Assembly: GCA_026134085.1 (NCBI GenBank)
Contig: JAOQIN010000001.1
Coordinates: 21,344 to 85,343 of the forward strand
DNA: 64,000 nt
Direction: 5' to 3'
Source of the DNA: Candidatus Methanoxibalbensis ujae
GTDB lineage: Archaea > Halobacteriota > Syntropharchaeia > Alkanophagales > Methanospirareceae
Of this stretch, positions 1-64,000 are shown one piece after another; the first letter of the stretch is position 1; the number at the start of each line of letters is the position of its first letter. The position numbers and the translations under genes were made by a program. Under the pieces are notes generated by a model. The model was not told the DNA's origin, ran no database searches, and saw only the letters and a program-made list of their open reading frames with translations.

Positions 1-65
1 TTGATGAAATGCCTCGCTGCTGCCGATGACGCTGCTGCCGATGACAGCGCAGGAAGTCAGGCGCA

Positions 66-78
66 TTTTTATAAAAAG
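66..78 (+). promoter_or_regulatory. TATA-box-like element (ttttataaaaag) about 25-30 nt upstream of the uS14 start
   Basis: An A/T octamer sits at archaeal promoter spacing from the ATG at 99. Confidence 0.35.
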
Positions 79-98
79 AGGAGTCGCTACATATAGTG

Positions 99-254
99 AT
101 GGCGAAGGAGCGTCGGAAGATATACGGGAGAAGTGCACACGAATGCCGAAGATGCGGGCGCAAGCGAGGATTAATACGCAAATATGGCATATACCTGTGC
201 AGGCAGTGCTTCCGCCAGATAGCAAAAGATATCGGGTTCAGAAAGTATAATTGA
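99..254 (+). CDS. rps14: 30S ribosomal protein uS14 (type Z, zinc-binding)
   Basis: Hand translation in the third forward frame gives [51 protein letters not shown]. It has the CxxC...CxxC zinc ribbon and the KYGL/CRQCFR uS14 signature. The ORF-track frame (26..250) is a different, non-homologous frame. Confidence 0.7.
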
Positions 255-350
255 GAGGTAAGGAGATTGAGATTGTGATGAGATGATGATGATGAAAATG
301 AAGATAAAGATAAAGAGAGGGGAAGAAAGGAGAAAGAGGAACAGGGAGGA

Positions 351-749
351 TTGAAAATGTCGCTGAATGATCCGCTCTCAGACGCTTTGTCGCACATAAA
401 AAATGTTGAACATATAGGTAAAAGGGAGTGCATAATAAAACCTGCGTCAAAATTGATAGGAAATGTTCTGAGAGTGATGCAGGAAGAGGGATATGTGAGG
501 GAATTTGAGTTCATAGATGATGGAAAATCGGGAATGTTTCGTGTGAAGCTTTGCGGAAGGATAAACAACTGCAATGCTATAAAGCCGAGATTTCCAGTGA
601 AGGCTCGCGAATATGAGAGATGGGAGAAGCAATACCTGCCCGCAAGAGACTTCGGAATACTTATCGTCACGACTTCAAAAGGGGTGATGTCACATCGCAC
701 TGCGATTAAAGAGGGTGTGGGCGGTCGTCTGCTCGCATTTGTCTATTGA
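351..749 (+). CDS. rps8: 30S ribosomal protein uS8
   Basis: It is 132 aa. The N-terminus [16 protein letters not shown] and the overall length match uS8. It follows uS14 as in the spc cluster, but no uL6 follows. Confidence 0.8.
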
Positions 750-848
750 GCGTCGAGAGATTTCAATTCTGAAAGGGGATATTCTCAAAACGAGCGAGTG
801 ATAATCTCACATAAACTCTGTTGGCGATATTAAAAACGGAGGTGAGAG

Positions 849-1139
849 ATGGGGGAGCCGCCACCAACTGTGAAAGTGAGGTTTTACGCCACACTGCGCG
901 AGATAACGAACACTGCAGAAATTGACATAGCGTGTGAGAGATGTCGGGATGTTGGGGATGTGTTGAAAGTGCTCATCTCAAAATTCGGGGATGCTTTTGA
1001 GAAGGAGATATATGAAAAAGGAGATCTGAAAGTGAAGATATTACTGAATGGTCGTGATATTGAGTTCATAGATAGGCTGAGGAGTGCAGTATCAGCGGAT
1101 GATGTCCTTCATTTGTTCCCTCCGATAGGCGGTGGATAA
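849..1139 (+). CDS. MoaD/ThiS-family ubiquitin-like sulfur carrier (SAMP-like), C-terminal GG
   Basis: It is 96 aa and ends in PPIGGG. It has the beta-grasp-like length and pattern of MoaD/SAMP proteins. Confidence 0.55.
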   Translation: MGEPPPTVKVRFYATLREITNTAEIDIACERCRDVGDVLKVLISKFGDAFEKEIYEKGDLKVKILLNGRDIEFIDRLRSAVSADDVLHLFPPIGGG

Positions 1140-1179
1140 TTTTTGTCCTCTCAAAGCAATTGTTTCAATTCATCCAAAC

Positions 1180-1370
1180 CGCCAACATCCAACACTGACA
1201 TCCAACACCGCCAAACGCCGAAGTTCGCCAGCGCTCCACTCATCTGAGCGCTCTTTATATGCTGCTCGCCGCAATTTTTTCCATTTTTTTCCATTATTTT
1301 ATTTCCATTATCCATTATTTCCATTATTATGATTGAATTATTATGATTGAGACAGGAGAAGAGCGTGCTC
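1180..1370. repeat. Intergenic short tandem repeat cluster (catccaaca, tttttttccat, ccattatttccatta, attatgattga units)
   Basis: Several short direct repeats are visible between MoaD-like and the APS-kinase-like gene. Confidence 0.6.
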
Positions 1371-1423
1371 AATCTGCCTATCACGAATCATGGGGGATAA
1401 GACACAGCCACTCACAAAGCCAC

Positions 1424-1960
1424 TCACAATAAATGCTCCTTCACGAAATCCGCAATCCTCCTCGCACACTCCTCAGCACTCATTTTTTCCGTGTCAACGA
1501 CGACTTCGGGATGCAAGGGCTCTTCGTAAGGCACATTCACGCCTGGAACCGTTGCATGCTCTTTCAAAGCCTTCCTGTAAATTCCTGCAGGAGAATGCCC
1601 GGTTTTCCGCACTTTTTCACGATTCATCGCAGTTGAAAGCGAGCATTTCACATGAACTTCCGCAAACCTCTTAATAAGCGACCTTGCACGCTCCCTGAAA
1701 CGACGGCGGTTTGCGGTTGCATCGATTATAACAGGCTGACCGCACTCAACAAGCAGCTTCGCCATGTATGCGAGTGCGGCATAGACAATCTCACGCTCCT
1801 CCTCTGAGTATGTTGGGTGAGGCGTCAGAAACTTCCTTATTTCGTCAAGCTCAAGAATCCTTGCGGAAATCCTCATATCACTGAGCATTTCACGCAGTCT
1901 CATTGCAATCGTCGTCTTCCCGCTTCCTGGAATTCCAGTGAGCCAGATCGCAAAACTCAT
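1424..1960 (-). CDS. Adenylylsulfate (APS) kinase-like P-loop kinase
   Basis: The Walker A IWLTGIPGSGKTTIA closely resembles the CysC motif (WLTGLSGSGKST). The size is about 178 aa. Confidence 0.5.
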   Translation of the reverse strand: MSFAIWLTGIPGSGKTTIAMRLREMLSDMRISARILELDEIRKFLTPHPTYSEEEREIVYAALAYMAKLLVECGQPVIIDATANRRRFRERARSLIKRFAEVHVKCSLSTAMNREKVRKTGHSPAGIYRKALKEHATVPGVNVPYEEPLHPEVVVDTEKMSAEECARRIADFVKEHLL

Positions 1961-1984
1961 CTCCTCCGCCCCTTCCCGTTCTCA

Positions 1985-2057
1985 CATCGTGGGATTCGCA
2001 TCGTGGGATTCGCATCGTGAGATTCGCATCATGGGATTCGCATCATGGGATTTTCAC
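1985..2057. repeat. Tandem repeat of about 15 bp, about 5 copies (CATCGTGGGATTCG variants)
   Basis: The repeat is directly visible: catcgtgggattcg, catcgtgggattcg, catcgtgagattcg, catcatgggattcg, catcatggga. Confidence 0.75.
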
Positions 2058-2948
2058 ATCTTTTCCGAGTTTTCCGATGGCATCTGCCCTGCACCGACGG
2101 CAATGCATCATCTGCTTTATGTATTTTGCGCATTCTTCCTGCACTTTCCTCTTCTGCTCAGGCGAAGGAGGCGGTATATCCGCGAACTTGAACTGAGGGA
2201 TGAGCGGTATGATGTTATGGATGTAAGCGCCGAGCGCTGAAATGCGCTTTGCAATTTCCACAACATGCATGTCGTTCACTGTTGGTATTAACACTGTGTT
2301 AACTTTAACCAATATTTTCCTTTTTACCGCCTCCTCAACTCCCTTCAACTGATTCTCAATTAAAATTCTCGCACCTTCTTCGCCGCTGTATCGCCTGTCA
2401 TGATAGTTGATGAAGGAATATATGTTTTTGCCTATCTCAGGGTCAATTGCGTTTATCGTGACAGTGATTGTTGATATTCCGAGAGAATGAAGCTCATCTA
2501 TTTTCTCAGGAAGCAACAAGCCGTTCGTGCTGACGCATCTCAACAGGAAAGGAAATTCCTCCCTGAGCAGGCGAAATGTCTCAAATGTCTCACTGTTGAA
2601 AAGCGGCTCCCCAGGACCTGCAACCGCAACCACTTTTATGTAATGCAGCCTTTTCATCACTTCACGAACGCGCTCAATCGCCTCTTCAGGCGTCAGAACC
2701 TTGCTTGTGACGCCGGGTCTTGATTCATTCACGCAATCAAATTTGCGAATGCAGTAATTACACTGAATGTTGCACTTCGGAGCAACAGGCAGATGCATCC
2801 TGCCAAAAATGTGGCATGCTTCCCTGCTGAAACACGGATGTTCTTTTATTTTCCGAAGCTGCACGGGGTCAAATGGAACTTTCCTCCCCTCAACAACAGC
2901 GTATGACTGCTCATCGCCTCCTTCGCTTCTCCTTGATACAGAATGCAT
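2043..2948 (-). CDS. nifB: NifB-type radical SAM protein (FeMo-cofactor biosynthesis NifB core, no NifX domain)
   Basis: It has the HPCFSREACHIFGRMHLPVAPKCNIQCNYCIRKFDC motif, which matches the NifB consensus HPC...CNIQCNYCNRKYDC. The ORF track extends to 3422, but the first 158 codons are low-complexity antisense of the TiaS repeat. The start is probably M159 at about 2948. Confidence 0.65.
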   Translation of the reverse strand: MHSVSRRSEGGDEQSYAVVEGRKVPFDPVQLRKIKEHPCFSREACHIFGRMHLPVAPKCNIQCNYCIRKFDCVNESRPGVTSKVLTPEEAIERVREVMKRLHYIKVVAVAGPGEPLFNSETFETFRLLREEFPFLLRCVSTNGLLLPEKIDELHSLGISTITVTINAIDPEIGKNIYSFINYHDRRYSGEEGARILIENQLKGVEEAVKRKILVKVNTVLIPTVNDMHVVEIAKRISALGAYIHNIIPLIPQFKFADIPPPSPEQKRKVQEECAKYIKQMMHCRRCRADAIGKLGKDVKIP

Positions 2949-3093
2949 GCTTTTATCGTTGAGCTTTGAATTATATATCGTATTGTTTTTGTGTGCATTT
3001 TCAGTTGCTTCAGTTGCGGTGAGTTCAGGCTGCGAGCTCCGGTCTGACAGATCTTCCGGCGGGTGTGAGAAGAGAAGTGAGGTACTGTGAGGA

Positions 3094-4647
3094 ATGCTTG
3101 TAGGTATTGATGACACGGATTCGCGGAAGGGCATGTGCACCACATATCTCTGCGCTTTAATCGTGGACGAGCTGAGGGAGCGAGGATTTTCAGTGTCAAC
3201 GCCGATGCTCGTGAGATTGAACCCTGCAATACCTTTTAAGACAAGAGGGAACGGCGCAGTTTCCCTAGAAGTGCGAAAGCCGGGCACTTCCTCAAAATCA
3301 TCGCCAGCAGCATCATCTGAGGAGCCAGCAGCGTCCATAGAGTCCATAGGGTCCATAGGGTCCATAGAGTCCATAGAGTCCTGGGAAAAATATGTGCGAT
3401 CGTTTGTGATTGCATGCATCAATGATTATGCGGAGGTGGATGATGAGAACACGCATCCAGGTGCGGTATTTGCATATGACAGCATTTTGAAAGAGATCTG
3501 TGAGGACAGGGATAAAAAGAACATTCTCACAGGGTTTTACACAAGTGCTGTGAAAACAATGCTGAACACAGAAGATGCGTTGCGTGTGATTTCAGCGCTT
3601 CGCCTGGATTTTTTCGCGATGAAAAATGGGAGAGGTGTGATAGGCGCGTTGGCAGCACTCTCGTTTAACGCCGCTCTCCGTCTGGGTATATCGCATGACA
3701 TCACATATGAGCTGCTTGCGTATCGTCGTAGGGAGAGGTGGGGAACACGCCGTGAGATAGATGAAGAGAGCGTGTGGAAAGCTCATCTCGCCACATATCC
3801 TCTGACATGGGACACGGTTGACGAGGAAAACAGGAAAATTGTGTTCGCGCCTCATTCTCCCTGCCCGGTGCTCTTCGGCATTCGCGGCGACAGCATACCC
3901 TCAATTCTCACAGCACGCAGCATCATACGCTCTGAGCCCACTGAACGTGAAATGATTTTCATCACAAATCAGGGAACCGACGCACATCTCATCAATTTCT
4001 GCAGAGAAGCGCATGAACTTGAGGAGTTTCAGTCCTATGTGATCGAGGGCACAGTCGTTGAACCTCCAAAAAATCTGACAGGAGGGCATGTCGTATTCAC
4101 AATTGAAACCCGCTGCAGGTGGAATGAGCACCGTGATGAAAAGAAAAATGTGAACAGTGCGCGCGATGAAAACTGCGGTGAAAAAAACGATGAAACAGAT
4201 GAAAAATATATTGACTGCATTGCTTACGAGCCGACTAAGCAGTTTCGTGATGTTGTTCGGAGATTGATGATCGGTGATGAAGTTGTTGTTTTCGGCACTT
4301 TCAAGAGGAACACAATAAACCTTGAGAAGTTATGTGTGAAGAGTCTTGTCCGCCATGTAGTCAGAAATCCAAGATGTCCCTCATGTGGAAGGCGCATGGA
4401 ATCCGCTGGCAGAGGACAGGGTTTCAGGTGCAGGCAGTGCAGGACTTATGAGCAAAAAAAAGCGGTTGAGCGCATAGAAAGAAAAATAAAAGAAGGCTTC
4501 TATGAAGTGCCTCCATCAGCAAGAAGACACATCTCAAAACCAATCGTGAGAATGCAACTCAACACGCTCCCTCAACACACCCCGCTCACACCACTACGCT
4601 CACACACCACACACTCAGCGCACTCTCTCAAAAGAGAGAGATTGTGA
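3094..4647 (+). CDS. tiaS: tRNA(Ile2) 2-agmatinylcytidine synthetase TiaS
   Basis: The N-terminus MLVGIDDTDSRKGMCTTYLCALI matches the TiaS signature (IGIDDTDS..GMCTTY). It has a C-terminal zinc ribbon CPSCGRRM...CRQCRT. It also carries an in-frame ESIGSIGSIESIES insert. Confidence 0.7.
   Translation: MLVGIDDTDSRKGMCTTYLCALIVDELRERGFSVSTPMLVRLNPAIPFKTRGNGAVSLEVRKPGTSSKSSPAASSEEPAASIESIGSIGSIESIESWEKYVRSFVIACINDYAEVDDENTHPGAVFAYDSILKEICEDRDKKNILTGFYTSAVKTMLNTEDALRVISALRLDFFAMKNGRGVIGALAALSFNAALRLGISHDITYELLAYRRRERWGTRREIDEESVWKAHLATYPLTWDTVDEENRKIVFAPHSPCPVLFGIRGDSIPSILTARSIIRSEPTEREMIFITNQGTDAHLINFCREAHELEEFQSYVIEGTVVEPPKNLTGGHVVFTIETRCRWNEHRDEKKNVNSARDENCGEKNDETDEKYIDCIAYEPTKQFRDVVRRLMIGDEVVVFGTFKRNTINLEKLCVKSLVRHVVRNPRCPSCGRRMESAGRGQGFRCRQCRTYEQKKAVERIERKIKEGFYEVPPSARRHISKPIVRMQLNTLPQHTPLTPLRSHTTHSAHSLKRERL
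3338..3388 (+). repeat. In-frame tandem 9/12-bp repeat (catagagtccatagggtccatagggtccatagagtccatagagtcc) inside tiaS
   Basis: It is visible in the DNA and encodes the low-complexity ESIGSIGSIESIES segment. Confidence 0.7.
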
Positions 4648-4771
4648 GGAGAAGCAGCCTCTTGAGCCTGCATCCATCCATCCTCATCTACATCCAGCCT
4701 CATCCAAAATCGGCTTTCCGTGTTGTTGTTGTGGTGAGGAGGAGTGAGTATGCTGTCAGCGCGCTATCATT

Positions 4772-5926
4772 TTAGTGACGGTGAAGGGAGCTGTGGACAA
4801 AAAAGAAGGATAGTGCGGAGAGAAGCAGTATCGTTGATGATGGAATAAACACTTTATCAGAGATTGATATGAACACAGCGGACAGTGCGGACCCTGCTAT
4901 CAACCCGCCTATCTTGGCGATCTCAAAAATGCCTGAGAAGGAGCCATATCTGGAGCGAGGCACGATGTCAGCCACCCTTGCCTCCATGAGAGGCTCTGAG
5001 ATGGTGTTACCGATTGATGCAAGCAGAACAAACAGTATGAGGACTTCGTATGATTCTGAAAAGCTGAGAGGTATTGTTGAAACAGCCGAGATAAACATTC
5101 CGATTCCCACGAAAGAAGTCTTCCCCACGCGATCGCTCACCTTTCCCAGCGGAATTTGAATTATGATGAATGGTATCAGGGATACTGCGAACCAGAGAGC
5201 GATGTGAAAATGTCTATATCCCAAATTTTCAAGGAAAAGTGGACCGAAAACCCACTTTGCCGCATACCAGAAATACAGAGAGAATGTGCAGAAAAAAAGA
5301 AATCTGAGCTCCTTTTGAGAGGATGCATTTTTTTCTTCTGTTTTCCTGTCTCTCCGCTCACGATCCTCCTCATTCACTGTCTCCTCAAGACAGAACACTA
5401 TGGGAAGAGATGCGAGTGTGAGAAGTGTTGCGAACAGGTAGGGGGAGCGAAGTCCAAAATACATCTCAAGTGTTCCAGCGATGATCACACCTGCAAAAAA
5501 ACCTGCGTTCGCAAATGTTCCGAATATTGATCTGAACTCCCCTCTCCGCTCAACAGGCGATATGTCTTTTACAAACGCTTCTCCTGTTATCCAGAGAGGT
5601 AATGCAAACAGCACAAGACCCGTTTGAAGCGGTATGAGTGCAATGGCCATCTTATTCACATAAAATGCGAAGAATATGAGCGAAGTTGACACAAATGATA
5701 TTATGAGCATTCTCTTCCTTCCGATCGTATCGGAGAGTCTGCCCACGGGAAAACAGAGGATGATCTCAACCATATATGCGACGCTCGCTATCAGCCCCAC
5801 AAAACACTCATCAGCGAAGAAAGAACGCAGATATCTCGGGTGAACAGTCGCAACAGCAGCTGATGATATGCAGAAGAACAGCATAGCCACCGAGAACGCG
5901 ATCAGTTGCTTTTGCTGCACCATCAT
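4772..5926 (-). CDS. MFS transporter
   Basis: It is 384 aa with multiple TM segments and the GRLSDTIGRKRM MFS loop motif. Confidence 0.65.
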   Translation of the reverse strand: MMVQQKQLIAFSVAMLFFCISSAAVATVHPRYLRSFFADECFVGLIASVAYMVEIILCFPVGRLSDTIGRKRMLIISFVSTSLIFFAFYVNKMAIALIPLQTGLVLFALPLWITGEAFVKDISPVERRGEFRSIFGTFANAGFFAGVIIAGTLEMYFGLRSPYLFATLLTLASLPIVFCLEETVNEEDRERRDRKTEEKNASSQKELRFLFFCTFSLYFWYAAKWVFGPLFLENLGYRHFHIALWFAVSLIPFIIIQIPLGKVSDRVGKTSFVGIGMFISAVSTIPLSFSESYEVLILFVLLASIGNTISEPLMEARVADIVPRSRYGSFSGIFEIAKIGGLIAGSALSAVFISISDKVFIPSSTILLLSALSFFFVHSSLHRH

Positions 5927-5942
5927 TTTATTTTATCAGTGG

Positions 5943-6920
5943 ATGAAACGGGAAAATATGCGCAGGGAATGGCTGCATGAGGCATCAGATGTCAGCGCGG
6001 ATGATTTCGAACGGATACTCAACGAATCCTCCAAAATACTGAGCGAGGAGAGGAGGAGAAGACTTGAAAGCGGTCTCATATACATATCATCGCGCAGAAT
6101 AATGGTTGTTGGAGATATTCACGGAGATCTTGAGAGTTTATCCCGTATCATCAACGATTTTTTCACATATAATGTTGACAAAATTGTCTTTCTTGGAGAT
6201 TATGGGGACAGAGGAGACAGAAGTGTTGAGGTTTATTATACGCTTTTGAGATTTAAAATGATTGTTGATGCGAGCGCTGAAGAGGAGCATGCCTCCGAAA
6301 CAGAGCGAGAGCGGAAAGATGAAGAGGCGCGCGTGATACTGCTCAGGGGCAATCACGAAGGTCCGCCCGACCTGCCTGTGCTCCCTCATGAGCTTCCGTT
6401 CTTCTTCGGAAAAAAATACGGAGCGCGAGGAAGGCGGTTGTATGAGAGAGTTGTAGCCCTCTGGGATCTTCTGCCTCATGCAGTTTTCGTAAAATGTGAG
6501 AGAGGCGGAGGTTACCTGCTCATGCACGGCGGCGTTCCTGAAAACACCCGGTCTGTGGAGGACATCGCATACGCACACCTGCGCCACCCGCAGACGAGCG
6601 ATTTTGAAGAGATACTGTGGAACGACCCGATGGAGGACGAAGGTTGCACATTTTCTATGCGAGGTGCAGGAAAGAGATTTGGTAATGATGTGACAGAGCG
6701 AGTTCTGCGCATTATAAATGCGGATACGCTCATCAGGAGCCATGAACCATGTGAGAATGGTTATTCAATAGCCCATAACGGAAAAATTCTTACTATTTTC
6801 TCGCGAAAAGGTGCTCCTTACTTCAATAATCATGCGGCTTATCTTCTTCTGAACAGCAGCGCATTGATAAAAGCGAAAAATGCATACGAACTCGCATCTG
6901 AAAACATCGTGATATGGTAG
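5943..6920 (+). CDS. PPP-family metallophosphoesterase / Ser-Thr protein phosphatase
   Basis: It has the GDIHGD, GDYGDRGD and GNHE motifs. The ORF track starts at 5868, which overlaps the MFS gene start, so the start is more likely M26 at about 5943. Confidence 0.6.
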   Translation: MKRENMRREWLHEASDVSADDFERILNESSKILSEERRRRLESGLIYISSRRIMVVGDIHGDLESLSRIINDFFTYNVDKIVFLGDYGDRGDRSVEVYYTLLRFKMIVDASAEEEHASETERERKDEEARVILLRGNHEGPPDLPVLPHELPFFFGKKYGARGRRLYERVVALWDLLPHAVFVKCERGGGYLLMHGGVPENTRSVEDIAYAHLRHPQTSDFEEILWNDPMEDEGCTFSMRGAGKRFGNDVTERVLRIINADTLIRSHEPCENGYSIAHNGKILTIFSRKGAPYFNNHAAYLLLNSSALIKAKNAYELASENIVIW

Positions 6921-6929
6921 ATGCAATGA

Positions 6930-7793
6930 TCACTTCGCACGCAGTGCATCGGCAATTGCACCTGCAACACTCACTTTGCTGAACGCAGACTCAACTGTAT
7001 CTGTGGATATGATGTCACGAATGCCAGCTTTGCGCATTCTCAATAGCGCATTTTGCACAAATATTCCATGAACGCACGCCACAAACACATTCATCCCTCG
7101 CAATAAAGACGCTGCTTCAGCTATTGTTCCGCCCGTTGATATGATATCGTCAACTATGATGGCGTTTTCACCTTCAAGTGCTTTGTGCTCTATTTCAACT
7201 TCTTCTTCGCTTATCCTCTTTTTCCTGAGCACCTCATATCTGACTTTCTCACCGAACTTCTCGTAAATTGCATCTGCGAATGATTTTGCCATATCCTCAG
7301 CGCCTTTATCGGGTGCGATGACAACGATGTCGTTGAGATCTGAGAAATATGATGACAGCAGGGGGACTGCGTCTATCTCACATGCTGGAACTGTGAAATA
7401 TCGCAACACATGTTTTGAGTGCACATTCACCACAAAGACACGGCGCACATTTTCAGCGACAGCGCTTACACATCTCGCAACCACGCGAGCGCTCACTGCC
7501 TCTCCCCGCCTGAACTGCCTGTCCTGCCGTGCATAGCCCATGTATGGAATGACGACATCAACAGATTCTGTGAGGTGAGAAGCGGCATCTATGAGCTGAA
7601 GCAGACACATGAGGTCAGCGTCTGAGCGTATGCTCTGCACAACTACTGCCTCCTCATTTCTCTCCATATCAACTCGTGTGTATATCTCGCCATCCGGAAA
7701 TTTTTTGAACTCACAGAAGGCGAGTTCACATCCGAGAGCATCTGCCACGCGTGATGCAAGAATCTGCGATGAGATTCCAGATGCCACTATCAT
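6930..7793 (-). CDS. prs: Ribose-phosphate pyrophosphokinase (PRPP synthetase)
   Basis: It has the PRPP-binding region IIVDDIISTGGTI and the overall Prs architecture. The ORF starts with TTG at 7907, but the likely true start is M39 (MIVASGISSQ) at about 7793. Confidence 0.75.
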   Translation of the reverse strand: MIVASGISSQILASRVADALGCELAFCEFKKFPDGEIYTRVDMERNEEAVVVQSIRSDADLMCLLQLIDAASHLTESVDVVIPYMGYARQDRQFRRGEAVSARVVARCVSAVAENVRRVFVVNVHSKHVLRYFTVPACEIDAVPLLSSYFSDLNDIVVIAPDKGAEDMAKSFADAIYEKFGEKVRYEVLRKKRISEEEVEIEHKALEGENAIIVDDIISTGGTIAEAASLLRGMNVFVACVHGIFVQNALLRMRKAGIRDIISTDTVESAFSKVSVAGAIADALRAK

Positions 7794-7959
7794 CTCATCC
7801 GATTGGCAGCAAACTATATATTGATGGCTGTCGTGCTCACGATGGCGCCGTGCGGCTGTCCTCTCATCCTGCGGAGGATGCAATTTATATTTATGATGAG
7901 TGCGCAAGGAGTTTGCGAGTGCGTGAGGCGGTTGCGAGGAGAGCGGGTGTGTTCAAGCG

Positions 7960-10900
7960 ATGAATGCGCCACCTGAAGCAGAAAAGCGCGATGCAAAATT
8001 GAACAGCGGCGTGAGTGAGTCTTTGCGCAGACTCATAGCAGCAGTCCTCATGGCGGCATGCGGAATCACCTCAATCATCTCAATATTCTGGGCTGAGCCT
8101 TTCAATGCCCAGTTCTTCCTCGGAATTGTGGGTGCATTGTGCATACCAGCGGCATTATTTATACTGTCTGAATCCTATGAGAGAACGCTCATTATCTCAA
8201 TAATTTCCGTTGAATTTTTGATAATAGCATATCCAGTTGTTATATCCTTTGCGCCACATTTTGATTTTGATTTCAACTCCTATGCTGCTGTCGTGGTCAT
8301 ATGTGCTGGCATTCCTGCTGTATATCTCAGCGGTTTTCCGGATGAACGCGGAGCATCACGGCTCACTGTGTTCAATATTCTCTGGGCAATATTCGGAATT
8401 GCGCTGTTTCTCAGAGCTTTCCTGCCTTATCCGTATGTTTTCAGGGAACCTGTGAGATATGGTCCCGATGACCCCGTGTATCACATGCGTCTTGTGGAGA
8501 ACGCGCTCTTGGGCGATCATTTCCCATTCCGCATATTTTATGATGCATACACGTATTTTCCATTTGGCAGCCATCTGCATTTTGCACCTCTTTACGATCA
8601 AATTATGATATTTGCGGCATGGGTTATAGGTATGGGAAATGTAACACATGCTTTAATAGATGCTGTAGGTGCATATTATCCCGCAATTTTGGGAGCATGT
8701 GTTGTTTTTCCTGTTTATTTCATTGGTAAAACGCTTCATAATGAGATTACAGGCATCATCTCATCTGCTCTCGTTGCGGTTATACCGGGGCAGTTCTTCA
8801 ATCGCTCGCTTCTCGGATACACTGATCATCATGTCGCCGAGGTGCTTTTCAGCACGATTGCGATGCTCTTCCTCATTCTCGCAGTGAAGCATGCGAAGGA
8901 TGCGCAAGATCGAGTGAGAGATGTCGGGCGATCGATTCTCCTCGCGGATTTTGATGTTCGGAAGGACTGGGCAGTTGTTTTTTTCGCTTCAGGCGTGATT
9001 CTGCCCATAATAATGCTTCCATGGGCGTGGGGTCTCCTTATCTCATTCGCCTTTTTCTGCATGCTTCCTGTGTTCGCGATATTTGTGAGGGAGGAAGCGA
9101 AACCTCTGTTCTTCGCAATCGCAGCCGGAATATCGCTGGGCGTCTATCTCCTGATGTGGGTTGCTGGACTCATGTTCGCGTTCTTTATATTCATATATGG
9201 CATCCTCCAATACATCATTGATGTGATAAGTGGAAAGGATTTCTCATATTTGTGTGAAGTTCTTGCAGTTGAATATATCATTCCGCCTGTTATGCTCATT
9301 CCCTTTTACAATCTTTCGGCGTTTTATGATATAAAGCATGTGGCGACATTCAGTCTCGGGTTCATTGTTTTCTCATCTCCTGTCATTTTCAGGAGAATTG
9401 TTGAGCGCAGAAGCAGAGTTGCTGCTGTCAGCGCTTCCGTGCGTGGTGGAGGGAAGAGCGGGAGGAGTGGTGGCAGCGGAGGTGGCAGGAAAGCGGGAAC
9501 AGGGGGCGGTGTTGATTTTTTCATGCTTTCTTTTCCGTTTCTGACGCTTTTTCTGATTGCGATTGTCGGGTTTGCGGCGTTTCCATCTGCGACTTCAGCG
9601 GTTTTAGGTGCGTTCCGTGCTCTGGCGCCTTCTGGAGGTGCACAGACAATTGCGGAGGTCAGCCCGCTGTTCACGAGGAACTGGGCCTGGTGGACTGTTG
9701 AGCCGATAACGCTTTTCCTCTCATATCCCACATTTCTGCTGCTTGCATGGACGATCTTTGAGCGCCGTCGCCCCGAGCATCTTCTGATCTTGGTGTGGTG
9801 CATGGCAACGCTCGCAATAATCGGCGGCATAATCCCGACAATTGGACAGAACCGCTTCGGATACTACTTTGCTGTGAGCGCATCGCTTCTCACAGCGTTC
9901 TTCGTGACAAAGACATACGAAGCCATTGATACAGATCTCGGCGTTGAAGCGGTAGCGGAGCGAGGAGAGCGAGGAGAGCGAGGAGAGCGAGGAGAAAAAA
10001 AGACTGCGTTCACTGTGAGACGAGGGGTGAGCGCTGCCAGGAAGAAGGGAAGAAGAGAATACAGAGGAGCAGAGAGAGGCGAGTTTGATGTGATGCCGAT
10101 CGCTTTCGGAATATGCGTGCTGGCGTTGTTGATTGCTGGTGTGAAATATGTGGGATTATCCTCAATACCGGCATGGTTTGCATTTCTCGCAATTTTCGTC
10201 GTTTGGCTGTTCACCCGCCGGGAGAATCGTGGTGAGAAAAGCGAGAAGAACTTGCGCAGAGCGATGATTGCAATACTTCTCATCGCATTCATACTCTTCC
10301 CTTTCCCGCTGAACGCACTCGCAACACAGGGAGATTTTCCCTCAAACGGAAAGCCGGCTCTCATTTATTACTCGCAGTATATGGCATCTGGGCATCAGGG
10401 AGCGCCTGATGACTGGTATGATGCGCTTTTATGGATGAGAAACAACACGCCTGATCCGGGAATTGACTACTACACAACATACAAACTGAATGAGACGACA
10501 GGGCGCTACGATTATCCCGAAAGTGCATATGGTGTGATGAGCTGGTGGGATTACGGGCATATTATCACATTCATCGGACATCGCATCCCCAATGCGAACC
10601 CGTTCCAGGCGGGGATAGGTGGTCCTCCCGTTGTGAAATATTACGATGCAAACGGAGATGGCGGATACACAAGAGGAGAGACAATTGTCGCAGACAAAGA
10701 CGGAAACGGGAAATTTACGGAGGAAGATGCGGTTTTGTTCGGCGTAGTTCCAAGAATCAACGCAAAACTCAGGCGTTTCAGCATAGATGAGATGTATTAT
10801 GATGCCAACGATAACTATAAATATGATAAAGGAGAGGCTATTGTGCGTGACAATGATGGAGACAGCAGGTTCACAGATGGAGATGAGGTTCTGATGGGCG

Positions 10901-11658
10901 AGACTCCGCCTCATAATTCTGTGCTGAGAATTCTGGCGCTGAGACCTGGTGCATGCACATTCCTGCTCGCGCAGAATGAACATATAGCATCCAAAATACT
11001 GAATGAGCTCGGAACACGCTATGTCATCTCGGAGCACAGGATGATGGAATTCACATATGCAGTGTATCCTGTGTGGGCTGGGGAGCCCATTGAGGATTAC
11101 ATTGGCTATGTGCCGGTGGATGGAAAGATTGAGAGGGTATTTAAGCCCAAGTTCTGGCGGTCAATGGAAATAAGATTGCACATTTTTGACGGCTGCGGCG
11201 CGTCATTATCATACGGCAATGAAACATTATATGTGGAGCCGCTGAGACATTACAGGCTTGTGCATGAATCTCCCTCAACAACTGCGACTTTTGGAGATAA
11301 AGAGCTCAAGTTTGTGAAAGTTTTTGAGTATGTGAAAGGGGCACGCATAGTCGGAAACTCACCGAACGGCTCTGTTGTGGAAATATCAACAAATGTGACG
11401 ACGGGAAGCAGAAATTTCACATACGTTCAGCGCACATTCTCAAATGGCTCCTTCTCTTTTGTTGTTCCTTATTCAACGGAATGCCCGAGCCCTATATCCG
11501 TTGAGGAGGGAGGAACAAACTACAGCGTCTGTGCTTCTGTTTACAAACTGAGGATAGGCAATGTGAATGTGACTTCGGGCGAGATCTCATGGACGAGCGA
11601 GAAAGAAGTTGAAGTTCCCGAGCGCGCAGTGCTAAACGGTGGCATTGTTGAGGTGTGA
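7960..11658 (+). CDS. aglB: Archaeal oligosaccharyltransferase AglB (STT3 homolog), unusually long with inserts
   Basis: It has 13+ TM helices and the WWDYGH motif (SWWDYGHIITFIG). Inserts include a Gly-rich stretch (GGGKSGRSGGSGGGRKAGTGGG), an RGERGERGERGE stretch, and two Asp-rich Ca-binding-like repeats (DANGDGGYTRGE...DKDGNGKFTEED; DANDNYKYDKGE...DNDGDSRFTDGD). Confidence 0.8.
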   Translation: MNAPPEAEKRDAKLNSGVSESLRRLIAAVLMAACGITSIISIFWAEPFNAQFFLGIVGALCIPAALFILSESYERTLIISIISVEFLIIAYPVVISFAPHFDFDFNSYAAVVVICAGIPAVYLSGFPDERGASRLTVFNILWAIFGIALFLRAFLPYPYVFREPVRYGPDDPVYHMRLVENALLGDHFPFRIFYDAYTYFPFGSHLHFAPLYDQIMIFAAWVIGMGNVTHALIDAVGAYYPAILGACVVFPVYFIGKTLHNEITGIISSALVAVIPGQFFNRSLLGYTDHHVAEVLFSTIAMLFLILAVKHAKDAQDRVRDVGRSILLADFDVRKDWAVVFFASGVILPIIMLPWAWGLLISFAFFCMLPVFAIFVREEAKPLFFAIAAGISLGVYLLMWVAGLMFAFFIFIYGILQYIIDVISGKDFSYLCEVLAVEYIIPPVMLIPFYNLSAFYDIKHVATFSLGFIVFSSPVIFRRIVERRSRVAAVSASVRGGGKSGRSGGSGGGRKAGTGGGVDFFMLSFPFLTLFLIAIVGFAAFPSATSAVLGAFRALAPSGGAQTIAEVSPLFTRNWAWWTVEPITLFLSYPTFLLLAWTIFERRRPEHLLILVWCMATLAIIGGIIPTIGQNRFGYYFAVSASLLTAFFVTKTYEAIDTDLGVEAVAERGERGERGERGEKKTAFTVRRGVSAARKKGRREYRGAERGEFDVMPIAFGICVLALLIAGVKYVGLSSIPAWFAFLAIFVVWLFTRRENRGEKSEKNLRRAMIAILLIAFILFPFPLNALATQGDFPSNGKPALIYYSQYMASGHQGAPDDWYDALLWMRNNTPDPGIDYYTTYKLNETTGRYDYPESAYGVMSWWDYGHIITFIGHRIPNANPFQAGIGGPPVVKYYDANGDGGYTRGETIVADKDGNGKFTEEDAVLFGVVPRINAKLRRFSIDEMYYDANDNYKYDKGEAIVRDNDGDSRFTDGDEVLMGETPPHNSVLRILALRPGACTFLLAQNEHIASKILNELGTRYVISEHRMMEFTYAVYPVWAGEPIEDYIGYVPVDGKIERVFKPKFWRSMEIRLHIFDGCGASLSYGNETLYVEPLRHYRLVHESPSTTATFGDKELKFVKVFEYVKGARIVGNSPNGSVVEISTNVTTGSRNFTYVQRTFSNGSFSFVVPYSTECPSPISVEEGGTNYSVCASVYKLRIGNVNVTSGEISWTSEKEVEVPERAVLNGGIVEV

Positions 11659-11682
11659 TTGTGCACAGCTCGGTGACAGAAC

Positions 11683-13242
11683 ATGAAGAAGCAGAACATG
11701 AAGAAGCGCATTTGCATAAAAAATGGAATTGTGTATGATCCCCTGAACGGAATAAACGGCGAGAAGATGGACATATTCATTGATGGATGCCACATTGATA
11801 ATGAACTGAATGAACTGAGTGATGCTGAAGTTCTTGATGTGAATGGGTGCGCTGTGATGCCCGCTGGAGTTGATGTGCACAGTCATGTTGCTACATACGG
11901 GTTGAATTTCGCAAGATATATCTTCAATTTTCCGACTGTATCGGCCGCTGGACTGACATATGCGATGATGGGCTATTCTCATGTGAACGAGCCACTCATG
12001 ACCATTGACACAGCATCGTATGTGCATCACGAGCTCTCTTCAATACCATTCGTGGATGTTTCCGCGCTCCTGGCTGTGAGCCTTCGTGAGGTTGCAGATG
12101 AGATAAGGGAGGGGGATCACGAGACAGTGAGAGGCGTGTTCCGGCGTCTTGCTGAGATTACGAAAGCAATAGGCATCAAAATTTATGATAAGAGGGTCTC
12201 ATACGAGAGAAAAGGATATTTCTACAGGGAAATTGATATGGAAACATGCATTCAATTCCTCAAATCGGTTTCTCAGAATGATGTTCCCTGTGATTATGAG
12301 ATTGACGATAATGAGATGCGGATTGTGATGAAAAACATTCCCATTTACATGAGAACGAGTGAAGATATCCTGAGAGATGTGCCACTGGATGTTTTAAAGG
12401 CTTTCAGGCTCTCTCATATTTCATCCGGCATTACAGATGATGAGACATATGAGCGTGCGTTTAAATTTCTGAGAGATGGGGGCTCTGCTGACATAGGCAT
12501 TTCAATACCTCATGACGGACCGAGGATAACAGATGCAGCCGGTAGCGGTGTTTTCATAGACATCGGATTTGACAAACCGCTGATTTTCAGCGCAGCAGAA
12601 ACGGAAAAAAAATCAGAAATGAAAAAGGAGATGGAAGTTTCAGTGAGACTCGCAATGGAAGCACATGCGTTCAATAACATCGTTTTCTCAACTGACAGCC
12701 CCAACGGATGCATTTTCGCAGACTATCCGAAGGTGTTCGCAGCACTGATGGACAGGAACATGCGCAAAGATGTTTTCGGTGATGCCATTATCTCTGATTA
12801 TGAGTATTCGCTGTTTGATATTGCGCGCGTCAGAAGTGCGAATGCCGCAAGATTCCTCTGTCTTGACATGAAGGGTCATATGGGTGCGGGCGCAATCGCA
12901 GACATCGCAATATATGAAATAAACGAAAACACAAAAGGGCACGAGATTGAGCGAAAATTGCGAAAATGCAAATTCCTTCTCAAAAATGGGGATTTCGTCA
13001 TTTACAACGCTGAGCTCGCAGCACACCCCAACTGCCGCACAATTTATGCTGATTTTTTGAAGAAGGATAATAAAAAGAACGGACAGAATAATAAAAAAAG
13101 TAAAAAAAATGATAATAAAATAAAAAATAATAAAGATAACAAGGTGGAGGATAAAGTGGAGAGAGTTCTCAGGAGAATATGCGACAGCCGTTCATTCAGA
13201 AGGGAGCATATCCGTGTTGACAAAATATTCACAAGCAGATAG
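11683..13242 (+). CDS. fwdA: Formylmethanofuran dehydrogenase subunit A-like amidohydrolase with K/N-rich C-terminal tail
   Basis: The N-terminus IKNGIVYDPLNGINGEKMDIFIDG...VMPAGVDVHSHVA matches the FwdA/amidohydrolase metal-binding start. The C-terminal roughly 60 aa are K/N-rich, encoded by an A-rich tract at 13060-13160. Confidence 0.5.
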   Translation: MKKQNMKKRICIKNGIVYDPLNGINGEKMDIFIDGCHIDNELNELSDAEVLDVNGCAVMPAGVDVHSHVATYGLNFARYIFNFPTVSAAGLTYAMMGYSHVNEPLMTIDTASYVHHELSSIPFVDVSALLAVSLREVADEIREGDHETVRGVFRRLAEITKAIGIKIYDKRVSYERKGYFYREIDMETCIQFLKSVSQNDVPCDYEIDDNEMRIVMKNIPIYMRTSEDILRDVPLDVLKAFRLSHISSGITDDETYERAFKFLRDGGSADIGISIPHDGPRITDAAGSGVFIDIGFDKPLIFSAAETEKKSEMKKEMEVSVRLAMEAHAFNNIVFSTDSPNGCIFADYPKVFAALMDRNMRKDVFGDAIISDYEYSLFDIARVRSANAARFLCLDMKGHMGAGAIADIAIYEINENTKGHEIERKLRKCKFLLKNGDFVIYNAELAAHPNCRTIYADFLKKDNKKNGQNNKKSKKNDNKIKNNKDNKVEDKVERVLRRICDSRSFRREHIRVDKIFTSR

Positions 13243-13321
13243 CAGCATTTTCCATTCCATTCCATCTTATCCCATCCCATCACTCATTCGCACTCATTCG
13301 CTGATCAATTCGCTGAGCACA

Positions 13322-14449
13322 TCATATTGAACATTTGAAAACCTCCGCCGGCAGATTTCCATACATCACAGACCTTTCCTCCGTTATTTCTATTTCATTC
13401 GCCTCACATGCTGATTTAAACTCCTTTATTGCAGCTGTGACAGCGGTGAGAGTTGATCCACACGATATTTCTCTGAGAGATCTCAGGAAATCCCTGTATA
13501 GCGCGCCTATGATGCGTTTTCTTGAGGATCTTATACCATATGGAGGGTTCACCACGATGAATTCTGGCGAAAATTTTATATATTTACTGAGTTTTCTCGC
13601 ATCACCGCGAATGAACTCTATGAAACTGAGCACTCCCGCATTTTTCGCATTACGAATTGCACCCTCCAGGTGCTTTGAAGATATATCCATACCAGCTATT
13701 TTCACGTTCGGTTTTTCTATTTCTTTCTCCTTCATTCTCCTCACGATCTCAACATATAATTCTTCATTGTGAATTTTCAGTTTTCTGAAAGCGAAATCCC
13801 TGGTATTTGTTTTCTTTTTTGCCATGAGAACTGCTTCTATCGGGATTGTTCCTCCGCCGCACATGGGATCAAGGAATGAAAATGATGGTTTCCATCCGCT
13901 GAATTTTATGAGAGAAGATGCGAGTGTTGTTTTTATTGATGCATAATGCTGATATTCTCTGTATCCCCTCTTATGAAGAGAATCTCCTGTTGTGTTAACG
14001 GTCAAAATAAACTCTTTTTCCCTCAGCAACGCATGGAATTCAACATCGGGCATGTCAAGATTCACCTTAAGCCGCTCTCCTTCGGATTCGGCGAAGCTCT
14101 CCGTTATCGCTCTTCCCACTGTTGATGCTATTTCTGGGCTTTTGAAAGGGTGCTCTCCAATTCTCTTCGCCCTCACACCGAAACTCTGGTTTTTTGATAT
14201 TATCCATGAGTAATCAACTTCTCTGCACTCTCTGTATATGTCATCAAGACATTCAACATTGGCTCTGTGAATTATGATGAAGACTCTGTTTATGCATCTT
14301 GCGGCGAGATTTGTTTTGTAAAGTGTTTCCAGAGAGCCCCTGAACTCAACTCTTCCGCCGGCTTTTCTTATGATTTCAGCACCGAGTTCCCTCAGCTCCG
14401 CTCCCGCAACATCTTCAAGACCCTTAACAGCTGTTGCCATGAACTGCAT
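13322..14449 (-). CDS. THUMP-domain RNA methyltransferase (Trm14/RlmL-like, NPPYG motif)
   Basis: It has the DPMCGGGTIPIEA SAM-binding motif, the NPPYG catalytic motif and an N-terminal THUMP-like region. The start is likely M26 at about 14449; the ORF track extends to 14524. Confidence 0.6.
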   Translation of the reverse strand: MQFMATAVKGLEDVAGAELRELGAEIIRKAGGRVEFRGSLETLYKTNLAARCINRVFIIIHRANVECLDDIYRECREVDYSWIISKNQSFGVRAKRIGEHPFKSPEIASTVGRAITESFAESEGERLKVNLDMPDVEFHALLREKEFILTVNTTGDSLHKRGYREYQHYASIKTTLASSLIKFSGWKPSFSFLDPMCGGGTIPIEAVLMAKKKTNTRDFAFRKLKIHNEELYVEIVRRMKEKEIEKPNVKIAGMDISSKHLEGAIRNAKNAGVLSFIEFIRGDARKLSKYIKFSPEFIVVNPPYGIRSSRKRIIGALYRDFLRSLREISCGSTLTAVTAAIKEFKSACEANEIEITEERSVMYGNLPAEVFKCSI

Positions 14450-16394
14450 TTTGTTTTTTATCGCAGCTCTCCCCGCAGCTCTCCGCACTCTCCGCACTGT
14501 GCGAGGAGCCAATGCATCTTTCAATCACCTCCGCGACATCGTTAAGACCGAACTTCTCAAGCGTTTCTTTGCGAGGTATTCCTTTCTCATCCCATCCACG
14601 CTTCTCATAATAAGTGAGAAGCATTTTCTCATAACGCTCCTTTGAGATTCGTTTTCCTGCGTTCGGGCCGTTTTGCAGTGGCTCCTCAAACACTTTTTTG
14701 GGAGGATAGTCATCATTTTTTCGTATGCCGAGAAGAACTGCAACTGCTCTTGTGAGGTTATAAACCGCATTTGAGCGGAACAGGAGTTCTTCAATTGATG
14801 TTTCAACACCTGTTGTCGCTGAGAATGCATCTGCATAATATTTTTCAGGCAGACCGAGCTCAATCCAGGGCAGCCTGCAGACACCGAGCATGTCAAAAAG
14901 GGGGCGGACAGCCTGATGATAGAGGACTATGTCAACTTTCTCGTGTATTCCCCATTTCTGACCGACTTCAAGCTCCTTGGCGATAGGCCATGCGCGGTTG
15001 TGATGTGCTCCTATGTCGCATGTGCCGTATGCGAGCGCCATACATTCGGATGCATGCGCATCATATGCGCTCTGCTCGAGATATTTGACATGCGATATGA
15101 CGCTTTCCATATGCTTCCATTTTCGTATGATGCCGAATGAGCCCTCAGCCAGCACATCTCCTATGCCTCTGCGGCGGGCTATCATCTCAATCAATGAGAG
15201 CACTTTGTCCTTTTCACCCCATTTTATGCTGAATCCCACATCCTCCTCCGTGATTATTGATTTTTCCTGCGCTTCAATCAGTGCGGCTATTATATTTCCC
15301 GTTGATATAGTGTCCATTCCAAGCTCATCGCATAGATAATTCGCTCTCACGACGAATGAGAAATCATCAACCCCCATGTTTGAGCTGAACATGCATGTGG
15401 TCTCATATTCGGGGCCCTCAACGACAGTTCCTCTGAACCTTCCTTCCTTCACAAGACATATGTTTCCGCAGGCCATCGGGCATGCGAAGCATGAGGTGTT
15501 TCCTATTTTGAACCTTCGCACCATCTCCTCGCCGTTAATGCGCTCTGCATTTCTGAAAACGCCGGCTCTGAAGTTGAAAGATGGGAGGACTCCGACTGTG
15601 TTCAGGTAGTCAACAACGCTCATAAGCCCCTGTTCCTGCCACAGATCAAACAGGAAATGGTTTTGCAGATATTCAAATGCTCTTTCAGCGACTCTCAGAA
15701 GGCGATCTATGTCATGGACTGCGAGATCCTTTGAGCCACGAACTGCTATTGCCTTGAGATTTTTCGCGCCGAACACCGCGCCCATTCCTGTTCTGCCCGC
15801 GTTGCGACCCCATTCAGAGTTCACGCATGCGAAACGCACTTTGTTTTCGCCGGCAGGACCTATGCATGCAACACGCACCTCCTCATCGCCAATGTCTTTT
15901 TTTACGGCTCTCTCCGTCTCAACGCATCCTTTTCCCCTGAGTGATGATGCATCTATGAACCTGACCTCATCATCGTTCACAAATATGTATTTCAGCCTTC
16001 TCGCAGCGCCTCTTATGAGCAGTGCATCATATCCAGCCTGCTTGAGCTCAACGCCGAACATGCCTCCGAAGTTTGAATCGGCATATATGCCGGTTGCAGG
16101 CGATATTGAAGACATCGATGTCTTCCCCGCAGCCGGGAAATAAAGACCTGTTAGCGGTCCGGGGGCGATGAGGATTATGTTATCAGGCTTCAGAGCCTCC
16201 TCCCTGAACACCTCTCTTCGTGCAGGAACACTGTTTATCTTCTCCCTGAAAAAATCCCACACGAATTTCGCACCCAATCCCCTGCCTCCTATGAACTTCA
16301 GCAGGAGATCATCGCTCAACTCCCTGACTCTCACAGATTCATCGCTGAGATCAACATCCAGCAGCCGTTTTGTGTAACCTCCTTTCAGTCCCAT
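14424..16394 (-). CDS. aor: Tungsten-containing aldehyde:ferredoxin oxidoreductase (AOR family)
   Basis: It is 656 aa. The N-terminus [39 protein letters not shown] is typical of AOR, and the length matches. Confidence 0.8.
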   Translation of the reverse strand: MGLKGGYTKRLLDVDLSDESVRVRELSDDLLLKFIGGRGLGAKFVWDFFREKINSVPARREVFREEALKPDNIILIAPGPLTGLYFPAAGKTSMSSISPATGIYADSNFGGMFGVELKQAGYDALLIRGAARRLKYIFVNDDEVRFIDASSLRGKGCVETERAVKKDIGDEEVRVACIGPAGENKVRFACVNSEWGRNAGRTGMGAVFGAKNLKAIAVRGSKDLAVHDIDRLLRVAERAFEYLQNHFLFDLWQEQGLMSVVDYLNTVGVLPSFNFRAGVFRNAERINGEEMVRRFKIGNTSCFACPMACGNICLVKEGRFRGTVVEGPEYETTCMFSSNMGVDDFSFVVRANYLCDELGMDTISTGNIIAALIEAQEKSIITEEDVGFSIKWGEKDKVLSLIEMIARRRGIGDVLAEGSFGIIRKWKHMESVISHVKYLEQSAYDAHASECMALAYGTCDIGAHHNRAWPIAKELEVGQKWGIHEKVDIVLYHQAVRPLFDMLGVCRLPWIELGLPEKYYADAFSATTGVETSIEELLFRSNAVYNLTRAVAVLLGIRKNDDYPPKKVFEEPLQNGPNAGKRISKERYEKMLLTYYEKRGWDEKGIPRKETLEKFGLNDVAEVIERCIGSSHSAESAESCGESCDKKQNAVHGNSC

Positions 16395-18100
16395 ATCCCG
16401 CGCCCCTCACTCAACTGCTCACTCAACTGCCCTCACGCATCCCACACATCCAAAACCTCATAAATGATGTATCTGATAATAATAATGTGAGCGATAATAA
16501 TGCGAGCTGCGCTGACGCTGAGAATGAGGAACAATATGAGAGGGCATGTGCGGAGATAGCTGAGGCGCTCACTGCAGCGAGAAGCTTTGACATGAAGCAC
16601 CTGAACAGATTGAAGAAGGATGTGAGCAGAAAATACGGATTGAGAAGGATTCCTAAAAATTCGGATGTGCTGAAAACTGTAATGAAAACAATCGTGCCTG
16701 TCGTGCCGGAAACTCTCAAAGACATTGATTTGAGGGAGCATTTGAGGAGGAAACCAATGCGAACTGCATCAGGAGTGGCTCCCGTAGCCGTTATGAGTTC
16801 TCCGCATCCATGCCCTCACGGTCGTTGTGTCATGTGTCCGGGAGGTCCTCACTCCTCTTTCAAGTCGCCGCAGAGCTATGTTGGCATGGAGCCCGCTGCA
16901 TTGAGAGCATCGCAGAACGGGTTTGACCCATACAGACAGGTGATCGCAAGACTTCAGCAGCTTGAGGAGATAGGGCATGATTACGACAAGGTGGAGCTCA
17001 TAATGATGGGCGGAACGCTCACAGCCCGCAGCGAAGCATATCAGCGATGGTTCGTGAATCGCTGTATTGATGCGTTGAATGACTTCGGCGCAGCCCGCGG
17101 TCGTGCTGTCAGAAACACTGGAATAACATTTGAGACACGCCCTGACAAAGCGGGAAAGCGGGAAATTGACATCATGCTTGATCTCGGCGTTACAAAGGTT
17201 GAGATAGGAGTTCAGCATGTTCGCGATGAAATCCTGCACAGGATAAACAGAGGTCATACGGTCGCAGACTCCGTTGAGGCAAACAGAATGCTGCGTGATT
17301 CAGCGCTTAAAGTGGGATTCCATGTGATGCTCGGACTTCCAGGAAGCACCTTTGAAGACGACATGGAGATGTTTGAACGCATCTTCCACGATGATGAATT
17401 CAAGCCCGACTTCCTCAAAATATATCCGACGCTCGTAATCCGCGGAACTGAGCTCTATGATATGTGGAGGCGTGGCGAGTATGAACCGCTCAGCACGGAA
17501 GATGCTGTTGAGGTGATCGCATATGCTAAAAAAATGGTGCCTCGCTGGGTTCGTATACAGAGAATTCAGCGAGATATTCCCTCAAAATTCATAGAAGCAG
17601 GCGTGAAGAAGAGCAACTTGCGCCAGCTTGTGCATGAGAGGCTTGCGGAGGAGGGTCTCAGATGCGTCTGTGTCAGATGTCGTGAGGCGGGTCTGAGAGC
17701 ATTGCATGGAGATTTTCCGGAGAGGGTCGAGCTGTGCTGTGAGACATATGAGGCCTGTGGTGGCACCGAGTTCTTCATCTCCTATGAGGACATCTCAAAT
17801 GACATTCTAATCGCACTTCTTCGCCTGCGATTCCCCTGCAAACCTCACAGAGCTGAGCTTAAACGCGCTGCTCTCGTCCGTGAGCTTCATGTTTACAGCG
17901 AGCTCGCCCCACTGGGCACCAGAAAGGAGAGAAGCTGGCAGCATCGCGGCTACGGCGCAAAACTGCTCGCAAAAGCGGAGGAGATAGCAGAATCTGAGGG
18001 ATTCAGAAAGATCGCGGTGATGAGCGGAATAGGCGTCAGAGAATACTACAAAAGGTTGGGATACCACAGAGAAGGTCCTTTTATGGTGAAAAACCTGTGA
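16370..18100 (+). CDS. elp3: Elp3 tRNA uridine(34) carboxymethyl/acetyltransferase (radical SAM + GNAT)
   Basis: It has the radical SAM cluster [12 protein letters not shown], the Elp3 central domain and a C-terminal GNAT. The start is uncertain. The ORF track starts at 16370, an in-frame GTG lies near 16487, and the gene is divergent from aor. Confidence 0.75.
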
Positions 18101-18759
18101 TCCACATACATGAGACAGCACGGATATATGGTGAGACGCACATAGGTGAAAACTCAATCATAATGGAGCATGTTATCGTGGGATTTCCATCCGCTGATAT
18201 ATTGAAAGATATATCAGAAAATATCAAAGAAAAATGGGAAGAAAAGAACTATAAAGGAGCCAAAATTGGAAAAAATGCATTGATAAGAGCAAATACTGTT
18301 ATTTATTGTGATGTTGTCATAGGTGATAATTTCAAAACCGGTCATAATGTGATGATAAGGGAGCGAACAAAAATAGGTGATGATGTCCTTGTCGGAACAA
18401 ATACTGTCATAGAGGGTTACTCAACAATCGGAAATCATGTCAGAATACAGTCAAATGTTTTTATACCTGTCAATACAACAATTGAAGACTTTGTGTTTAT
18501 AGGTCCCAATGCTGTGCTCACGAACGATAAATATCCGCTTAGAGTGCGTGGTGAGCTGCGAGGGCCCGTCATAAGGAAAAGTGCGACAATCGGTGCGAAT
18601 GCAGTTATATTGCCCGATGTGGAGGTAGGAGAGGGTGCATTCGTCGCGGCGGGCGCAGTGGTCACGAGGGATGTGCCCCCATGGAAAATGGCTGTGGGAA
18701 CTCCCGCGAGAATAGTGGAGATGCCAGAAATGCTGAATGTGCTGAATGATGTGCGATGA
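18097..18759 (+). CDS. Left-handed beta-helix (hexapeptide-repeat) acyl/acetyltransferase
   Basis: It has repeated hexapeptide [LIV]-G-x-x-x-x units throughout. It overlaps the elp3 stop by 4 nt (ATGA), which indicates translational coupling. Confidence 0.6.
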
Positions 18760-18761
18760 TC

Positions 18762-18850
18762 AGCGGTGCAATGTGAAGCTGCAATGTGAAGCTGCAATGT
18801 GAAGCGTGATATGAGCGTTGATAATGGTGCGGTGAATGTGGTGCGGTGAA
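18762..18850. repeat. Intergenic tandem repeats (ctgcaatgtgaag x3; gtgcggtgaatg x2)
   Basis: Direct repeats are visible between the LbH gene and uppP. Confidence 0.7.
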
Positions 18851-19707
18851 TGATGCACGCACAGGCATTCCTCATAGGCGTGCTGCAAGGTGTTTTGGAA
18901 TGGCTGCCAGTGAGCAGTGAGGGCGTTATCTTCGTTATGCTCAATATCCTGGGCGCCGACCCGAGAGATGCGCTGTCTTACGCGATATTTCTCCATCTCG
19001 GAACAATGTTTGCATCAGTTCTGAGATTCAAAGGAGAATTTGCTTCAATGATGCGTTATATTGTATGTTCAATGAACCTTATCCGCAGGCGGGGCGGACA
19101 TGAGGAGGATGGTGTGCTGCTGCGTGTTGTTTTCATTGCAACTGCTGCAACCGGGATGACGGGCGTGCCTGTTCTGTTTCTGCTTCACGATCTCTTTGAT
19201 TATGTGAACAGCGTGAGCGGCGGAAGTGCGAGCGCTATAATCACACTTCTCATAGGGGCACTCCTCATTCTCACAGGCGTTGTCATAGGCCTGAGCGGTT
19301 CTGCAGCGTCTGACCACGAGCGATTCAGGAATATGGAGGACATGCGCCCGACTGAGGTTTTTTTTCTCGGCATTGTGCAGGGATTTGCGATTCTGCCCGG
19401 TGTTTCAAGGTCGGGGATGACGATAAGCTATCTGCTGTTGCGAGGAATAAATCAGGAAAGTGCATTGAGAGTGTCCTTTATCATAAGCGTTCCGGCAGTT
19501 CTCGGCGCTGTATCTGTGGAATCTCTGCGGCACCCCTTACCTTATTTCTCACTTAATGCTGCTATCATGTTCCTGACATCTCTCGCAATTGGATATGCAA
19601 CTATGGACATCCTGCTGAAAATTGCATCATCTCTCAATTTCTCAAAATTCTGCGTTTTCATAGGTATGATCGCAATAATGTTCGCAATTTTAATGATGTT
19701 ATATTAA
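18850..19707 (+). CDS. uppP: Undecaprenyl-diphosphatase UppP/BacA
   Basis: It has the EWLPVSSEG motif (compare EFLPISSSGH), 8 TM helices, and a second conserved region PGVSRSGMTI. Confidence 0.7.
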   Translation: MMHAQAFLIGVLQGVLEWLPVSSEGVIFVMLNILGADPRDALSYAIFLHLGTMFASVLRFKGEFASMMRYIVCSMNLIRRRGGHEEDGVLLRVVFIATAATGMTGVPVLFLLHDLFDYVNSVSGGSASAIITLLIGALLILTGVVIGLSGSAASDHERFRNMEDMRPTEVFFLGIVQGFAILPGVSRSGMTISYLLLRGINQESALRVSFIISVPAVLGAVSVESLRHPLPYFSLNAAIMFLTSLAIGYATMDILLKIASSLNFSKFCVFIGMIAIMFAILMMLY

Positions 19708-19835
19708 AATGATGTTATATTAAAAAATAACTGAACAATCAAAATAACAAATTTTTTCATATATATGAAAGAATTTTGAGATTGAAAAATACAATAATTT
19801 TATTTTATTGAGATTTTAAATGGGGGGAGTGGCGT

Positions 19836-20102
19836 GTGCGAGCCAGGGGCAAATGGGAGATAATTTCCGATATACTAAATGCGATGAATGAGGAGATAAG
19901 GCGGAGGGGTTATGCGAGGAAAACGAGAGTGATGCAAAAAGCGTTTTTGGACTGGCGAACTTTCCAGAAATATTTCGATTTCCTGATTGAACAGAAATTC
20001 ATAGAGGTGAATTCAAATGATAAAAAATATCGCATCACAGATAAGGGTCTTGAATTGCTCAGAAATCTGAGAGAAATAAGAAGATTTATGCATGATAAAT
20101 GA
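19836..20102 (+). CDS. Small winged-helix DNA-binding protein
   Basis: It is 88 aa and basic. Its helical pattern is consistent with a wHTH. It has an AT-rich promoter region upstream and a T-run downstream. Confidence 0.35.
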   Translation: MRARGKWEIISDILNAMNEEIRRRGYARKTRVMQKAFLDWRTFQKYFDFLIEQKFIEVNSNDKKYRITDKGLELLRNLREIRRFMHDK

Positions 20103-20139
20103 GAGATGTCTCCGCGTTATCCTCCTCACTGCAGTGAGG

Positions 20140-20200
20140 CGATGAAGTGCGGGCTTTTTTATTTTTTATTTTATCTTTTATATATGTCATGCTCCGTTAT
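20140..20200 (+). terminator. Oligo-T tract after the wHTH gene (gcgggcttttttattttttattttatctttt)
   Basis: This is an archaeal-style T-rich termination signal. Confidence 0.35.
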
Positions 20201-20269
20201 GCTGTTTTATCTTTTACGAAAATATCAAAAATATAATGTTATTTATGATAGCAGCATAAAGGTATTGCC

Positions 20270-22156
20270 ATGTGTGGGATAATAGGGTATATAGGCGAGG
20301 AGAATGCTGTTTATTTTCTGCTAAAAGGTCTTAAAAACCTTGAATATCGTGGTTACGATTCTGCGGGCATAGCTGTTCTGTCTGATGTGATAAAATGGAA
20401 GAAGGTTGCTGGCAGGGTTGAGGAACTGTGCAGCCGTGTGAACCCGAGAGAAATGAGCGGGCGCATAGGTATAGCTCACACGAGATGGGCGACGCACGGC
20501 GCTGTTACTGAGAGGAATGCGCACCCGCATTTTGATTGCACATTCAGTATAGCTGTTGTGCACAATGGCATCATAGAGAACCACCGGCATTTAAAGGAGA
20601 TTCTGCGTGAGAAGGGGCATAAGTTCAGCAGTGACACGGATTCTGAGGTGATTGCGCATCTGATAGAGGATGCGCTTCTTTTAAACAGGGATTTCGTGAG
20701 CGCGTGCATGCATGCTTTCTCATCGCTTGAAGGAAGTTTCGCCGCAATTGTGATGAAAGAGGGAGAGCATAAAATAGTTGGTGTGAGAAAGGACTCTCCG
20801 CTCGTCATCGGTGTCTCCGCGAGGGGCATATTCCTCGCATCCGACATACCTTCGTTTCTTGAGTGGACAAATCGCGTGATATATCTGCACAACTACGACA
20901 TGGTCGTCGTTGATGCTGATCCGGCACCGGATGCGTGCGGTGATGTGCGCAATGTGCGCGATATGTGCGATGTGCGCGATGTTAACAATCATTGCGGTGC
21001 CAGTCATTGCGGTGCGCTCAGTGCGCTGACGGAGAAGCATGCGAGCATCCGGATATATAATCTCAATGAGGGACTCGTTCAAAGACCTGTTGATTCTGTG
21101 GAGGTGGACATAGAACAGGCGAAAAAAGGAGAATTCAGGCATTTCATGCTGAAGGAGATAACAGAACAGGCGGACACAATAAAAAAAGCGATACAACAGG
21201 ATGAGGAAACTGTGAAGAATGTGATTGATGCCATAAAAAACGCGTTCGGTATATTTTTCATTGGATGTGGCTCAAGTTATCACGCATGTCTCGCCGGCAG
21301 TTATCTGTTTTCTCGCATTGCAAAGACGCATGTTAACGCAGTTCTCGCATCTGAATTTGAGAATTATGAGCATTTCCTCACAGATAAAACGCTTGTTTTT
21401 GCTGTATCGCAGTCTGGAGAGACGGCAGATGTGCTTGATGCTGTGCGTGTTGCGAGAGACAGGGGGAGCAGGGTGATAAGCATTGTGAATATGATGGGAT
21501 GCTCGCTCACGAGGGAAAGCGATGAATGCCTGTTGATGAACGCGGGTCCTGAGATATGTGTTCTCTCAACAAAAACATACACATCGCAGGTGACTTTGAT
21601 GGCGATGCTCGCATATGCACTCGCTGGAAATTATGATGATTTTGTATCTGAGGTCAAGCGATTGTATCTTGACATTTACAATCTCACCTCAAGAACTATG
21701 AGGGAGCGTCTGTGTGAAGTGGCGAAGATGCTCGCTGACAAAGAGCATATATATCTGATAGGCAGAGGTCTGCAGTATGCCACAGCGCTTGAGGCTGCTC
21801 TCAAAATAAAGGAGGTCTCATACATACATGCGGAGGCGTTTGCAGGTGGCGAGCTGAAACACGGACCCCTCGCTTTGATAGATAAGGGAACTCCCTGCAT
21901 AGTTTTCGTTTCAAAGGACAACGCCTCAAAAATAATCTCAAACGCGGAGGAAGTAAGAGCGAGGGGAGGATACATAATTGGAATATCTTCAGTGAATTAT
22001 GACTTTGACTGCTGGATAAAAGTGCCGGACAGTGATATGCTCAACCCCGTTGTTCAGATAATACCCGTCCAGATACTCGCTTATCAACTTGCACTGCTGC
22101 GCGGACTCGACCCGGATAAGCCGAGAAACCTCGCCAAAAGCGTGACAGTTACCTGA
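20270..22156 (+). CDS. glmS: Glutamine--fructose-6-phosphate aminotransferase GlmS with in-frame repeat insert
   Basis: It starts MCGIIGYIG with the N-terminal nucleophile Cys, has two SIS domains, and is 628 aa. The insert DACGDVRNVRDMCDVRDVNNHCGASHCGA is encoded by DNA tandem repeats at about 20930-21010. Confidence 0.9.
   Translation: MCGIIGYIGEENAVYFLLKGLKNLEYRGYDSAGIAVLSDVIKWKKVAGRVEELCSRVNPREMSGRIGIAHTRWATHGAVTERNAHPHFDCTFSIAVVHNGIIENHRHLKEILREKGHKFSSDTDSEVIAHLIEDALLLNRDFVSACMHAFSSLEGSFAAIVMKEGEHKIVGVRKDSPLVIGVSARGIFLASDIPSFLEWTNRVIYLHNYDMVVVDADPAPDACGDVRNVRDMCDVRDVNNHCGASHCGALSALTEKHASIRIYNLNEGLVQRPVDSVEVDIEQAKKGEFRHFMLKEITEQADTIKKAIQQDEETVKNVIDAIKNAFGIFFIGCGSSYHACLAGSYLFSRIAKTHVNAVLASEFENYEHFLTDKTLVFAVSQSGETADVLDAVRVARDRGSRVISIVNMMGCSLTRESDECLLMNAGPEICVLSTKTYTSQVTLMAMLAYALAGNYDDFVSEVKRLYLDIYNLTSRTMRERLCEVAKMLADKEHIYLIGRGLQYATALEAALKIKEVSYIHAEAFAGGELKHGPLALIDKGTPCIVFVSKDNASKIISNAEEVRARGGYIIGISSVNYDFDCWIKVPDSDMLNPVVQIIPVQILAYQLALLRGLDPDKPRNLAKSVTVT
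20930..21012 (+). repeat. In-frame tandem repeats inside glmS (gtgcgcaatgtgcgcgatatgtgcgatgtgcgcgatgtt; aatcattgcggtgccagtcattgcggtgcg)
   Basis: The repeats are visible in the DNA and maintain the reading frame. Confidence 0.7.
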
Positions 22157-22206
22157 CCCGTCATCCTGTTTTCTCTCTTCCTCTGTTTTCCTTTTTCTCA
22201 TGTCTC

Positions 22207-22872
22207 ATGTCATCGACTGACTCTGATGACTCAGCTGATTCTGATGACTCAGGAGAGTTCTATCACTTTCACTGGCGAAGCGTTATGCTTTTATTTTTTT
22301 CAGATTTTATTTTTGGCATGGGTGATGGCAGACTCAATATGACCGTGCTCGGTGAAAAATTGCGAGCGAACACAGAGGCTGTGAAGTTTGTCATAAAATT
22401 CGTTTCAATCATTATTGCGTTTTACACAGCATATTATCTGCTCTCAGCGGGCGAATCTCAGTTTATGTCGTCGCTCAAAAGCATTACAGCATCCATTACT
22501 GCTGCTGTCCTGTCTCTTTTCGGCATAAATACGAGTGTAACAGGAGCGCTTATCAGTGTGGATGGATTCTCGCTTGAGATCATAGATGAATGCACAGCGA
22601 TTTTCTCATCAATAGTGTATTCAGCATGCGTCATAGCATATCCAACATCATGGAGGAAAAGATGCATAGGAATCGCCATCGGCATACCATCCCTTTATGC
22701 ACTCAACATCACGAGACTCGTGATCCTGACGATGGTGGGCATACACAGTCTGAGCGCATTTGACTTCCTGCATGTCTACCTCTGGCAGGCATCCTTCATA
22801 ATATTTGTTGTTCTCATGTTCATGCTGTGGCTCATGTTCGTCGTGCAACATCGCAACGGAGACAGGGAGTGA
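22207..22872 (+). CDS. Exosortase/archaeosortase-family-like polytopic membrane protein (candidate)
   Basis: It has multiple TM helices. A Cys lies in a TM helix (EIIDECTAIF), followed by a basic loop (SWRKRC) and N-x-x-R (ALNITRLVIL). That spacing is reminiscent of the exosortase Cys/Arg/Asn catalytic residues. The true start is probably internal (MLLFF or MTVLGEK). Confidence 0.35.
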   Translation: MSSTDSDDSADSDDSGEFYHFHWRSVMLLFFSDFIFGMGDGRLNMTVLGEKLRANTEAVKFVIKFVSIIIAFYTAYYLLSAGESQFMSSLKSITASITAAVLSLFGINTSVTGALISVDGFSLEIIDECTAIFSSIVYSACVIAYPTSWRKRCIGIAIGIPSLYALNITRLVILTMVGIHSLSAFDFLHVYLWQASFIIFVVLMFMLWLMFVVQHRNGDRE

Positions 22873-22933
22873 GAATGAGAGTGAGAATGAATGAGAATGA
22901 AAACAAAAACAAAAAAAAGAGAGGGAGCGAGAA

Positions 22934-23566
22934 ATGGAAATAAGAATGGAAGCTCAAGCATTGAAAGATGCTGCGAAGTTCCTCATTTTTTTCTTATGCG
23001 CATCTGCAGCACTTCTGTCGCTCTGGTGGTTTGCAGGCAGGTTTTATCAGGATATCGTTTTCATATGCGGAAAGCATATACTGCTTGCGATGGGATACAC
23101 GCACGCTCAGATATACGCTGTGAGGTTGCGGGAAGCATATCTCACGAACTTCAACATTGTTGCACTGCTCTCACTCGCGATTGCAACGCCATCTCTTCGC
23201 ATCCGCGAGCGATTCAAAATGCTTGCTTACGGCATACCTCTCCTCTTCACAATACATCTCACGGACTTTGTCGCTCATTTCCCCGCTGTCATACACAATG
23301 ATGAGTTTGCGAAGTTCATTGTTCTCTCCATAGGTGTTGTCGGCATGGCAGCGCCCTTTGTGGTCTGGTTCTGCATATCTTATGATGCGCTGTTCAAACC
23401 ACTGCTTGCACATCGTACTGCTGTTTATCAATGCCCCGTCTGCAATATGGAAACACACGATATCATCGCCCATATAGTAGAGGCGCACGGTAAAAAGGCT
23501 ATTAAAAGCAGAAAAGTGCGGGAATTCCTCAAAAAACATCCTGAACTGAACTCATCAAAAAGGTAA
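22934..23566 (+). CDS. Membrane protein with C-terminal C2H2-like zinc-finger tail
   Basis: It has 5-6 TM helices followed by CPVCNMETHDIIAHIVEAH (CxxC...H-x4-H-x5-H). Confidence 0.35.
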   Translation: MEIRMEAQALKDAAKFLIFFLCASAALLSLWWFAGRFYQDIVFICGKHILLAMGYTHAQIYAVRLREAYLTNFNIVALLSLAIATPSLRIRERFKMLAYGIPLLFTIHLTDFVAHFPAVIHNDEFAKFIVLSIGVVGMAAPFVVWFCISYDALFKPLLAHRTAVYQCPVCNMETHDIIAHIVEAHGKKAIKSRKVREFLKKHPELNSSKR

Positions 23567-23728
23567 TCCTCTTTCCATCTCATATATATACGATTTTCTC
23601 CATCAATTGTTTCAAATTTGTTGCAAATATGTGAAATTTTTATTTATGTTTATTGAAATATTGCTGACAACATTGGTTGAGTTTAAATACCCCATCGGAG
23701 TTTTAAGTTTTTGGAGGTGATGCAGATA

Positions 23729-25678
23729 ATGAAATATCGTGTGGTATTGCTTATCGCCGCGGTGATCACGTTCTCCGCAACCGCAATCGCAACAATGAGC
23801 GGCAGTTCAGTGGAGCCGATGAGTCATTCTTCAGACTCAACTTTCAATCCAAGCACTGTGGGAGCGGATATGACTGTAAACATTGCATTGAACGTATCCA
23901 ACAGCGGTAATGACAGTATAACTGTGGTCTATCTCTACGAGTCCTATCCTTATGATAACTTCGATAATTTGAGCTATCTGACACCACCGGATGGCTGGAC
24001 AGCCTCAAAGGCAGTTTCGGGAGGTCAGGAGTATATAAAATGGGAGAGCACAAATGAATCGCAGTATAATATACCTGCGGAAGAAAGTTTGCAGTTCAGC
24101 TTCTCGGTGAAAACGCCTGCTTCAGGAGGCACATACACATGGAGTGTCAGGACATATGATAATGCAGGAGGCTATTTTGACGACACTGTTGGTCTTGAGG
24201 TGGATGCCACTCCTCCGCAGATCGGCAATATAACGCCGAACAAATCAGCGCCTGTTTACACGAAATATTGCGAAGAGATATGGGTGAACTTCACAACGGA
24301 CAGCTCTGCGGAGAACAACCCATATAACATCACGATATACAGAGATGGGGACATTGCGAACATCACTTCAGGAACAAATATAACAGAGGATGCCGCAGCA
24401 CACACGGACGGCAGATGGAGCTTCCTCATACACATAGACACGAATGAAAGCTGCAACTACACCGTGCGTGTTACGGTTGAGGATGAGTATGGAAACAGGA
24501 ACACCTCTGAAGAAACAGATGCGGTTATCATAGACAATGAGGCGCCCTCAGTGGACATAACATCGCCGACGGAATCGTCACCATACATATTGCCCGTAAC
24601 GGAGGACAATGTCTCAGTCAGCTTTGATGTGTCTGATAACAAGCCATTCGCACTGCAGTTTTACAACATTTCAGTTGGCGATGTCTGGTGCAACGGCACA
24701 CTTCCATCGCAGAACACCTCAATGAATGTCTCATGCGACATATCATCACTGTCGGAGGGCTGGCATGACATCACCGTATATGTGAGCGACAAATCTGGAA
24801 ATGAAGCAAGCGATACTGAGGTCAATGCAGTTTTGGTTGATAAAACAGCGCCCTCGCAGGTCACAGATCTGACAGTGGAATACAATGAGACCTCAGGATG
24901 TATTGACCTGAGCTGGAGTGCTGCAAATGATGCTCTGAGCGGCGTTGCATATTATCGTATATACAGAAATGACACAAAATGCTCAAACCTACCAGGAGAC
25001 CTTGTTGCTGTTGTGGATGCCAGCGATACATCGTGGACAGATGAAGCCTTCCTTGAGGATGGGCAGACATATTATTATGTGGTGACTGCGGTTGACAGTG
25101 CCGGAAACGAGAACAAATCAATAACAGGCGAGAACTGCGGCAGCGCTACATACACAGCGAAATATTACTCAATATCACTGACCAAAGGATGGAACCTCAT
25201 ATCACTGCCGCTTATTCCTGAAAACGAGTCCATAGACAGCGTTCTCGCAGATTGCATGGATGAGATAGACAGTGTGCATGCATATGATGCCCGGAACGGG
25301 ACATGGCTTACCTGGAGACCCTACTTTGGCGGCACGCTTACGACTATGACAACAGGAAAGGGATACTGGATATTTATGGATGATGCCTGCACATTCAGAT
25401 ACAGAGGCTATTACCTGAATCCTGGAGCGCTGCCACCGTCATATGAGGTTGTGGAGGGATGGAACCTCATCGGATTCCACTCATTGCGCACAAATGTCAC
25501 ACCGGCGCAATATCTTGAAGGGGTCCGCTACACAGAACCTCTCTACGGTTATGAGGATGGCAGATGGATACTGTATTGCAATGGTCTATACTGCGACAGG
25601 AATTTCATGGATATAGGCAAGGGCTACTGGGTTTATGTCACCCAACCGGGCACAATCGTGCCGCACGAAGAGCGGTGA
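23729..25678 (+). CDS. Secreted/cell-surface protein with signal peptide and fibronectin-III-like domain
   Basis: The N-terminus MKYRVVLLIAAVITFSATAIA is a signal peptide. A GGAGG RBS lies about 10 nt upstream of this ATG. It has an FN3-like segment (YYRIYRND...DTSWTDEAFLEDGQTYYYVVTAVDSAGNE) and many N-x-S/T sequons. Confidence 0.55.
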   Translation: MKYRVVLLIAAVITFSATAIATMSGSSVEPMSHSSDSTFNPSTVGADMTVNIALNVSNSGNDSITVVYLYESYPYDNFDNLSYLTPPDGWTASKAVSGGQEYIKWESTNESQYNIPAEESLQFSFSVKTPASGGTYTWSVRTYDNAGGYFDDTVGLEVDATPPQIGNITPNKSAPVYTKYCEEIWVNFTTDSSAENNPYNITIYRDGDIANITSGTNITEDAAAHTDGRWSFLIHIDTNESCNYTVRVTVEDEYGNRNTSEETDAVIIDNEAPSVDITSPTESSPYILPVTEDNVSVSFDVSDNKPFALQFYNISVGDVWCNGTLPSQNTSMNVSCDISSLSEGWHDITVYVSDKSGNEASDTEVNAVLVDKTAPSQVTDLTVEYNETSGCIDLSWSAANDALSGVAYYRIYRNDTKCSNLPGDLVAVVDASDTSWTDEAFLEDGQTYYYVVTAVDSAGNENKSITGENCGSATYTAKYYSISLTKGWNLISLPLIPENESIDSVLADCMDEIDSVHAYDARNGTWLTWRPYFGGTLTTMTTGKGYWIFMDDACTFRYRGYYLNPGALPPSYEVVEGWNLIGFHSLRTNVTPAQYLEGVRYTEPLYGYEDGRWILYCNGLYCDRNFMDIGKGYWVYVTQPGTIVPHEER

Positions 25679-25689
25679 ATGTGTATGAT

Positions 25690-25745
25690 TTGATTTCCTT
25701 TTTTTCTTTTTTGTTTTTGTTTTTTTTCTTTTTTGGGCTCGTGTA
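25690..25745 (+). terminator. Oligo-T terminator-like tract after the secreted protein gene
   Basis: The tract reads tttcctttttttcttttttgtttttgttttttttcttttttggg. Confidence 0.4.
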
Positions 25746-25800
25746 GGTGTCGGTGTCGGTGAGCTGGCGTGAAGAAATGAAGCGGAGGAGGTGTATATGA

Positions 25801-26868
25801 ATGAGATTGTATGTATTTGCAGCAGTTCTGTTATTTACCTGTGCAGTGTGCGGACAGCCATCACCACCTTGTGATGCAGTTTTCTGGGGAAATGTCACGA
25901 TAAACGGCAGTATCGCCCCTAATGGAACAATCGCTTCGGCATGGATAAATAATGTGATGATGGACAGTTGCGAAACGGAGAATTGGAAGGGGACCGCGTA
26001 TGGAAAGGTGTATAATTACAAGCTGCATGTTGGAGGAAAAAGCGGCGACATCGTTGAGTTCAAGATATACAACGCGACTGTTCACACAGACACGCTTGAC
26101 TGTGGAGAGACAACAAATCTCGACCTGCATCTCTGGGATGAGGATGTGGATGAAAGCGCACAGATCTCAATAAACTACACAGAAGGCAAAGCCAACCTGA
26201 CAGTTGAGTGGACAGCAGGACGTGACACGACCGGCATCTCGCATTATGAATTGTGGCGCAGATATGAGAGCGAAAATTTCACACTCGTCGCAAGGTTGAA
26301 CGCAACAGATAGGGAATACACAGATACAAACCTCCTCTCAGGTAACTACACATATAAACTCTGCACTGTTGACTTCGTGGGCAACAAGAACTGCACAGAG
26401 GCAAATGTAACCGTCGTTGGTGGAGTGGAGGGAGGAAAAATTATCGGGAGCGTGACATACACATGCAATAACACGGGCATTCCGAATGTGAGTGTGTCGC
26501 TTATGAGAGACGGGGAGATAATAAGAGACACGAAAACGAACGAAACGGGACAGTTCTTATTTGAGGACCTTAGTGAGGGCAATTACTCAATAAAAGTGTC
26601 AAAACCTCACTTCTTTGATAATGAAACTGATGTCTCCTTGATCGCAGGAGATGAATCCGACATATCATTGAGGATGTGGATCAAAGGAGATCTCAACAAC
26701 AACGGCAGAAGCGCTGATGCAGGTGATGTATCCCTCATGCTCAAGGGCTCAGTTCTCATTATAGAGCCGGACTGGAGATATGACCTGAACAACAACGGAA
26801 AACTCGCAGATGCAGGTGATGTCCTCCTGATCCTGAAGGCTTCCGTCGGTTATATAGAGCTGATATAA
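25801..26868 (+). CDS. Secreted protein with FN3 domain, carboxypeptidase-regulatory/Cna-B-like domain, and two C-terminal dockerin-like repeats
   Basis: It has a signal peptide (MRLYVFAAVLLFTCAVCG). It has an FN3 domain (YELWRRYE...GNYTYKLCTVDFVGNKN) and a CarbopepD_reg-like segment (GSVTYTCNNTGIPNVSVSLMRDGEII...TGQFLFEDLSEGNYSIKVSKPHF). The dockerin repeats are DLNNNGRSADAGDV and DLNNNGKLADAGDV. Confidence 0.55.
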   Translation: MRLYVFAAVLLFTCAVCGQPSPPCDAVFWGNVTINGSIAPNGTIASAWINNVMMDSCETENWKGTAYGKVYNYKLHVGGKSGDIVEFKIYNATVHTDTLDCGETTNLDLHLWDEDVDESAQISINYTEGKANLTVEWTAGRDTTGISHYELWRRYESENFTLVARLNATDREYTDTNLLSGNYTYKLCTVDFVGNKNCTEANVTVVGGVEGGKIIGSVTYTCNNTGIPNVSVSLMRDGEIIRDTKTNETGQFLFEDLSEGNYSIKVSKPHFFDNETDVSLIAGDESDISLRMWIKGDLNNNGRSADAGDVSLMLKGSVLIIEPDWRYDLNNNGKLADAGDVLLILKASVGYIELI

Positions 26869-26957
26869 CTCCCCCTCCTCTAACCTTCTTTTTCTTTATG
26901 TTTCAATAAACACAATAAAATCAAAAATTATTCCTCTCCTCATCCCCTCATCATTTT

Positions 26958-26995
26958 CTCATTCCTGAAGTTTTTCTCATTCCTGAAGTTAAAAG
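26958..26995. repeat. Direct repeat tttttctcattcctgaagt x2
   Basis: It is visible in the 690-bp non-coding region downstream of the dockerin gene. Confidence 0.6.
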
Positions 26996-27554
26996 CAGCT
27001 AAAAGCAAAAAACGGATACTGACCAAAGGGACTGAAACAGGATTAGAGAATGCTTCACGGAGATGCCGTATTCGTGGGCGCGTCGGCTTGAAAAAATAGA
27101 TGGCTTAAAAAATCTGAAGTTGTGAGACTGGACGCTCTTGACATATCACGAAGTTTTACAATGTGCTGGAGCATGCAGAATGGGTTAAAGTGCAACATCC
27201 GTGTTCTCATATTCGGACCAGCAGTGCGAGTTCCTGTTCAGCTCATATTAACGCGCGAGGTGCTGCGGAAGCAACTGCTCCACGCTCGTTCGAGTGCTGT
27301 ATTTCTTCTGAGAGGAGTGAGACTTTTTTCGCACAGACTTTTTTCGCACAAAAAGAAAACGTGCAAAAAGAAAAATCAGTCAGCAAAATCATGCCTTTAA
27401 CCTCCAGTTTTGCGAAATCCTCTTTTTTCATACCCGGCCCCCCACCGTCTTTTGTCGTTCATAATTTTTATGAAAAATTCTCAAATAGTTTTTTTATATC
27501 TCTCGCTTTTAGAGAGCAGGGAGAAACATCAGTGATAAAAAAAAGGGAGGAATT

Positions 27555-28649
27555 ATGGCAGACAAAAGAAGTTTCCCGGTATGCTGCTATTGTGGTGCGT
27601 GTGCTGCGTTCATAGATTTCAAGAAGTATAAGGAGGAGGAAGTGGTGTTTGACAAGGGCTGTGGCGGCATGGTGTCAAAAGGCTTCTGTTTCAGCTTCTG
27701 TCCTCGCTCATTCGCAGTTTGCCGTTTATGTGAGGGGGAGTGCCCGAGGATGGACGTATGTGATTTCAGCCCTCTCCCCTCCCGGCATGAAGAGCGAGTT
27801 CTTGGATACTATAAAGAAATGATATGTGCAAGGGCAGCGGACGGGAGGACGAGAGAGGTGGGACAGGATGGAAGTGCCGTAACTGCAATGCTATGTGAGG
27901 CGTTGAGAAGTGGATTTATAGATGCTGCCGTTGTCGCTGTGCGGACAGAGGACTGGAAAGCCGAACCTTTCATCGCCACCACACCGGAAGAGGTTTTGCG
28001 CGGCGGAGGTTCAAAATACACAGCATGCCCTTCTGTTCTTGGTGTATGGGAGGCGATAGACCGCGGCTATGAAAATATCGCAATGGTCGGCACGGGCTGT
28101 AATATAGAGGCGGTGAGAAGACTTCAGGCGTTGCATGACCCTGCTTTAGAGCTTGACAGAGTGAAAGTCCTGATCGGGCTTTTCTGCACTGAGGCTTTCT
28201 GGCACCGTGATCTGGTGGTGTTCCTCGCTGAACGGGGAATAGATATCAAAGAGGTGGAGAGGTTTTATGTTTCAAAGGGGAGATTCATTGTGGTTACAAA
28301 GGACAGAGAGCTCAGTATTCCCACCGAAGAACTGGAATCCTGCGTGCGTGCGACATGCAAAATATGTGAGGATTTCACCGCACAGCTTGCGGATGTTTCA
28401 GCAGGCTCTTCCGGTTCGCCGGAAGGATACACTTCATTGATAATAAGGACAAGAGCTGGAGAGGAGCTCGTAAGTGTCTCAAAAAAGGCAATAGAAACGA
28501 AGAAACTGGATGATGCCGGTATAAAAAAGATAGAAAGGCTTGCTTTTAATAAGAAGATGAGGAATTACGGCAGGATACTGGATCAGATGGGGATCTGTTC
28601 CGCGTGCTTAACCAATCCGTATTCTTTTACGTTGCAAACAGGTGATTGA
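27555..28649 (+). CDS. FrhB/FpoF-family protein (coenzyme F420 hydrogenase beta-subunit-like FAD/F420-binding Fe-S protein)
   Basis: It has an N-terminal Cys cluster (CCYCGACAAF...CGG...CPRSFAVCRLCEGECP) and the family-typical central region (GQDGSAVTAMLCEAL...GSKYTACPSVL...GTGCNIEA...LIGLFCTEAF). It overlaps the downstream GltS-domain gene by 8 nt. Confidence 0.6.
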   Translation: MADKRSFPVCCYCGACAAFIDFKKYKEEEVVFDKGCGGMVSKGFCFSFCPRSFAVCRLCEGECPRMDVCDFSPLPSRHEERVLGYYKEMICARAADGRTREVGQDGSAVTAMLCEALRSGFIDAAVVAVRTEDWKAEPFIATTPEEVLRGGGSKYTACPSVLGVWEAIDRGYENIAMVGTGCNIEAVRRLQALHDPALELDRVKVLIGLFCTEAFWHRDLVVFLAERGIDIKEVERFYVSKGRFIVVTKDRELSIPTEELESCVRATCKICEDFTAQLADVSAGSSGSPEGYTSLIIRTRAGEELVSVSKKAIETKKLDDAGIKKIERLAFNKKMRNYGRILDQMGICSACLTNPYSFTLQTGD

Positions 28650-30255
28650 AATGGCAGATATATATGCGAATGCGAGGTCCACCACGGGAACATCCGTGAG
28701 AAGGAGAGATGTGAATGCGCTGAGCGGGATGTGTCCGATATGCGTGAAGGAGTGCGAGGTGCTCTGCGAAATTGGAAAGAGTGCGTTCAGGGGAAGAGAA
28801 GTATTGTATCCGGAGCCAGAGCAATTTGGATGGAGTACTGCTGCGTCGAACAAGGATTACGGACTCGATTGGTCCGACTTCAACATACTGTCAAGGTTGC
28901 GTGGCGCCGAGGGGATAGAGGAGAACCCTGATGTCGCACTTTTCCACAATGTGAACATTGAATCAAATATAGGAGGAATTCCGCTGAAAATACCTGTTGC
29001 AATAGGAGCATTCGGCTCAACAGATGTCGCAAAGAACAACTGGGAAGCGCTTGCGATTGGCGCAGCTCTCTCAGGAATAATCATTATCATAGGAGAGAAT
29101 GTATGTGGTGTCGACAGAAATTCAGTTTTCACTGATGGAAAGGTTGAGAGATCGCCTGAAATGGAGCGCAGGGTGAAATTATTCAGGGACTATTGGGATG
29201 GAAAATATGGAGATGTGGCAGTTCAGACAAATGTGGAGGATCAGAGATTTGGTGTTGACGAATATGTGGTGTCAAAGCTTGAGGTCAACATTGTTGAGCG
29301 TAAATGGGGACAGGGTGCAAAGGCAATAGGCGGGGAAATAAGAATTTCATCACTTGAAAGGGCGATTGAACTGAAGAAGCGTGGCTATTTAGTGTTGCCC
29401 GATCCTGAGGACCCTGTTGTGCAGAATGCATTCAGAGAAGGTCTTTTCAGGACATTTGAGAGGCATAGCAGGGTTGGATTTCCGAAAGAGGATTTTGTTG
29501 AAGATGTTGAGTGGCTGCGCAGCATAGGTGCGAAGTATGTGACAATAAAAACAGGTGCTTACCGCCCTGTTGATGTCGCATGGACAATGAAAATGGCATC
29601 AGAAGCCAGGGTTGACTACATCACATTTGACGGCGCAGGCGGCGGCACTGGAATGTCACCGGTTCCCATGATGAATGAGATGAGCACTCCCACAGTATAT
29701 TTAGAAGCGCAAATACTGAAATGCGCTCGCATTCTTGATAAAGCAGGGAGATATGTGCCTGATATAAGCATGGCGGGCGGTTTCATAAACGAAACGCAGA
29801 TATTCAAGGCGATAGCACTCAGTAATTTCAACGGAAACAACGGCAGAGGACCATATGTGAAAACGATAACAATGGCAAGATCCCCTCTGACGGCAGCGAT
29901 GAAGTCCCTTTACTTCTGTGAACTCGCGGAGAAGGGAAAATTGCCGCGAAATTTCGCATCCCTGTACGGAAATTCGCCTGAGAGGTTCTTCATAGCTGCT
30001 GAAGCGCTCAAAGCAAAATACGGAGATAAAGTGGGCGGAGAAATACCATGGTCGGCTGTCGGCGTTTACACCTATCTCTATGAACGCATAGGAATAGGAT
30101 TGAAACAGCTGCTCGCAGGAACAAGGAAATTCAAGCTTGAACTCATAGACAGAAGCGACATCGCAGCACTGACCAGAATAGCATCAGAAGTCACAGAAAT
30201 ACCGATGATACATGAGGTAGAAGCAGATCTGTTTGAAGAAATATTGCTGTCATAG
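28642..30255 (+). CDS. Glutamate synthase large-subunit FMN-binding domain protein (archaeal split GltB domain 2-like)
   Basis: It has FDGAGGGTGMSP (the glutamate synthase FMN/TIM-barrel signature GxDGGTGA) and an upstream Cys motif CPICVKECEVLCE. The size is 537 aa. Confidence 0.6.
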   Translation: MIEMADIYANARSTTGTSVRRRDVNALSGMCPICVKECEVLCEIGKSAFRGREVLYPEPEQFGWSTAASNKDYGLDWSDFNILSRLRGAEGIEENPDVALFHNVNIESNIGGIPLKIPVAIGAFGSTDVAKNNWEALAIGAALSGIIIIIGENVCGVDRNSVFTDGKVERSPEMERRVKLFRDYWDGKYGDVAVQTNVEDQRFGVDEYVVSKLEVNIVERKWGQGAKAIGGEIRISSLERAIELKKRGYLVLPDPEDPVVQNAFREGLFRTFERHSRVGFPKEDFVEDVEWLRSIGAKYVTIKTGAYRPVDVAWTMKMASEARVDYITFDGAGGGTGMSPVPMMNEMSTPTVYLEAQILKCARILDKAGRYVPDISMAGGFINETQIFKAIALSNFNGNNGRGPYVKTITMARSPLTAAMKSLYFCELAEKGKLPRNFASLYGNSPERFFIAAEALKAKYGDKVGGEIPWSAVGVYTYLYERIGIGLKQLLAGTRKFKLELIDRSDIAALTRIASEVTEIPMIHEVEADLFEEILLS

Positions 30256-30420
30256 GCTCTTCTCCATTTTCTTCTTTCTTTTTTGTTTCTTTTTGTTTTG
30301 TTTTGTTTTGTTTTTTCTTTTTTTTTTTGTTCTGTTCTGTTTCTTTGTCTTGTTTTATTTCGTCCTGTCCTGTTTCGTTTTGATTCGGTGAATTTGATTC
30401 GGTGAATAATTCAGTAAAAT
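30256..30420. repeat. Microsatellite region ((TTTTG)n, (GTTCT)n, (GTCCT)n, gattcggtgaat x2) in a convergent intergenic region
   Basis: Repeats are visible. The region probably also serves as a bidirectional oligo-T termination region. Confidence 0.65.
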
Positions 30421-30472
30421 TCAAACGGCAAATCAGCATGAGCACCCCGCCTACAGAATTGGAAGAACAGCG

Positions 30473-31561
30473 TTAATGGGAAAAAATTTCTTTTAAAGCA
30501 GCGACAAGCTTTTTATTCTCACCCCTTCTCCCGACAGTTATCCTTATGAAGTTTCCGTTCAATCCCAATAAACCGGTTATACTCCTCGCAATTATCCCCC
30601 TTCTGTATAAAGATTCCGTCAGTTTATCATCAGGAATTTCAAACTTTGCGAGAATAAAATTTGCAGAAGAGGGAAATGGTTTCATACCCTCTATCTTTTT
30701 CAGAGACTCATATAGATATTCGCGCTCTCTGACAATTTTATCTTTTATTCGCCTGAAGTATTCAACATTTTTTATCGCCTGTATTGCTGCTTTCACTGCG
30801 ATTGAAGAAACTGCGAAAGGTTCCCTTATCTTCTCAAGGAGCGAAGCAATCTGCTGAGATGCGACGGCGTATCCTATGCGCAAGCCAGCGAGTGCGAAGA
30901 ATTTTGAGAATGAGCGCACGACAATCAGATTATCATGCTCAACAGAAAGATTGACAACACTTTCCCCTGAAAATTCAGCGTATGCCTCATCAACAACGAC
31001 AATTGCATTTGTGCACTCAACGATCTTCTCTATCTCAGCGGGATTTATGACCGCGCCAGTTGGATTGTTCGGAGAACAAAGGAAAATGATCTTCGCATTC
31101 CTGCCAGAATCAATGATATCATCTGTGGATGGAACGAAGTTGCGCTCCTCTGCCGATCTGACAAATTTAAGAGAGGCATCATGCATCATCGCATAAAATG
31201 CATACATCGTGTATGTCGGAACTGGTATTACAACAACATCAAAAGGTTCCAACAGATAGCAGATGCGCGAGAAAATCTCATTTGCCCCCCCTCCAACCGT
31301 TATGTTTGCGGAGGGCACATTGATGTATGAGGAAATCTCCGATTTGAGCTCCGTGTATTTTGGATTGGGATAGCGAGATACTTCCTTCGCTTCTGCGCAA
31401 ATCGCGTGCACAACATCCCTGGGAAGCGGATAAGGATTCTCGTTTGAGTTCAGATTCACAATTTTGCGAATTGCAATGCCGTATTTTCTGGACACATCTT
31501 CTGGAAAATCGCCGGCATCATAGGGTTCTATCAGCTCAAATTTGCTGAAATTCACGCGCAT
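30473..31561 (-). CDS. hisC: Histidinol-phosphate aminotransferase
   Basis: It is 362 aa. It has the N-terminal LNSNENPYPLP motif and the class-II aminotransferase PLP-lysine region (SFSKFFALAGLRIGY). Confidence 0.75.
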   Translation of the reverse strand: MRVNFSKFELIEPYDAGDFPEDVSRKYGIAIRKIVNLNSNENPYPLPRDVVHAICAEAKEVSRYPNPKYTELKSEISSYINVPSANITVGGGANEIFSRICYLLEPFDVVVIPVPTYTMYAFYAMMHDASLKFVRSAEERNFVPSTDDIIDSGRNAKIIFLCSPNNPTGAVINPAEIEKIVECTNAIVVVDEAYAEFSGESVVNLSVEHDNLIVVRSFSKFFALAGLRIGYAVASQQIASLLEKIREPFAVSSIAVKAAIQAIKNVEYFRRIKDKIVREREYLYESLKKIEGMKPFPSSANFILAKFEIPDDKLTESLYRRGIIARSITGLLGLNGNFIRITVGRRGENKKLVAALKEIFSH

Positions 31562-31624
31562 ATTCTCTTACCTTTTATCTCCGCTGCCTTCAGCCTCCTT
31601 CTCTTTCTCCTCGCCACATAGTTT

Positions 31625-31830
31625 CTAAGTTATTCCCGGTCTCAGGATCATTTCCAGTCTCAGGATCATTTCTGATCATTTCCAAGAAGCCTGCGAGAGC
31701 CCCGGATGAGCATGAGCTGCCCGAGTGATGAGGCAACAGTCACCTCTTTATGGAAACTCCATGAGCGATTGTGAGAGGTGAGGTTGTGGGGGGTGAGGTT
31801 GTGATTGTGAGAGGTGAGGAAGCCCCCGAC
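31625..31830. repeat. Intergenic direct repeats (gtctcaggatcatttc x2; gtgaggttgtg x2-3)
   Basis: The repeats are visible in the DNA. Confidence 0.55.
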
Positions 31831-33027
31831 TCATGCGGAATTACGGTCGCAGTGAGAGGCAAGGGGGCAGAGAGGATCTTCAGCCCATATATCGCCGAAT
31901 GCCGAAAGAGCCCTTACACGGCAGCCTCCGCAGATGTTTTTGAACTCGCATGCGCCACATGCACCTTTCAGATTTTTCTGTTTGTTTCTGAAAGCGTTCA
32001 GCACTTTGTTTGAGTCATCGTTCCATATCTCACTGAACCTGCGCTCTCTTATATTTCCTATTTTAAGCGAAGGTATCTGAGCGAACTGGCATGGATACAC
32101 ATTTCCCGCAGGGTCAACATTTGCAACGCGCTCACCCGCGCTGCATGTGTCGCCTGTGAACTCAATAAGCTTCAACGCACTTTCATACTCATCTTTCAAT
32201 CCGTTTTCTTTCATCTTCTGCATCAGAAAGACAGCGTCCTGAGGCGCATCAACTGTGAGTATCTCTATTTTGTCGCCGAGTTCAATTGCCTTTCTGTATA
32301 AAAAATCAAGGATGTTCAATGCTTCTTCGCAGCTCAGCTGCTGCCCGTATATGTCTTTCCCCCTTCCGCTTGGAACCAGCCAGTAAACGCAGAACCGCGG
32401 CACTCCCAAGGAGACCGCGATGTCAAGAAGTGCTCCTATCTCCCTGTAATTCTGTCTTGTCACTGTTATGCGAATGCCCGTTTTCAGTCCTGCGGAGATG
32501 CAGTTTTTGAGCCCCTCCATCGCTCTTCTGAAGCTTCCCGGCTGCTTCCTGAAATCATCATGCGTTCGCTCATTCGCGCCGTCGAGCGAGATTCCGACGT
32601 ATTCTATGTGGCATTCCTTCAAGTGTCGTGCAACTTCTTCATCAATCAGCGTCCCGTTTGTGCTCAGCGCAGTCCTCAATCCGCGGTCATGCGCATATGA
32701 TGCGATGTCCCAGAAATCCTCCCTCATAAGCGGCTCGCCGCCTGTCAGCATCAGCAATGGCACACGCATGTCCGCAAGATCATCAATGAACGCCTCGACC
32801 TCCTCAAATGAGAGCTCATCCTCCCACTCGGGCAGGGGTGATGCGGAGAGATAGCAATGAACACATCTCAAATTGCACTTCCATGTCGTGTTCCAGAAAA
32901 CCACAGGTCTTCTGATGTGTGAAAACGCTATAAAACCGCTCGGAATCTCCTGAACGCTCCTGTGTCTGTACTTCAACGCCTCGCTCACTGTCCCCTTTCC
33001 GTGCACAAGACATGAGATGCGTATCAC
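31831..33027 (-). CDS. Radical SAM protein with C-terminal SPASM domain (AhbD/NirJ-like)
   Basis: It has the CNLRCVHCY CxxxCxxC motif and a C-terminal Cys-rich SPASM-type segment (CSAGERVANVDPAGNVYPCQF...GACGACEFKNICGGCRVRA). Confidence 0.65.
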   Translation of the reverse strand: MIRISCLVHGKGTVSEALKYRHRSVQEIPSGFIAFSHIRRPVVFWNTTWKCNLRCVHCYLSASPLPEWEDELSFEEVEAFIDDLADMRVPLLMLTGGEPLMREDFWDIASYAHDRGLRTALSTNGTLIDEEVARHLKECHIEYVGISLDGANERTHDDFRKQPGSFRRAMEGLKNCISAGLKTGIRITVTRQNYREIGALLDIAVSLGVPRFCVYWLVPSGRGKDIYGQQLSCEEALNILDFLYRKAIELGDKIEILTVDAPQDAVFLMQKMKENGLKDEYESALKLIEFTGDTCSAGERVANVDPAGNVYPCQFAQIPSLKIGNIRERRFSEIWNDDSNKVLNAFRNKQKNLKGACGACEFKNICGGCRVRALSAFGDIWAEDPLCPLASHCDRNSA

Positions 33028-33105
33028 TTCTCACTATGTTCTCTCCTTTTCCTATTAAAATTATGGAACAAGTCCACTTTTAAAAAGGGAGACCCAAATA
33101 ATAAA

Positions 33106-33636
33106 TTGGATATGAGACTTGCAGTTGTACCAGAGCGCTGTTCCGGATGCAGGCTATGCGAGCTGGCGTGTGCATTGAGTAAATTCAACGTGATGAATCC
33201 GAAAAAAGCGGGGATAAGGGTGATCTCAATATATCCGCATCCAGTTGTGAGGATGCCAGTTTTTTGCAGGCAGTGCAAGGAGCCGAAATGCATGGCAAAC
33301 TGCCCAGTTGAAGCGATAAAGGAGAGTGATGGAATCGTCACAATAGACGAGAAGATATGCGTTGCATGCTATAACTGCGTGACATCATGCCCTTTCGGTG
33401 CAATATTCGTGCATCCTGATGTCAGTGCGCCTATAAAATGCGATCTCTGCGCTGGAAATCCGAAATGTGTGGATGTCTGCCCGACAAACGCGCTGTTGTT
33501 TGTTCCCGAACATCTTCTCGGACAGGCACACAGAGTTGGAAGTGTTCTGAAATACGCACATATGGAGGAAATTGAATACGAAGCAGGAAAGAAAAAACTG
33601 CGATATGCGGATATAGGGAACATAAAAACTGAGTGA
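33106..33636 (+). CDS. 4x[4Fe-4S] ferredoxin-type iron-sulfur protein (DmsB/HycB-like)
   Basis: It has four Cys clusters: CSGCRLCELAC, CRQCKEPKCMANCP, CVACYNCVTSCP and CDLCAGNPKCVDVCP. Confidence 0.7.
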   Translation: MDMRLAVVPERCSGCRLCELACALSKFNVMNPKKAGIRVISIYPHPVVRMPVFCRQCKEPKCMANCPVEAIKESDGIVTIDEKICVACYNCVTSCPFGAIFVHPDVSAPIKCDLCAGNPKCVDVCPTNALLFVPEHLLGQAHRVGSVLKYAHMEEIEYEAGKKKLRYADIGNIKTE

Positions 33637-33641
33637 AGCGC

Positions 33642-34691
33642 TCATGCATGTGTGCGGTTGTCATCTGCTTTCTCCTTTTTTCTGCTCTGTGTCCTGTGCA
33701 AATCGTATTCATCGTATATGCTGCCCACGATCTCCTCAAGCAGGTCTTCAAGGCTCACAAGTCCCTTAGCTCTGCCGTGCTCATCAACGACTATCGCGAT
33801 ATGCATCCTTCCCCGCTGAAATTCCTTCAGAAGCTCGTCAATTCTCTTGGTCTCAGGCACCATATATGGGCTCTTCATTATATCGCGCACTTTTTTATTG
33901 AAAAAAAGATTCCCCTGCATCAACATGTCCTTCGCATATAATATGCCCGTGATGTTTTCCTTGGTCTTCTCGCACACCGGTATCCTTGAGTATCCGTATT
34001 TTCTTATGAGAGAGACGGCATCCTCTGCCTTCTGATCTGCATTTATGCATACCATTTCGTCAATCGGCGTCATCACATCACGAGCTACTTTCTCATCAAG
34101 TCTCAGGACGCTCTCCATCATCTCATGCTCATCCTCCTCTATCACACCTTCCTCCCTGCCCATATCAAGGAATGTCCGCAGCTCCTCTTCAGAGATTCCC
34201 GGCTTTCCTTCGCGCATGTCCAGGCCTATCGCCTTCCCGAATATATTTGCGAACTTTGAAAGAAGCCATGCGACGGGTCTGAATACAGATACCAGCAACG
34301 AAAGGGGGGCTGCAGCAATGACCGCAAACTTCTCAGTGTGACGGATCGCGAGCGTCTTGGGCAACACCTCGCAGAATGTGAGTATGATCAATGTCATGAC
34401 TCCTGTCGCAACTCCAACACCTATTTCTCCAAACACATCAATTGCGATGGATGTGGCAATTGACGCAGCTGCAATGTTCACAAGATTGTTTCCGATGAGC
34501 ACAGTGGTGAGAAGCGCATCTGCATCTTCCATCAGCCTGTTTATCTTATCAGCATGCCTGGCACTTCGCTTCTGCATCGCCCTCGCTTTTACCCTGCCAA
34601 GTCCTATGAACGCTGTCTCAGAGCCTGAGAAAAATGCCGAAAGCATCAACAGTATGAACAGCACCAGTAATTCCACCAGTAGCAATAACAC
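33642..34691 (-). CDS. CNNM/DUF21 + CBS-pair + CorC-HlyC transporter-associated protein (putative Mg2+/Co2+ efflux)
   Basis: It has an N-terminal DUF21 TM region (FFSGSETAF), tandem CBS domains and a C-terminal CorC_HlyC-like end. Confidence 0.7.
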   Translation of the reverse strand: MLLLLVELLVLFILLMLSAFFSGSETAFIGLGRVKARAMQKRSARHADKINRLMEDADALLTTVLIGNNLVNIAAASIATSIAIDVFGEIGVGVATGVMTLIILTFCEVLPKTLAIRHTEKFAVIAAAPLSLLVSVFRPVAWLLSKFANIFGKAIGLDMREGKPGISEEELRTFLDMGREEGVIEEDEHEMMESVLRLDEKVARDVMTPIDEMVCINADQKAEDAVSLIRKYGYSRIPVCEKTKENITGILYAKDMLMQGNLFFNKKVRDIMKSPYMVPETKRIDELLKEFQRGRMHIAIVVDEHGRAKGLVSLEDLLEEIVGSIYDEYDLHRTQSRKKEKADDNRTHA

Positions 34692-34699
34692 TTCTACAT

Positions 34700-34790
34700 C
34701 ATCTCTTCATATTTTCATATTTATCCTGCTGCATTATCCTGCTGCACTGTATTATCCTGCTGCTGCACTGTATGATATTTCTCAGTCACA
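34700..34790. repeat. Intergenic direct repeats (ttatcctgctgc[a]ctgta units)
   Basis: The repeats are visible in the DNA. Confidence 0.55.
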
Positions 34791-34940
34791 AAATAAAATA
34801 AATATCTCTCCATCATCTCACGCACACATCACCGCCACGCATCACTCCTCCGCACTCTTTTCTCTGCCTTTCTCCGCACATACGCATTTGCCGGCAGCAG
34901 ATGGAGGGCATCATCTGATGCAAAACTCTGATGCAAAATT

Positions 34941-35975
34941 GTGCTTCATCATATCATGATGAATGCGAAGATGCGAATAGGCCTGGATATAGGAGGTGCA
35001 AACATAAAAGTTGCGAGCTCGGATTGTTCTATCGCACGCACGATATACGCGCCTCTGTGGAAGGACAGGACCGCACTCCACCGCATCCTCTCAGCGATCA
35101 GCTATGAGGATGGAGCGGAGGGGAGAGAAGAGCTGAGGAGCGCATCTGTCGGTGTTGTGATGACAGGGCAGCTGTGCGATTGCTTCAGGACAAAGGCGGA
35201 GGGAATAATATTCATAAAAAACGCGGTGGTATCAATTTTCAGAGGCGCGAAGTTCTTCAGCACAAACTGCTCTTTTGAGAATGCAAGCGTCGTTGACAGC
35301 CATCCATTGCTCTTTGACGCGACGAACTGGCTCGCATCCTCTTTTTATCTCTCAAAAGATATGAAAAATTTCATATTTACAGATGTTGGAAGCACAACAA
35401 CAGATGTTATACCAGTGGTGAAAGGAGAGATAAGAGCCGCTAAAAGGGATTATGAGCGATTAATGCGCAATGAATTGATATATGAAGGTGTTTTGAGAAC
35501 AAATATCGCATTTATATGCAGAAAATTTCGGATAAAAGGGGTTGAATGTGCTGCATCTTCTGAACTTTTCGCGATCACAGCTGATGCATATCTTGCACTC
35601 GGCCTTCTGTCTGAGGAGGGATACACATGCGACACTCCTGAAAGCGGAGGTGCTGAGAGAACAAAAGAGGCGGCTTTGAGACGGCTCTCACGCGTCGTGT
35701 GTGCTGATCTTGAGGAGATTGGACATGATGTTGCGATGGATATTGCGAGACAGGTCAGAGATGCACAGGTAAAACATCTCGCAGATGCTCTGCGTGAGAA
35801 GAGGGAGCGATATAATATCAATGTTGTTTTCTCAGCGGGAATAGGCGAGTTCATCGTCAGGGAAGCGGCTGATATGATAAATATGGAAACGATTTCAGCA
35901 TCTGAAATTTATGGAAAAGATATATCGGCTGTTTTTCCCTCATTTGCTGTGTCAAATTTGCTGAGCGATTTTTGA
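34941..35975 (+). CDS. Hydantoinase/oxoprolinase-family (H4MPT-linked C1 transfer pathway protein; possible MfnF-like)
   Basis: It has the ASKHA/actin-fold N-terminus MRIGLDIGGANIKVA and a second DVGSTTTDV motif. The size is about 340 aa, typical of the archaeal family. Confidence 0.45.
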   Translation: MLHHIMMNAKMRIGLDIGGANIKVASSDCSIARTIYAPLWKDRTALHRILSAISYEDGAEGREELRSASVGVVMTGQLCDCFRTKAEGIIFIKNAVVSIFRGAKFFSTNCSFENASVVDSHPLLFDATNWLASSFYLSKDMKNFIFTDVGSTTTDVIPVVKGEIRAAKRDYERLMRNELIYEGVLRTNIAFICRKFRIKGVECAASSELFAITADAYLALGLLSEEGYTCDTPESGGAERTKEAALRRLSRVVCADLEEIGHDVAMDIARQVRDAQVKHLADALREKRERYNINVVFSAGIGEFIVREAADMINMETISASEIYGKDISAVFPSFAVSNLLSDF

Positions 35976-36006
35976 ATTTCTCGGAGATTCAGTCAGATAT
36001 GTCAGA

Positions 36007-37371
36007 TCAGGTCATGATGTGCAATGCAGCGAGTATGCAGAAGACACCGAACATGTCGGTGAGGCTGGTGACAAGCGGTATCGTGTCGTTGTCGGGGTCC
36101 AAACCGGCTTTGAATGAGAGAGCGGCGATGTAATAGGTTGCGATATTTATGAATGATACGCATAACAGTCCCGCGATGACAGTGATCATGATCATCTCTC
36201 CGAGAGAGCCGCTTTCAATGCATGCGAACAGCATTGATAGCCACGAGAGCGCGCCTACCAGGACGAAGAAGGAAGACAGCCCATATATCAAAGTGAAATC
36301 AGCAATGCTGCGCCTATCGGGAAGAAATCCAGGCTTTATCATGCCCACGTGCAGCATTGACGATATGCGTGCGCTCAGTATGCCGCCGAGCGCACCGCTC
36401 ACACCGAGAAAGGGAGGAATAACTGCAAGAACAGAGGGGTTTGAGATGAGATACTCCAATCTTGATTCAAGAAGTGTTCCCGTAAGCAGGCCTATTATCC
36501 CGCATATAAGTAGCACGGGATAACTTTCTCCAATTATACGACTTATTTCGGTGCGGAGCCCTTTGTATGTGAGTATGAGTGAAAGTGTTACAGAGAGTGC
36601 GGAGATGATCATGGCAATTGTTTCTCTGCTCTCAAGATGCAGTAAGATGTGCGCTGCGAGATATAATGAGGGTATTGTCGTCATATCTCCTGCGGAGGTG
36701 ATGAGCGGTGATGAGAAATTATCTATGTCCAATTTGCGCCGATATGCAAATATTGAGATTGCAACAGTTATTCCGAGAAGGAAAATTCCAGATAAAATGC
36801 CGCCTAACACAGAAATAAATATGAAAAGCCATACAGAAATGCTCTGAATGCCAAATATACCGGCGAAAATCTTCGCAATAATTCCCAAAATAACGGAGAA
36901 TGAAAGTGTCAATGTGATTGTTGACTTTATGTTGTTGTATAAAACATTATCCCTGAGGGAGGGAGTGAAAATACCGAGATGCATGGAGGTTCCAAGCCGG
37001 GATGCCATCGCTCCATACACATTGCCGCGCATATCGTTGGCAGGAGGGATCAGTATGAGCAATCCCGGCATCAATTTGAGCATTTCGGACATTGAGCTGA
37101 AAACAGTGCCTGCAATAATTCCTGATAGCGTGCAGAGAGAAAGAGATAATGAAGATTGAATGAAAATTTGAGCATTATCATGAAAATATGAACGAATATG
37201 ATGAGTCAGGAGGAGCAGAGCACGCATGCATGCTGATATCTCCGACAATATGCCGGTGATGATGTGTTGGATGCGCTGGAATGCGGTGTGTGTTGTATCT
37301 TCGGAGCAGTGTTCTTCTTTCACATCTCCCTCCTCTTTCATTTTCATCACCACCGAGACACACGACAGCAA
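36007..37371 (-). CDS. Polytopic membrane protein, MgtE-like divalent cation transporter TM domain (tandem), tentative
   Basis: It has about 10 TM helices. The acidic motifs PPANDMRGN and DPDNDTIPLVTSLTDMFG resemble MgtE/SLC41 transmembrane signatures. Confidence 0.35.
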   Translation of the reverse strand: MLSCVSVVMKMKEEGDVKEEHCSEDTTHTAFQRIQHIITGILSEISACMRALLLLTHHIRSYFHDNAQIFIQSSLSLSLCTLSGIIAGTVFSSMSEMLKLMPGLLILIPPANDMRGNVYGAMASRLGTSMHLGIFTPSLRDNVLYNNIKSTITLTLSFSVILGIIAKIFAGIFGIQSISVWLFIFISVLGGILSGIFLLGITVAISIFAYRRKLDIDNFSSPLITSAGDMTTIPSLYLAAHILLHLESRETIAMIISALSVTLSLILTYKGLRTEISRIIGESYPVLLICGIIGLLTGTLLESRLEYLISNPSVLAVIPPFLGVSGALGGILSARISSMLHVGMIKPGFLPDRRSIADFTLIYGLSSFFVLVGALSWLSMLFACIESGSLGEMIMITVIAGLLCVSFINIATYYIAALSFKAGLDPDNDTIPLVTSLTDMFGVFCILAALHIMT

Positions 37372-38230
37372 CGGCTCTCAGCAGCACTGCAGTGATTGTG
37401 CAAAGCGGAGTTTCAGGATCGCCTCCCACATCACTTTCTACCGCGGACATCTCACACTATCTGCTGCTTATTACAACCTCCTCCTGTTCCGATCAGAAGG
37501 ACGGCCCCCATCAACCCCTCTCAGTCGGGAACCTTCAAACCCTCTCCATTTAAAACTTACCACGTAAACCACGTAACGCCTCCTCACAAAGACATGAATC
37601 GCACCAGCCCCTTCTCCACCTTCACACAATCTTCCCCGCACCTAAGCGATGCAGACTTTATACAATGTTTATCAGGTCTTGCACATCTTTAAGAAACAAG
37701 CCAGCTCAGGATCCTGTCTCTCTGAAGCTGCAAATAGGTGACATTTTCCGCCATTGCACAATGGCAACAGCAATTCGAGCTATCACAGGCTTTTTTACTT
37801 TCAAACTTAAGATTGTGAATTGATCCATGTTTGCTATCCCCGCCATGTGAACTCCGCCTCCTTCACCTCTGAGTTGAAGAGCTTTCTGAAAGGGCGACAT
37901 CGCCGAGAGATTCCGCATACGGGGCATACGGAGCAGGGTGGAGCGAACTGCGTGAAGAGGTGAAAGCAAGCTTCCTCTTTCGTTTCAGAGTCAAGACTTG
38001 TCTTTCAGTAATGAACAGCTGATTTGCCAACTTTTAAGAGTAAAGCGATTCTTCCGAGATGAGAGGAGATACATTGCCGCAACTTATGGACACTTTTTTC
38101 CTCTCAATGCATTCAGTAACTCAAGCAATCCATTTCGCCATAGATAGTTGTTCAATTATTTATGTTGCTTGATGCTCGGACACATCGGATATGCCAGAGT
38201 ATATTTATATGAGAAGGAAAATTAAAGAGA

Positions 38231-38581
38231 TTGGAGGGTCAGCGGGCAATGTATGCGTTGACGGGAGATGTGCTTTTTGCGTCATTCCGTAGAGGTCTCA
38301 GGAACGGAAATTGGAAGAAGCTGAAAGCGAGTGAGAGGGCTTTTTTCAAGGCAGCGCTTTTCTATCTGAGGCGAGGCGGAAGGATTGTGAGCGTGTCTGT
38401 TTTGGAGAAGCTCCGTTTGCTCATAGAGGAATTGAATGAGACTAGAAGAATGAGGATATTTAGAAAGGGATTCGAGAAAGCGATTGAAATTTTGAACGCG
38501 TGCGAAAATTTTGCATGGTATCCTTATTTAAAGAAATGGCTAAAAGAACCTGATTATATATTCTGGCTCGGAACAATATAG
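38231..38581 (+). CDS. Hypothetical small basic protein
   Basis: It is 116 aa with no recognisable motif. It lies at the left edge of the island. Confidence 0.3.
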   Translation: MEGQRAMYALTGDVLFASFRRGLRNGNWKKLKASERAFFKAALFYLRRGGRIVSVSVLEKLRLLIEELNETRRMRIFRKGFEKAIEILNACENFAWYPYLKKWLKEPDYIFWLGTI

Positions 38582-38739
38582 AAAATTATACTCACGTGCC
38601 AAAAATCTGAGTAAGAGAGTCCGCTTGATGGGAGGTGAGAAGCATACAAAATGAGTACGCAATGCAGATATTGGGAGGATATACGCAATGCGTATATGAA
38701 CGAGTTATCTGCCATTCCACTCAATGGAGTTGTTAGCCT

Positions 38740-40068
38740 ATGGAACAAATTTTCATAGCTTGGGGACGTAATAAAAACTTGGCCATTAAAGTGGCAGAGA
38801 AATTGAAAGAAAAGGGGTATAATCCCATTGTAGGTGGTGATGAAAAGAACCCGAAGGAGAAAGATTATTACTTAGGCAAAGAAGTTCTTAACCAAATTAA
38901 AAAGGCATCTAAGGCTATTATTCTTGCTCAACAATTAAGACCTAACCTAATGTTCGAATTTGGAATATTATTTGAAAGACTAAACCCTGCATCAATCTTT
39001 ATTTTTTTAATTGGAATTAAAAGAAGTAAATTTTTTACAGAAGCTTCAGACCTCGCTGGCATTAGATGTTTTGAAGTCCCTACTGATAAAAAAGATATAG
39101 AGGAAAGAGCAAACTTTATTGTTGAGAAATTTGTTGAAAATTTAGTTCCTACAATTATTGATCCCGAAAGTTTATTTATCAAGTGGGATGACTGGAAAAA
39201 TAAATTTAATTCTATTAAAAAAGGTGAAGTAAAAGAAAGTCAAGTAGTTTTGAATCAAGTAATTTTACACAGTCTTCAACCAGCCTACTATTTTGGCGAA
39301 ATAAATTTTTTAAAAGATTTTGTGTCTAAATTAGAATTGGATTCATCTTTAAAAACAATCATACAATCAGCATGTGAATATTATATGCTAACTGAATTAC
39401 CAGATTCAAGGCCTGAATTGGGCGAATTGCTCCCGTTAAAAGAGAGTTTGAACAATCCTATATCTATCAAATCGACAATTAAAAACTGGGTAGAACTTGT
39501 AAGAAATGACTTCCTTGGTTTGGTTTATCGTAGAATGTCAGAATCTTTGAAAGAGCAAAAAATAAATTATCTCGAAAAATCTAAGAAAGCTTTTGAGAAT
39601 TCAATAAGATATCTTGAAAAAATCCCAGAAAAGAGAGCATGTTGGCATTTATGGAAAGGATATATTTATAGAAACCTTGGAAGAACATATTGTGAACTCA
39701 ACAATCGTGAGAAAGGTCTGGAATTTCTTAAGGAATCCCAAAAACATAGAAGAGAAGCTTATTCAGCGTTTAAAGCATTAAATGTTTCAGACATTGTCTT
39801 AAATCAGATATTTTTGGAGATCAAAATAGTGGATTTAGATATTATGAGATATAGCACTGAAGAATTAGAATCGAAAAAGCAAAAATTGACAGAAATTATA
39901 GAAGCATTAAAAGTCCAGGGAAAACTCATAGTGAGACCTCTAATTTTATGGAATAAAGTAATAGTTTTGGCTAAAGATGTGGCTGAGAGAGAAGCTAACT
40001 TGCAAGGTATATATAGAGACTTAGAGCAAATTGAAAATCACATAAGAAAGTTGAAAGGAGGCTCTTGA
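38740..40068 (+). CDS. Protein with N-terminal TIR/DUF4062-like flavodoxin-fold domain and C-terminal alpha-helical (TPR-like) domain
   Basis: The N-terminus has the pattern IFIAWG...LA..VAEKLKEKGY.....GG......VL..IKKASKAIILAQ...NLMFEFGILFERL. That is a beta-strand/helix alternation like TIR-family domains (VFISY...IVVLS..SxWCxxEL). The rest is helical with W/Y-rich repeats. It is my assignment from pattern only. Confidence 0.35.
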   Translation: MEQIFIAWGRNKNLAIKVAEKLKEKGYNPIVGGDEKNPKEKDYYLGKEVLNQIKKASKAIILAQQLRPNLMFEFGILFERLNPASIFIFLIGIKRSKFFTEASDLAGIRCFEVPTDKKDIEERANFIVEKFVENLVPTIIDPESLFIKWDDWKNKFNSIKKGEVKESQVVLNQVILHSLQPAYYFGEINFLKDFVSKLELDSSLKTIIQSACEYYMLTELPDSRPELGELLPLKESLNNPISIKSTIKNWVELVRNDFLGLVYRRMSESLKEQKINYLEKSKKAFENSIRYLEKIPEKRACWHLWKGYIYRNLGRTYCELNNREKGLEFLKESQKHRREAYSAFKALNVSDIVLNQIFLEIKIVDLDIMRYSTEELESKKQKLTEIIEALKVQGKLIVRPLILWNKVIVLAKDVAEREANLQGIYRDLEQIENHIRKLKGGS

Positions 40069-40727
40069 TGCCAAAAGTTAAAAGAATTAATTTTAACAAA
40101 CAGAATATCAAAGCTATAGCTTTGGACTTTGATGGAGTAATTGTTGACTCACAGGATTTACACCTCAAAGCTTGGATAGAGACTTTGAAAAAATACCGTA
40201 ATAATTTTAAAGTAAGTTTAAGAGACATTACTGGACTATCAGTGTCAGAATTTATTCAAAGACTGAATATTCCACCAGAAGAGGGAGTAAAAATGGCGGA
40301 ATCGAAAAGAAAATATGTTGTTCAACTTGCCAGAATACATCCTCCACCGTTGTATACAAATGTTATCGAAACTTTACAAATCCTATCTAACTATTATAAA
40401 CTTGCGCTTGTAACCTCATGTGAAACAGACTTAGTCTATTTTGTGTTGGAGTACTATAATTTGAAAAAATTGTTTGAGGTTCTCATCCTTGAGGGTGATT
40501 ATAATAAGCCCAAACCAGATCCGGAACCTTACTTAGAGTGTCTGAAAAGACTGGGACTAGATGCAAAATCTGTGATTGCTATAGAGGACTCTCCAACTGG
40601 AATAAAGTCAGCCAAAAAGGCAGGTCTATTTACAATAGCTATCTCTACTACATTTAATAAAACTCAGCTATTTGAGGCTGATATTATTATAACTAATTTT
40701 AAAGAGTTATTATGTTTAATCCCATAA
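40065..40727 (+). CDS. HAD-superfamily phosphatase (beta-PGM/CbbY-like subfamily IA)
   Basis: It has DFDGVIVDS (motif I, DxD), a T/S in motif II, and K...EDSPTGIKSAKKAG (motifs III/IV). Its start overlaps the upstream gene stop (ATGA). Confidence 0.7.
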   Translation: MMPKVKRINFNKQNIKAIALDFDGVIVDSQDLHLKAWIETLKKYRNNFKVSLRDITGLSVSEFIQRLNIPPEEGVKMAESKRKYVVQLARIHPPPLYTNVIETLQILSNYYKLALVTSCETDLVYFVLEYYNLKKLFEVLILEGDYNKPKPDPEPYLECLKRLGLDAKSVIAIEDSPTGIKSAKKAGLFTIAISTTFNKTQLFEADIIITNFKELLCLIP

Positions 40728-40860
40728 GGCATGGAACATCCCATAAGGCATGGAACGGCAGATAACAGCGGGTATGTGGTTCGCTTACGCTCACCCAAAC
40801 CCTTACTGGCTTCGCATACCCGCAAAACGTTAGGCGAAATGCCTTGATGGGGAGAATCTA
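40728..40860. repeat. Island repeat element copy A (contains internal direct repeat atcccataaggcatggaac x2; ends ...ctggcttcgcatacccgcaaaacGTTAGGCgaaatgcc)
   Basis: It is homologous to copies B-D and ends in a GTTRRRY-type motif about 26 nt before the next ATG. Confidence 0.55.
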
Positions 40861-41490
40861 ATGAAATCTTTTGTAGTTGAGCTGTGGTCGGGGATATTCA
40901 GCATACTGAGATGGATATCGCCTTTTCAGGTGATCCGTACTTTGATTCCAGCCATCAGAGGAAGTCATGGCTTTGTTGATGGATGGGTTTTAGGAAATTT
41001 ACTACTTTCAATTGTACTATTATTGATGTGTTCAGCTCCGAGTCTACATTGGTGGGAGGTTATCGCTATTTGTTATGGGATAATTCGAGTTTTCGAAGTC
41101 TTTATCTACCAAATTAACGTGCTGTTATTTGATGAGTATAGGGCAAGAAAGGCAGGAAAAGCTTATGCTCTACGAGGCTTTCGCCGCCTTGTGATCCTTC
41201 TGCTACATAATTATGCCGAGATTATTTTTTGGTTTGCTCTTTTTTATCGTAACTTAGACTGGGCGTTTGAGACGGGCAAAATCAACCTCAATTCATTTTC
41301 TGTATCTTTAAACTTTAGTTTTGTTACAATGACTACTTTTGGCTATTCTACTATCTTTCCCAAGGAAACTTTAGGGTACATTCTCACTCTTACTCAGTCA
41401 ATAATTGGTTTATTCATGGCGTTGTTGATTCTCGCAAGATTTATATCTTTAATCCCTGCCCCTCAAACCATGGATGAATTTGAGAAATGA
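40861..41490 (+). CDS. Two-TM ion-channel-like protein (K+ channel pore-like TTFGYS filter)
   Basis: The hydrophobic helices flank a pore-helix/filter-like segment VTMTTFGYSTIFP (compare T-[TV]-GYG). Confidence 0.45.
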   Translation: MKSFVVELWSGIFSILRWISPFQVIRTLIPAIRGSHGFVDGWVLGNLLLSIVLLLMCSAPSLHWWEVIAICYGIIRVFEVFIYQINVLLFDEYRARKAGKAYALRGFRRLVILLLHNYAEIIFWFALFYRNLDWAFETGKINLNSFSVSLNFSFVTMTTFGYSTIFPKETLGYILTLTQSIIGLFMALLILARFISLIPAPQTMDEFEK

Positions 41491-41606
41491 TTATTATTTC
41501 GTCTAACAGTATCTGGCTTCGGTGCTTCGCACCTCCGCCCAAATTCCTCGCTCGGAACTTCGGATATGCCCAGAACGTTAAGTGAAATTCGGCTCATGCG
41601 TTAAGA
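41491..41606. repeat. Island repeat element copy B (starts cgTCTAACag...; ...ctggcttcggtgcttcgc...ccgcccaaattcc...aacttcggatatgcccagaacGTTAAGTgaaattcgg)
   Basis: It is homologous to A, C and D. It has a 5' RYYYAAC-like motif and a 3' GTTRRRY-like motif. Confidence 0.55.
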
Positions 41607-41646
41607 ATAAAATATAACTATAATAATAATTAAATAATGATATAGT

Positions 41647-41871
41647 ATGCTCGTAACATTTGAGATATACAATGATGGTGAATACTGGTGTGCAAGAGGT
41701 ATAGGAGTGGATATATTCACACAAGGAAAAACACTTGATGAGTTGATGGAGAATATAAAAGAGGCTGTTGAAGTACATTATGGAGAATTATTGGAAAAAG
41801 GTGAAGATATAAGGATATTATCAATATCAGAAATAGAGGTGCATTCAACTGCCAAAGTTACCAGTCGTTAG
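41647..41871 (+). CDS. hicB: HicB-like antitoxin (UPF0150 family N-terminal domain)
   Basis: The segment FEIYNDGEYWCARGIGVDIFTQGKTLDELMENIKEAVEVHY matches the HicB/UPF0150 pattern (Y.a..pdlpG..s.G.T.eEa..n..EAi). Confidence 0.5.
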   Translation: MLVTFEIYNDGEYWCARGIGVDIFTQGKTLDELMENIKEAVEVHYGELLEKGEDIRILSISEIEVHSTAKVTSR

Positions 41872-41893
41872 TGGGGATAAACTAATCAAACTA

Positions 41894-42097
41894 TTGACCA
41901 GATTGGGATACGAAATAGTAAGACAGAAAGGGAGCCACGTGCGTTTAAGAAAGAAAACAGAAATAGGTGAGCATAATATAACTGTGCCCAAACACAAAGA
42001 AATTGCAAAAGGTACACTAAATGATATTCTATCAAAGGTGTCTCTATGGAACAACATATCCAAAGAGGAATTAGTCAAAATGTTATCAAAAATATGA
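41894..42097 (+). CDS. hicA: HicA-like mRNA interferase toxin (YcfA family)
   Basis: It has GSHVRLRK...HNITVPKHKEIAKGTLNDIL (the HicA GSH..L and TVP.H.EI..GTL motifs). The frame is open upstream (LPKLPVVSGDKLIKLL), so the true start may be a non-ATG codon near 41850 that overlaps the hicB end. Confidence 0.55.
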   Translation: MTRLGYEIVRQKGSHVRLRKKTEIGEHNITVPKHKEIAKGTLNDILSKVSLWNNISKEELVKMLSKI

Positions 42098-42099
42098 GA

Positions 42100-42270
42100 G
42101 GTGGATATATGACGCATGAGCTCTCGTAACCCTTCGGTTTCACCCCTCTCGGGGCCACTTAACAGGAGGATATGTGGCTTTTACAGAGCCTAAATTTGCT
42201 CTTGCAAGCAAACTTCACATATCCCCGGTTGTCCGAAATCCCGAACGCCGCTCTTAAGAGGTGAAATAAC
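42100..42270. repeat. Island repeat element copy C (contains aacaggaggatatgtggctt and ccaaatttgc...caaacttcacatatc)
   Basis: It is about 90 nt and homologous to copy D. Confidence 0.55.
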
Positions 42271-42501
42271 ATGAATGATAAAATTGCACCAAATATAATA
42301 GATAATAGCCCAAATAGAGAGTTAATCAGAGTATTGAAAGATCAATTAAAAAAATCAAAAGAGGCTAAATTTGCCATAGGATATTTCTTCCTGAGTGGAT
42401 TTTCTCTTGTTAAAGATGACTTTCCAGAAAATTATGAAAAGATACCATTTCTTAAAATTGTGATGGGAAATGAAACTACATATCCAACAAAAGAGGGGTG
42501 A
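42271..42501 (+). pseudogene. Fragment resembling the N-terminus of PLD-like/helicase-associated proteins
   Basis: It is 76 aa and ends abruptly. The motif AKFAIGYFFLSGFSLV resembles the I.I.sgYf..SG PLD-like N-terminal motif. Tentative. Confidence 0.25.
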
Positions 42502-43208
42502 GATGCTTGATTTTAAGGAAATAGAATCTGATTTGTTTACTGAGGTGGAGGAAGTTGAGAAGTTTATCTTTAACAATATTTCCCTGCGAGCATGGATTGA
42601 GGAAGGAAGGATTGAAAGACAGGAGAGATGGGAATATCCACCAAAGGCATTGAGAGAGGCTATAGTAAATGCAATTGTCCACAGGGATTATCGTATTCCC
42701 TCTAAGATACAGATAAGAATATTTGATGATAGAATCGAATTATAGAATCGAATTCTGGAATCTAGGAAGATTACCAGAAGGTTGGACTGTTGAAACCTTA
42801 AAAGAAGAGCATACATCGGAACCATTTAATCCACTGATTGCGAGAATTTTCTTCGGGGTAGGATATGTGGAAGAGGTTGGAACTGGAACGAATAAAATGA
42901 TAAGGTGGTGTAAAGAATGGGGTCTTCCAGAACCTGAATTTAAAATAAAATCAAACAACATAGTGGTTATATTTAGAAAATCAAAACTTACTGAGGAATA
43001 TCTAAACAATCTTGATCTTACAGAAAGAGAAAAGGAAATAATTCAATTTCTCAAAGAGAAAAAGAGGATCACCAGTGCTGATGTCCAGAAAAAGTATGAA
43101 GTAAGTAGAGATACAGCAAATAGATGGTTGAATAAGCTGCTTGGATTAAACCTAATAGAAAGAAAAGGGAGAGGGAAAGCAGTGTATTACATTTTAAAGG
43201 AAAAATGA
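42470..43208 (+). pseudogene. AlbA_2/HATPase_c_4-family regulator (RecG-C-terminal-like ATP-binding protein) disrupted by a 13-bp tandem duplication frameshift; N-terminally truncated
   Basis: Two overlapping ORFs (42470..42745 and 42723..43208) carry PPKALREAIVNAIVHRDY and ...IEFWNLGRLPEGWTVETLKEEHTSEPFNPLIARIFF...GTGTNKM...GLPEPEF. The DNA at about 42730-42755 reads atagaatcgaatt-atagaatcgaatt. Removing one copy restores the single frame RIEFWNLG. Confidence 0.55.
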
Positions 43209-43438
43209 TGCGTCAGATTTGCGTCAGATAACTACGACCGCTGGGCTGAGCTTTACTGGAAGAAGCAAATTGAAGGAAATTTAACAGAAGGAGAGCAAAA
43301 GGAACTTGAAAAACTGGAAAAAGAGAATATGAAAACCATAGAAGAAGTTTATAAATTACTCATAGAAGATAAAAAAATACAAAAACAAATAGAAAAAATA
43401 AAATCCCATGAATGGGTTAAAGTAATAGAGGGGGAAGG

Positions 43439-43759
43439 ATGAACGAAAAGGTAAAGAGGATATTAACAGAGGTCAAAAAGTATTTGATTAAGAACTATGG
43501 AGACAGGATAAGGCAGGTTATCCTTTATGGCTCTTATGCACGGGGAGATTACAATAAAGATTCCGATATTGATATATTGATTGTGGTGAGCGATGATATA
43601 AACCCTATTGAGGTTGAAGAATCCTTAAACGATTTACTTTTTGAAATCCTTCTTAATGAAAATGAACTTTGCTCAGTCAGGGCGATACCAGAAAAATTGT
43701 TTAAGGAATACAATTCTCCATTCCTTTTGAATGTAAAAGAAGAAGGTGTGATGATATGA
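43439..43759 (+). CDS. Minimal nucleotidyltransferase (MNT) antitoxin
   Basis: It has the GSYARGDYNKDSDIDILIV NTase motif and is 106 aa. Its stop overlaps the next ATG (ATGA). Confidence 0.7.
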   Translation: MNEKVKRILTEVKKYLIKNYGDRIRQVILYGSYARGDYNKDSDIDILIVVSDDINPIEVEESLNDLLFEILLNENELCSVRAIPEKLFKEYNSPFLLNVKEEGVMI

Positions 43760-44137
43760 AAAAAGAAATAAAAGACCTTCTTGAGAAAGCTGATAGATAC
43801 TTAAGAAGTGCAGAACTATTATTAAAAGATGGCGACTTCGATTCCTGTGCATCAAGATGTTACTATGCCATGTTTTACTCAGCAGAAGCTATATTGCTTA
43901 CAAACGATTTGAAGGCATCTTCTCATGAGTAATAAGTTTATTCGGCATTTTATCAAAACAGGGAAATTGGATAAAGAATTGGGGAAGGCATTGAGAAGAG
44001 CATATGACTTAAGACAGAGGGGAGATTATGAAACCGGTTTTATGGTAACAGAGGAAGAGGCGAGAAAACTCCTGGAAATAGCAAAGAACTTTGTAAAAGT
44101 AGTCTTAGATTATTTGAGTGAGCGAACTGACTCATAG
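43756..44137 (+). pseudogene. HEPN toxin gene split by a +1 frameshift (cognate of the MNT)
   Basis: The N-terminal half 43756..43932 reads MKKEIKDLLEKADRYLRSAELLLKDGDFDSCASRCYYAMFYSAEAILLTNDLKASSHE*. The C-terminal half 43925..44137 in another frame reads ...FIKTGKLDKELGKALRRAYDLRQRGDYE. Together they reconstruct a canonical HEPN with its R-x4-6-Y motif. Confidence 0.55.
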
Positions 44138-44139
44138 TA

Positions 44140-44310
44140 ATAGAGTAGAGGGAGGAATATGAGCGGGGTTCGGGACTCTCCGCTTCCTTCGCTCGCTTCG
44201 GTGCTTTTGCACTCGGACAACAGGAGGATATGTGGCTTCGCCTTGCTCTGCCCAAATTTGCCTACGGCAAACTTCACATATCAAACGTTAGGCGACATGC
44301 AGAAATAGAA
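44140..44310. repeat. Island repeat element copy D (aacaggaggatatgtggcttcgcc...cccaaatttgcc...caaacttcacatatcaaacGTTAGGCgacatgc)
   Basis: It is homologous to A, B and C and ends in GTTAGGC. Confidence 0.55.
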
Positions 44311-44349
44311 AAGTAATTCAAAAAAAGAAATTAAAAAGTATACGATAAC

Positions 44350-44480
44350 AGATAAAAAATTGTACTTTATGGCACATATGCGAGAGGAGATGCCACAAAA
44401 GACTCAGACATAGATTTACTCATCGTTCCTGAAGGAGAAGTGATCTCAGGAGAAGAGACTGACACCGGGAGAAGAGATTG
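44350..44480 (+). pseudogene. Degenerate nucleotidyltransferase (MNT) remnant
   Basis: One frame reads ...IVLYGTYARGDATKDSDIDLLIVPEGEV... with no proper start and a stop. It is the remnant of a further cassette. Confidence 0.4.
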
Positions 44481-44671
44481 ACATGATGATGGACATAGTC
44501 ACAGAGATGAACCTATATGGTGTGTTACTGTTTATCCGAATCCAGCAAAGGAGAAAAGGATGTTATGAAATTGTTATGAAATATTGCAGTATAGCTCAAT
44601 AAATTCCCGAACGGATGCCTGAAGCAGGATTATTTGCACGGGCACTTTGCCTTTTGGGAAAGGAAATATGT

Positions 44672-47600
44672 TTATTCTCTCAAAATTTCCTCATATTTCT
44701 TCTTCCAAGCCTCCACTTCCTCTTTCGTCACGACATCTATGGAACCGCCCTGAAATTCGCCTTCAACGACTCCTATTTTTTCCTCCATCCACCCCTCAAC
44801 CTCCAGAAGCGCCGCCCTCAAGCCATCAATAACATCTTCAGATGCTTTCCACAGCCCTCTTTCATATGCCTCAATCAACCTTCTGCCGATCTCTTCAAGA
44901 GCCCAGGGATTTTCACCCTCAAAAAACTTTCGCATATTCTTATCAAGAACGAAAGTGCGGGCGATTTCATCAAAGATCCAATCACTCACTTCCTCTGTTG
45001 ATGCTTCCCATCCGTAAACTCTGCCTATTCTTTTTGATATTTCGCTTGCTCCGCTGTATCCGTGCTTTTTCATACCCTCTATCCATTTGGGATTCAGCAG
45101 TTTTGCGCGCACCACTCTCCTTATCTCCGAAGCAAGTGTTCTGACCTCAACATTATCAGAGCGCGTGTCTCCGTAGAGGGCGATCACATCTTTTCCCGAA
45201 ATCTCGCGAGCAGCAGCTGTGAGACCACCATGTGTGCTGAAGTAGCAGCAGCATCCGAGAATGTCGTATTCGTCTGTTGTTGTCTTGTTGAATGTTACAG
45301 AAACCGTTTTTAGCTGCGATAAGAGAGATTTGTGAGCTTTTATACCGAATTTCCTGTCACCGTAAGCGTAGCCGTTCCAGTATATGAATATCTCTGTAAG
45401 GTCCTTCTGCGTGTTCCATGCAGATGCATATACAGCGAGATTCACACCGCTGCCATATGTTCCTGGTTTTGATGAGAATATGCGTGCATGAGTGTCTTCA
45501 CATTTGTTTTCGTTCTCAATTGCGTGTTTTCTCAGGAAATTAAGCGAAGTTGGTTCGTCAAGAGATGAAACCTCCCTGAATGCGCGGTCGAGGAGCTCAA
45601 TGCAGTTGTAGAAGCAGTCTCTTATGATTGCGCTCACACGCACAGTCACATCTATGCGCGGTCTTCCAAGAGTTTCAGCGGGAATTATCCTGAAATCAAC
45701 CACACGACCGTCAGCATCCCAGACAGGTTCAACACCTATGAGATACATTATCTGAGCGAGCTGCTCTCCATCAGCCCACATTATATCTGATGCCATCCAG
45801 TACATGGCCACATTCTCCGGAAATTCCCCCTTTTCCTCCTCATATCTGCGCAACATCGCATCAGCAAGCTTCTTGCCGACTTCCCATGCGGCCTTTGTGG
45901 GTATTTTGAACGGGTCAAGCGAGTAGAAATTGCGACCTGTCGGCAGGATATCTGTTTTTCCTTTTGTTATAAGGCCTGAGGCACCCGGCTCTATGTATCC
46001 CGCATCAAATCCGTGCATAAGAGCACCCATTTCGTCTGTCGCATCCAATCTCGCTGCTATCTCCCTCACAGCATCTCTCAGCTCGGAGAACTCCGCTTCC
46101 ATGCTCTTTGCCGCGATTTTGAGAGCCTCATCCTCATGCTCCTCGCAGTCCTCGCAGGAGCGCAACGCAGCGGTGTCACCATCATCGCTCAAAAATCCGT
46201 GCAGGATTTTTCTTGCTGTGCTGTCAATGAACGCGTTGCTGTCACGATGCTCCTCTGACGCCTGCGCATTCATTTTTGCATTTGCCTTCACATTTACACG
46301 CTGAAGAAGTTTGCGCACGGCTTCTCTGAATTTCTGTCGCAGTACGGCGTATATGAAGTTCTCTTTCTGCGCTCCTTCAGGAGTCTCGCCGAACACATGC
46401 ATGCCTTCAGGAATCTGCGAGTCGTATATCTGAGACAAAGCCTCATGAACAGCATTCAGAAAATCATTGAAATCCTCATATACACGGATTTCATCGTATA
46501 TGCGGGTATTGCGGATCATATCCATGATCTGATTTCGCAGCGCATGAGCTCTCTCGGTGTTCTTTTGATTTTGAATTCTGCGATATTCATCTATTAAATC
46601 ATCAAGCGCTTTGAGATCCCCATACAAGCCGCTTTCAGTGAGAACAGCCTGAAGATGGTCTATGAGTGTTGCATAGCTGCGTCTCTTTGCTATTGTGCCT
46701 TCGGGAGGGTTGTCCGCGTTGTAGATGTAGAGATGAGGGACATCACCTATTGCGATATCGGGAAAACAGCACTCTGATAGGCCCACAGATTTTCCGGGAA
46801 GAAATTCAAGATTTCCATGCGTGCCAACATGCACAATCACATCAGCGCCGAATATGCGATCAATGTAATGATAGGTGGCGAGATACTGATGCGTCGGTGG
46901 TGTTTCCGGGTCATGAAGGATTTTGCACACATGCCCATCGCATCTCGCACCGGCACATCCTCTCTTTGGCTGCACGCACACGATTGCATTTCCATATCTG
47001 ATGCCTGTTATCACTATTTTTCCGTCATACACCATGGCATTACCCGGCGGCCTTCCCCAGACATCGCATACTTTCTTCCGCACCTCTTCATCCAAACTGT
47101 TGAACCAGCGCTCATATTCCTCACCGCTCAGATACAGTGCGCCTCCTTTTGCAACAATCTCATCCACAGTTGTCCATCTGAACTCTGATATTGCTTTTCT
47201 CCGCATTATCTCATCAATCAACGCCTTTCCATCCTCAGGCGGTTCTTCAATCGCATAACCCTCATCACGCAATCTTTTGAGAATGCGAGATACGCTCTCA
47301 AGCGCGTCCAGATGAGATGCGCTTCCCACAGTCGCCTCAACAGATGCACATGGCTTGTTATGCAGTATGAACGCAACCTTTCGCTCTGATTTGGGCTTCA
47401 TGCGAAGCGCTATCCACTTATTCACTCGCCGCACAACCTTCCTCACACGCTCCTCCAGAGGCACATGCTCAGTTGCTGCTGTCGCCGACTGTGCGGACGA
47501 TGAAGCTTTCACACCTGCGACGAGAGGCTCTATAAGACCTTCAAACTCCGGCATAGCGACACTCCATCCGACCTCGGCAGCGCTGAGACCGTGAGAATCG

Positions 47601-48445
47601 CCACGCCAATCACTCTCAGTTTTGTGATAAAGGATCAGCGGATGAAACACGGGCACATCAACCTTCTTCAGAGTGCTCACTCCATTTTCGGATGCAGCAA
47701 AAACAGGCTGTAAATTCACGATCGCATCAACATGGCCCATGAAAAACTCTCTTATGACATCCACACCCGTCTTCGCACCAGCATCTCTGTCTCCCATTCC
47801 CATGCTGAACACAGGAATCACACCGGTTCCGCTGCGCTCAAACTCGCGTATCAGTGCATCAACCACAGAAAGATCTCCGTTCAACCAGTATGTGCGATAG
47901 AAAAGTATGCCAACCATCGGACGACGATCATGACTCCCGAAATGCTGAAGATCATACCACTTCAGATAAGAAGCAACATCATCAAACACGCACTCCGCAT
48001 CTGGATGATAAATGCCCTGCCACGGATATTCCTTTGGAGGCTCGTACGGGACTTCAGCGCCTGTAAGCGTGTGCATTATGAACTTCAGCATGTTGACAAC
48101 ATTCTCATAGCCGCCGTATGTGAAATACGCGTTCGCCCTCAAAACAACTTCAGGCGGAACATTTGAGAGAGACATGTCCAAATTGTATCCAAGCGATATC
48201 ACAGGCTTATCTTTCCTCGGAAAATCACCCATCCATTCATGCTCACTCATCCATTCATGCGAGGGATGCAATATGATTATGTCGGCATCCTCAAGCGATT
48301 TCAGACATTCATCACGCCTCCCGGCATCCTTCAGATCATCATGCGTCCATAAAAGCAGATCAATCCCCAGATCCTCACATGCCCTCCTGAGAAGTCCCAC
48401 ATCACTGCTCCACACAACAGATCCTATCTTAACCATGACGCACAC
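44672..48445 (-). CDS. cobN: CobN/Mg-chelatase-family large subunit (cobaltochelatase CobN-like)
   Basis: It is 1257 aa with CobN-family length and motifs throughout. The identification rests on overall pattern. Confidence 0.7.
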   Translation of the reverse strand: MCVMVKIGSVVWSSDVGLLRRACEDLGIDLLLWTHDDLKDAGRRDECLKSLEDADIIILHPSHEWMSEHEWMGDFPRKDKPVISLGYNLDMSLSNVPPEVVLRANAYFTYGGYENVVNMLKFIMHTLTGAEVPYEPPKEYPWQGIYHPDAECVFDDVASYLKWYDLQHFGSHDRRPMVGILFYRTYWLNGDLSVVDALIREFERSGTGVIPVFSMGMGDRDAGAKTGVDVIREFFMGHVDAIVNLQPVFAASENGVSTLKKVDVPVFHPLILYHKTESDWRGDSHGLSAAEVGWSVAMPEFEGLIEPLVAGVKASSSAQSATAATEHVPLEERVRKVVRRVNKWIALRMKPKSERKVAFILHNKPCASVEATVGSASHLDALESVSRILKRLRDEGYAIEEPPEDGKALIDEIMRRKAISEFRWTTVDEIVAKGGALYLSGEEYERWFNSLDEEVRKKVCDVWGRPPGNAMVYDGKIVITGIRYGNAIVCVQPKRGCAGARCDGHVCKILHDPETPPTHQYLATYHYIDRIFGADVIVHVGTHGNLEFLPGKSVGLSECCFPDIAIGDVPHLYIYNADNPPEGTIAKRRSYATLIDHLQAVLTESGLYGDLKALDDLIDEYRRIQNQKNTERAHALRNQIMDMIRNTRIYDEIRVYEDFNDFLNAVHEALSQIYDSQIPEGMHVFGETPEGAQKENFIYAVLRQKFREAVRKLLQRVNVKANAKMNAQASEEHRDSNAFIDSTARKILHGFLSDDGDTAALRSCEDCEEHEDEALKIAAKSMEAEFSELRDAVREIAARLDATDEMGALMHGFDAGYIEPGASGLITKGKTDILPTGRNFYSLDPFKIPTKAAWEVGKKLADAMLRRYEEEKGEFPENVAMYWMASDIMWADGEQLAQIMYLIGVEPVWDADGRVVDFRIIPAETLGRPRIDVTVRVSAIIRDCFYNCIELLDRAFREVSSLDEPTSLNFLRKHAIENENKCEDTHARIFSSKPGTYGSGVNLAVYASAWNTQKDLTEIFIYWNGYAYGDRKFGIKAHKSLLSQLKTVSVTFNKTTTDEYDILGCCCYFSTHGGLTAAAREISGKDVIALYGDTRSDNVEVRTLASEIRRVVRAKLLNPKWIEGMKKHGYSGASEISKRIGRVYGWEASTEEVSDWIFDEIARTFVLDKNMRKFFEGENPWALEEIGRRLIEAYERGLWKASEDVIDGLRAALLEVEGWMEEKIGVVEGEFQGGSIDVVTKEEVEAWKKKYEEILRE

Positions 48446-48585
48446 CTCCTGACAAATCAGACAGTCACTCTCTGCTCCAAGCAGCGCCCCGCTCTTCCGC
48501 TTTCACATCCCCTCTTTTATCCCTTCTTATTATTTTCAAATCTTTATCACATTTTATTCAAAAATATCATATTTTGATGTTGATG

Positions 48586-48632
48586 CCCGGGCGAGGGGAC
48601 GTTTTGGGCGTCCCCCACTTCTTTTTATTTTT
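48586..48632. other. Hairpin (GGGGACG-ttttggg-CGTCCCC) followed by a T-run in the divergent cobN / 48721 intergenic region
   Basis: The inverted repeat is visible. Its position, upstream of both divergent genes, argues for a regulatory element rather than a terminator. Confidence 0.3.
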
Positions 48633-48720
48633 TATAATTAAAATAAAATTTTTATAACATAGACAAACATTTATATCTGCGAAAATTATATATAATAGAA
48701 GTTGAGAATATTGTGATGAG

Positions 48721-49515
48721 ATGAGAGTGGGTGTGAGCTCGTGTATAGTGCGTGAGCTTGGCGGGGGACCTTTGAGCATAGACGATGTTGATATTGTGGA
48801 GCTGAGTGCTGAGGACATACCGCTGTTCCACCGGGATGGGAGCATAAATCATGAGATGCTCCGTTCGCTGGACTCTTTTGATGTTGCGTTCTCCCTGCAT
48901 GTGCCGAACAGCAATGCGACTTTGCGTGAAATTCGCATAAATCTTGCGAAAAAACTGCGCAGAAATATTGAAGTGGTTGAGAGATGCCTGGAAATAGCAT
49001 CTTCGCTCGACATAAAGCATGTTGTTGTGCATGGAGGTGCGGCCTCCCAGTCGCTGCGCGATTATCGCATCGCATTCCTCAACACACTTGAAAATCTCGC
49101 ATATATCGCGGACCTCGCACGCGATCATCAGGTGCTGCTTTGCGTTGAGAACCTCTGCGATGATTGTGTGGGCTGCATTCCAGCTGAGTTGCTGGCGATA
49201 ATCCAGATGACAGGCGTATGCGCAACTGTTGACACGGGACATGCACTTATCACATCAGTGAAATACGGATTTGATCCTGAAGATTTCTTCTACACACTCG
49301 CACCTTTCGTGCAGCATGTTCATCTGCACAGCAATAATGGCCTGAAAGACGAGCATCTTCCAATATATGAGGGCATTCTTGATATAAAAAGCGTGATGAA
49401 TGCGATCTGTCATGTCCGCCCCGCCAATGTCATACTTGAAATACGCAGATTCAGCAGATATGAAGATGTGATAAAAAGCCTGAATACCGTGAGACAATGT
49501 GTGTTTGTTTTTTGA
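48721..49515 (+). CDS. Sugar phosphate isomerase/epimerase (xylose-isomerase-like TIM barrel) family protein
   Basis: It is 264 aa with a pattern of conserved H/E/D residues in a TIM-barrel-length protein. The call is generic. Confidence 0.45.
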   Translation: MRVGVSSCIVRELGGGPLSIDDVDIVELSAEDIPLFHRDGSINHEMLRSLDSFDVAFSLHVPNSNATLREIRINLAKKLRRNIEVVERCLEIASSLDIKHVVVHGGAASQSLRDYRIAFLNTLENLAYIADLARDHQVLLCVENLCDDCVGCIPAELLAIIQMTGVCATVDTGHALITSVKYGFDPEDFFYTLAPFVQHVHLHSNNGLKDEHLPIYEGILDIKSVMNAICHVRPANVILEIRRFSRYEDVIKSLNTVRQCVFVF

Positions 49516-49646
49516 AAAGATGTCATGCACGGCGGCGGCGAAGATCACCGCTCACATTTCCATAGGATCGCATGAGTGTCACGGGGAACATCAGGAGGAT
49601 AACAGAGCAGGGCCAATAATAACAATAAAACAAATCAATCAGGGAA

Positions 49647-51668
49647 ATGCATTGCGGCTGGCTTCTCTTCATAGCTGCGAGTTTTGTGCTCGGTTTATCA
49701 TGTATGCGTTTCAGCATGAGGAGATTGAGCATTGAGTATGTGATATTTTCACTGACATCAGGCATCACATTTGCTGTGTGGATTGCTTATATAATCGCGC
49801 TGTTGCGCAGGTCTGTTGATGATATCACGATATCCGCAACCGTCATACTGTGTATATTTCTGTCCCTTCTGCTGCATAAGTCAGCATCTCAGAATATTTC
49901 TCGGAGAGAGAAGAGCGTTGAAGTGCTGAAGGATATGTTGCATGGCACATCACGCATCTCCATCTCAATTATAATCATAATATTTATAACGATTTACGCT
50001 GTTATAATGAATTTATACTGCGTTCTTCGCCCGGAAAATGGAGATCTGTATGCCATGTATTCTGTTTGGGGAGATTATCCGTTTCATGCATCCGTAATAA
50101 CATCTTTCGTTTACGGTAATAACTTCCCTCCCGTCTATCCGCAGTTCATCGGAAAGCCCATGCATTATCCCGTTATTGTTGACTTTCTATCTGCTGTGCT
50201 CATGTGTGGAGGTCTCGACCTCAGAGCCTCAATATTGCTTCCCAACATAATACTGCAGATATGCATGTTCTGCTCATTCTTCTTCCTCGCACGCAGCCTC
50301 TCATCTGATTACATTGCGGCGATCTCAACACTTCTCCTGATATTCGGAGGATATCCGCCAGACATCACACCGGCAGGTCCAATACAAATACAATTTCTGA
50401 ACGCGGTTTACGCTGTGTTTCTTCCGCAGAGGTCAGCTCTTCTTGGATTCAGCATATCATTCCTCATATATATGCTGCTTGCGAGCGATGCGCCGCAGAA
50501 GAGAAATAAGCTGATTGCAGGAACGCTTGCGGGAACTCTCCCCCTCATACATGCACACTCTTTTATCGTTGTGTCATTCGTATCAGCATTCCTTGTGTTT
50601 TTCAGAGTTCTGTCATCCATATCATCAGTTCCATCCTCATTGTCACCCGGCTCAATTGCATCATTTGCATCATTTTTTATATCATCACTGAAGCGTGAGG
50701 CGATAATGTTTGCACCGCTCCTCGCACTCTCTGTTCCGCAGGTCCTCGCGATAAGATCGCAGGTGTCCGGTGATTTCTTCTCATTTTATCCCGGATGGAC
50801 CGATGCGAATGCGCGGGCAATAACACATCTCGACTGGTCAAATCCAGTTTCCGCATTTGTTTCATCATGTGTTGCTCTTCTCATCATGGTGAGCTTTTGG
50901 GGATTGAATCTGAATTTGCTTGCATTTTTAATTCCAATTGGTTTTCTTCATGCGAAAACAAAAATATTTTACACGCCTTTTTTCATCATATTCATAATTG
51001 CAAACCTCATTAAATTTCAACCTTGGTGGTGGGACAACTACAAGATACTTCTGCACTGGTATGCAATATCCACAATACTGGCGGCTTCGGCAATTGTTTT
51101 TATATATAAAATCAGCATGAACAACGCACCGACAGGTGAGAGGAAGGAAAACCGCACGAGAGCAGAAAGTCGTCGCGGCGCATTGATCTGTGCGGCATTG
51201 ATCTGTGCGGTTTTATTGATGATAACGACGATATCTGGCATTGCCACACACATATACATGTTTGAGAATCAGGCCGTCCTCTGGACAGAGGATGATTTTG
51301 AGCTTGCATCCTGGATAATTGAGAACACGCCGCCAGAATCTGTATTTCTCACAGCAGGCGGATATTCCGCGCACAATCATCCCGTCCCGGCACTTGCAGG
51401 CAGGCGCATACCGCTCGGATACATGGGATGGCTATGGTCTCACGGGTTCAACTGGTCGGAATTACAGAAAACAGAGAGGGATTTGACAGAGATGTTCAGG
51501 GGAAATGAATCTCTTCTCTCAAAATATGATATTGATTACATATGTGTCGGTCCATTTGAGGAGGATTTTGCGAGAAAAAAAGGTTTCAGTATAAACATTT
51601 CAGGATGTAAGCTTATATATGATCGGAATTTTTCCACCGGAAGATGGCGGATATATGTCAGGAACTAA
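49647..51668 (+). CDS. Polytopic membrane protein with C-terminal soluble domain, GT-C-fold glycosyltransferase-like (tentative)
   Basis: It is 673 aa with more than 12 TM helices and a C-terminal extracytoplasmic domain. The architecture resembles PMT/ArnT/AglB-like GT-C enzymes. No definitive motif was found. Confidence 0.3.
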   Translation: MHCGWLLFIAASFVLGLSCMRFSMRRLSIEYVIFSLTSGITFAVWIAYIIALLRRSVDDITISATVILCIFLSLLLHKSASQNISRREKSVEVLKDMLHGTSRISISIIIIIFITIYAVIMNLYCVLRPENGDLYAMYSVWGDYPFHASVITSFVYGNNFPPVYPQFIGKPMHYPVIVDFLSAVLMCGGLDLRASILLPNIILQICMFCSFFFLARSLSSDYIAAISTLLLIFGGYPPDITPAGPIQIQFLNAVYAVFLPQRSALLGFSISFLIYMLLASDAPQKRNKLIAGTLAGTLPLIHAHSFIVVSFVSAFLVFFRVLSSISSVPSSLSPGSIASFASFFISSLKREAIMFAPLLALSVPQVLAIRSQVSGDFFSFYPGWTDANARAITHLDWSNPVSAFVSSCVALLIMVSFWGLNLNLLAFLIPIGFLHAKTKIFYTPFFIIFIIANLIKFQPWWWDNYKILLHWYAISTILAASAIVFIYKISMNNAPTGERKENRTRAESRRGALICAALICAVLLMITTISGIATHIYMFENQAVLWTEDDFELASWIIENTPPESVFLTAGGYSAHNHPVPALAGRRIPLGYMGWLWSHGFNWSELQKTERDLTEMFRGNESLLSKYDIDYICVGPFEEDFARKKGFSINISGCKLIYDRNFSTGRWRIYVRN

Positions 51669-51791
51669 TTATAAAATCTGTGAATGGAGTGTTATGTTAT
51701 GGTCTGCGTCAAGTTGCAGCAATGCTATTCAATCATGGCCGGAGATCAGGAGTGGGTGTGAACTAAGAGGGATGAACACAAACAGCATCAT

Positions 51792-53024
51792 ATGGAGCGA
51801 AAGGGTGAGATGTCGGATGAGGAAGTTCTGAGCGCTCTGATGCGTGGCGATCTTAAGATGCATGAGATTGAGCGGGCTGTCGGGGGAGATGTCCCTCGTG
51901 CCGTTGAGTTGAGGCGTGCATTTGTGGAGAGGAAAACAGGAAAGCATCTCAGAAATATCGGAAATTTCTCCTTTGACGCTGAGATGGCAATGCGCCGCAA
52001 CATTGAGAACATGATAGGCGCTGCTCAGATCCCCATGGGCGTTGCAGGACCGCTTCTGTGTAAAGGCGATGCATCAGGTGAGTTCTTCATACCTCTTGCA
52101 ACGACAGAGGGCGCATTGGTCGCATCTGTGAACAGAGGATGCGCCGCCATCAACCGCTCAGGAGGTGCATATGCATTTGTCATTGCAGATGGAATGACCC
52201 GTGCCCCTGTCTTTCGAGCGAATTCGGTGCAGGATGCCATAAATGCGGTTAATTTCATTCGTGATAACGAGGATAAGATGCGTGAAATCGCAGAATCTAC
52301 ATCAAAACATCTGAAATTAAAGGAGATTCAGCCATTTTTTGTTGGAAGAAATGTTTTTTTGCGTTTTGTATGCGAGACAGGAGATGCGATGGGTATGAAC
52401 ATGGTGACAATTGCGACTGATGAAGTTTCTTCTTTCATAGAGGAGCATACATCGCTGCGATCAATTGCTATAAGCGGCAATGTATGTGTGGATAAAAAGC
52501 CATCCGCAGTTAATTTGATACTGGGCAGAGGGAAAACAGTCATTGCTGATGTTTTTTTGAGAGATGATGTTGTGGAGGATGTGCTTAAAACGACAAAAGA
52601 TGCGATGTTTGAAGTTGTGATGAGGAAATGTTTTGTCGGGAGCGCGTTTTCATCATCTCTCGGATTCAACGCGCATTTCGCAAACATCATCGCTGCGATT
52701 TTCATAGCCACGGGTCAGGATGTTGCGCATACAGTGGAGGGCTCACTCGGATTCACGACCGCTGAGGTCGAGGAGGGCGGCATTCATTTTGCGGTCACAC
52801 TGCCATCACTTCAAGTCGGAACCGTGGGAGGCGGCACCTCTCTCGGCACGCAGCGTGAGGCTCTGGATATCATGGGTGTCTCAGGAAGCGGCTCTCCCGA
52901 GGGCTCAAACGCTCGTAAATTTGCTGCAATTGTTGCATGCGCTGTCCTTGCGGGCGAGATATCGCTTATCGCGGCGATTTCAGCTCGCCACCTCACACAG
53001 GCTCATATGAGACTGAACCGCTGA
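51792..53024 (+). CDS. hmgA: 3-hydroxy-3-methylglutaryl-CoA reductase (class I)
   Basis: It has the signatures EMAMRRNIENMIGAAQIPMGVAGPL and GDAMGMNMV, the C-terminal region ...VACAVLAGEISL and the His-containing end. Confidence 0.85.
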   Translation: MERKGEMSDEEVLSALMRGDLKMHEIERAVGGDVPRAVELRRAFVERKTGKHLRNIGNFSFDAEMAMRRNIENMIGAAQIPMGVAGPLLCKGDASGEFFIPLATTEGALVASVNRGCAAINRSGGAYAFVIADGMTRAPVFRANSVQDAINAVNFIRDNEDKMREIAESTSKHLKLKEIQPFFVGRNVFLRFVCETGDAMGMNMVTIATDEVSSFIEEHTSLRSIAISGNVCVDKKPSAVNLILGRGKTVIADVFLRDDVVEDVLKTTKDAMFEVVMRKCFVGSAFSSSLGFNAHFANIIAAIFIATGQDVAHTVEGSLGFTTAEVEEGGIHFAVTLPSLQVGTVGGGTSLGTQREALDIMGVSGSGSPEGSNARKFAAIVACAVLAGEISLIAAISARHLTQAHMRLNR

Positions 53025-53073
53025 ATCTCTCAATCTCCCATCTATAAATATTTTATGCTGCAATGCCGTATAA

Positions 53074-53859
53074 ATGAGGGGACTGGACGAGGCAAGGGTT
53101 TCAGAAGTGATCGTGCGATCATACATGAATGCGTTTCTTGATGCGCTGAATATTGATGTTGCGGTCATTGGTGCAGGTCCTTCCGGGATGACTGCCGCTT
53201 ATTATCTTGCGAAGAGAGGTGTGAAGACTGCGATATTTGAGCGTCATATACATGTGGGCGGTGGCATGCCGGGCGGAGGTATGATGTTTCCGCGCATTGT
53301 AATTGAGGAGGAGGCGAGAGAGATCACAGAGGAGTTTGAGATACATATTGAGGATTTCGGTGACGGATATCTTGTTGCTGATGCAGTTGAAGCGGTTGCG
53401 ATGCTGTGTGCAAAATGTCTCAAGTCAGGTGCTCGCATATTCAATATGATAAGCGTTGAGGATGTTGTGTTTCGTGATGGTCGCATATGCGGTGTTGTGC
53501 TCAACTGGTCGGCGGCTGAGCGTGCGAAAATTCATGTTGACCCTCTTGTCGTCCGTTCTGATGTCGTGATAGATGCAACCGGTCATGATGCTGAGATATG
53601 CAGAATTGTTGAGCGCAAAATATCAGCATCACTGCGCACAGACACAGGCGGAGTGATAGGTGAGCGATCAATGTGGGCTGAAATGGGAGAGAAAGCGCTT
53701 ATAGAGAACACCAGGGAAATCTTTCCGGGTCTCATTGTTGCGGGAATGGCTGCAAATGCAGTTGCGGGATCTCCCAGAATGGGTGCTGTCTTTGGAGGAA
53801 TGTTCCTATCGGGAAAAAAAGCTGCTGAAATTGCATATGATATCGTGACAAGACGGTGA
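53074..53859 (+). CDS. thi4: Thiamine thiazole synthase Thi4 (archaeal)
   Basis: It has the FAD-binding DVAVIGAGPSGMTAAYYLAK motif, the HVGGGMPGGGMMF motif and the Thi4 length. Confidence 0.8.
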   Translation: MRGLDEARVSEVIVRSYMNAFLDALNIDVAVIGAGPSGMTAAYYLAKRGVKTAIFERHIHVGGGMPGGGMMFPRIVIEEEAREITEEFEIHIEDFGDGYLVADAVEAVAMLCAKCLKSGARIFNMISVEDVVFRDGRICGVVLNWSAAERAKIHVDPLVVRSDVVIDATGHDAEICRIVERKISASLRTDTGGVIGERSMWAEMGEKALIENTREIFPGLIVAGMAANAVAGSPRMGAVFGGMFLSGKKAAEIAYDIVTRR

Positions 53860-54662
53860 GGAGCATGCTTGAGATATCAGATCTGGCGGTTGAGGTCGGC
53901 GGAAAACTTGTGTTGGACGGCATAAATCTGCGCATAGGCGAGGGCGAAGTTCATGCACTTCTCGGACCGAACGGTTCCGGGAAGACATCACTGATAATGG
54001 CGATTCTCGGCTTCCCTGAATACAAAGTTGTGAGAGGCTCAATAAAGTTCAGGAGCGTTGAGCTCACCTCCATTCCGACGGATGAGCGTGTTAGGCTCGG
54101 AATAGGCATCGCGTTCCAGAGACCTCCCACAATACGCGGAGTGAAGCTGCTTGACATGCTGCTTGTGTGCAGGCGAGCGCAGCGTGATGGGCAGAAGAAC
54201 GATGAAGCTGTGCTTGACGAGGAGATGTTGAGGATGGCAGAGCGGCTGAAATTTGATGAAAATTTCCTGCACAGGGATGTGAATCTCGGATTCTCAGGTG
54301 GAGAGACGAAGAGAGCGGAGATACTGCAGCTCCTCATTCAGAATCCGGATTTGATATTGTTTGATGAACCGGATTCCGGCGTTGACATAGAGAATGTTGA
54401 GCTGATAGGAGAGGTGATAAATGAGATACTGCAGCGGGGTGAAAAACCCTCGGTGAGAAAGAAATCCGCACTTATAATCACTCATACAGGATTCATATTC
54501 AACTATGTGAGGGCTGACAGGGCTCATGTGCTTCTAAACGGAAAGATAGCATGCTCAGGAATTCCTGATGAGATAATAAAGCAGATAATGGAGGAGGGAT
54601 TTGAGAAATGCATCAGAGAATGCCTCAGCGAGCAGCAGGTGAGAGAAGGTGAGAGGAAATGA
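53856..54662 (+). CDS. sufC: Fe-S cluster assembly ATPase SufC
   Basis: It has Walker A GPNGSGKTSL, the ABC signature LSGGETKR and Walker B ILFDEPDSGVD. Its start overlaps the thi4 stop. Confidence 0.8.
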   Translation: MRSMLEISDLAVEVGGKLVLDGINLRIGEGEVHALLGPNGSGKTSLIMAILGFPEYKVVRGSIKFRSVELTSIPTDERVRLGIGIAFQRPPTIRGVKLLDMLLVCRRAQRDGQKNDEAVLDEEMLRMAERLKFDENFLHRDVNLGFSGGETKRAEILQLLIQNPDLILFDEPDSGVDIENVELIGEVINEILQRGEKPSVRKKSALIITHTGFIFNYVRADRAHVLLNGKIACSGIPDEIIKQIMEEGFEKCIRECLSEQQVREGERK

Positions 54663-55765
54663 ATGAGGATTTAAATGAACAGCGTGAGAGACTTCTCATG
54701 TCAGGCATTGACCTCAGTGAGAAGGAGCGCTCGGGCACTTTCATACAGAAAGATGCTGAGATATTGCTGACTGTGGCGAGGCATGCCGGGCTGGAGGTGA
54801 TGCCCATAGGCGAGGCTCTTGAGACATATGAGTGGCTGCGCCGGGATTATTTCTGGAAGGCTGTACCCGCTGATAAGGACGCATACACCAGAGCAGCATC
54901 CCGCGAGAGAGAGATCAGGGGCGTTTTCGTGCGCGCAAAAAGTGGCGTGAAAATAGAGTTTCCAGTGCAGGCATGCTTCTTCATCGCAACAGAGCGAACC
55001 GCACAGAAGGTGCATAACATCATCATCGCAGAGGATGACGCCGAAATTCACATGATCACAGGATGCTCAGTCCCTGAAAAGTTCGGAAGCGCCGTTCATA
55101 TAGGAATTTCTGAGTTTTTTGTTGGTAAAAATGCAAAAATGTCTTTCGCTATGATACATAATTGGACGAGTGATGTCGGTGTTCGCCCGAGAAGTGCGGT
55201 GATTATAAATGAGGGAGGCTCTTTCGTGAGCAATTATATATGTATGGAGCCTGTCAAGAGCGTTCAGATGTATCCTGTTGCGTATTGTGTGGGAGAAAAT
55301 GCGCTTGCAATATTTCAATCAGTTCTGTATGGCAGGGAGCATGCCAAAATGGATGTGGGATCTGCTGCCTTTCTCTCCGCGGAAGGTTCCCGTGCTGAAA
55401 TAAACTCAAGGGCTATCGCAACTGACAGCGCTGAGATAACTGCGAGAGGTGAGATAGTGGGCGAGAGACCCAGGGTCAAGGGTCATCTTGAATGCAGAGG
55501 TCTCATCCTATCTGAGAGGGCGATGATAAATGCGATCCCCTCGCTTAAGGCCACGCATCATGATGTTGAGCTCTCTCACGAGGCTGCAGTTGGCAAGATA
55601 GCGGAGGAAGAGGTGAGATATCTCATGGCTCGTGGACTCAGCGAGGAGGAGGCAACCTCTTTCATCATTCGTGGGTTCCTGAGCATTGACATAAAGGGAC
55701 TGCCTGAAAAACTCGCAGATCAGGTTAGAAGCATCGTGAAGATAAGCGCTGAAAGGCTTATATGA
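54659..55765 (+). CDS. sufBD: Fe-S cluster assembly protein SufB/SufD family
   Basis: It directly follows sufC with overlap. Its length and beta-helix-type repeat pattern are typical of SufBD. Confidence 0.65.
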   Translation: MNEDLNEQRERLLMSGIDLSEKERSGTFIQKDAEILLTVARHAGLEVMPIGEALETYEWLRRDYFWKAVPADKDAYTRAASREREIRGVFVRAKSGVKIEFPVQACFFIATERTAQKVHNIIIAEDDAEIHMITGCSVPEKFGSAVHIGISEFFVGKNAKMSFAMIHNWTSDVGVRPRSAVIINEGGSFVSNYICMEPVKSVQMYPVAYCVGENALAIFQSVLYGREHAKMDVGSAAFLSAEGSRAEINSRAIATDSAEITARGEIVGERPRVKGHLECRGLILSERAMINAIPSLKATHHDVELSHEAAVGKIAEEEVRYLMARGLSEEEATSFIIRGFLSIDIKGLPEKLADQVRSIVKISAERLI

Positions 55766-56382
55766 ATGCGGTGGTTCTTGCAGGCGGAAGGAGCAGAAGA
55801 ATGGGATTTGAGAAGGCAATAGCAGATATATGCGGAAGGAAGATGATAGAATATGTGCTTGATGCTTTGAAATGCTCTGAAGTGGATGGTTTTGTGGTTG
55901 CGACGAGTGAGCGAAATGCGCCAAAAACAAAAGAATATTGCGTGCGCATGCATTACGATGTCTTTGAAACGCCGGGCAGAGGATATCACGAGGATATACG
56001 GTTCATCCAGCATCACCTGTTCCGAGAATTTATATCAGTTGCATGTGACATTCCTTTTTTGAGAGGCGTGCACATTAACGCATTGATCCTCGCCTATAAA
56101 AAAGCGATGAAGGAGAGGAAGAGCATCACAGGCGTTGTGCCTTTGAGCATAATCCCGCATGGATTCTCGCCGAGCCATGTCATTGAGCTGAGTAATGTGG
56201 CTGAGCGGGTTGAGCGGAGAGTTGAGGTCGTTGAGAACAAATATGTGGCATTTGGATTAAATGTGGTATCCAAGAATGAAGATGCTATTTTCGTGTTTGA
56301 GGATGCTCTTCTCGGCATAAATGTGAATACAATGGCAGAGTTGAAGCTTGCAAATTATTTTATGCTCTCAAGAAAGACATAA
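55762..56382 (+). CDS. MobA-like NTP-transferase domain protein (molybdenum cofactor guanylyltransferase / CobY-like)
   Basis: It has the N-terminal NAVVLAGGRSRRMGFEKA nucleotide-binding motif. It overlaps the sufBD stop. Confidence 0.45.
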   Translation: MNAVVLAGGRSRRMGFEKAIADICGRKMIEYVLDALKCSEVDGFVVATSERNAPKTKEYCVRMHYDVFETPGRGYHEDIRFIQHHLFREFISVACDIPFLRGVHINALILAYKKAMKERKSITGVVPLSIIPHGFSPSHVIELSNVAERVERRVEVVENKYVAFGLNVVSKNEDAIFVFEDALLGINVNTMAELKLANYFMLSRKT

Positions 56383-56419
56383 CTCATCCCTGTATCTGTT
56401 TGCTCAAATGCTTGCAGCA

Positions 56420-56508
56420 TGCGCCGGCCGGGACTCGAACCCGGGTTAGAGGCTTTTTGCCCCGCAGAGGATGGCAAGCCTCTGTGATAACCACTACACT
56501 ACCGGCGC
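56420..56508 (-). tRNA. tRNA gene with anticodon-loop intron, probably tRNA-Gly(GCC)
   Basis: The reverse complement reads GCGCCGG-TA-GTG-AGTGGTTAT-CAC-A-GAGGC-TTGCCA-[intron ~17 nt TCCTCTGCGGGGCAAAA]-A-GCCTC-TAAC-CCGGG-TTCGAGT-CCCGG-CCGGCGC-A. The acceptor and T arms are perfect. Its 88-nt length implies an intron at the canonical 37/38 position. Confidence 0.6.
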
Positions 56509-56650
56509 CTCTCTTTTCTGTTTTTTATTTTTTTGTTTTTCTTTTTTTTGTTTTTATTTTTTTGTTTTTGCTTTTGTTGTTTTTGTTGTTTTTGTCTTTA
56601 TTTCTTATTTGCTTCTGATTTGCTTTTGATCATGATCCTGCATGAATGTC

Positions 56651-57904
56651 CTATTCTATGACATATTCATCGCCATTTTTTGGTGCGATGGCGTTGCAGC
56701 CGATGTTCTCGCGTATCCATGCGGCGAACTCCTCTGAATTATCGCCGTGCATTGTGAAAACGATTTCCGTGCCTTTTCTGCAGAAGTGTTCAACGAGTTT
56801 TTTAAGCTCGGAATCGCCTGCATGTGCGGAGAAATCATATTGCTCAACCTCAGCATGGACCCTCAGCATGCCTTCTTCGGTCTCAACGCTCTTATCCTCA
56901 AGCAGTCTCCTGCCATTTGTGCCGTCTATCTGATATCCCGTGAGGAGCACCTTGCTTTTCGGGTCATCATGCACATGTCTCAGATAATAAAGGACGGGGC
57001 CTCCGTTGAGCATGCCCGCGGTTGTGACTATTGCGGAAGGCTGAGACAGTGCCTTCTTTCGCTTTCGCTTACCGTTTATGAATTTCGCCTCCTTGAAAGC
57101 CGCTGACAGAGCCTCAGAATCCCTTATGAATGAGGGATGCCTCTCAAATATCTTGAAAACGCTTATGCCAAGACCATCAACATACGGAACGATGCCATGA
57201 GCATGGAGTATCATCACGATCTCCTGCGTCCTGCCAACTGCAAAGCACGGTATGATGGCATGACCTCCTCTTGAGATAGTGTCCTCAACGGAATCAACAA
57301 ATTCTCTCTCAAGCTCGCTCCTCTTCCTGTGTTCTGTGCCGTAATATGTGCTCTCAACGATGAGAACATCGGCACACGGAAATTCATCAAGCGATGCTGA
57401 ATTCAACAGTTTTGTGTTTTCCAGCTTTATGTCCCCTGTGTAGAACACGCTTATATCCTCGCGCTCGTTCCTGATGAACACGGATGCACTTCCGGGTATG
57501 TGTCCTGCGTTGAACATCTCACACACATATGAATCCACAACGAACTGCTTTCTGTAATTGAAGAGTCGTGCGCATTTTGCCACCCTCTCAACATCTTCGC
57601 TGTCATATATGTGAATGCCATGAGAATTTCCGAGCTTTATCGTGTCTTTCCACAGTATTAAAGCGATATCACATGTGACGGGAGTCATGAACAGATCAGG
57701 AAAGCTGTTCATCAGCTTCGGAATCATGCCTGAATGGTCAAGATGCGCGTGAGATACAATAACAGAGTGCACTCTCCCGTTGTGAGGTGCTGGCATTTCA
57801 GGTGGATCCGCGGGTCTTATGCCATAATCTATCAGAATCTTTCCATCAATCAACACTGCCGAACGCCCGACTTCAGAGCAGCCACCGAGAAACTTTATCC
57901 TCAT
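56651..57904 (-). CDS. beta-CASP / metallo-beta-lactamase-fold ribonuclease (aCPSF-like, no KH domains)
   Basis: It has the SHAHLDHSG (HxHxDH) motif and beta-CASP region motifs. The size is 417 aa. Confidence 0.7.
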   Translation of the reverse strand: MRIKFLGGCSEVGRSAVLIDGKILIDYGIRPADPPEMPAPHNGRVHSVIVSHAHLDHSGMIPKLMNSFPDLFMTPVTCDIALILWKDTIKLGNSHGIHIYDSEDVERVAKCARLFNYRKQFVVDSYVCEMFNAGHIPGSASVFIRNEREDISVFYTGDIKLENTKLLNSASLDEFPCADVLIVESTYYGTEHRKRSELEREFVDSVEDTISRGGHAIIPCFAVGRTQEIVMILHAHGIVPYVDGLGISVFKIFERHPSFIRDSEALSAAFKEAKFINGKRKRKKALSQPSAIVTTAGMLNGGPVLYYLRHVHDDPKSKVLLTGYQIDGTNGRRLLEDKSVETEEGMLRVHAEVEQYDFSAHAGDSELKKLVEHFCRKGTEIVFTMHGDNSEEFAAWIRENIGCNAIAPKNGDEYVIE

Positions 57905-57950
57905 TTCCGCATCCTCTCTTTTTATCTTCGCTGTTTTATTTTCCTCTCTC

Positions 57951-58529
57951 CTATATCTGCCTTTCTCCGATCTCAGTTTTCGTGATCTCTATGCGACGCA
58001 CAGGATATATCTTCTTCACACGCTTGTATATGTCTGAAGATAGCTTTCCGAGCAGTATCTCCTGCATGAATGGATGAAGTTCAAGGCTGCGTGCGCGCTC
58101 CTCTATGACGGATTCCATCTCCTTCCTTATCAGGGTTTCCTGCGCGTTGCTCGCACGCCTTACAGTGAAACATGAGCCTTTCACTCGCATTTTCTCACCA
58201 TCTTTTGTTGTGACGACAACATTCACATCTATCTTTGATATTCGCCTCCTCGCGAGGCTCCGCAGGTAATCGCTGTCCGTCCTGTGCCCTATGAGCTTCG
58301 TCTTCGCCCTGTCTCCTTCCACCTTATATATCTGCAGAATGAGCTTCGTGTATGAGCTCCTGATAAGACGCCCGGTCAGCTCTTCAAGCGTCAGCTCAAC
58401 CTTCCTGCCTATGAGCTTTGAGGGATCATCAGCAGGTGTCTCGCCGACCACCATCTCCCCAAAATTCTCAGGCGCATATATGGTATACCACTGCTTGACC
58501 TTCCTCCTCTCCCTATGCCCTCTTTTCAT
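57951..58529 (-). CDS. rps3ae: 30S ribosomal protein eS1 (S3Ae)
   Basis: It has KQWYTIYAPENFG, the S3Ae signature. The likely start is M8 at about 58529. Confidence 0.75.
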   Translation of the reverse strand: MKRGHRERRKVKQWYTIYAPENFGEMVVGETPADDPSKLIGRKVELTLEELTGRLIRSSYTKLILQIYKVEGDRAKTKLIGHRTDSDYLRSLARRRISKIDVNVVVTTKDGEKMRVKGSCFTVRRASNAQETLIRKEMESVIEERARSLELHPFMQEILLGKLSSDIYKRVKKIYPVRRIEITKTEIGERQI

Positions 58530-58729
58530 AGCAGCTCTCCATCCTCTCAATCTTTTTCATGCGTTGGATCGCGGCAGTTGCCGAAAGCGTCCGCTTCCAA
58601 AAGCGGCAGCAACATTAGTATGTTCCATTTCTATTTTATATTTTTTCCCTCTTCTTTATATACTCTGTCCCCCCCGGACCGCTCCATGCAGGAAGCAGGA
58701 ACAGATGAGGAATAAAAAGGAAAAAAGCA

Positions 58730-59971
58730 TCAAGCGAACATCACTCCACTTTCAAGTGATTTCGTGTATCTGCTCTGCTCACTTCTCATTATTTTTCGTA
58801 TTGCACGCTCAAAATCTTCCATTTCAACAGCATTTTTGCTCTGTTTAACAGCGAACATGCCCGCTTCTGTGCATATAGCTTTTATATCTGCGCCTGTTGC
58901 GCCCTCAGAGAGTGATGCGAGTTTTTTCAGATCAACATTTGGTGCAAGTTTCATTTTTGATGTGTGTATTCTGAATATCTCCTCACGACCTTCTGCGTCA
59001 GGCAGCGGTATGAATATGATTCTGTCAAATCTTCCGGGTCTGAGAAGGGCTGGATCAAGTATGTCAGGTCTGTTTGTTGCGCCGATGACTTTCACATCTC
59101 CTCTCGGGTCAAATCCGTCAATTTCGGCTAGGAGCTGCATCATTGTCCGCTGAACCTCCCTCTCACCTGATGTGCTGTCCTCATCCCTGCGAGCAGCGAT
59201 GGCATCTATCTCATCTATGAATACAATTGACGGTGCTTTCTCTCTTGCAAGCTCAAAAAGCTCACGGACGAGCCTTGCACCTTCTCCTATGTATTTCTGG
59301 ACGAGTTCAGAGCCTATCACTCGTATGAATGTCGCTGAGGTTCTGTTTGCAACAGCCTTTGCGAGCATAGTCTTTCCTGTGCCAGGCGGTCCCACAAGCA
59401 GCACTCCCCTGGGAGGTTCAACGCCGAGCTTTTCAAATCTCTCAGGATCGCTCAGCGGAAGCTCCACAACCTCACGAATCTCCTCTATCTGCTCCTTCAG
59501 ACCACCTATCATCCCATATGTGACATCAGGCGCCTCAATTACCTCCATGCCATACACAAACGGGTCCTTCTGCGATGGCAGCACTCCTATCACCGAGAGA
59601 GACTGCTGGTTCAGCGCCACCTGCACGCCGGGCTGAATGTCCCTTCTGTTGAGGAACTGCGAGTAATTCACCACAAAGCGAGGGCCAGTGCTGCTCTTCA
59701 CAATCGCTCTGCGGTCGTCAATAACCTCAACAATTGTCCCAACGATGAGCGGAGGAGCCCTCAGCCTCTCTATCTCAGAACGCAACTTCCTTATCTCACG
59801 TTCATATCTCAGTTTCAACTCCTCCTCACGACGCCTCTCACGCTCCAAACTTTCCAATCTCGTCTTCAATATAAGGTTTGCCTCTTCCAACTGCTTTATC
59901 TTGTCAAGCAAGTATTTTGCATAGTCCTCATCAAATGACGCGCTGCCACTACTGCTCACTTCTTTCATCAA
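58730..59971 (-). CDS. pan: Proteasome-activating nucleotidase PAN (AAA+ ATPase)
   Basis: It has an N-terminal coiled coil, Walker [14 protein letters not shown], Walker [10 protein letters not shown] and second region of homology LLRPGRFDR. Confidence 0.9.
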
Positions 59972-60194
59972 ATTATGTTTTATACGATCATTATAAAAAA
60001 ATGCCTCATAAGTCTGTGCCGGGAGGTCTACCTTCTGCCGGACTTCCTCCGAAAGGGGGAGGAGACCTCATGCAATATTTAAATAGTTTTAATTTCAATC
60101 ATAAATAATATTTTGGAGATGCACGGGATGGTGTGAGAAGAGCATGAGGCTGCCTGCGGAAAGCAGCTGAACTCCCTGCGCGGGGGTAGTTCAT

Positions 60195-60620
60195 ATGGCT
60201 GTGTATTGTGAGATATGCGGCTCTGAGATAAAAAGGGAAATACACTTGATACGGGTGAACTCCTCAGAACTCAGAGTCTGCAAATCATGCGCAAAATACG
60301 GCGAGGTTAAAAAAGTTTTGGAGAAGAATCAGTTAGCTCATTCTGCAGCTCGTTCACCCGCCTCATCCCCACAGATATCGCCGTCAGATGATAAAAAAAC
60401 AACAAAAATATATGAGCAGATGTTGCAGGATCTCAATGAAGAGGAGGATGAGGATTTTGGCAGGCGAGTTAAAGAAGCACGCGAGCGGAAAGGATGGAAA
60501 CAGGAGGAACTTGCACAGAAGATACATGAGAAACAATCTATCATACGGAAAATAGAGACAGGAGATATCATTCCCACAAAAGAACTGCGTGAAAAATTGC
60601 AACGTGTCCTGAATATCTGA
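60195..60620 (+). CDS. Archaeal MBF1-like protein (N-terminal zinc ribbon + C-terminal XRE-type HTH)
   Basis: It has CEICGSEI...CKSC, then a linker, then an HTH_3-like segment GWKQEELAQKIHEKQSIIRKIETG. Confidence 0.6.
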   Translation: MAVYCEICGSEIKREIHLIRVNSSELRVCKSCAKYGEVKKVLEKNQLAHSAARSPASSPQISPSDDKKTTKIYEQMLQDLNEEEDEDFGRRVKEARERKGWKQEELAQKIHEKQSIIRKIETGDIIPTKELREKLQRVLNI

Positions 60621-61821
60621 TATGATGGAGGATTGCTCTTCACTCCTCTCTTTTCTCTCTTTTTTCTTCTTTTTTTCTTCTTCCCACTTTTTTCTTCCCT
60701 TTTTTTCCTTCCTCTCTTTTTTCCTTTTTAAGAATATATTGCTGCCTATTGCTGCCGATTCCCGCCTTTTTAAATGGAGCATGTGAGTTTTGTGTGATAT
60801 GTGCATATCCAGAACGGATGAGAGGAGCCCTGAAAGCCTGTGTGGAGGAAGATCTACGCAGCAATGAGCTGTGGCAAGTCTCCTCAATGAGGAACATATG
60901 TCACTGTATGCCCCAGTGATGGGAGGAGGTCACAGTGGGGAGTGGGTGAACCACCCTGTGGCAGGGCTTCCTGATTCAGAGGGAAGTGACATTCTCCAAT
61001 CCCATCACCAATCGTTTCCGCCTCCCAGGACTTAAGGATCTGTTGTCTCATATGCCTATCTGACGGTGCCACCCGCCTCCAGTCTCAAAACAGAATTTCC
61101 AACTATCATAACGCCTTTCAAGGGCTTGAGTTCCCCGTTTTTCATACGTTCTGCGCCAAGTCACCTGATGTCGGAGATGCCGTGTGAGTATGACATCATT
61201 CACAAATATTCCATCTCTGACATCCCTCAACAATTCATCTTTTGTTGCGATTGTGTTGCTCTCAATGCATAAGGAGTGAGGTCGTATCCTCTGAATGCAT
61301 AAAGGTTCAGTATACCTTCCTCAACAAAACAGTGCGCTGTGAATGGACACTTTCTCCATCCTCCTGTGTTCAACAAAGGGCTGTGCCATTGTATTGTCGT
61401 TAAGATGCGACCTTTAAGATGAGACCTGTTCACCTATCGCGGAGAGCGATTTTTCTGCACACTCTCAGCGCTGAAACAAGCAGTGAGTGATATGATGTCG
61501 TGTTTAGTCAAGATTGCCATTTTTAAGCGGTTGTTTCCGTTGATGTATGTTCACAGTTAAGTGTATCGCAAATTTCGCGAATCCTTTATAGTTCCTTTCC
61601 CGCGACACTTCACAGCAAAGATAGGATGATAGGATAGCAGATGAACACCTCTCCCTCTGTATCGCCTCGCTTTCGCAAGAGAAAGCAGCGGAAAGTTAAT
61701 GGAGATTCAGATATGAAACTGAAAAACATATCAGATGCGGCTTATACGCATCAATTAAATTCATCATGGAGTGTGAAAAACGGCATCAAGTTTGTGATGA
61801 CGGTATAGCTGTGAATTGGCG

Positions 61822-63114
61822 TTATTGCATTGGAGACATCGCTTTTTCACGCCTCACGCGCTGCGTTTCTTTTTCAATCTCTGATGTCAGGAAATTTATA
61901 ATTTTATCGGCTGTCTCGTTTTCGGCTTCATTCTCAGCAAGTTTCTTAAGTGCGCTCACGAGGGGATGCAGTGTTTTGAACATGAGAGATCTTGAAAATG
62001 CATTCAGAACGCTTTCTGCATCCTTACCTCTCCTCAAATATGCGAGAGCCTCATTTATTTCTGCTTCTCCAACAGCTCTCCCGTGATTGTATATGGAGGA
62101 TATCAATCTTTCAACACGCTTCCGCTTCAAAATCTTCTCCAATATACGCAGTTCCTCCTCTATTATGCGCTCAACTTTGCTGACTTCGCCCAAGCGACGC
62201 CTGAGGTTCTCCTCACTTATCTCCCGCAGACAGTCTATATCAAAAAGCTTCACTCCCTCTATATCGGAAACACGTTCCTCAACATCTCTCGGATTTGCTA
62301 TGTCAATGATGAGAAGCTCACGGTTCCTCCGCTCAGCCATAACTTCCTTCACAGAATCGTATGTGAGTATGTAATGAGGCGCTGAAGTTGTGCTTATCAC
62401 GACATCACATACACGCAGATAATATTCCTTCTCCTCAAGCCGCGCTGCAAAGCCGCCAACTTCTCTCGCGAGCTGAATTGCCTTCTCAAATGTGCGGTTT
62501 GCGATGAACATGCCGCTCAGCTCCTTCTCCGCAAGCGCCTTCGCGACGAGTGTCCCCATCTCACCCGCTCCTATGACGAGAATGCTCTTTCCCTTCAAAC
62601 CTCCTGTCTCCCTCTCAGCGAGTTCAACAGCGGCAGAACCTATGGAAACAGAGCCCTCGTTTATCCTTGTCTCCCGTCTCACACGCTTGCCCACCTTGAC
62701 CGCACGGTCAAACACAATATCAAGAATCTCATCAATTGTCTTCGCTTTCTTGCAGTCAAAGTAGCTCTTCCTTATCTGACCCAAAATCTGGTCCTCGCCC
62801 ACAATCATGGACTCAAGCCCACATGAAACACGGAAAAGATGATTGATCGCATCAACGCCACATATGATATCTCCCTCTCCAAGATATCTCCTGAGATCCT
62901 CCAACACATCTGAGACATCTTCAGCAGACACATAGATTTCAACACGATTGCATGTGTTGATGAACACAAAACCGCTTACCCTTTTATCCTCGCTCAACAT
63001 TTCAGGTCTGAATCTCATGAAAATATCAGTCAAATCGTCAACCGTGCACCTCCTGTATGAGAAAGATAAGACGCCTATATCAGGCATTACCTCATCACCT
63101 TCCCATTTTTTCAT
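61822..63114 (-). CDS. hemA: Glutamyl-tRNA reductase
   Basis: It has the INTCNRVEIY catalytic-Cys motif, the NADPH-binding GAGEMG motif and the HemA length. Confidence 0.85.
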   Translation of the reverse strand: MKKWEGDEVMPDIGVLSFSYRRCTVDDLTDIFMRFRPEMLSEDKRVSGFVFINTCNRVEIYVSAEDVSDVLEDLRRYLGEGDIICGVDAINHLFRVSCGLESMIVGEDQILGQIRKSYFDCKKAKTIDEILDIVFDRAVKVGKRVRRETRINEGSVSIGSAAVELAERETGGLKGKSILVIGAGEMGTLVAKALAEKELSGMFIANRTFEKAIQLAREVGGFAARLEEKEYYLRVCDVVISTTSAPHYILTYDSVKEVMAERRNRELLIIDIANPRDVEERVSDIEGVKLFDIDCLREISEENLRRRLGEVSKVERIIEEELRILEKILKRKRVERLISSIYNHGRAVGEAEINEALAYLRRGKDAESVLNAFSRSLMFKTLHPLVSALKKLAENEAENETADKIINFLTSEIEKETQRVRREKAMSPMQ

Positions 63115-63222
63115 TTGAAAATATCCCGTTATAAATCCACATCATTTTTGCCGATATCAACATCTTATTTATATCAGCACAACTCATTCACTCCGTGCGC
63201 TGCACATCATACACAACCACAA

Positions 63223-63921
63223 TCACCGTTCACGGTTGTTCGGGCTTTTTCCTCTCTTTTTCTGCTGCGAGCATTTTTGCATCATTTCAATCATGCTATC
63301 AACGAAATTCGCGATACGCGCTTTTGAGGATTCAATGTCATCATCAAGTGCTTCCCAACACTCGGAGGAGTTAAGCACATTGTTCAAAATTTCCCTCCGC
63401 TGTTTGTGGTCATGCACGAAATTCCTCAAGTGCGCCCTGAGCCATGTCTGGATCCTGAGCATCTTCGCATCATCATCACATATTACAGATGCTATCCTGC
63501 GCTTCATGCGGCGAGCCATCGCTGGAGAGCTCCCTGATGTTGATATCGCAATTATGAAACCGTCCCTGCGGATGACAGAGGACATGAACATATCTCCCTT
63601 ATCTCCGTAATTCACAAGCGATGATGAGAATCTTGCAATTTCGTAAATGCGTTCGTTCAGCGCATCATCATCGGTGCATATAATGACAATAAACGCACCT
63701 TCAACAATCTTATCTATGTCAGCATGCCACAGGTCACATTTTATACATTCTATCTCCCCATTTCTGTATCTTTTCTTCAATTCATCTGCAAAATCAAGAC
63801 TATATACCTCAATATTCCTGCATCCAGATTCCAATATCTGCCGCACTTTGCGCTCTGCAACATTCCCCCCTCCAAATACCACAACCCTCTTCGCGGAAAT
63901 ATCCACAAACATGGGGAACAT
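63223..63921 (-). CDS. sirC: Precorrin-2 dehydrogenase / sirohydrochlorin ferrochelatase (SirC/Met8-like, siroheme synthase N-terminal domain)
   Basis: It has MFPMFVDISAKRVVVFGGGNVAERK, the CysG-N/Met8 Rossmann start. The likely start is M21 at about 63921. It sits downstream of hemA on the same strand. Confidence 0.7.
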   Translation of the reverse strand: MFPMFVDISAKRVVVFGGGNVAERKVRQILESGCRNIEVYSLDFADELKKRYRNGEIECIKCDLWHADIDKIVEGAFIVIICTDDDALNERIYEIARFSSSLVNYGDKGDMFMSSVIRRDGFIIAISTSGSSPAMARRMKRRIASVICDDDAKMLRIQTWLRAHLRNFVHDHKQRREILNNVLNSSECWEALDDDIESSKARIANFVDSMIEMMQKCSQQKKRGKSPNNRER

Positions 63922-64000
63922 TTCATATATATTCGCCGGTAAAGTTAAAAATCTTTCCGCTGATGATTCCTGCCTGAACATTAAAAGCTGTTGAATCAGA

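Follow-up and report, generated by a model that had tools for sequence, protein, structure and literature searches.

A mobile two-gene cassette of an ANME-1c archaeon encodes a TIR-TPR protein and a HAD phosphatase, a candidate new version of antiviral systems described recently

What is the function of a two-gene unit carried by the ANME-1c archaeon Ca. Methanoxibalbensis ujae, a methane-oxidising archaeon? We analysed the 64 kb of DNA that contain the unit (64,000 nucleotides, hereafter the window). A preliminary description had proposed a two-gene module at 38740–40727, and both open reading frames were found there on the + strand, at 38740–40068 (442 aa, ATG start) and 40065/40068–40727. 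The first (38740–40068, +; MCW7077566.1 at NCBI, 'nucleotide-binding protein') is an exact match in Ca. Methanoxibalbensis ujae and is called the TIR-TPR gene below. The second (40068–40727, +; 219 aa, HAD_2 match) encodes a HAD-IA (C1-capped) phosphatase, and NCBI annotates the same 219-aa product (MCW7077567.1). The pair lies in an island with a GC content of 30–39% as compared to about 47%, next to HicB/HicA, MNT/HEPN and an ion-channel-like gene (Pfam scan). As judged from profile scores, the domain assignments of both genes are far beyond chance.

The N-terminal domain of the 442-aa protein had been called 'TIR/DUF4062-like', of which the TIR part stood. In a Pfam scan, the sole match was PF10137 (CAP12-PCTIR_TIR; 33.7 bits, E 3.9e-8) over residues 3–110, covering profile positions 1–114 of 119. 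The curated gathering cut-off of this profile is 24.7 bits, and the family members P0086, P0033, P0006 and P0109 passed it as well. DUF4062 (PF13271) gave no match at E ≤ 0.1 in the same scan, and identity of the head with DUF4062 or the NIR NADases was thereby ruled out. The predicted TIR-like N-glycosidase domain occupies residues 1–140 (38740–39159, +). The sequence motifs quoted originally are present and coincide with the predicted β-α-β elements of AlphaFold models (E3-8, H12-24, E28-31, H45-55, E58-63 and H68-80). The modelled head has a TIR/flavodoxin-like fold with the catalytic Glu on a conserved N-x3-E-x-G segment; in fold comparisons, its similarity to MilB and NDT nearly equals that to TIR. 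The motif RPNLMFEFG (residues 67–75 with N69, E73 and G75; codons at 38938–38964, +) was assigned by conservation and by the spacing in BcTpr. Among 108 full-length family members, E73 and G75 are kept in 100% and N69 in 99%. The N-x3-E spacing recurs in a ThsI-type protein (SNANAIYELG) and in BcTpr, where N82 and E86 have the spacing of N69 and E73 and where neither NADase activity nor defence is possible without them (bioRxiv 10.1101/2023.05.26.542521). Searching PDB sequences with the profile of the family returned nothing significant, PHROGs gave no match for gene 1, and the best PADLOC match (PDC-S35, E 0.013) was non-significant.

Residues 141–442 (39160–40065, +) form an all-helical TPR-like domain, presumably a sensor or regulatory module. 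The long helical C-terminal domain seen at the outset was borne out as TPR repeats by fold comparison, the superhelix being similar in fold to peptide- and ligand-binding TPRs. The polar residues R337 and E360 of this domain are conserved in the family alignment, and the C-terminal module is also found behind CHAT protease domains in other proteins. Comparison of cassette copies that are 94–96% identical showed that 16 of 36 variable residues fall in one stretch of 30–35 residues (simulation p < 5e-5) and 1 of the 36 in residues 1–100. The clustering of variable residues places a hypervariable patch at residues 265–299 (39532–39636, +). For gene 1 as a whole, dN/dS was 0.38–0.72.

That gene 2 encodes a bona fide HAD phosphatase-type enzyme was confirmed by three observations. 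The product matched HAD_2 (PF13419) with 115.4 bits (E 4e-33) in the Pfam scan; its four HAD motifs (DFDGVIVDS, LVTS, KPKPDPEPY and IEDS) are intact and are conserved in all paired HADs; and the closest solved structures are the pyrophosphatase BT2127, the sugar phosphatase TM_1254 and beta-PGM. None of the NCBIfam equivalog cut-offs was reached by the protein, which matched the beta-PGM/YqaB subfamily best. A dN/dS of 0–0.2 indicates strong purifying selection.

The two genes had been thought to overlap by ATGA. Direct reading of the junction (GGAGGctcTTGATGcc; 40057–40070, +) gave TGATG instead: the stop codon TGA (40066–40068) has one base in common with the ATG at 40068–40070, and a Shine-Dalgarno-like GGAGG (40057–40061) lies 6 nt 5' of that ATG. 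That the genes form one unit was nevertheless upheld by their translational coupling at this junction, by the mobile cassette that they share in two contexts (see below) and by one fused variant, the metagenome contig P0186, in which a 20-nt deletion at the junction yields an in-frame 657-aa TIR-TPR/HAD fusion (one case). Pairing with a HAD recurs in five divergent lineages whose TIR-TPR proteins are only 21–48% identical. Co-conservation of the pair is thus real but not family-wide: at nine loci that encode relatives, no HAD was seen in as much flanking sequence as was available, and one of these (P0005) is a close relative of the paired P0006. Since nine loci lack it, the HAD is an accessory and not an obligate partner. 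A search of the HAD-less loci for a conserved alternative partner found heterogeneous neighbours.

Both genes are carried by a mobile gene cassette of about 2.13 kb (38705–40831, +), bounded by the G/TT crossovers of the upstream attC-like site and of its own. Similarity to four metagenome contigs with a different array (L003, L009, L010 and L012) begins exactly at 38704 and stops at ~40840. The block 38704–40840 is 96% identical between two contexts, A and B, and the neighbours and flanks are unrelated. Both junctions lie at GTT in the two contexts. Its presence in distinct arrays, with the crossover placed at G|TT, shows that the cassette is mobile. Its GC content is 30–37% versus about 47% for the host. 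The 5' end of the cassette (GTTATCTGCCATTCCA; 38704–38719, +) is complementary to the start of its own attC-like site (inverted repeat I8, 38704–38719 versus 40751–40766; 16 nt, 94% complementary), and the same holds for the cassettes of context B. This is as expected if the cassette circularises. An explanation of the block ends by flanking direct repeats was superseded by the attC interpretation.

The attC-like site of the cassette (40751–40842, +) scored 76.9 bits with a covariance model that was built here and is not the standard attC model. Its boxes are R'' AGATAAC (40760–66), L'' GCGGGTATG (40768–76), L' CATACCCGC (40814–22) and R' GTTAGGC (40829–35), the last of which fits the GTTRRRY core. 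Three further sites on the + strand, at 41492–41590 (cmsearch, 66.9 bits), 42148–42240 (69.4 bits) and 44206–44300 (78.6 bits), delimit cassettes for the ion channel, for HicBA and for a degraded HATPase_c_4/HTH plus MNT/HEPN. The four sites (67–79 bits) are spaced by 741, 656 and 2058 nt, and the model found nothing else above 22 bits in the 64 kb. The sites are imperfect palindromes of about 95 nt, each located 3' of co-oriented ORFs, and their stems covary, with compensatory changes at 8 of 15 consensus pairs in an alignment of eight sites. The array is flanked by MgtE and CobN genes, and its cassette content differs among the window and contigs L007 and L008 at the same CobN-flanked locus. 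Because just 35 nt separate the cassette start from the first ATG, expression of the cassette depends on the array.

The 'island of TA/Abi cassettes' of the preliminary description is real and is more precisely an integron-type cassette array. Four sites less than 4 kb apart agree with the definition of a CALIN (at least two attC sites < 4 kb apart; PMC9668308). As in integrons and CALINs, the ORFs are co-oriented, the palindromic sites have ...AAC/GTT... boxes and covarying stems, and cassettes recur across arrays. Unlike integrons, which have an integrase, no integron integrase was found adjoining the array, among 20 further ORFs of the window or, as a remnant, in the 850-nt gap 37372–38219, and the arrangement of IntI plus attI adjacent to an array was not seen in the array flanks or window ORFs. 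The window cassette also differs from integron cassettes in holding two genes. Archaeal integrons, gene cassettes and CALINs were surveyed by Ghaly et al. 2022 (PMC9668308), a paper whose main text does not include the ANME-1 order. Phage-defence genes are carried in integron cassettes (bioRxiv 10.1101/2024.07.02.601719). Among the array neighbours in context B are genes for DUF4209 and for another PF10137 protein; this separate PF10137 cassette, two cassettes upstream, is absent from the window's array. The downstream ion-channel gene was considered as a further component, given that ion channels serve as effectors in type X Thoeris and a TM protein does so in type II Metis. It is a separate cassette that is absent from context B and was not included in the module.

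Surrounded by HicBA and MNT/HEPN cassettes and made up of two translationally coupled genes, the cassette could be a toxin–antitoxin module. Its toxin would be the TIR-TPR protein, acting as a constitutive NADase, the HAD would counter it as an antitoxin by catalysis or by binding, and the main function would be stabilisation of the array. NAD-degrading toxins with cognate immunity proteins exist, and according to references cited in PMC9668308, TA cassettes stabilise the cassette arrays of bacterial chromosomal integrons. The evidence from the pair itself makes this very improbable. An obligate antitoxin should be present everywhere, as in type II TA systems, yet the nine loci mentioned above, P0005 included, do without the HAD. 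A phosphatase cannot reverse NAD+ glycohydrolysis. Further, all catalytic residues of the HAD are kept under strong purifying selection, which argues for an enzymatic role and not mere binding, and the large TPR domain with its variable patch implies regulated rather than constitutive activity.

How widespread is the TIR-TPR protein? A word-indexed homologue search with the 442-aa protein returned only 4 relatives, whereas an exhaustive profile search revealed a family of ~297 representatives at E ≤ 1e-3. A first scan of reference genomes found no relatives, and a search with an 18-sequence alignment yielded no more than 3 loci in genomes and 10 in metagenomes; an alignment of 82 sequences was too diverse to yield search patterns. 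No relatives were found in viral contigs, and a plasmid collection held no match for the family member P0086. A GT2 glycosyltransferase is fused to the members P0068, P0115 and L006; other members adjoin GT2 (L011) or UDP-GlcNAc 2-epimerase (L006), and one (L005) sits between the polyamine genes agmatine deiminase and N-carbamoylputrescine amidase. One distant relative adjoins integrase, AAA_23, Vsr and methylase genes.

The polyamine and GT2 contexts of several family members do not suggest defence. They would fit a TIR-TPR protein without any immune role: a regulated nucleotide or nucleotide-sugar N-glycosidase, metabolic or cell-envelope related, with the HAD as pathway partner and with its presence in the array reflecting the mere promiscuity of integron cassettes. 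The sister clade of the HAD is indeed metabolic, and the defence databases gave no match. We nevertheless regard this as distinctly unlikely. The characterised PF10137 proteins that Pfam names (Cap12 and Pycsar TIR) are all defence effectors, and ThsI and BcTpr, which are analogous, protect their hosts from phage. A hypervariable TPR patch next to an invariant head and the replacement of the N-terminus by CHAT in some proteins also speak against it. Finally, the clade is rare, patchy in distribution and horizontally mobile; TA/Abi-type cassettes accompany the module in both arrays, and an integrase/RM island surrounds one relative.

To which reaction might the HAD contribute? All HAD relatives of at least 49% identity with readable context are paired with a TIR-TPR gene. 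At 43–47% identity, three of four checked are in sugar-metabolism operons and P0157 (47%) is paired; the carbohydrate operons of the nearest unpaired relatives encode GlcNAc 2-epimerase, GH43 and an SSF transporter. Paired HADs are not monophyletic in the HAD tree, where P0157 joins the unpaired clade with a bootstrap value of 100%, and no residues were found that distinguish TIR-paired from unpaired HADs. The window HAD is barely distinguishable from unpaired sugar-phosphatase relatives, and its substrate could for that reason be a reaction product and not a trigger.

The HAD would then act on the chemistry of the effector in a two-step depletion. In one version, NAD+, NMN or another NMP is split by the TIR/MilB-like head; the HAD then strips the phosphate from the phosphorylated product or from a salvage intermediate (ribose-5-phosphate, NMN/NaMN, PRPP-type compounds or 2'-phospho-ADPR), with the outcome that depletion is irreversible and host or viral NAD+ reconstitution is blocked. 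In the other, the HAD feeds the head by turning NADP+ or nucleotides into its substrate. Carbohydrate operons of the nearest unpaired relatives, best matches to sugar-phosphate and pyrophosphate phosphatases and the lack of clade-specific residues, which fits an unchanged sugar-/nucleotide-phosphate specificity, are consistent with either version. Ribose-5-phosphate is what MilB-type glycosidases set free, and the head comes almost as close to MilB and NDT as to TIR; viral NAD+ reconstitution pathways exist as counter-defences; and the stoichiometric fusion in P0186 suits substrate channelling. ThsI, too, has been proposed to manipulate the nucleotide pool (10.64898/2025.12.03.692087). We still judge two-step depletion to be rather unlikely. 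ADPR, the canonical TIR product, has no phosphomonoester that a HAD could remove, and the HAD is missing from most family members, so that it cannot be an essential catalytic step. Moreover, a phosphatase with such a task is not found in any defence system described so far, whereas a guard role has direct experimental precedent (10.1101/2025.11.05.686725).

The reading that we favour, tentatively and as somewhat less than an even prospect, is that a single integron-type cassette encodes a conflict module consisting of a TPR-gated NADase and a HAD guard that removes a basal phosphorylated trigger. The fold, the catalytic motif, the domain architecture, the coupling, the structure and mobility of the cassette, the recurrent but non-obligate pairing and the purifying selection are shown by the data. 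The NADase chemistry is inferred, as are a role in defence, the identity of the ligand and the sense in which the HAD acts on the effector. The module would be a two-component antiviral or abortive-infection system. The PF10137 head most likely hydrolyses NAD+, or possibly another nucleotide, via the invariant Glu73, and the C-terminal TPR superhelix would restrain the head and perceive the trigger. Through translational coupling, the HAD would be produced in fixed proportion to gene 1. By analogy with MisB of the Metis system, it most likely removes the phosphate from basal amounts of a small molecule whose phosphorylated form would switch the effector on, such that the effector would fire only once infection lifts the trigger above the capacity of the phosphatase. 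A bolder and doubtful extension, again by analogy, is that the pair constitutes a third, independently assembled 'guarded NADase' module, which travels by integron cassette in thermophilic ANME-1. In such a module, the TPR would recognise a metabolite that arises on infection and is phosphorylated, a danger signal as in Metis, and would turn on the TIR-type NADase; the threshold would be set by a HAD recruited from the sugar- or nucleotide-phosphatases. Neighbouring cassettes may pass between domains, Ca. Desulfofervidus being the bacterial syntrophic partner. In that case, the substrate of the HAD would point straight to a danger signal that is new for archaea.

If the favoured reading is true, the combination of a self-sensing NAD+-destroying effector with a noise-suppressing phosphatase would reach the Archaea and a third pair of protein families that is unrelated to the other two, which would argue for a convergent design solution and not a one-family curiosity (Metis, Vesta). 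The virus–host biology of ANME-1 is hard to study experimentally; the substrate of the small, easily purified HAD would identify the molecule sensed by the TPR, which could be a new danger signal in these archaea. Integron-type arrays of a methanotrophic archaeon would also stock defence-type modules as mobile units, in parallel to bacterial integrons. Should the model be wrong, the locus would still be a clean example of a two-gene cassette and of attC-like sites, found in an order to which the survey of archaeal integrons (PMC9668308) does not draw attention.

The preliminary description knew of no described layout of this kind. Given the analogues Metis, Vesta and ThsI/BcTpr, that statement is out of date, although the exact combination of TIR-TPR and HAD was not found in the Metis, Vesta, ThsI and BcTpr papers or in PADLOC. 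Metis couples a sensor-linked, NAD+-cleaving effector to a HAD guard phosphatase (Osterman et al., bioRxiv 10.1101/2025.11.05.686725). In both cases, a two-gene operon encodes sensor and NAD+-destroying domains in one protein (predicted here), directly followed by a PF13419 HAD. MisB removes the basal trigger nucleotide and is dispensable for defence (10.1101/2025.11.05.686725); that it also pairs with alternative effectors matches the recurrent, non-obligate HAD pairing seen here. MisA, however, consists of a PUA-like and a calcineurin-like metallophosphatase domain and converts NAD+ to NMN + AMP, whereas the window protein combines a TIR-type glycosidase with TPRs; the Pfam scan of gene 1 found neither PF00149 nor PUA, the mark of the Metis effector. 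The host is archaeal here and the carrier an integron-type cassette. The window HAD and E. coli MisB belong to the same PF13419 family and hold the same operon position, but BLASTP gave E 0.51 and hhalign a probability of 1.7%, and MisB (279 aa) has the motif DLDNTL in place of DFDGVIVDS. Orthology to MisB is therefore not supported, the likeness being at superfamily level only.

Burroughs and Aravind 2020 are credited with the 'core Tpr' architecture. A MilB/TIR-like glycosidase is combined with TPRs in ThsI, the effector of type VIII Thoeris (10.64898/2025.12.03.692087), and in BcTpr of the BcTir/Tpr system (10.1101/2023.05.26.542521). They share with the window protein an N-terminal MilB/TIR-superfamily domain with N-x3-E-x-G, a C-terminal TPR and a length of about 400–450 aa. 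Of 78 'core Tpr' operons, 29 stand alone, and the listed partners are TIR, YspA, patatin, LSDAT and calcineurin (10.1101/2023.05.26.542521); HAD is not among them, and as here, the partner genes vary and are often absent. The 82-sequence family profile aligned to the ThsI-type protein beside a type VIII-like ThsB with an hhalign probability of 2.6%, and domain sub-profiles of the family found nothing in it. ThsI carries TPR-S (PF20308) and MAP3K_TRAF_bd, neither of which is matched by any member of the window family, and PF10137 is matched by that family and not by ThsI. On these grounds, membership in ThsI was rejected at the sequence level. The ThsB-type TIR gene of type VIII Thoeris, which makes the cADPR signal, is absent from the window cassette. 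The PF10137 effectors Cap12 TIR-STING, TIR-SAVED and PycTIR have STING, SAVED or cyclic-nucleotide-binding sensors in place of the TPR superhelix. Unlike CBASS and Pycsar, cassette and array hold no CD-NTase or pyrimidine cyclase, and the partner here is a HAD phosphatase.

In Vesta, a small NADase with a putative ligand-binding C-terminus is likewise, and strongly, co-encoded with a dispensable phosphatase, VstB not being needed for defence (bioRxiv 10.64898/2026.09.04.749371). VstA is a NIR/DUF4062 NADase and VstB an alkaline phosphatase, whereas the window protein is without a DUF4062/PF13271 match and its partner belongs to the HAD superfamily. Judged by these likenesses, Metis, Vesta and ThsI/BcTpr are functional analogues of the window pair.

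Both reading frames lie on the forward strand where the preliminary description had placed them: a 442-aa protein at 38740-40068 (gene 1, the TIR-TPR gene) and a HAD phosphatase ending at 40727, for which the NCBI annotation gives the same 219-aa product. Direct reading of their junction gave GGAGGctcTTGATGcc. The TGA stop of gene 1 (40066-40068) overlaps the HAD ATG at 40068 by one base, as TGATG and not as the ATGA that had been claimed, and a GGAGG is found 6 nt upstream of this ATG. The GC content of the patch carrying the pair is 30-39%, as compared with ~47% for the window. In Pfam, residues 3-110 of gene 1 matched PF10137 (CAP12/Pycsar TIR) at 33.7 bits (cut-off 24.7), and the second protein matched HAD_2 at 115 bits. 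The alternative assignment of the head to DUF4062 was dropped, since Pfam gave no such match for gene 1. Otherwise, the structural inference of a TIR-like head, a helical repeat domain and a coupled HAD was mostly right, and the finding is real.

A word-indexed search with gene 1 returned only four relatives. The wider family was revealed by an exhaustive profile search of 1.84 billion representatives, of which 297 matched at E <= 1e-3 and 67 at E <= 1e-30; most members have 430-480 aa and align from end to end. E73 and G75 are invariant (100%) in the 108 full-length members, and N69, W8, G32-G33, D104 and G107 are 94-99% conserved in the same set. In other proteins the C-terminal module follows CHAT protease domains (relatives P0108 and P0123) or is fused to GT2 glycosyltransferases (P0068, P0115 and contig L006), and one TIR-like member, P0087, has a PRTase instead of this module. 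PADLOC, PHROGs and viral contigs contained no match to gene 1. In a Ruminococcaceae MAG, a distant relative (L005 2904-4190) is wedged between agmatine deiminase and N-carbamoylputrescine amidase, and its stop and start codons overlap or abut those of these neighbours. Another, in an Acidobacteriaceae MAG (L006 5959-8280), is fused to a GT2 glycosyltransferase and adjoins UDP-GlcNAc 2-epimerase; a further one (L011 3-788) lies directly 3' of a GT2 gene.

The pair is located in a low-GC island (38219-44304) between MgtE (36007-37371) and CobN (44672-48445). Behind each gene or gene pair of the island is a site of ~95 nt with the form RYYYAAC-AG-[L'']-GGCTT...CCCAAA...CTTC-[L']-AAC-GTTRRRY. In an alignment of eight sites, compensatory double changes affect 8 of the 15 consensus pairs. 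The covariance model built from this alignment located four attC-like sites in the window, at 40751-40842, 41492-41590, 42148-42240 and 44206-44300, all on the forward strand and within a range of 67-79 bits, and no other site above 22 bits in the 64 kb; it also picked up sites in contig L007 on which it had not been trained. The TIR-TPR/HAD cassette opens with 16 nt (38704-38719) that are complementary to the beginning of its own site (40751-40766), and the same applies to cassettes of the other array. Such complementarity is expected when cassettes form circles and recombine at G|TT. The block boundaries led us to reinterpret the island as an integron-type cassette array. Its sites are spaced as in the operational definition of a CALIN given by the archaeal integron paper (PMC9668308). 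Neither the vicinity of the array nor 20 other ORFs of the window contained an integrase, and the gap upstream had no remnant of one. The array is CALIN-like, with no integrase close by. It belongs to Ca. Methanoxibalbensis ujae, an archaeon of ANME-1c (PMC9894754); the order ANME-1 is not named in the main text of PMC9668308.

L007 and L008 share the CobN-side flank with the window, but the three arrays contain different cassettes. Identity is 94-95% over the island and no more than 80% over the flank. Between L007 (4570-5213) and the window (44639-45274), the values are 80% for the flank and 95% for the cassettes, and this difference in identity suggests recent cassette exchange between related but distinct ANME-1 lineages. 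Within the TIR-TPR/HAD cassette, a perfect tandem duplication of 19 nt (ATCCCATAAGGCATGGAAC, twice; 40719-40756) spans the HAD stop (40725-40727) and enters the attC-like site; the other array has a single copy (L010 5466 onward).

The product of the next cassette (40861-41490) is a K+-channel-like membrane protein of 209 aa (Ion_trans_2). Ion channels and small TM proteins serve as effectors in type X Thoeris and type II Metis; the window gene, unlike these, forms a cassette of its own and is missing from the second array. A protein annotated in a MAG of Ca. Desulfofervidus auxilii, the bacterial syntrophic partner of thermophilic ANME-1, belongs to the same 90%-identity cluster (MDL1957521.1), which reflects either cross-domain cassette transfer or a binning error. 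Further along, some cassettes are decaying: a HATPase_c_4 and winged-helix gene (42271-43208) is broken into three ORFs, and the HEPN partner of an MNT nucleotidyltransferase (43439-43759) is in two pieces, an N-half (43756-43932) and a C-half (43925-44137). A 67-nt stretch after the last attC-like site (44360-44426) is 72% identical to part of this MNT gene (43518-43584) and is probably the remnant of another MNT cassette. In the second array, the cassettes next to the pair encode another PF10137 TIR-like protein (326 aa, L010 447-1424) and a DUF4209/DUF7380 protein (593 aa, L010 1566-3344); an IS110-family transposase (L010 5624-6658) directly follows the attC-like site of the TIR-TPR/HAD cassette there. 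Elsewhere in the window, an 89-nt tRNA gene on the reverse strand (56420-56508; Rfam 57.8 bits) was reported by ARAGORN as 'tRNA-???', an unassigned anticodon consistent with an archaeal intron.

Is the HAD a partner of gene 1? BLAST of related contigs showed that similarity to the second array (L003, L009, L010 and L012) begins exactly at 38704 and stops at ~40840, with unrelated flanks; this shared block of 2.14 kb holds just the TIR-TPR and HAD genes. In one metagenome variant (P0186, 657 aa), a 20-nt deletion at the junction has produced an in-frame TIR-TPR/HAD fusion. The diverged protein P0003, 45-48% identical to the window TIR-TPR protein, is followed by an overlapping gene beginning ...KAIAFDFDGVIVDSQDLHMKAW. 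Reciprocally, the closest HAD relatives with readable context, P0154 (53%), P0155 (49%) and P0157 (47%), each come immediately after the gene of a PF10137 protein with 433-486 aa. The TIR partners are P0006, with 35% identity to the window protein, and a sister subfamily whose match to the gene 1 family HMM covers positions ~70-413. HADs at 43-46% identity (P0156, P0159 and P0161) are instead unpaired and lie in carbohydrate operons. Five lines of evidence, namely the discrete unit, the fusion, the divergent pairs, the reciprocal test and the unpaired relatives, support the view that the HAD is a real partner of gene 1.

The pairing is not family-wide. Nine loci with gene 1 relatives (L001, L004, L005, L006, L011, L013, L014, L016 and L026) have no HAD, and the genes around them vary from locus to locus. 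The HADs retain all their catalytic motifs, and a search for residues telling TIR-paired from unpaired HADs found none. In a bootstrapped NJ tree, the paired P0157 clusters with the unpaired clade (100% bootstrap), and the remaining paired HADs group together weakly. This topology means either that one HAD lineage was recruited twice or that the pairing is ancient and some HADs later left it.

Between cassette copies, dN/dS is 0.38-0.72 for the TIR-TPR gene and 0-0.2 for the HAD. Sixteen of the 36 variable residues fall within TPR residues 265-299 (p < 5e-5) and one within residues 1-100. An immune sensor surface would be expected to look like this, with an invariant enzyme head and a repeat domain that carries a hypervariable patch. 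In the best-supported mechanism, the TIR-type head would destroy NAD+, or less likely another nucleotide, by E73, and the TPR domain would act as a trigger-dependent gate on this head. The HAD, present in fixed ratio with the effector, most likely clears basal levels of a phosphorylated activating ligand, by analogy with MisB of the Metis system. This reading would explain why a dispensable yet recurrent partner is tightly coupled, why an unspecialised phosphatase is under strong purifying selection and why polar residues of the sensor are conserved. In the main rival reading, the HAD would act on a product or a salvage intermediate (ribose-5-phosphate, NMN or PRPP-type compounds) and so make depletion irreversible. 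The putative defence role of the pair is based on head homology, analogy of architecture, the pattern of variation and genomic context; a metabolic role and a TA role are both less likely.

Proteins of the same architecture are described in two preprints. In BcTpr (415 aa), a MilB-like N-terminal glycosidase is joined to a C-terminal TPR. BcTpr is an NADase that yields a cADPR isomer and requires N82 and E86; its reported partner genes encode TIR, YspA, patatin, LSDAT and calcineurin, but no HAD (10.1101/2023.05.26.542521). In type VIII Thoeris the effector, ThsI, has the make-up 'CMP hydrolase + TPR' and is switched on by canonical cADPR (10.64898/2025.12.03.692087), and the Thoeris survey mentions no phosphatase. 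We retrieved a ThsI-type protein beside a ThsB that shares 56% identity with the published type VIII ThsB of Yersinia. Its hhalign probability against the window family was 2.6%, domain sub-profiles gave no match, and its Pfam signatures are TPR-S/MAP3K_TRAF_bd, whereas that of the window family is PF10137. Since an N-x3-E-x-G motif is the sole sequence feature in common, the architecture and probably the chemistry are the same but the family is different. Two Thoeris-like pairs were also seen side by side on a Klebsiella resistance plasmid (NZ_CP142977.1, L027 2776-5972), adjoining sul1/qacEdelta1 and a Tn3 transposase: a TPR-S 'TRAFs-binding' protein with a ThsB TIR (type VIII-like), and a second TIR with a DUF4231 protein (plausibly type VII-like).

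The preliminary description knew of no comparable layout. This holds for the exact combination of PF10137-TIR, TPR and HAD, which was not found in the literature or databases searched, but the kind of system has since been described with other protein families. The archaeal host and the two-gene integron-type cassette add to the interest of the present pair. Vesta combines a DUF4062 NADase with a dispensable alkaline phosphatase (10.64898/2026.09.04.749371). In Metis, MisA, a PUA-like sensor with a calcineurin-like NAD+ diphosphatase, is paired with MisB, a PF13419 HAD that in other cases accompanies a different effector, a membrane protein; defence does not require MisB, which prevents autoimmunity by dephosphorylating basal m6dAMP, the trigger (10.1101/2025.11.05.686725). 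We recovered a complete Metis operon from E. coli; MisB and the window HAD are related at the superfamily level only.

Follow-up and report, generated by a model that had tools for sequence, protein, structure and literature searches.

The domain specific to integron integrases (IntI) reads the extrahelical bases of folded attC sites and is held to have turned an Xer-like enzyme into a cassette-capturing machine. Canonical attC sites are 55-141 nt long and variable in their terminal structure; they have inverted R'' (RYYYAAC) and R' (GTTRRRY) boxes, cross over between G and TT, and carry two or three conserved extrahelical bases on the bottom strand. Archaeal integron cassette arrays and CALINs were reported by Ghaly et al. 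2022 (PMC9668308), with canonical integrons and CALINs, one IntI included, found in ANME-1 MAGs and with toxin-antitoxin (TA) and defence genes as typical array cargo. Here, four repeats in a 64-kb stretch of DNA (from now on referred to as the window) from an ANME-1-related archaeon are identified as recombination sites belonging to an integron-like array of gene cassettes, a system known in kind, including in ANME-1, and seemingly undescribed in its variant. Like integron arrays and CALINs, it contains tandem, co-oriented and mostly promoterless cassettes with TA and defence cargo, each closed by an imperfect hairpin of 76-83 nt that carries AAC and GTT boxes and a probable G|TT crossover. 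Further shared features are an attI beside the integrase gene, favoured folding of the bottom strand and a location on an archaeal chromosome between core genes. We hold with good confidence that an integron-type array explains the locus as a whole.

Alignment, nhmmer and a family covariance model bear out four homologous elements where the initial annotation had placed them, and the sequence blocks it quoted as shared are real. Their cores of about 80 nt each lie at 40760-40835, 41501-41583, 42157-42234 and 44215-44293 (sites A to D; these and all features below are on the plus strand unless otherwise indicated). E-values against the family profile range from 5e-12 to 2e-20 (nhmmer), and the covariance model matched exactly these four in the window at E <= 5e-12, with no further family site in the 64 kb at E <= 1. 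The core conserved among A-D, from a 7-nt 5' box through a 7-nt 3' box, measures about 76-83 nt and is shorter than the spans originally assigned; the longer spans of C and D are due to an extra structured 5' extension of about 60 nt. Site A (40760-40835) follows a tandem duplication at 40719-40756 and has the 5' box CAGATAAC, the L stem GCGGGTATG/CATACCCGC and the 3' box GTTAGGC; its cmsearch score is 51.9 bits (E 2e-12). Site B (41501-41583; 51.8 bits) begins with GTCTAAC, as had been reported, ends in GTTAAGT and is without the 5' extension. Site C (42100-42234; 50.3 bits) consists of an extension at 42100-42156, alignable with that of other family members, and the core at 42157-42234 with the 3' box GTTGTCC, while site D (44159-44293; 65.4 bits, E 2e-16) combines an extension at 44159-44214 with the core at 44215-44293 and again ends in GTTAGGC. 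The GTTRRRY endings proposed earlier are therefore present in A, B and D, but C does not fit. Across the family, AAC and GTT are near-invariant and the RRRY/RYYY portion of the boxes often departs (GTTGTCC, GTTATAC, GTTATCG). Core length varies from 63 to 105 nt, and with the 5' extension many sites reach about 150-170 nt.

The array probably occupies 38.2-44.6 kb of the window as a chromosomal integron-type gene-cassette array of this Syntropharchaeia archaeon, in the proposed order recombinase-gene relic, attI-like site, four complete cassettes ending in sites A-D and a truncated fifth cassette. It lies in a low-GC island (about 38000-44600; 30-39% GC vs 45-50% in the flanks) between mgtE and cobN and, in this genome, is a decaying, integrase-less island. 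Cassette boundaries were set from the G|TT positions. Cassette 1 (38705-40829, ending in site A) encodes a 442-aa TIR-domain protein (38740-40068, PF10137) and a HAD hydrolase (40065-40727, PF13419), and an identical 2139-bp contig is present in run SRR21418557. Cassette 2 (40830-41577, ending in site B) encodes a membrane protein of 209 aa that contains an ion-channel domain (40861-41490, PF07885). Cassette 3 (41578-42228, ending in site C) carries a HicB (41647-41871)/HicA (41894-42097) TA pair (PF15919, PF07927). This HicBA cassette is 91% identical to positions 3155-3815 of another locus (L076) that has the same platform (88%) and different neighbours, a pattern which by sequence comparison suggests cassette turnover. 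Cassette 4 (42229-44287, ending in site D) contains, by Pfam, a split AlbA_2/HATPase_c_4 regulator, an MNT nucleotidyltransferase (43439-43759) and a stop-split HEPN gene, with an R''-like relic (CAGATAAC) at 43225-43232; it is decayed and possibly represents fused cassettes. The cassette 5 relic (44288-44600) holds a degraded nucleotidyltransferase gene, is about 72% identical to the MNT cassette at locus L043 and shares its start (TTAGGCGACATGCAGAAA), and cmsearch detected no terminal site in it. The array ends against cobN (44672-48445, minus strand), on the 3' side of that gene. Intervals of 0.65-2.1 kb separate sites A-D, and the 64 kb hold no recombinase ORF, an arrangement that amounts to a CALIN (at least two attC sites less than 4 kb apart and no intI nearby) only if the sites are counted as attC-type.

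Each predicted cassette begins with TT right after the G of the preceding site and ends in its own site, whose 5' box pairs with the first bases of the same cassette. Specifically, each 5' box (ending in AAC) is the reverse complement of the sequence following GTT in the preceding site, over 8-12 nt. From A to B, GTTAGGCGAAAT matches the reverse complement of ATTTCGTCTAAC at 11/12 positions; from B to C, GTTAAGTG is the reverse complement of CACTTAAC (8/8); and from C to D, GTTGTCCGA is that of TCGGACAAC (9/9), with the longer stretch TCCCGAACGCCGCTC of C pairing with GAGCGGGGTTCGGGA of D at 14/15. In 34 unique adjacent pairs at other loci, post-GTT identity at 7 positions is 4.56 vs 3.15 +/- 0.21 after shuffling (0/10,000). 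About one third of adjacent pairs do not follow this rule, and at L012 only the outer stem is kept; most of the failing pairs are more than 1.5 kb apart, so that an intermediate site may have been missed. A crossover at or within GTT yields such pairing, and the box complementarity can thus be read as the footprint of inserted circular cassettes, which would place the crossover at this position.

A fifth site (38655-38711) and, just upstream of it, a relic of about 60 nt from the 3' end of an integrase gene had been overlooked in the initial annotation. The fifth site is an attI-like primary site consisting of an imperfect palindrome (ATATACGCA-A-TGCGTATAT), the 6-nt spacer GAACGA and G|TT, with the G at 38704. 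The relic (38580-38654) corresponds to a frameshifted tyrosine-recombinase 3' end (IYTHV at 38586-38597, SPLD) whose nucleotide sequence is 72-73% identical to where the integrase genes of L089 and L054 end; at the protein level, tblastn with eight family integrases found no integrase remnant in the window. Further upstream, a 50-nt block (38224-38272) shows 85-90% blastn identity to L084, L089, L030, L062 and L057, where it lies beside degraded integrase genes and, in L084 and L089, adjoins the C-terminal third of the integrase ORF. A 116-aa ORF (38231-38581) with no Pfam match sits where the integrase gene would be, and L077 and L076 share 86-88% identity with the stretch 38345-38689. No integrase ORF was detected in the window by Pfam on about 40 ORFs, phmmer or tblastn with the eight family integrases, in agreement with the earlier statement that it holds no intI. 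Compared with L089, L054 and L084, the attI of the window is conserved through AACGAG|TTA and divergent beyond. Its GTTATCTGCC is the reverse complement of GGCAGATAAC in site A at 10/10 positions (15/16 if extended), and this attI-to-first-site complementarity is kept in seven of eight loci with five different sequences. The same attI layout follows intact integrases elsewhere, about 100 nt past the integrase stop. Because the attI-like site directly follows a recombinase-gene relic, we interpret the locus as an integron platform without its former integrase. The recombinase gene has been deleted in the window, which would leave the local array frozen unless a recombinase copy acts in trans.

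The predicted fold, which is better on the bottom strand and is based on covariation, consists of an R stem, an asymmetric internal loop (5 nt vs 1 nt), an L stem of 11-12 bp and a conserved three-way junction. Covariation and complementarity suggest that many sites also bear a 5' extension of two small hairpins and an outer stem, whose longest complementary run is 7.57 vs 5.11 +/- 0.19 in shuffled sequences. Pairing in 49 bottom strands extends to 93.3% of cells vs 80.0% after shuffling (0/500), and 135 cells carry double changes vs 48 (0/500), a covariation result that fits single-stranded DNA hairpins, cruciforms or RNA structure alike; slid controls have 19-48% of cells paired. In an L stem of 10 pairs, 8 show compensatory changes. 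A G.T wobble, equivalent to an A.C mismatch on the top strand, is kept in 47 of the 49 bottom strands. Reconstituted sites gain 4-9 kcal/mol and a closing stem of 8-12 bp, with the bottom strand of site A reaching -25.4 kcal/mol compared with -16.1 in the array. No extrahelical bases are conserved across the family: one bulged T is confined to the GGAGGATATGTG subtype, and the GCGGACATACG/CGTATGTCCGC and GAGCGTATCTG/CAGATACGCTC subtypes have stems without interruption. The attC-like bulged hairpins anticipated earlier are thus supported by covariation as imperfect hairpins, but not in respect of conserved extrahelical bases. In contrast to the sites of integron arrays, those described here have a 1-nt vs 5-nt spacer, a conserved three-way junction where canonical attC has a variable loop and often a 5' extension of about 70 nt with two hairpins and an outer stem. 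The VCRs of Vibrio cholerae are likewise attC-type sites with highly conserved sequence within and between arrays, chromosomal, sedentary and associated with TA cassettes; however, they belong to one genus, whereas the present site type occurs in many archaeal and bacterial phyla and differs in structure.

Two other readings of the elements can be considered in light of this fold. The elements could instead be structured RNA motifs (terminators, sRNAs or stabilisers of 3' UTRs) or dispersed repeats of REP/MITE type with no part in cassette recombination: they are intergenic, GC-rich and hairpin-forming, lie 26-64 nt ahead of the next ORF and carry an SD-ATG-like AGGAGGATATG, and their top strand can pair in an alternative way that uses G.U pairs. 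However, cassette-wise complementarity and the divergence at attI would not be expected of either, the conserved wobble lies on the strand antisense to the genes, the reading frame is broken by indels, no Rfam family was matched and neither terminal inverted repeats, target duplications nor T-tract terminators were seen, making this explanation extremely improbable. Alternatively, recombination could take place on duplex DNA as in Xer/dif or pdif modules, with the L and R boxes as duplex binding sites and the hairpins as a by-product of their palindromes. The attI does resemble a duplex half-site (L'-spacer-R'), and the linked recombinase passes the XerA model NF040815 (261 bits, cut-off 220) and is devoid of the domain with which classical IntI handles folded DNA. 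Yet compensatory changes maintain L''/L' complementarity across a 45-nt three-way junction that itself covaries, the strand asymmetry of the G.T wobble points to single-strand folding and the sites are in direct orientation, unlike those of pdif modules. We therefore regard duplex recombination as very unlikely.

The enzyme acting on the sites in an integron-type array is likely a Xer/IntI-like tyrosine recombinase of about 345 aa, whose gene lies just upstream of attI on the same strand in intact arrays elsewhere. Same-strand site arrays lie directly downstream in all six independent integrase contexts (among them L092 with 5 sites, L096 from Thermodesulforhabdus norvegica, L098/99, L100 and L101/102), and when metagenome loci were collected with nothing but the site motif, 6-7 of the 76 contained fragments of the recombinase family. 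Synteny thus argues for a link between this family and the sites. Many copies are frameshifted or truncated, and such frequent pseudogenisation makes the recombinase unlike an essential resolvase. Similar to XerA/XerCD, it has the two-domain fold of core-binding and catalytic domains (4A8E, 5HXY) and passes the NCBIfam XerA model, but attI and a cassette array, not a single dif site, always come after it, and it has an extra N-terminal domain. This domain is predicted as an alpha/beta fold of about 65 aa (residues ~7-66, pLDDT ~90). The recombinase is 34% identical to IntI1, a match that extends to the C-terminal RSPLD tail, the catalytic R..HxxR..Y set of IntI1 and VchIntIA is conserved and the best PDB match is VchIntIA (2A3V; sequence E 2e-46, Foldseek E 3e-16). 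On the other hand, the TIGR02249 score of 240 is under the cut-off of 265, the recombinase gene is co-oriented with the cassettes and 28 residues stand in place of 70 in IntI4 (about 42 fewer), so that the additional domain, the binder of extrahelical bases, is absent. Of the marks of a complete integron, attI next to an integrase is present, while an intI with the IntI-specific domain is not.

It is also conceivable that the locus is an ordinary integron CALIN, in which a canonical IntI encoded elsewhere acts on a divergent attC type and the recombinase without additional domain is a bystander. The occurrence of canonical integrons, CALINs and one IntI in ANME-1 MAGs (PMC9668308), the layout, GTT crossover, 76-83-nt sites and TA/defence cargo, and the PDB match to VchIntIA all fit such a view. 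Nonetheless, a canonical IntI is absent from the window and from about 100 loci, the recombinase family recurs always upstream, on the same strand and followed by a conserved attI, and the extrahelical bases read by the IntI domain are not conserved. In addition, a home-made covariance model of canonical attC, built from aadA7 and nine archaeal attCs validated in PMC9668308, gave no match at E <= 10 in the window and nine loci; with filters off it returned noise and matched none of more than 25 sites. A canonical IntI acting from elsewhere is consequently improbable. As for the initial proposal of attC-like boundaries in a CALIN or a novel repeat system, cassette-wise box complementarity and covarying imperfect hairpins uphold the former, but the retained attI-like site and integrase relic speak against a bare CALIN, and novelty is partly right because neither the sites nor the recombinase family linked to them is canonical.

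We lean towards a sister integron lineage missed by standard tools, in which an N-terminally extended Xer/IntI-like recombinase without the additional domain captures cassettes at attI via a folded site that is larger and of a different build. Judging from sequence, a complete platform of recombinase, attI and arrays bearing the G|TT footprint appears to function with neither the IntI-specific domain nor conserved extrahelical bases. If so, it would offer a natural comparator for the origin of integrons and could serve to test in nature whether hairpin-site recombination requires the additional domain, and IntegronFinder-type surveys would miss part of the CALIN and unannotated cassette pool in anaerobic sediments. 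The same site type is found in ANME-1, Archaeoglobi, Thermoplasmata, DPANN and Nitrososphaerota MAGs as well as in bacterial MAGs, and is nearly identical over at least 8 archaeal and several bacterial lineages, with many of these hosts assigned by MAG binning. If the platform works in this way, the spread would point to a common cross-domain pool of defence and TA cassettes, and the system may be an overlooked sister system common to archaea and bacteria; under the sister-lineage reading, the near identity of the site type would imply recent cross-domain cassette traffic. An intact recombinase-headed array is also present in the bacterial isolate Thermodesulforhabdus norvegica, a cultured organism that makes the system experimentally accessible.

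The island of low GC content at window positions 38-44.6 kb (30-39% against 45-50% in the flanks) is bordered by two minus-strand genes, mgtE (36007-37371) and cobN (44672-48445). The window encodes the archaeal genes TiaS, PAN, FrhB, HMG-CoA reductase, Thi4 and an archaeosortase-like protein, with a PAN identical to that of MAG GCA_029934595.1 and next related to Methanophagales/Methanospirareceae proteins (72-74%), which identifies the host as a member of Syntropharchaeia related to ANME-1. Exact-protein look-ups for two window proteins gave no record. The four homologous intergenic elements proposed in the initial annotation, A-D, were recovered by alignment and by a profile of family members (E 5e-12 to 2e-20). 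A covariance model searched against the 64-kb window matched exactly these four and nothing further at E <= 1, placing the site cores at 40760-40835 (A), 41501-41583 (B), 42157-42234 (C) and 44215-44293 (D). Elements C and D are longer because both bear a structured 5' extension. No Rfam family was found for A-D at gathering or E-value thresholds. The elements lack terminal inverted repeats and target duplications and always lie at cassette ends, which speaks against a MITE or IS. They were also considered as coding sequence on account of their MWL/MSG mini-ORFs; this reading was rejected, as the frame is shifted between copies by indels that are not multiples of 3, in agreement with what had been remarked for the MWL mini-ORFs. 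A sigma-70 promoter and terminator scan stayed at chance level, the sigma-70 scan being inapplicable to archaea. Directly before site A, a tandem duplication of CATCCCATAAGGCATGGAA (two copies, 40719-40756) includes CCCATAAGGCAT, which is complementary to ATGCCTTGATGGG just past the GTT of the same site.

In every element the 5' box ends in AAC and the 3' box begins with GTT. The 5' box does not complement the element's own 3' box but that of the element before it: B's GTTAAGTG and C's CACTTAAC are complementary at 8/8 positions, C's GTTGTCCGA and D's TCGGACAAC at 9/9 and A's GTTAGGCGAAAT and B's ATTTCGTCTAAC at 11/12. An upstream GTTATCTGCC was predicted from A's GGCAGATAAC and found at 38704. 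Insertion of circular cassettes by crossover at G|TT would produce this complementarity, with each inserted cassette opening with the retained TT.. and closing with its own site as far as the G. When the excised form was rebuilt by joining the 5' part of each site to the TT.. of the preceding site, sites A-D gained a closing stem of 8-12 bp; bottom-strand folding energies were -25.4, -18.7, -20.2 and -18.5 kcal/mol in the rebuilt form and -16.1, -14.4, -15.0 and -11.8 kcal/mol in the array. Outside the window, the 7 positions after GTT match the next 5' box with a mean of 4.56 in 34 unique adjacent pairs, against 3.15 +/- 0.21 for shuffled partners, and 0 of 10,000 shuffles reach the observed value. 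Pairs failing this rule are mostly more than 1.5 kb apart, and an intervening site may have been missed.

The sequence upstream of cassette 1 resembles the end of an integrase gene. At two other family loci (L089, L054), the 3' end of a tyrosine-recombinase gene and the ~70 nt after it match positions 38580-38718 at 72-73% identity. Across the window, L089, L054 and L084 the alignment is kept through ..AACGAG|TTA and diverges beyond (GTTATCTGCC in the window, GTTAGGCGTAAT in L089, GTTAGCAGAAAT in L054 and GTTGTCCGAAAT in L084), and 38655-38711 can therefore be regarded as an attI-like primary site. A frameshifted relic of an integrase C-terminus (..IYTHV.., ..SPLD..) lies at 38586-38650. At the protein level, tblastn found no integrase remnant in the window, and Pfam, phmmer and tblastn were all negative for an integrase, in line with the absence of intI noted from the start. 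Where the integrase gene would be, there is an ORF of 116 aa, a layout common to L076 and L077 (86-88% identity). In intact systems, attI lies ~100 nt past the integrase stop codon and consists of a pair of imperfect palindromes with L-box-like arms, a spacer of 4-6 nt and G|TT. In 7/8 loci, complementarity was seen between the bases that follow GTT in attI and the 5' box of the site detected first, with five different sequences among them (GTTAGGCG, GTTGTATGC, GTTAAAC, GTTATCTGCC and GTTGTCCGA). A 50-nt block at window 38224-38272 shares 85-90% identity with five other loci, in each case at a breakpoint within a degraded integrase gene or next to one, and may thus be the end of an insertion or deletion event.

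Fragments of one recombinase family occur in 6-7 of 76 metagenome loci, all on the strand of the sites. Candidates were located by phmmer/BLAST across all loci with an IntI1 probe, which served only for this purpose, and Pfam, NCBIfam and PDB were used to check them. Intact members (P0001, P0002, P0078 and others) have ~345 aa, and 4,295 homologues were found at E < 1e-20. The proteins pass the NCBIfam XerA model (261 bits, cut-off 220) and do not reach the integron-integrase model (240 bits against 265, the match falling in two stretches). Among PDB entries they are closest to VchIntIA (E 2e-46; Foldseek E 3e-16). The family has 28 residues where IntI4 has 70, and so the IntI-specific additional domain is missing. 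An extra N-terminal domain at residues ~7-66 is predicted to adopt a beta-beta-alpha-beta-beta-alpha-beta arrangement (pLDDT ~90); a whole-chain Foldseek search did not resolve this domain. In 6/6 independent genomic contexts the gene is followed by attI and family-model sites on the same strand, as in L092 (five sites), L096 (Thermodesulforhabdus norvegica GCA_900114975.1), L098/L099, L100 (a Methanotrichaceae MAG, three sites) and L101/L102. The recombinase family is linked to the site arrays by synteny.

Covariation was analyzed in 49 non-redundant bottom strands, of which many are neighbours of motif-selected copies and hence unconstrained by the search. RNAalifold returned a three-way junction formed by an L stem of 10 pairs and two hairpins. 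In this fold 93.3% of cells are paired, compared with 80.0% in shuffles, and 135 cells are changed on both sides, compared with 48; 0 of 500 shuffles reach the observed values, and slid controls pair 19-48% of cells. The L-stem subtypes are plainly compensatory (GGATATGTG/CACATATCC, GCGGACATACG/CGTATGTCCGC, GAGCGTATCTG/CAGATACGCTC and GCGGGTATG/CATACCCGC). One pair is G.T in 47/49 bottom strands, that is, A.C on the top strand, and for the window sites the bottom strand is more stable in 8/8 comparisons; both agree with bottom-strand folding, as in integrons. A competing pairing, obtained with RNAalifold from a top-strand MAFFT alignment of motif-selected copies in place of the L stem, was superseded by the unbiased bottom-strand set. 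The alternative top-strand pairing GGATATGTGGC/GCCCAAATTT, which competes with the L stem and contains G.U pairs in 13/16 copies, might disfavour top-strand folding or act in mRNA. In hybrid sites (L015 6823-6909 and others) the 5' and 3' L arms belong to different subtypes and pairing is lost, which suggests recombination inside the conserved three-way junction.

The imperfect hairpin anticipated in the initial annotation is thus present and supported by covariation, whereas the extrahelical base expected with it, a bulged T, is limited to one subtype, unlike in canonical attCs. Family sites further differ from canonical attCs by an asymmetric R/L-stem loop (5 nt versus 1 nt), a conserved rather than variable terminal structure and, in most cases, a ~70-nt 5' extension, which canonical attCs lack. 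This extension, found in the window at 42100-42156 (C) and 44159-44214 (D) and also across L002-L091, consists in order of a variable GC-rich segment, ACTCT, hairpin 1, hairpin 2 and the 5' box, with both hairpins covarying. Its variable segment pairs with the start of its own cassette, 10-40 nt past the GTT of the preceding site. Exact complementarity extends over 7.57 nt on average in the longest run, against 5.11 +/- 0.19 in shuffles, with a maximum of 16 nt. An example from the window is TCCCGAACGCCGCTC of C, which pairs with GAGCGGGGTTCGGGA of D at 14/15 positions. The extension may be an arm-type site for the N-terminal domain of the recombinase.

The exact site 20-mer AACAGGAGGATATGTGGCTT is present in 14 GTDB species genomes and 76 metagenome contigs, and IMG/VR contained no match to it. 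The archaeal genomes belong to Aenigmatarchaeota, Baldrarchaeota, Iainarchaeum, Archaeoglobi (two), ANME-1/Methanophagales (three), Thermoplasmata and Nitrososphaerota, the bacterial ones to Thermotogaceae, a deltaproteobacterium and two (possibly three) unclassified bacterial MAGs. Most loci carry arrays of 2-5 sites.

Ghaly et al. 2022 (PMC9668308) reported integrons and CALINs in Archaea, with ANME-1 and Archaeoglobi MAGs among the hosts, so a cassette array in an archaeon is not in itself new. In that survey, the IntI-specific domain was obligatory for integrase calls, and the nine archaeal attCs tested were all of the canonical xxxTAAC-AAnTC-.. type; the family-site motifs are absent from the portion of its supplements searched. 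A canonical covariance model built from these nine attCs and attCaadA7 had no hit at E <= 10 on any of the more than 25 family sites searched and, with filters off, gave only noise in the window, a failure that is indicative rather than final because the model is small, home-made and not that of IntegronFinder. Smyshlyaev et al. draw no link between such proteins and arrays. Searching the literature for an integron integrase without the domain, or for an archaeal system resembling integrons, returned PMC9668308 only, and no description of the present system was found in the literature searched, an absence that does not prove novelty. The integron-like reading of the array is supported by the G|TT box complementarity, the covarying folded sites and the attI-like site. 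Judged from these sequence features, the locus appears to be an integron-type cassette array with its integrase deleted, and the system would work like an integron. It stands apart from the canonical integron family in several respects: the IntI domain is missing, extrahelical bases are not conserved and the canonical attC model does not detect the sites. We lean slightly towards the view that the system is a separate sister lineage of integrons that has been overlooked and spans Archaea and Bacteria.

The HicBA cassette of the window has a counterpart with 91% identity in L076, where the same platform (88%) is combined with other cassettes on both sides of HicBA. The truncated cassette 5 is a decayed homologue of the L043 MNT cassette, with identical first bases. 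Cassette 1 (38740-40727) encodes a protein of 442 aa, whose N-terminal TIR domain is of the CAP12/Pycsar type, and a HAD hydrolase whose ORF overlaps the end of the TIR-protein ORF; the pair may be a two-gene defence module. Cassette 4 contains pseudogenes (42470-43208, 43756-44137), with a frameshift dividing an AlbA_2/HATPase_c_4 regulator and a stop interrupting a HEPN gene. Between them, at 43208-43232, a duplicated TGCGTCAGAT is followed by CAGATAAC with a candidate relic box at 43225-43232, possibly the relic of a lost site at which two cassettes fused. Elsewhere, L098 and L099 have the integrase and the first four cassette genes in common, and a 3.3-kb insert including a DDE transposase lies within the array of one contig.

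In the remainder of the window, tandem repeats at 1982-2052 and 3330-3381 (14-nt TCGCATCGTGGGAT, five copies; 9-nt AGGGTCCAT, about six) are located within or close to the radical-SAM and TiaS ORFs. Long T/G-rich low-complexity tracts occur at 25680-25743, 30247-30379, 56492-56633 and 60634-60736, mostly near ORF ends. A tRNA match on the minus strand at 56420-56508 spans 89 nt for a model of 71 positions, and the gene therefore probably contains an intron.
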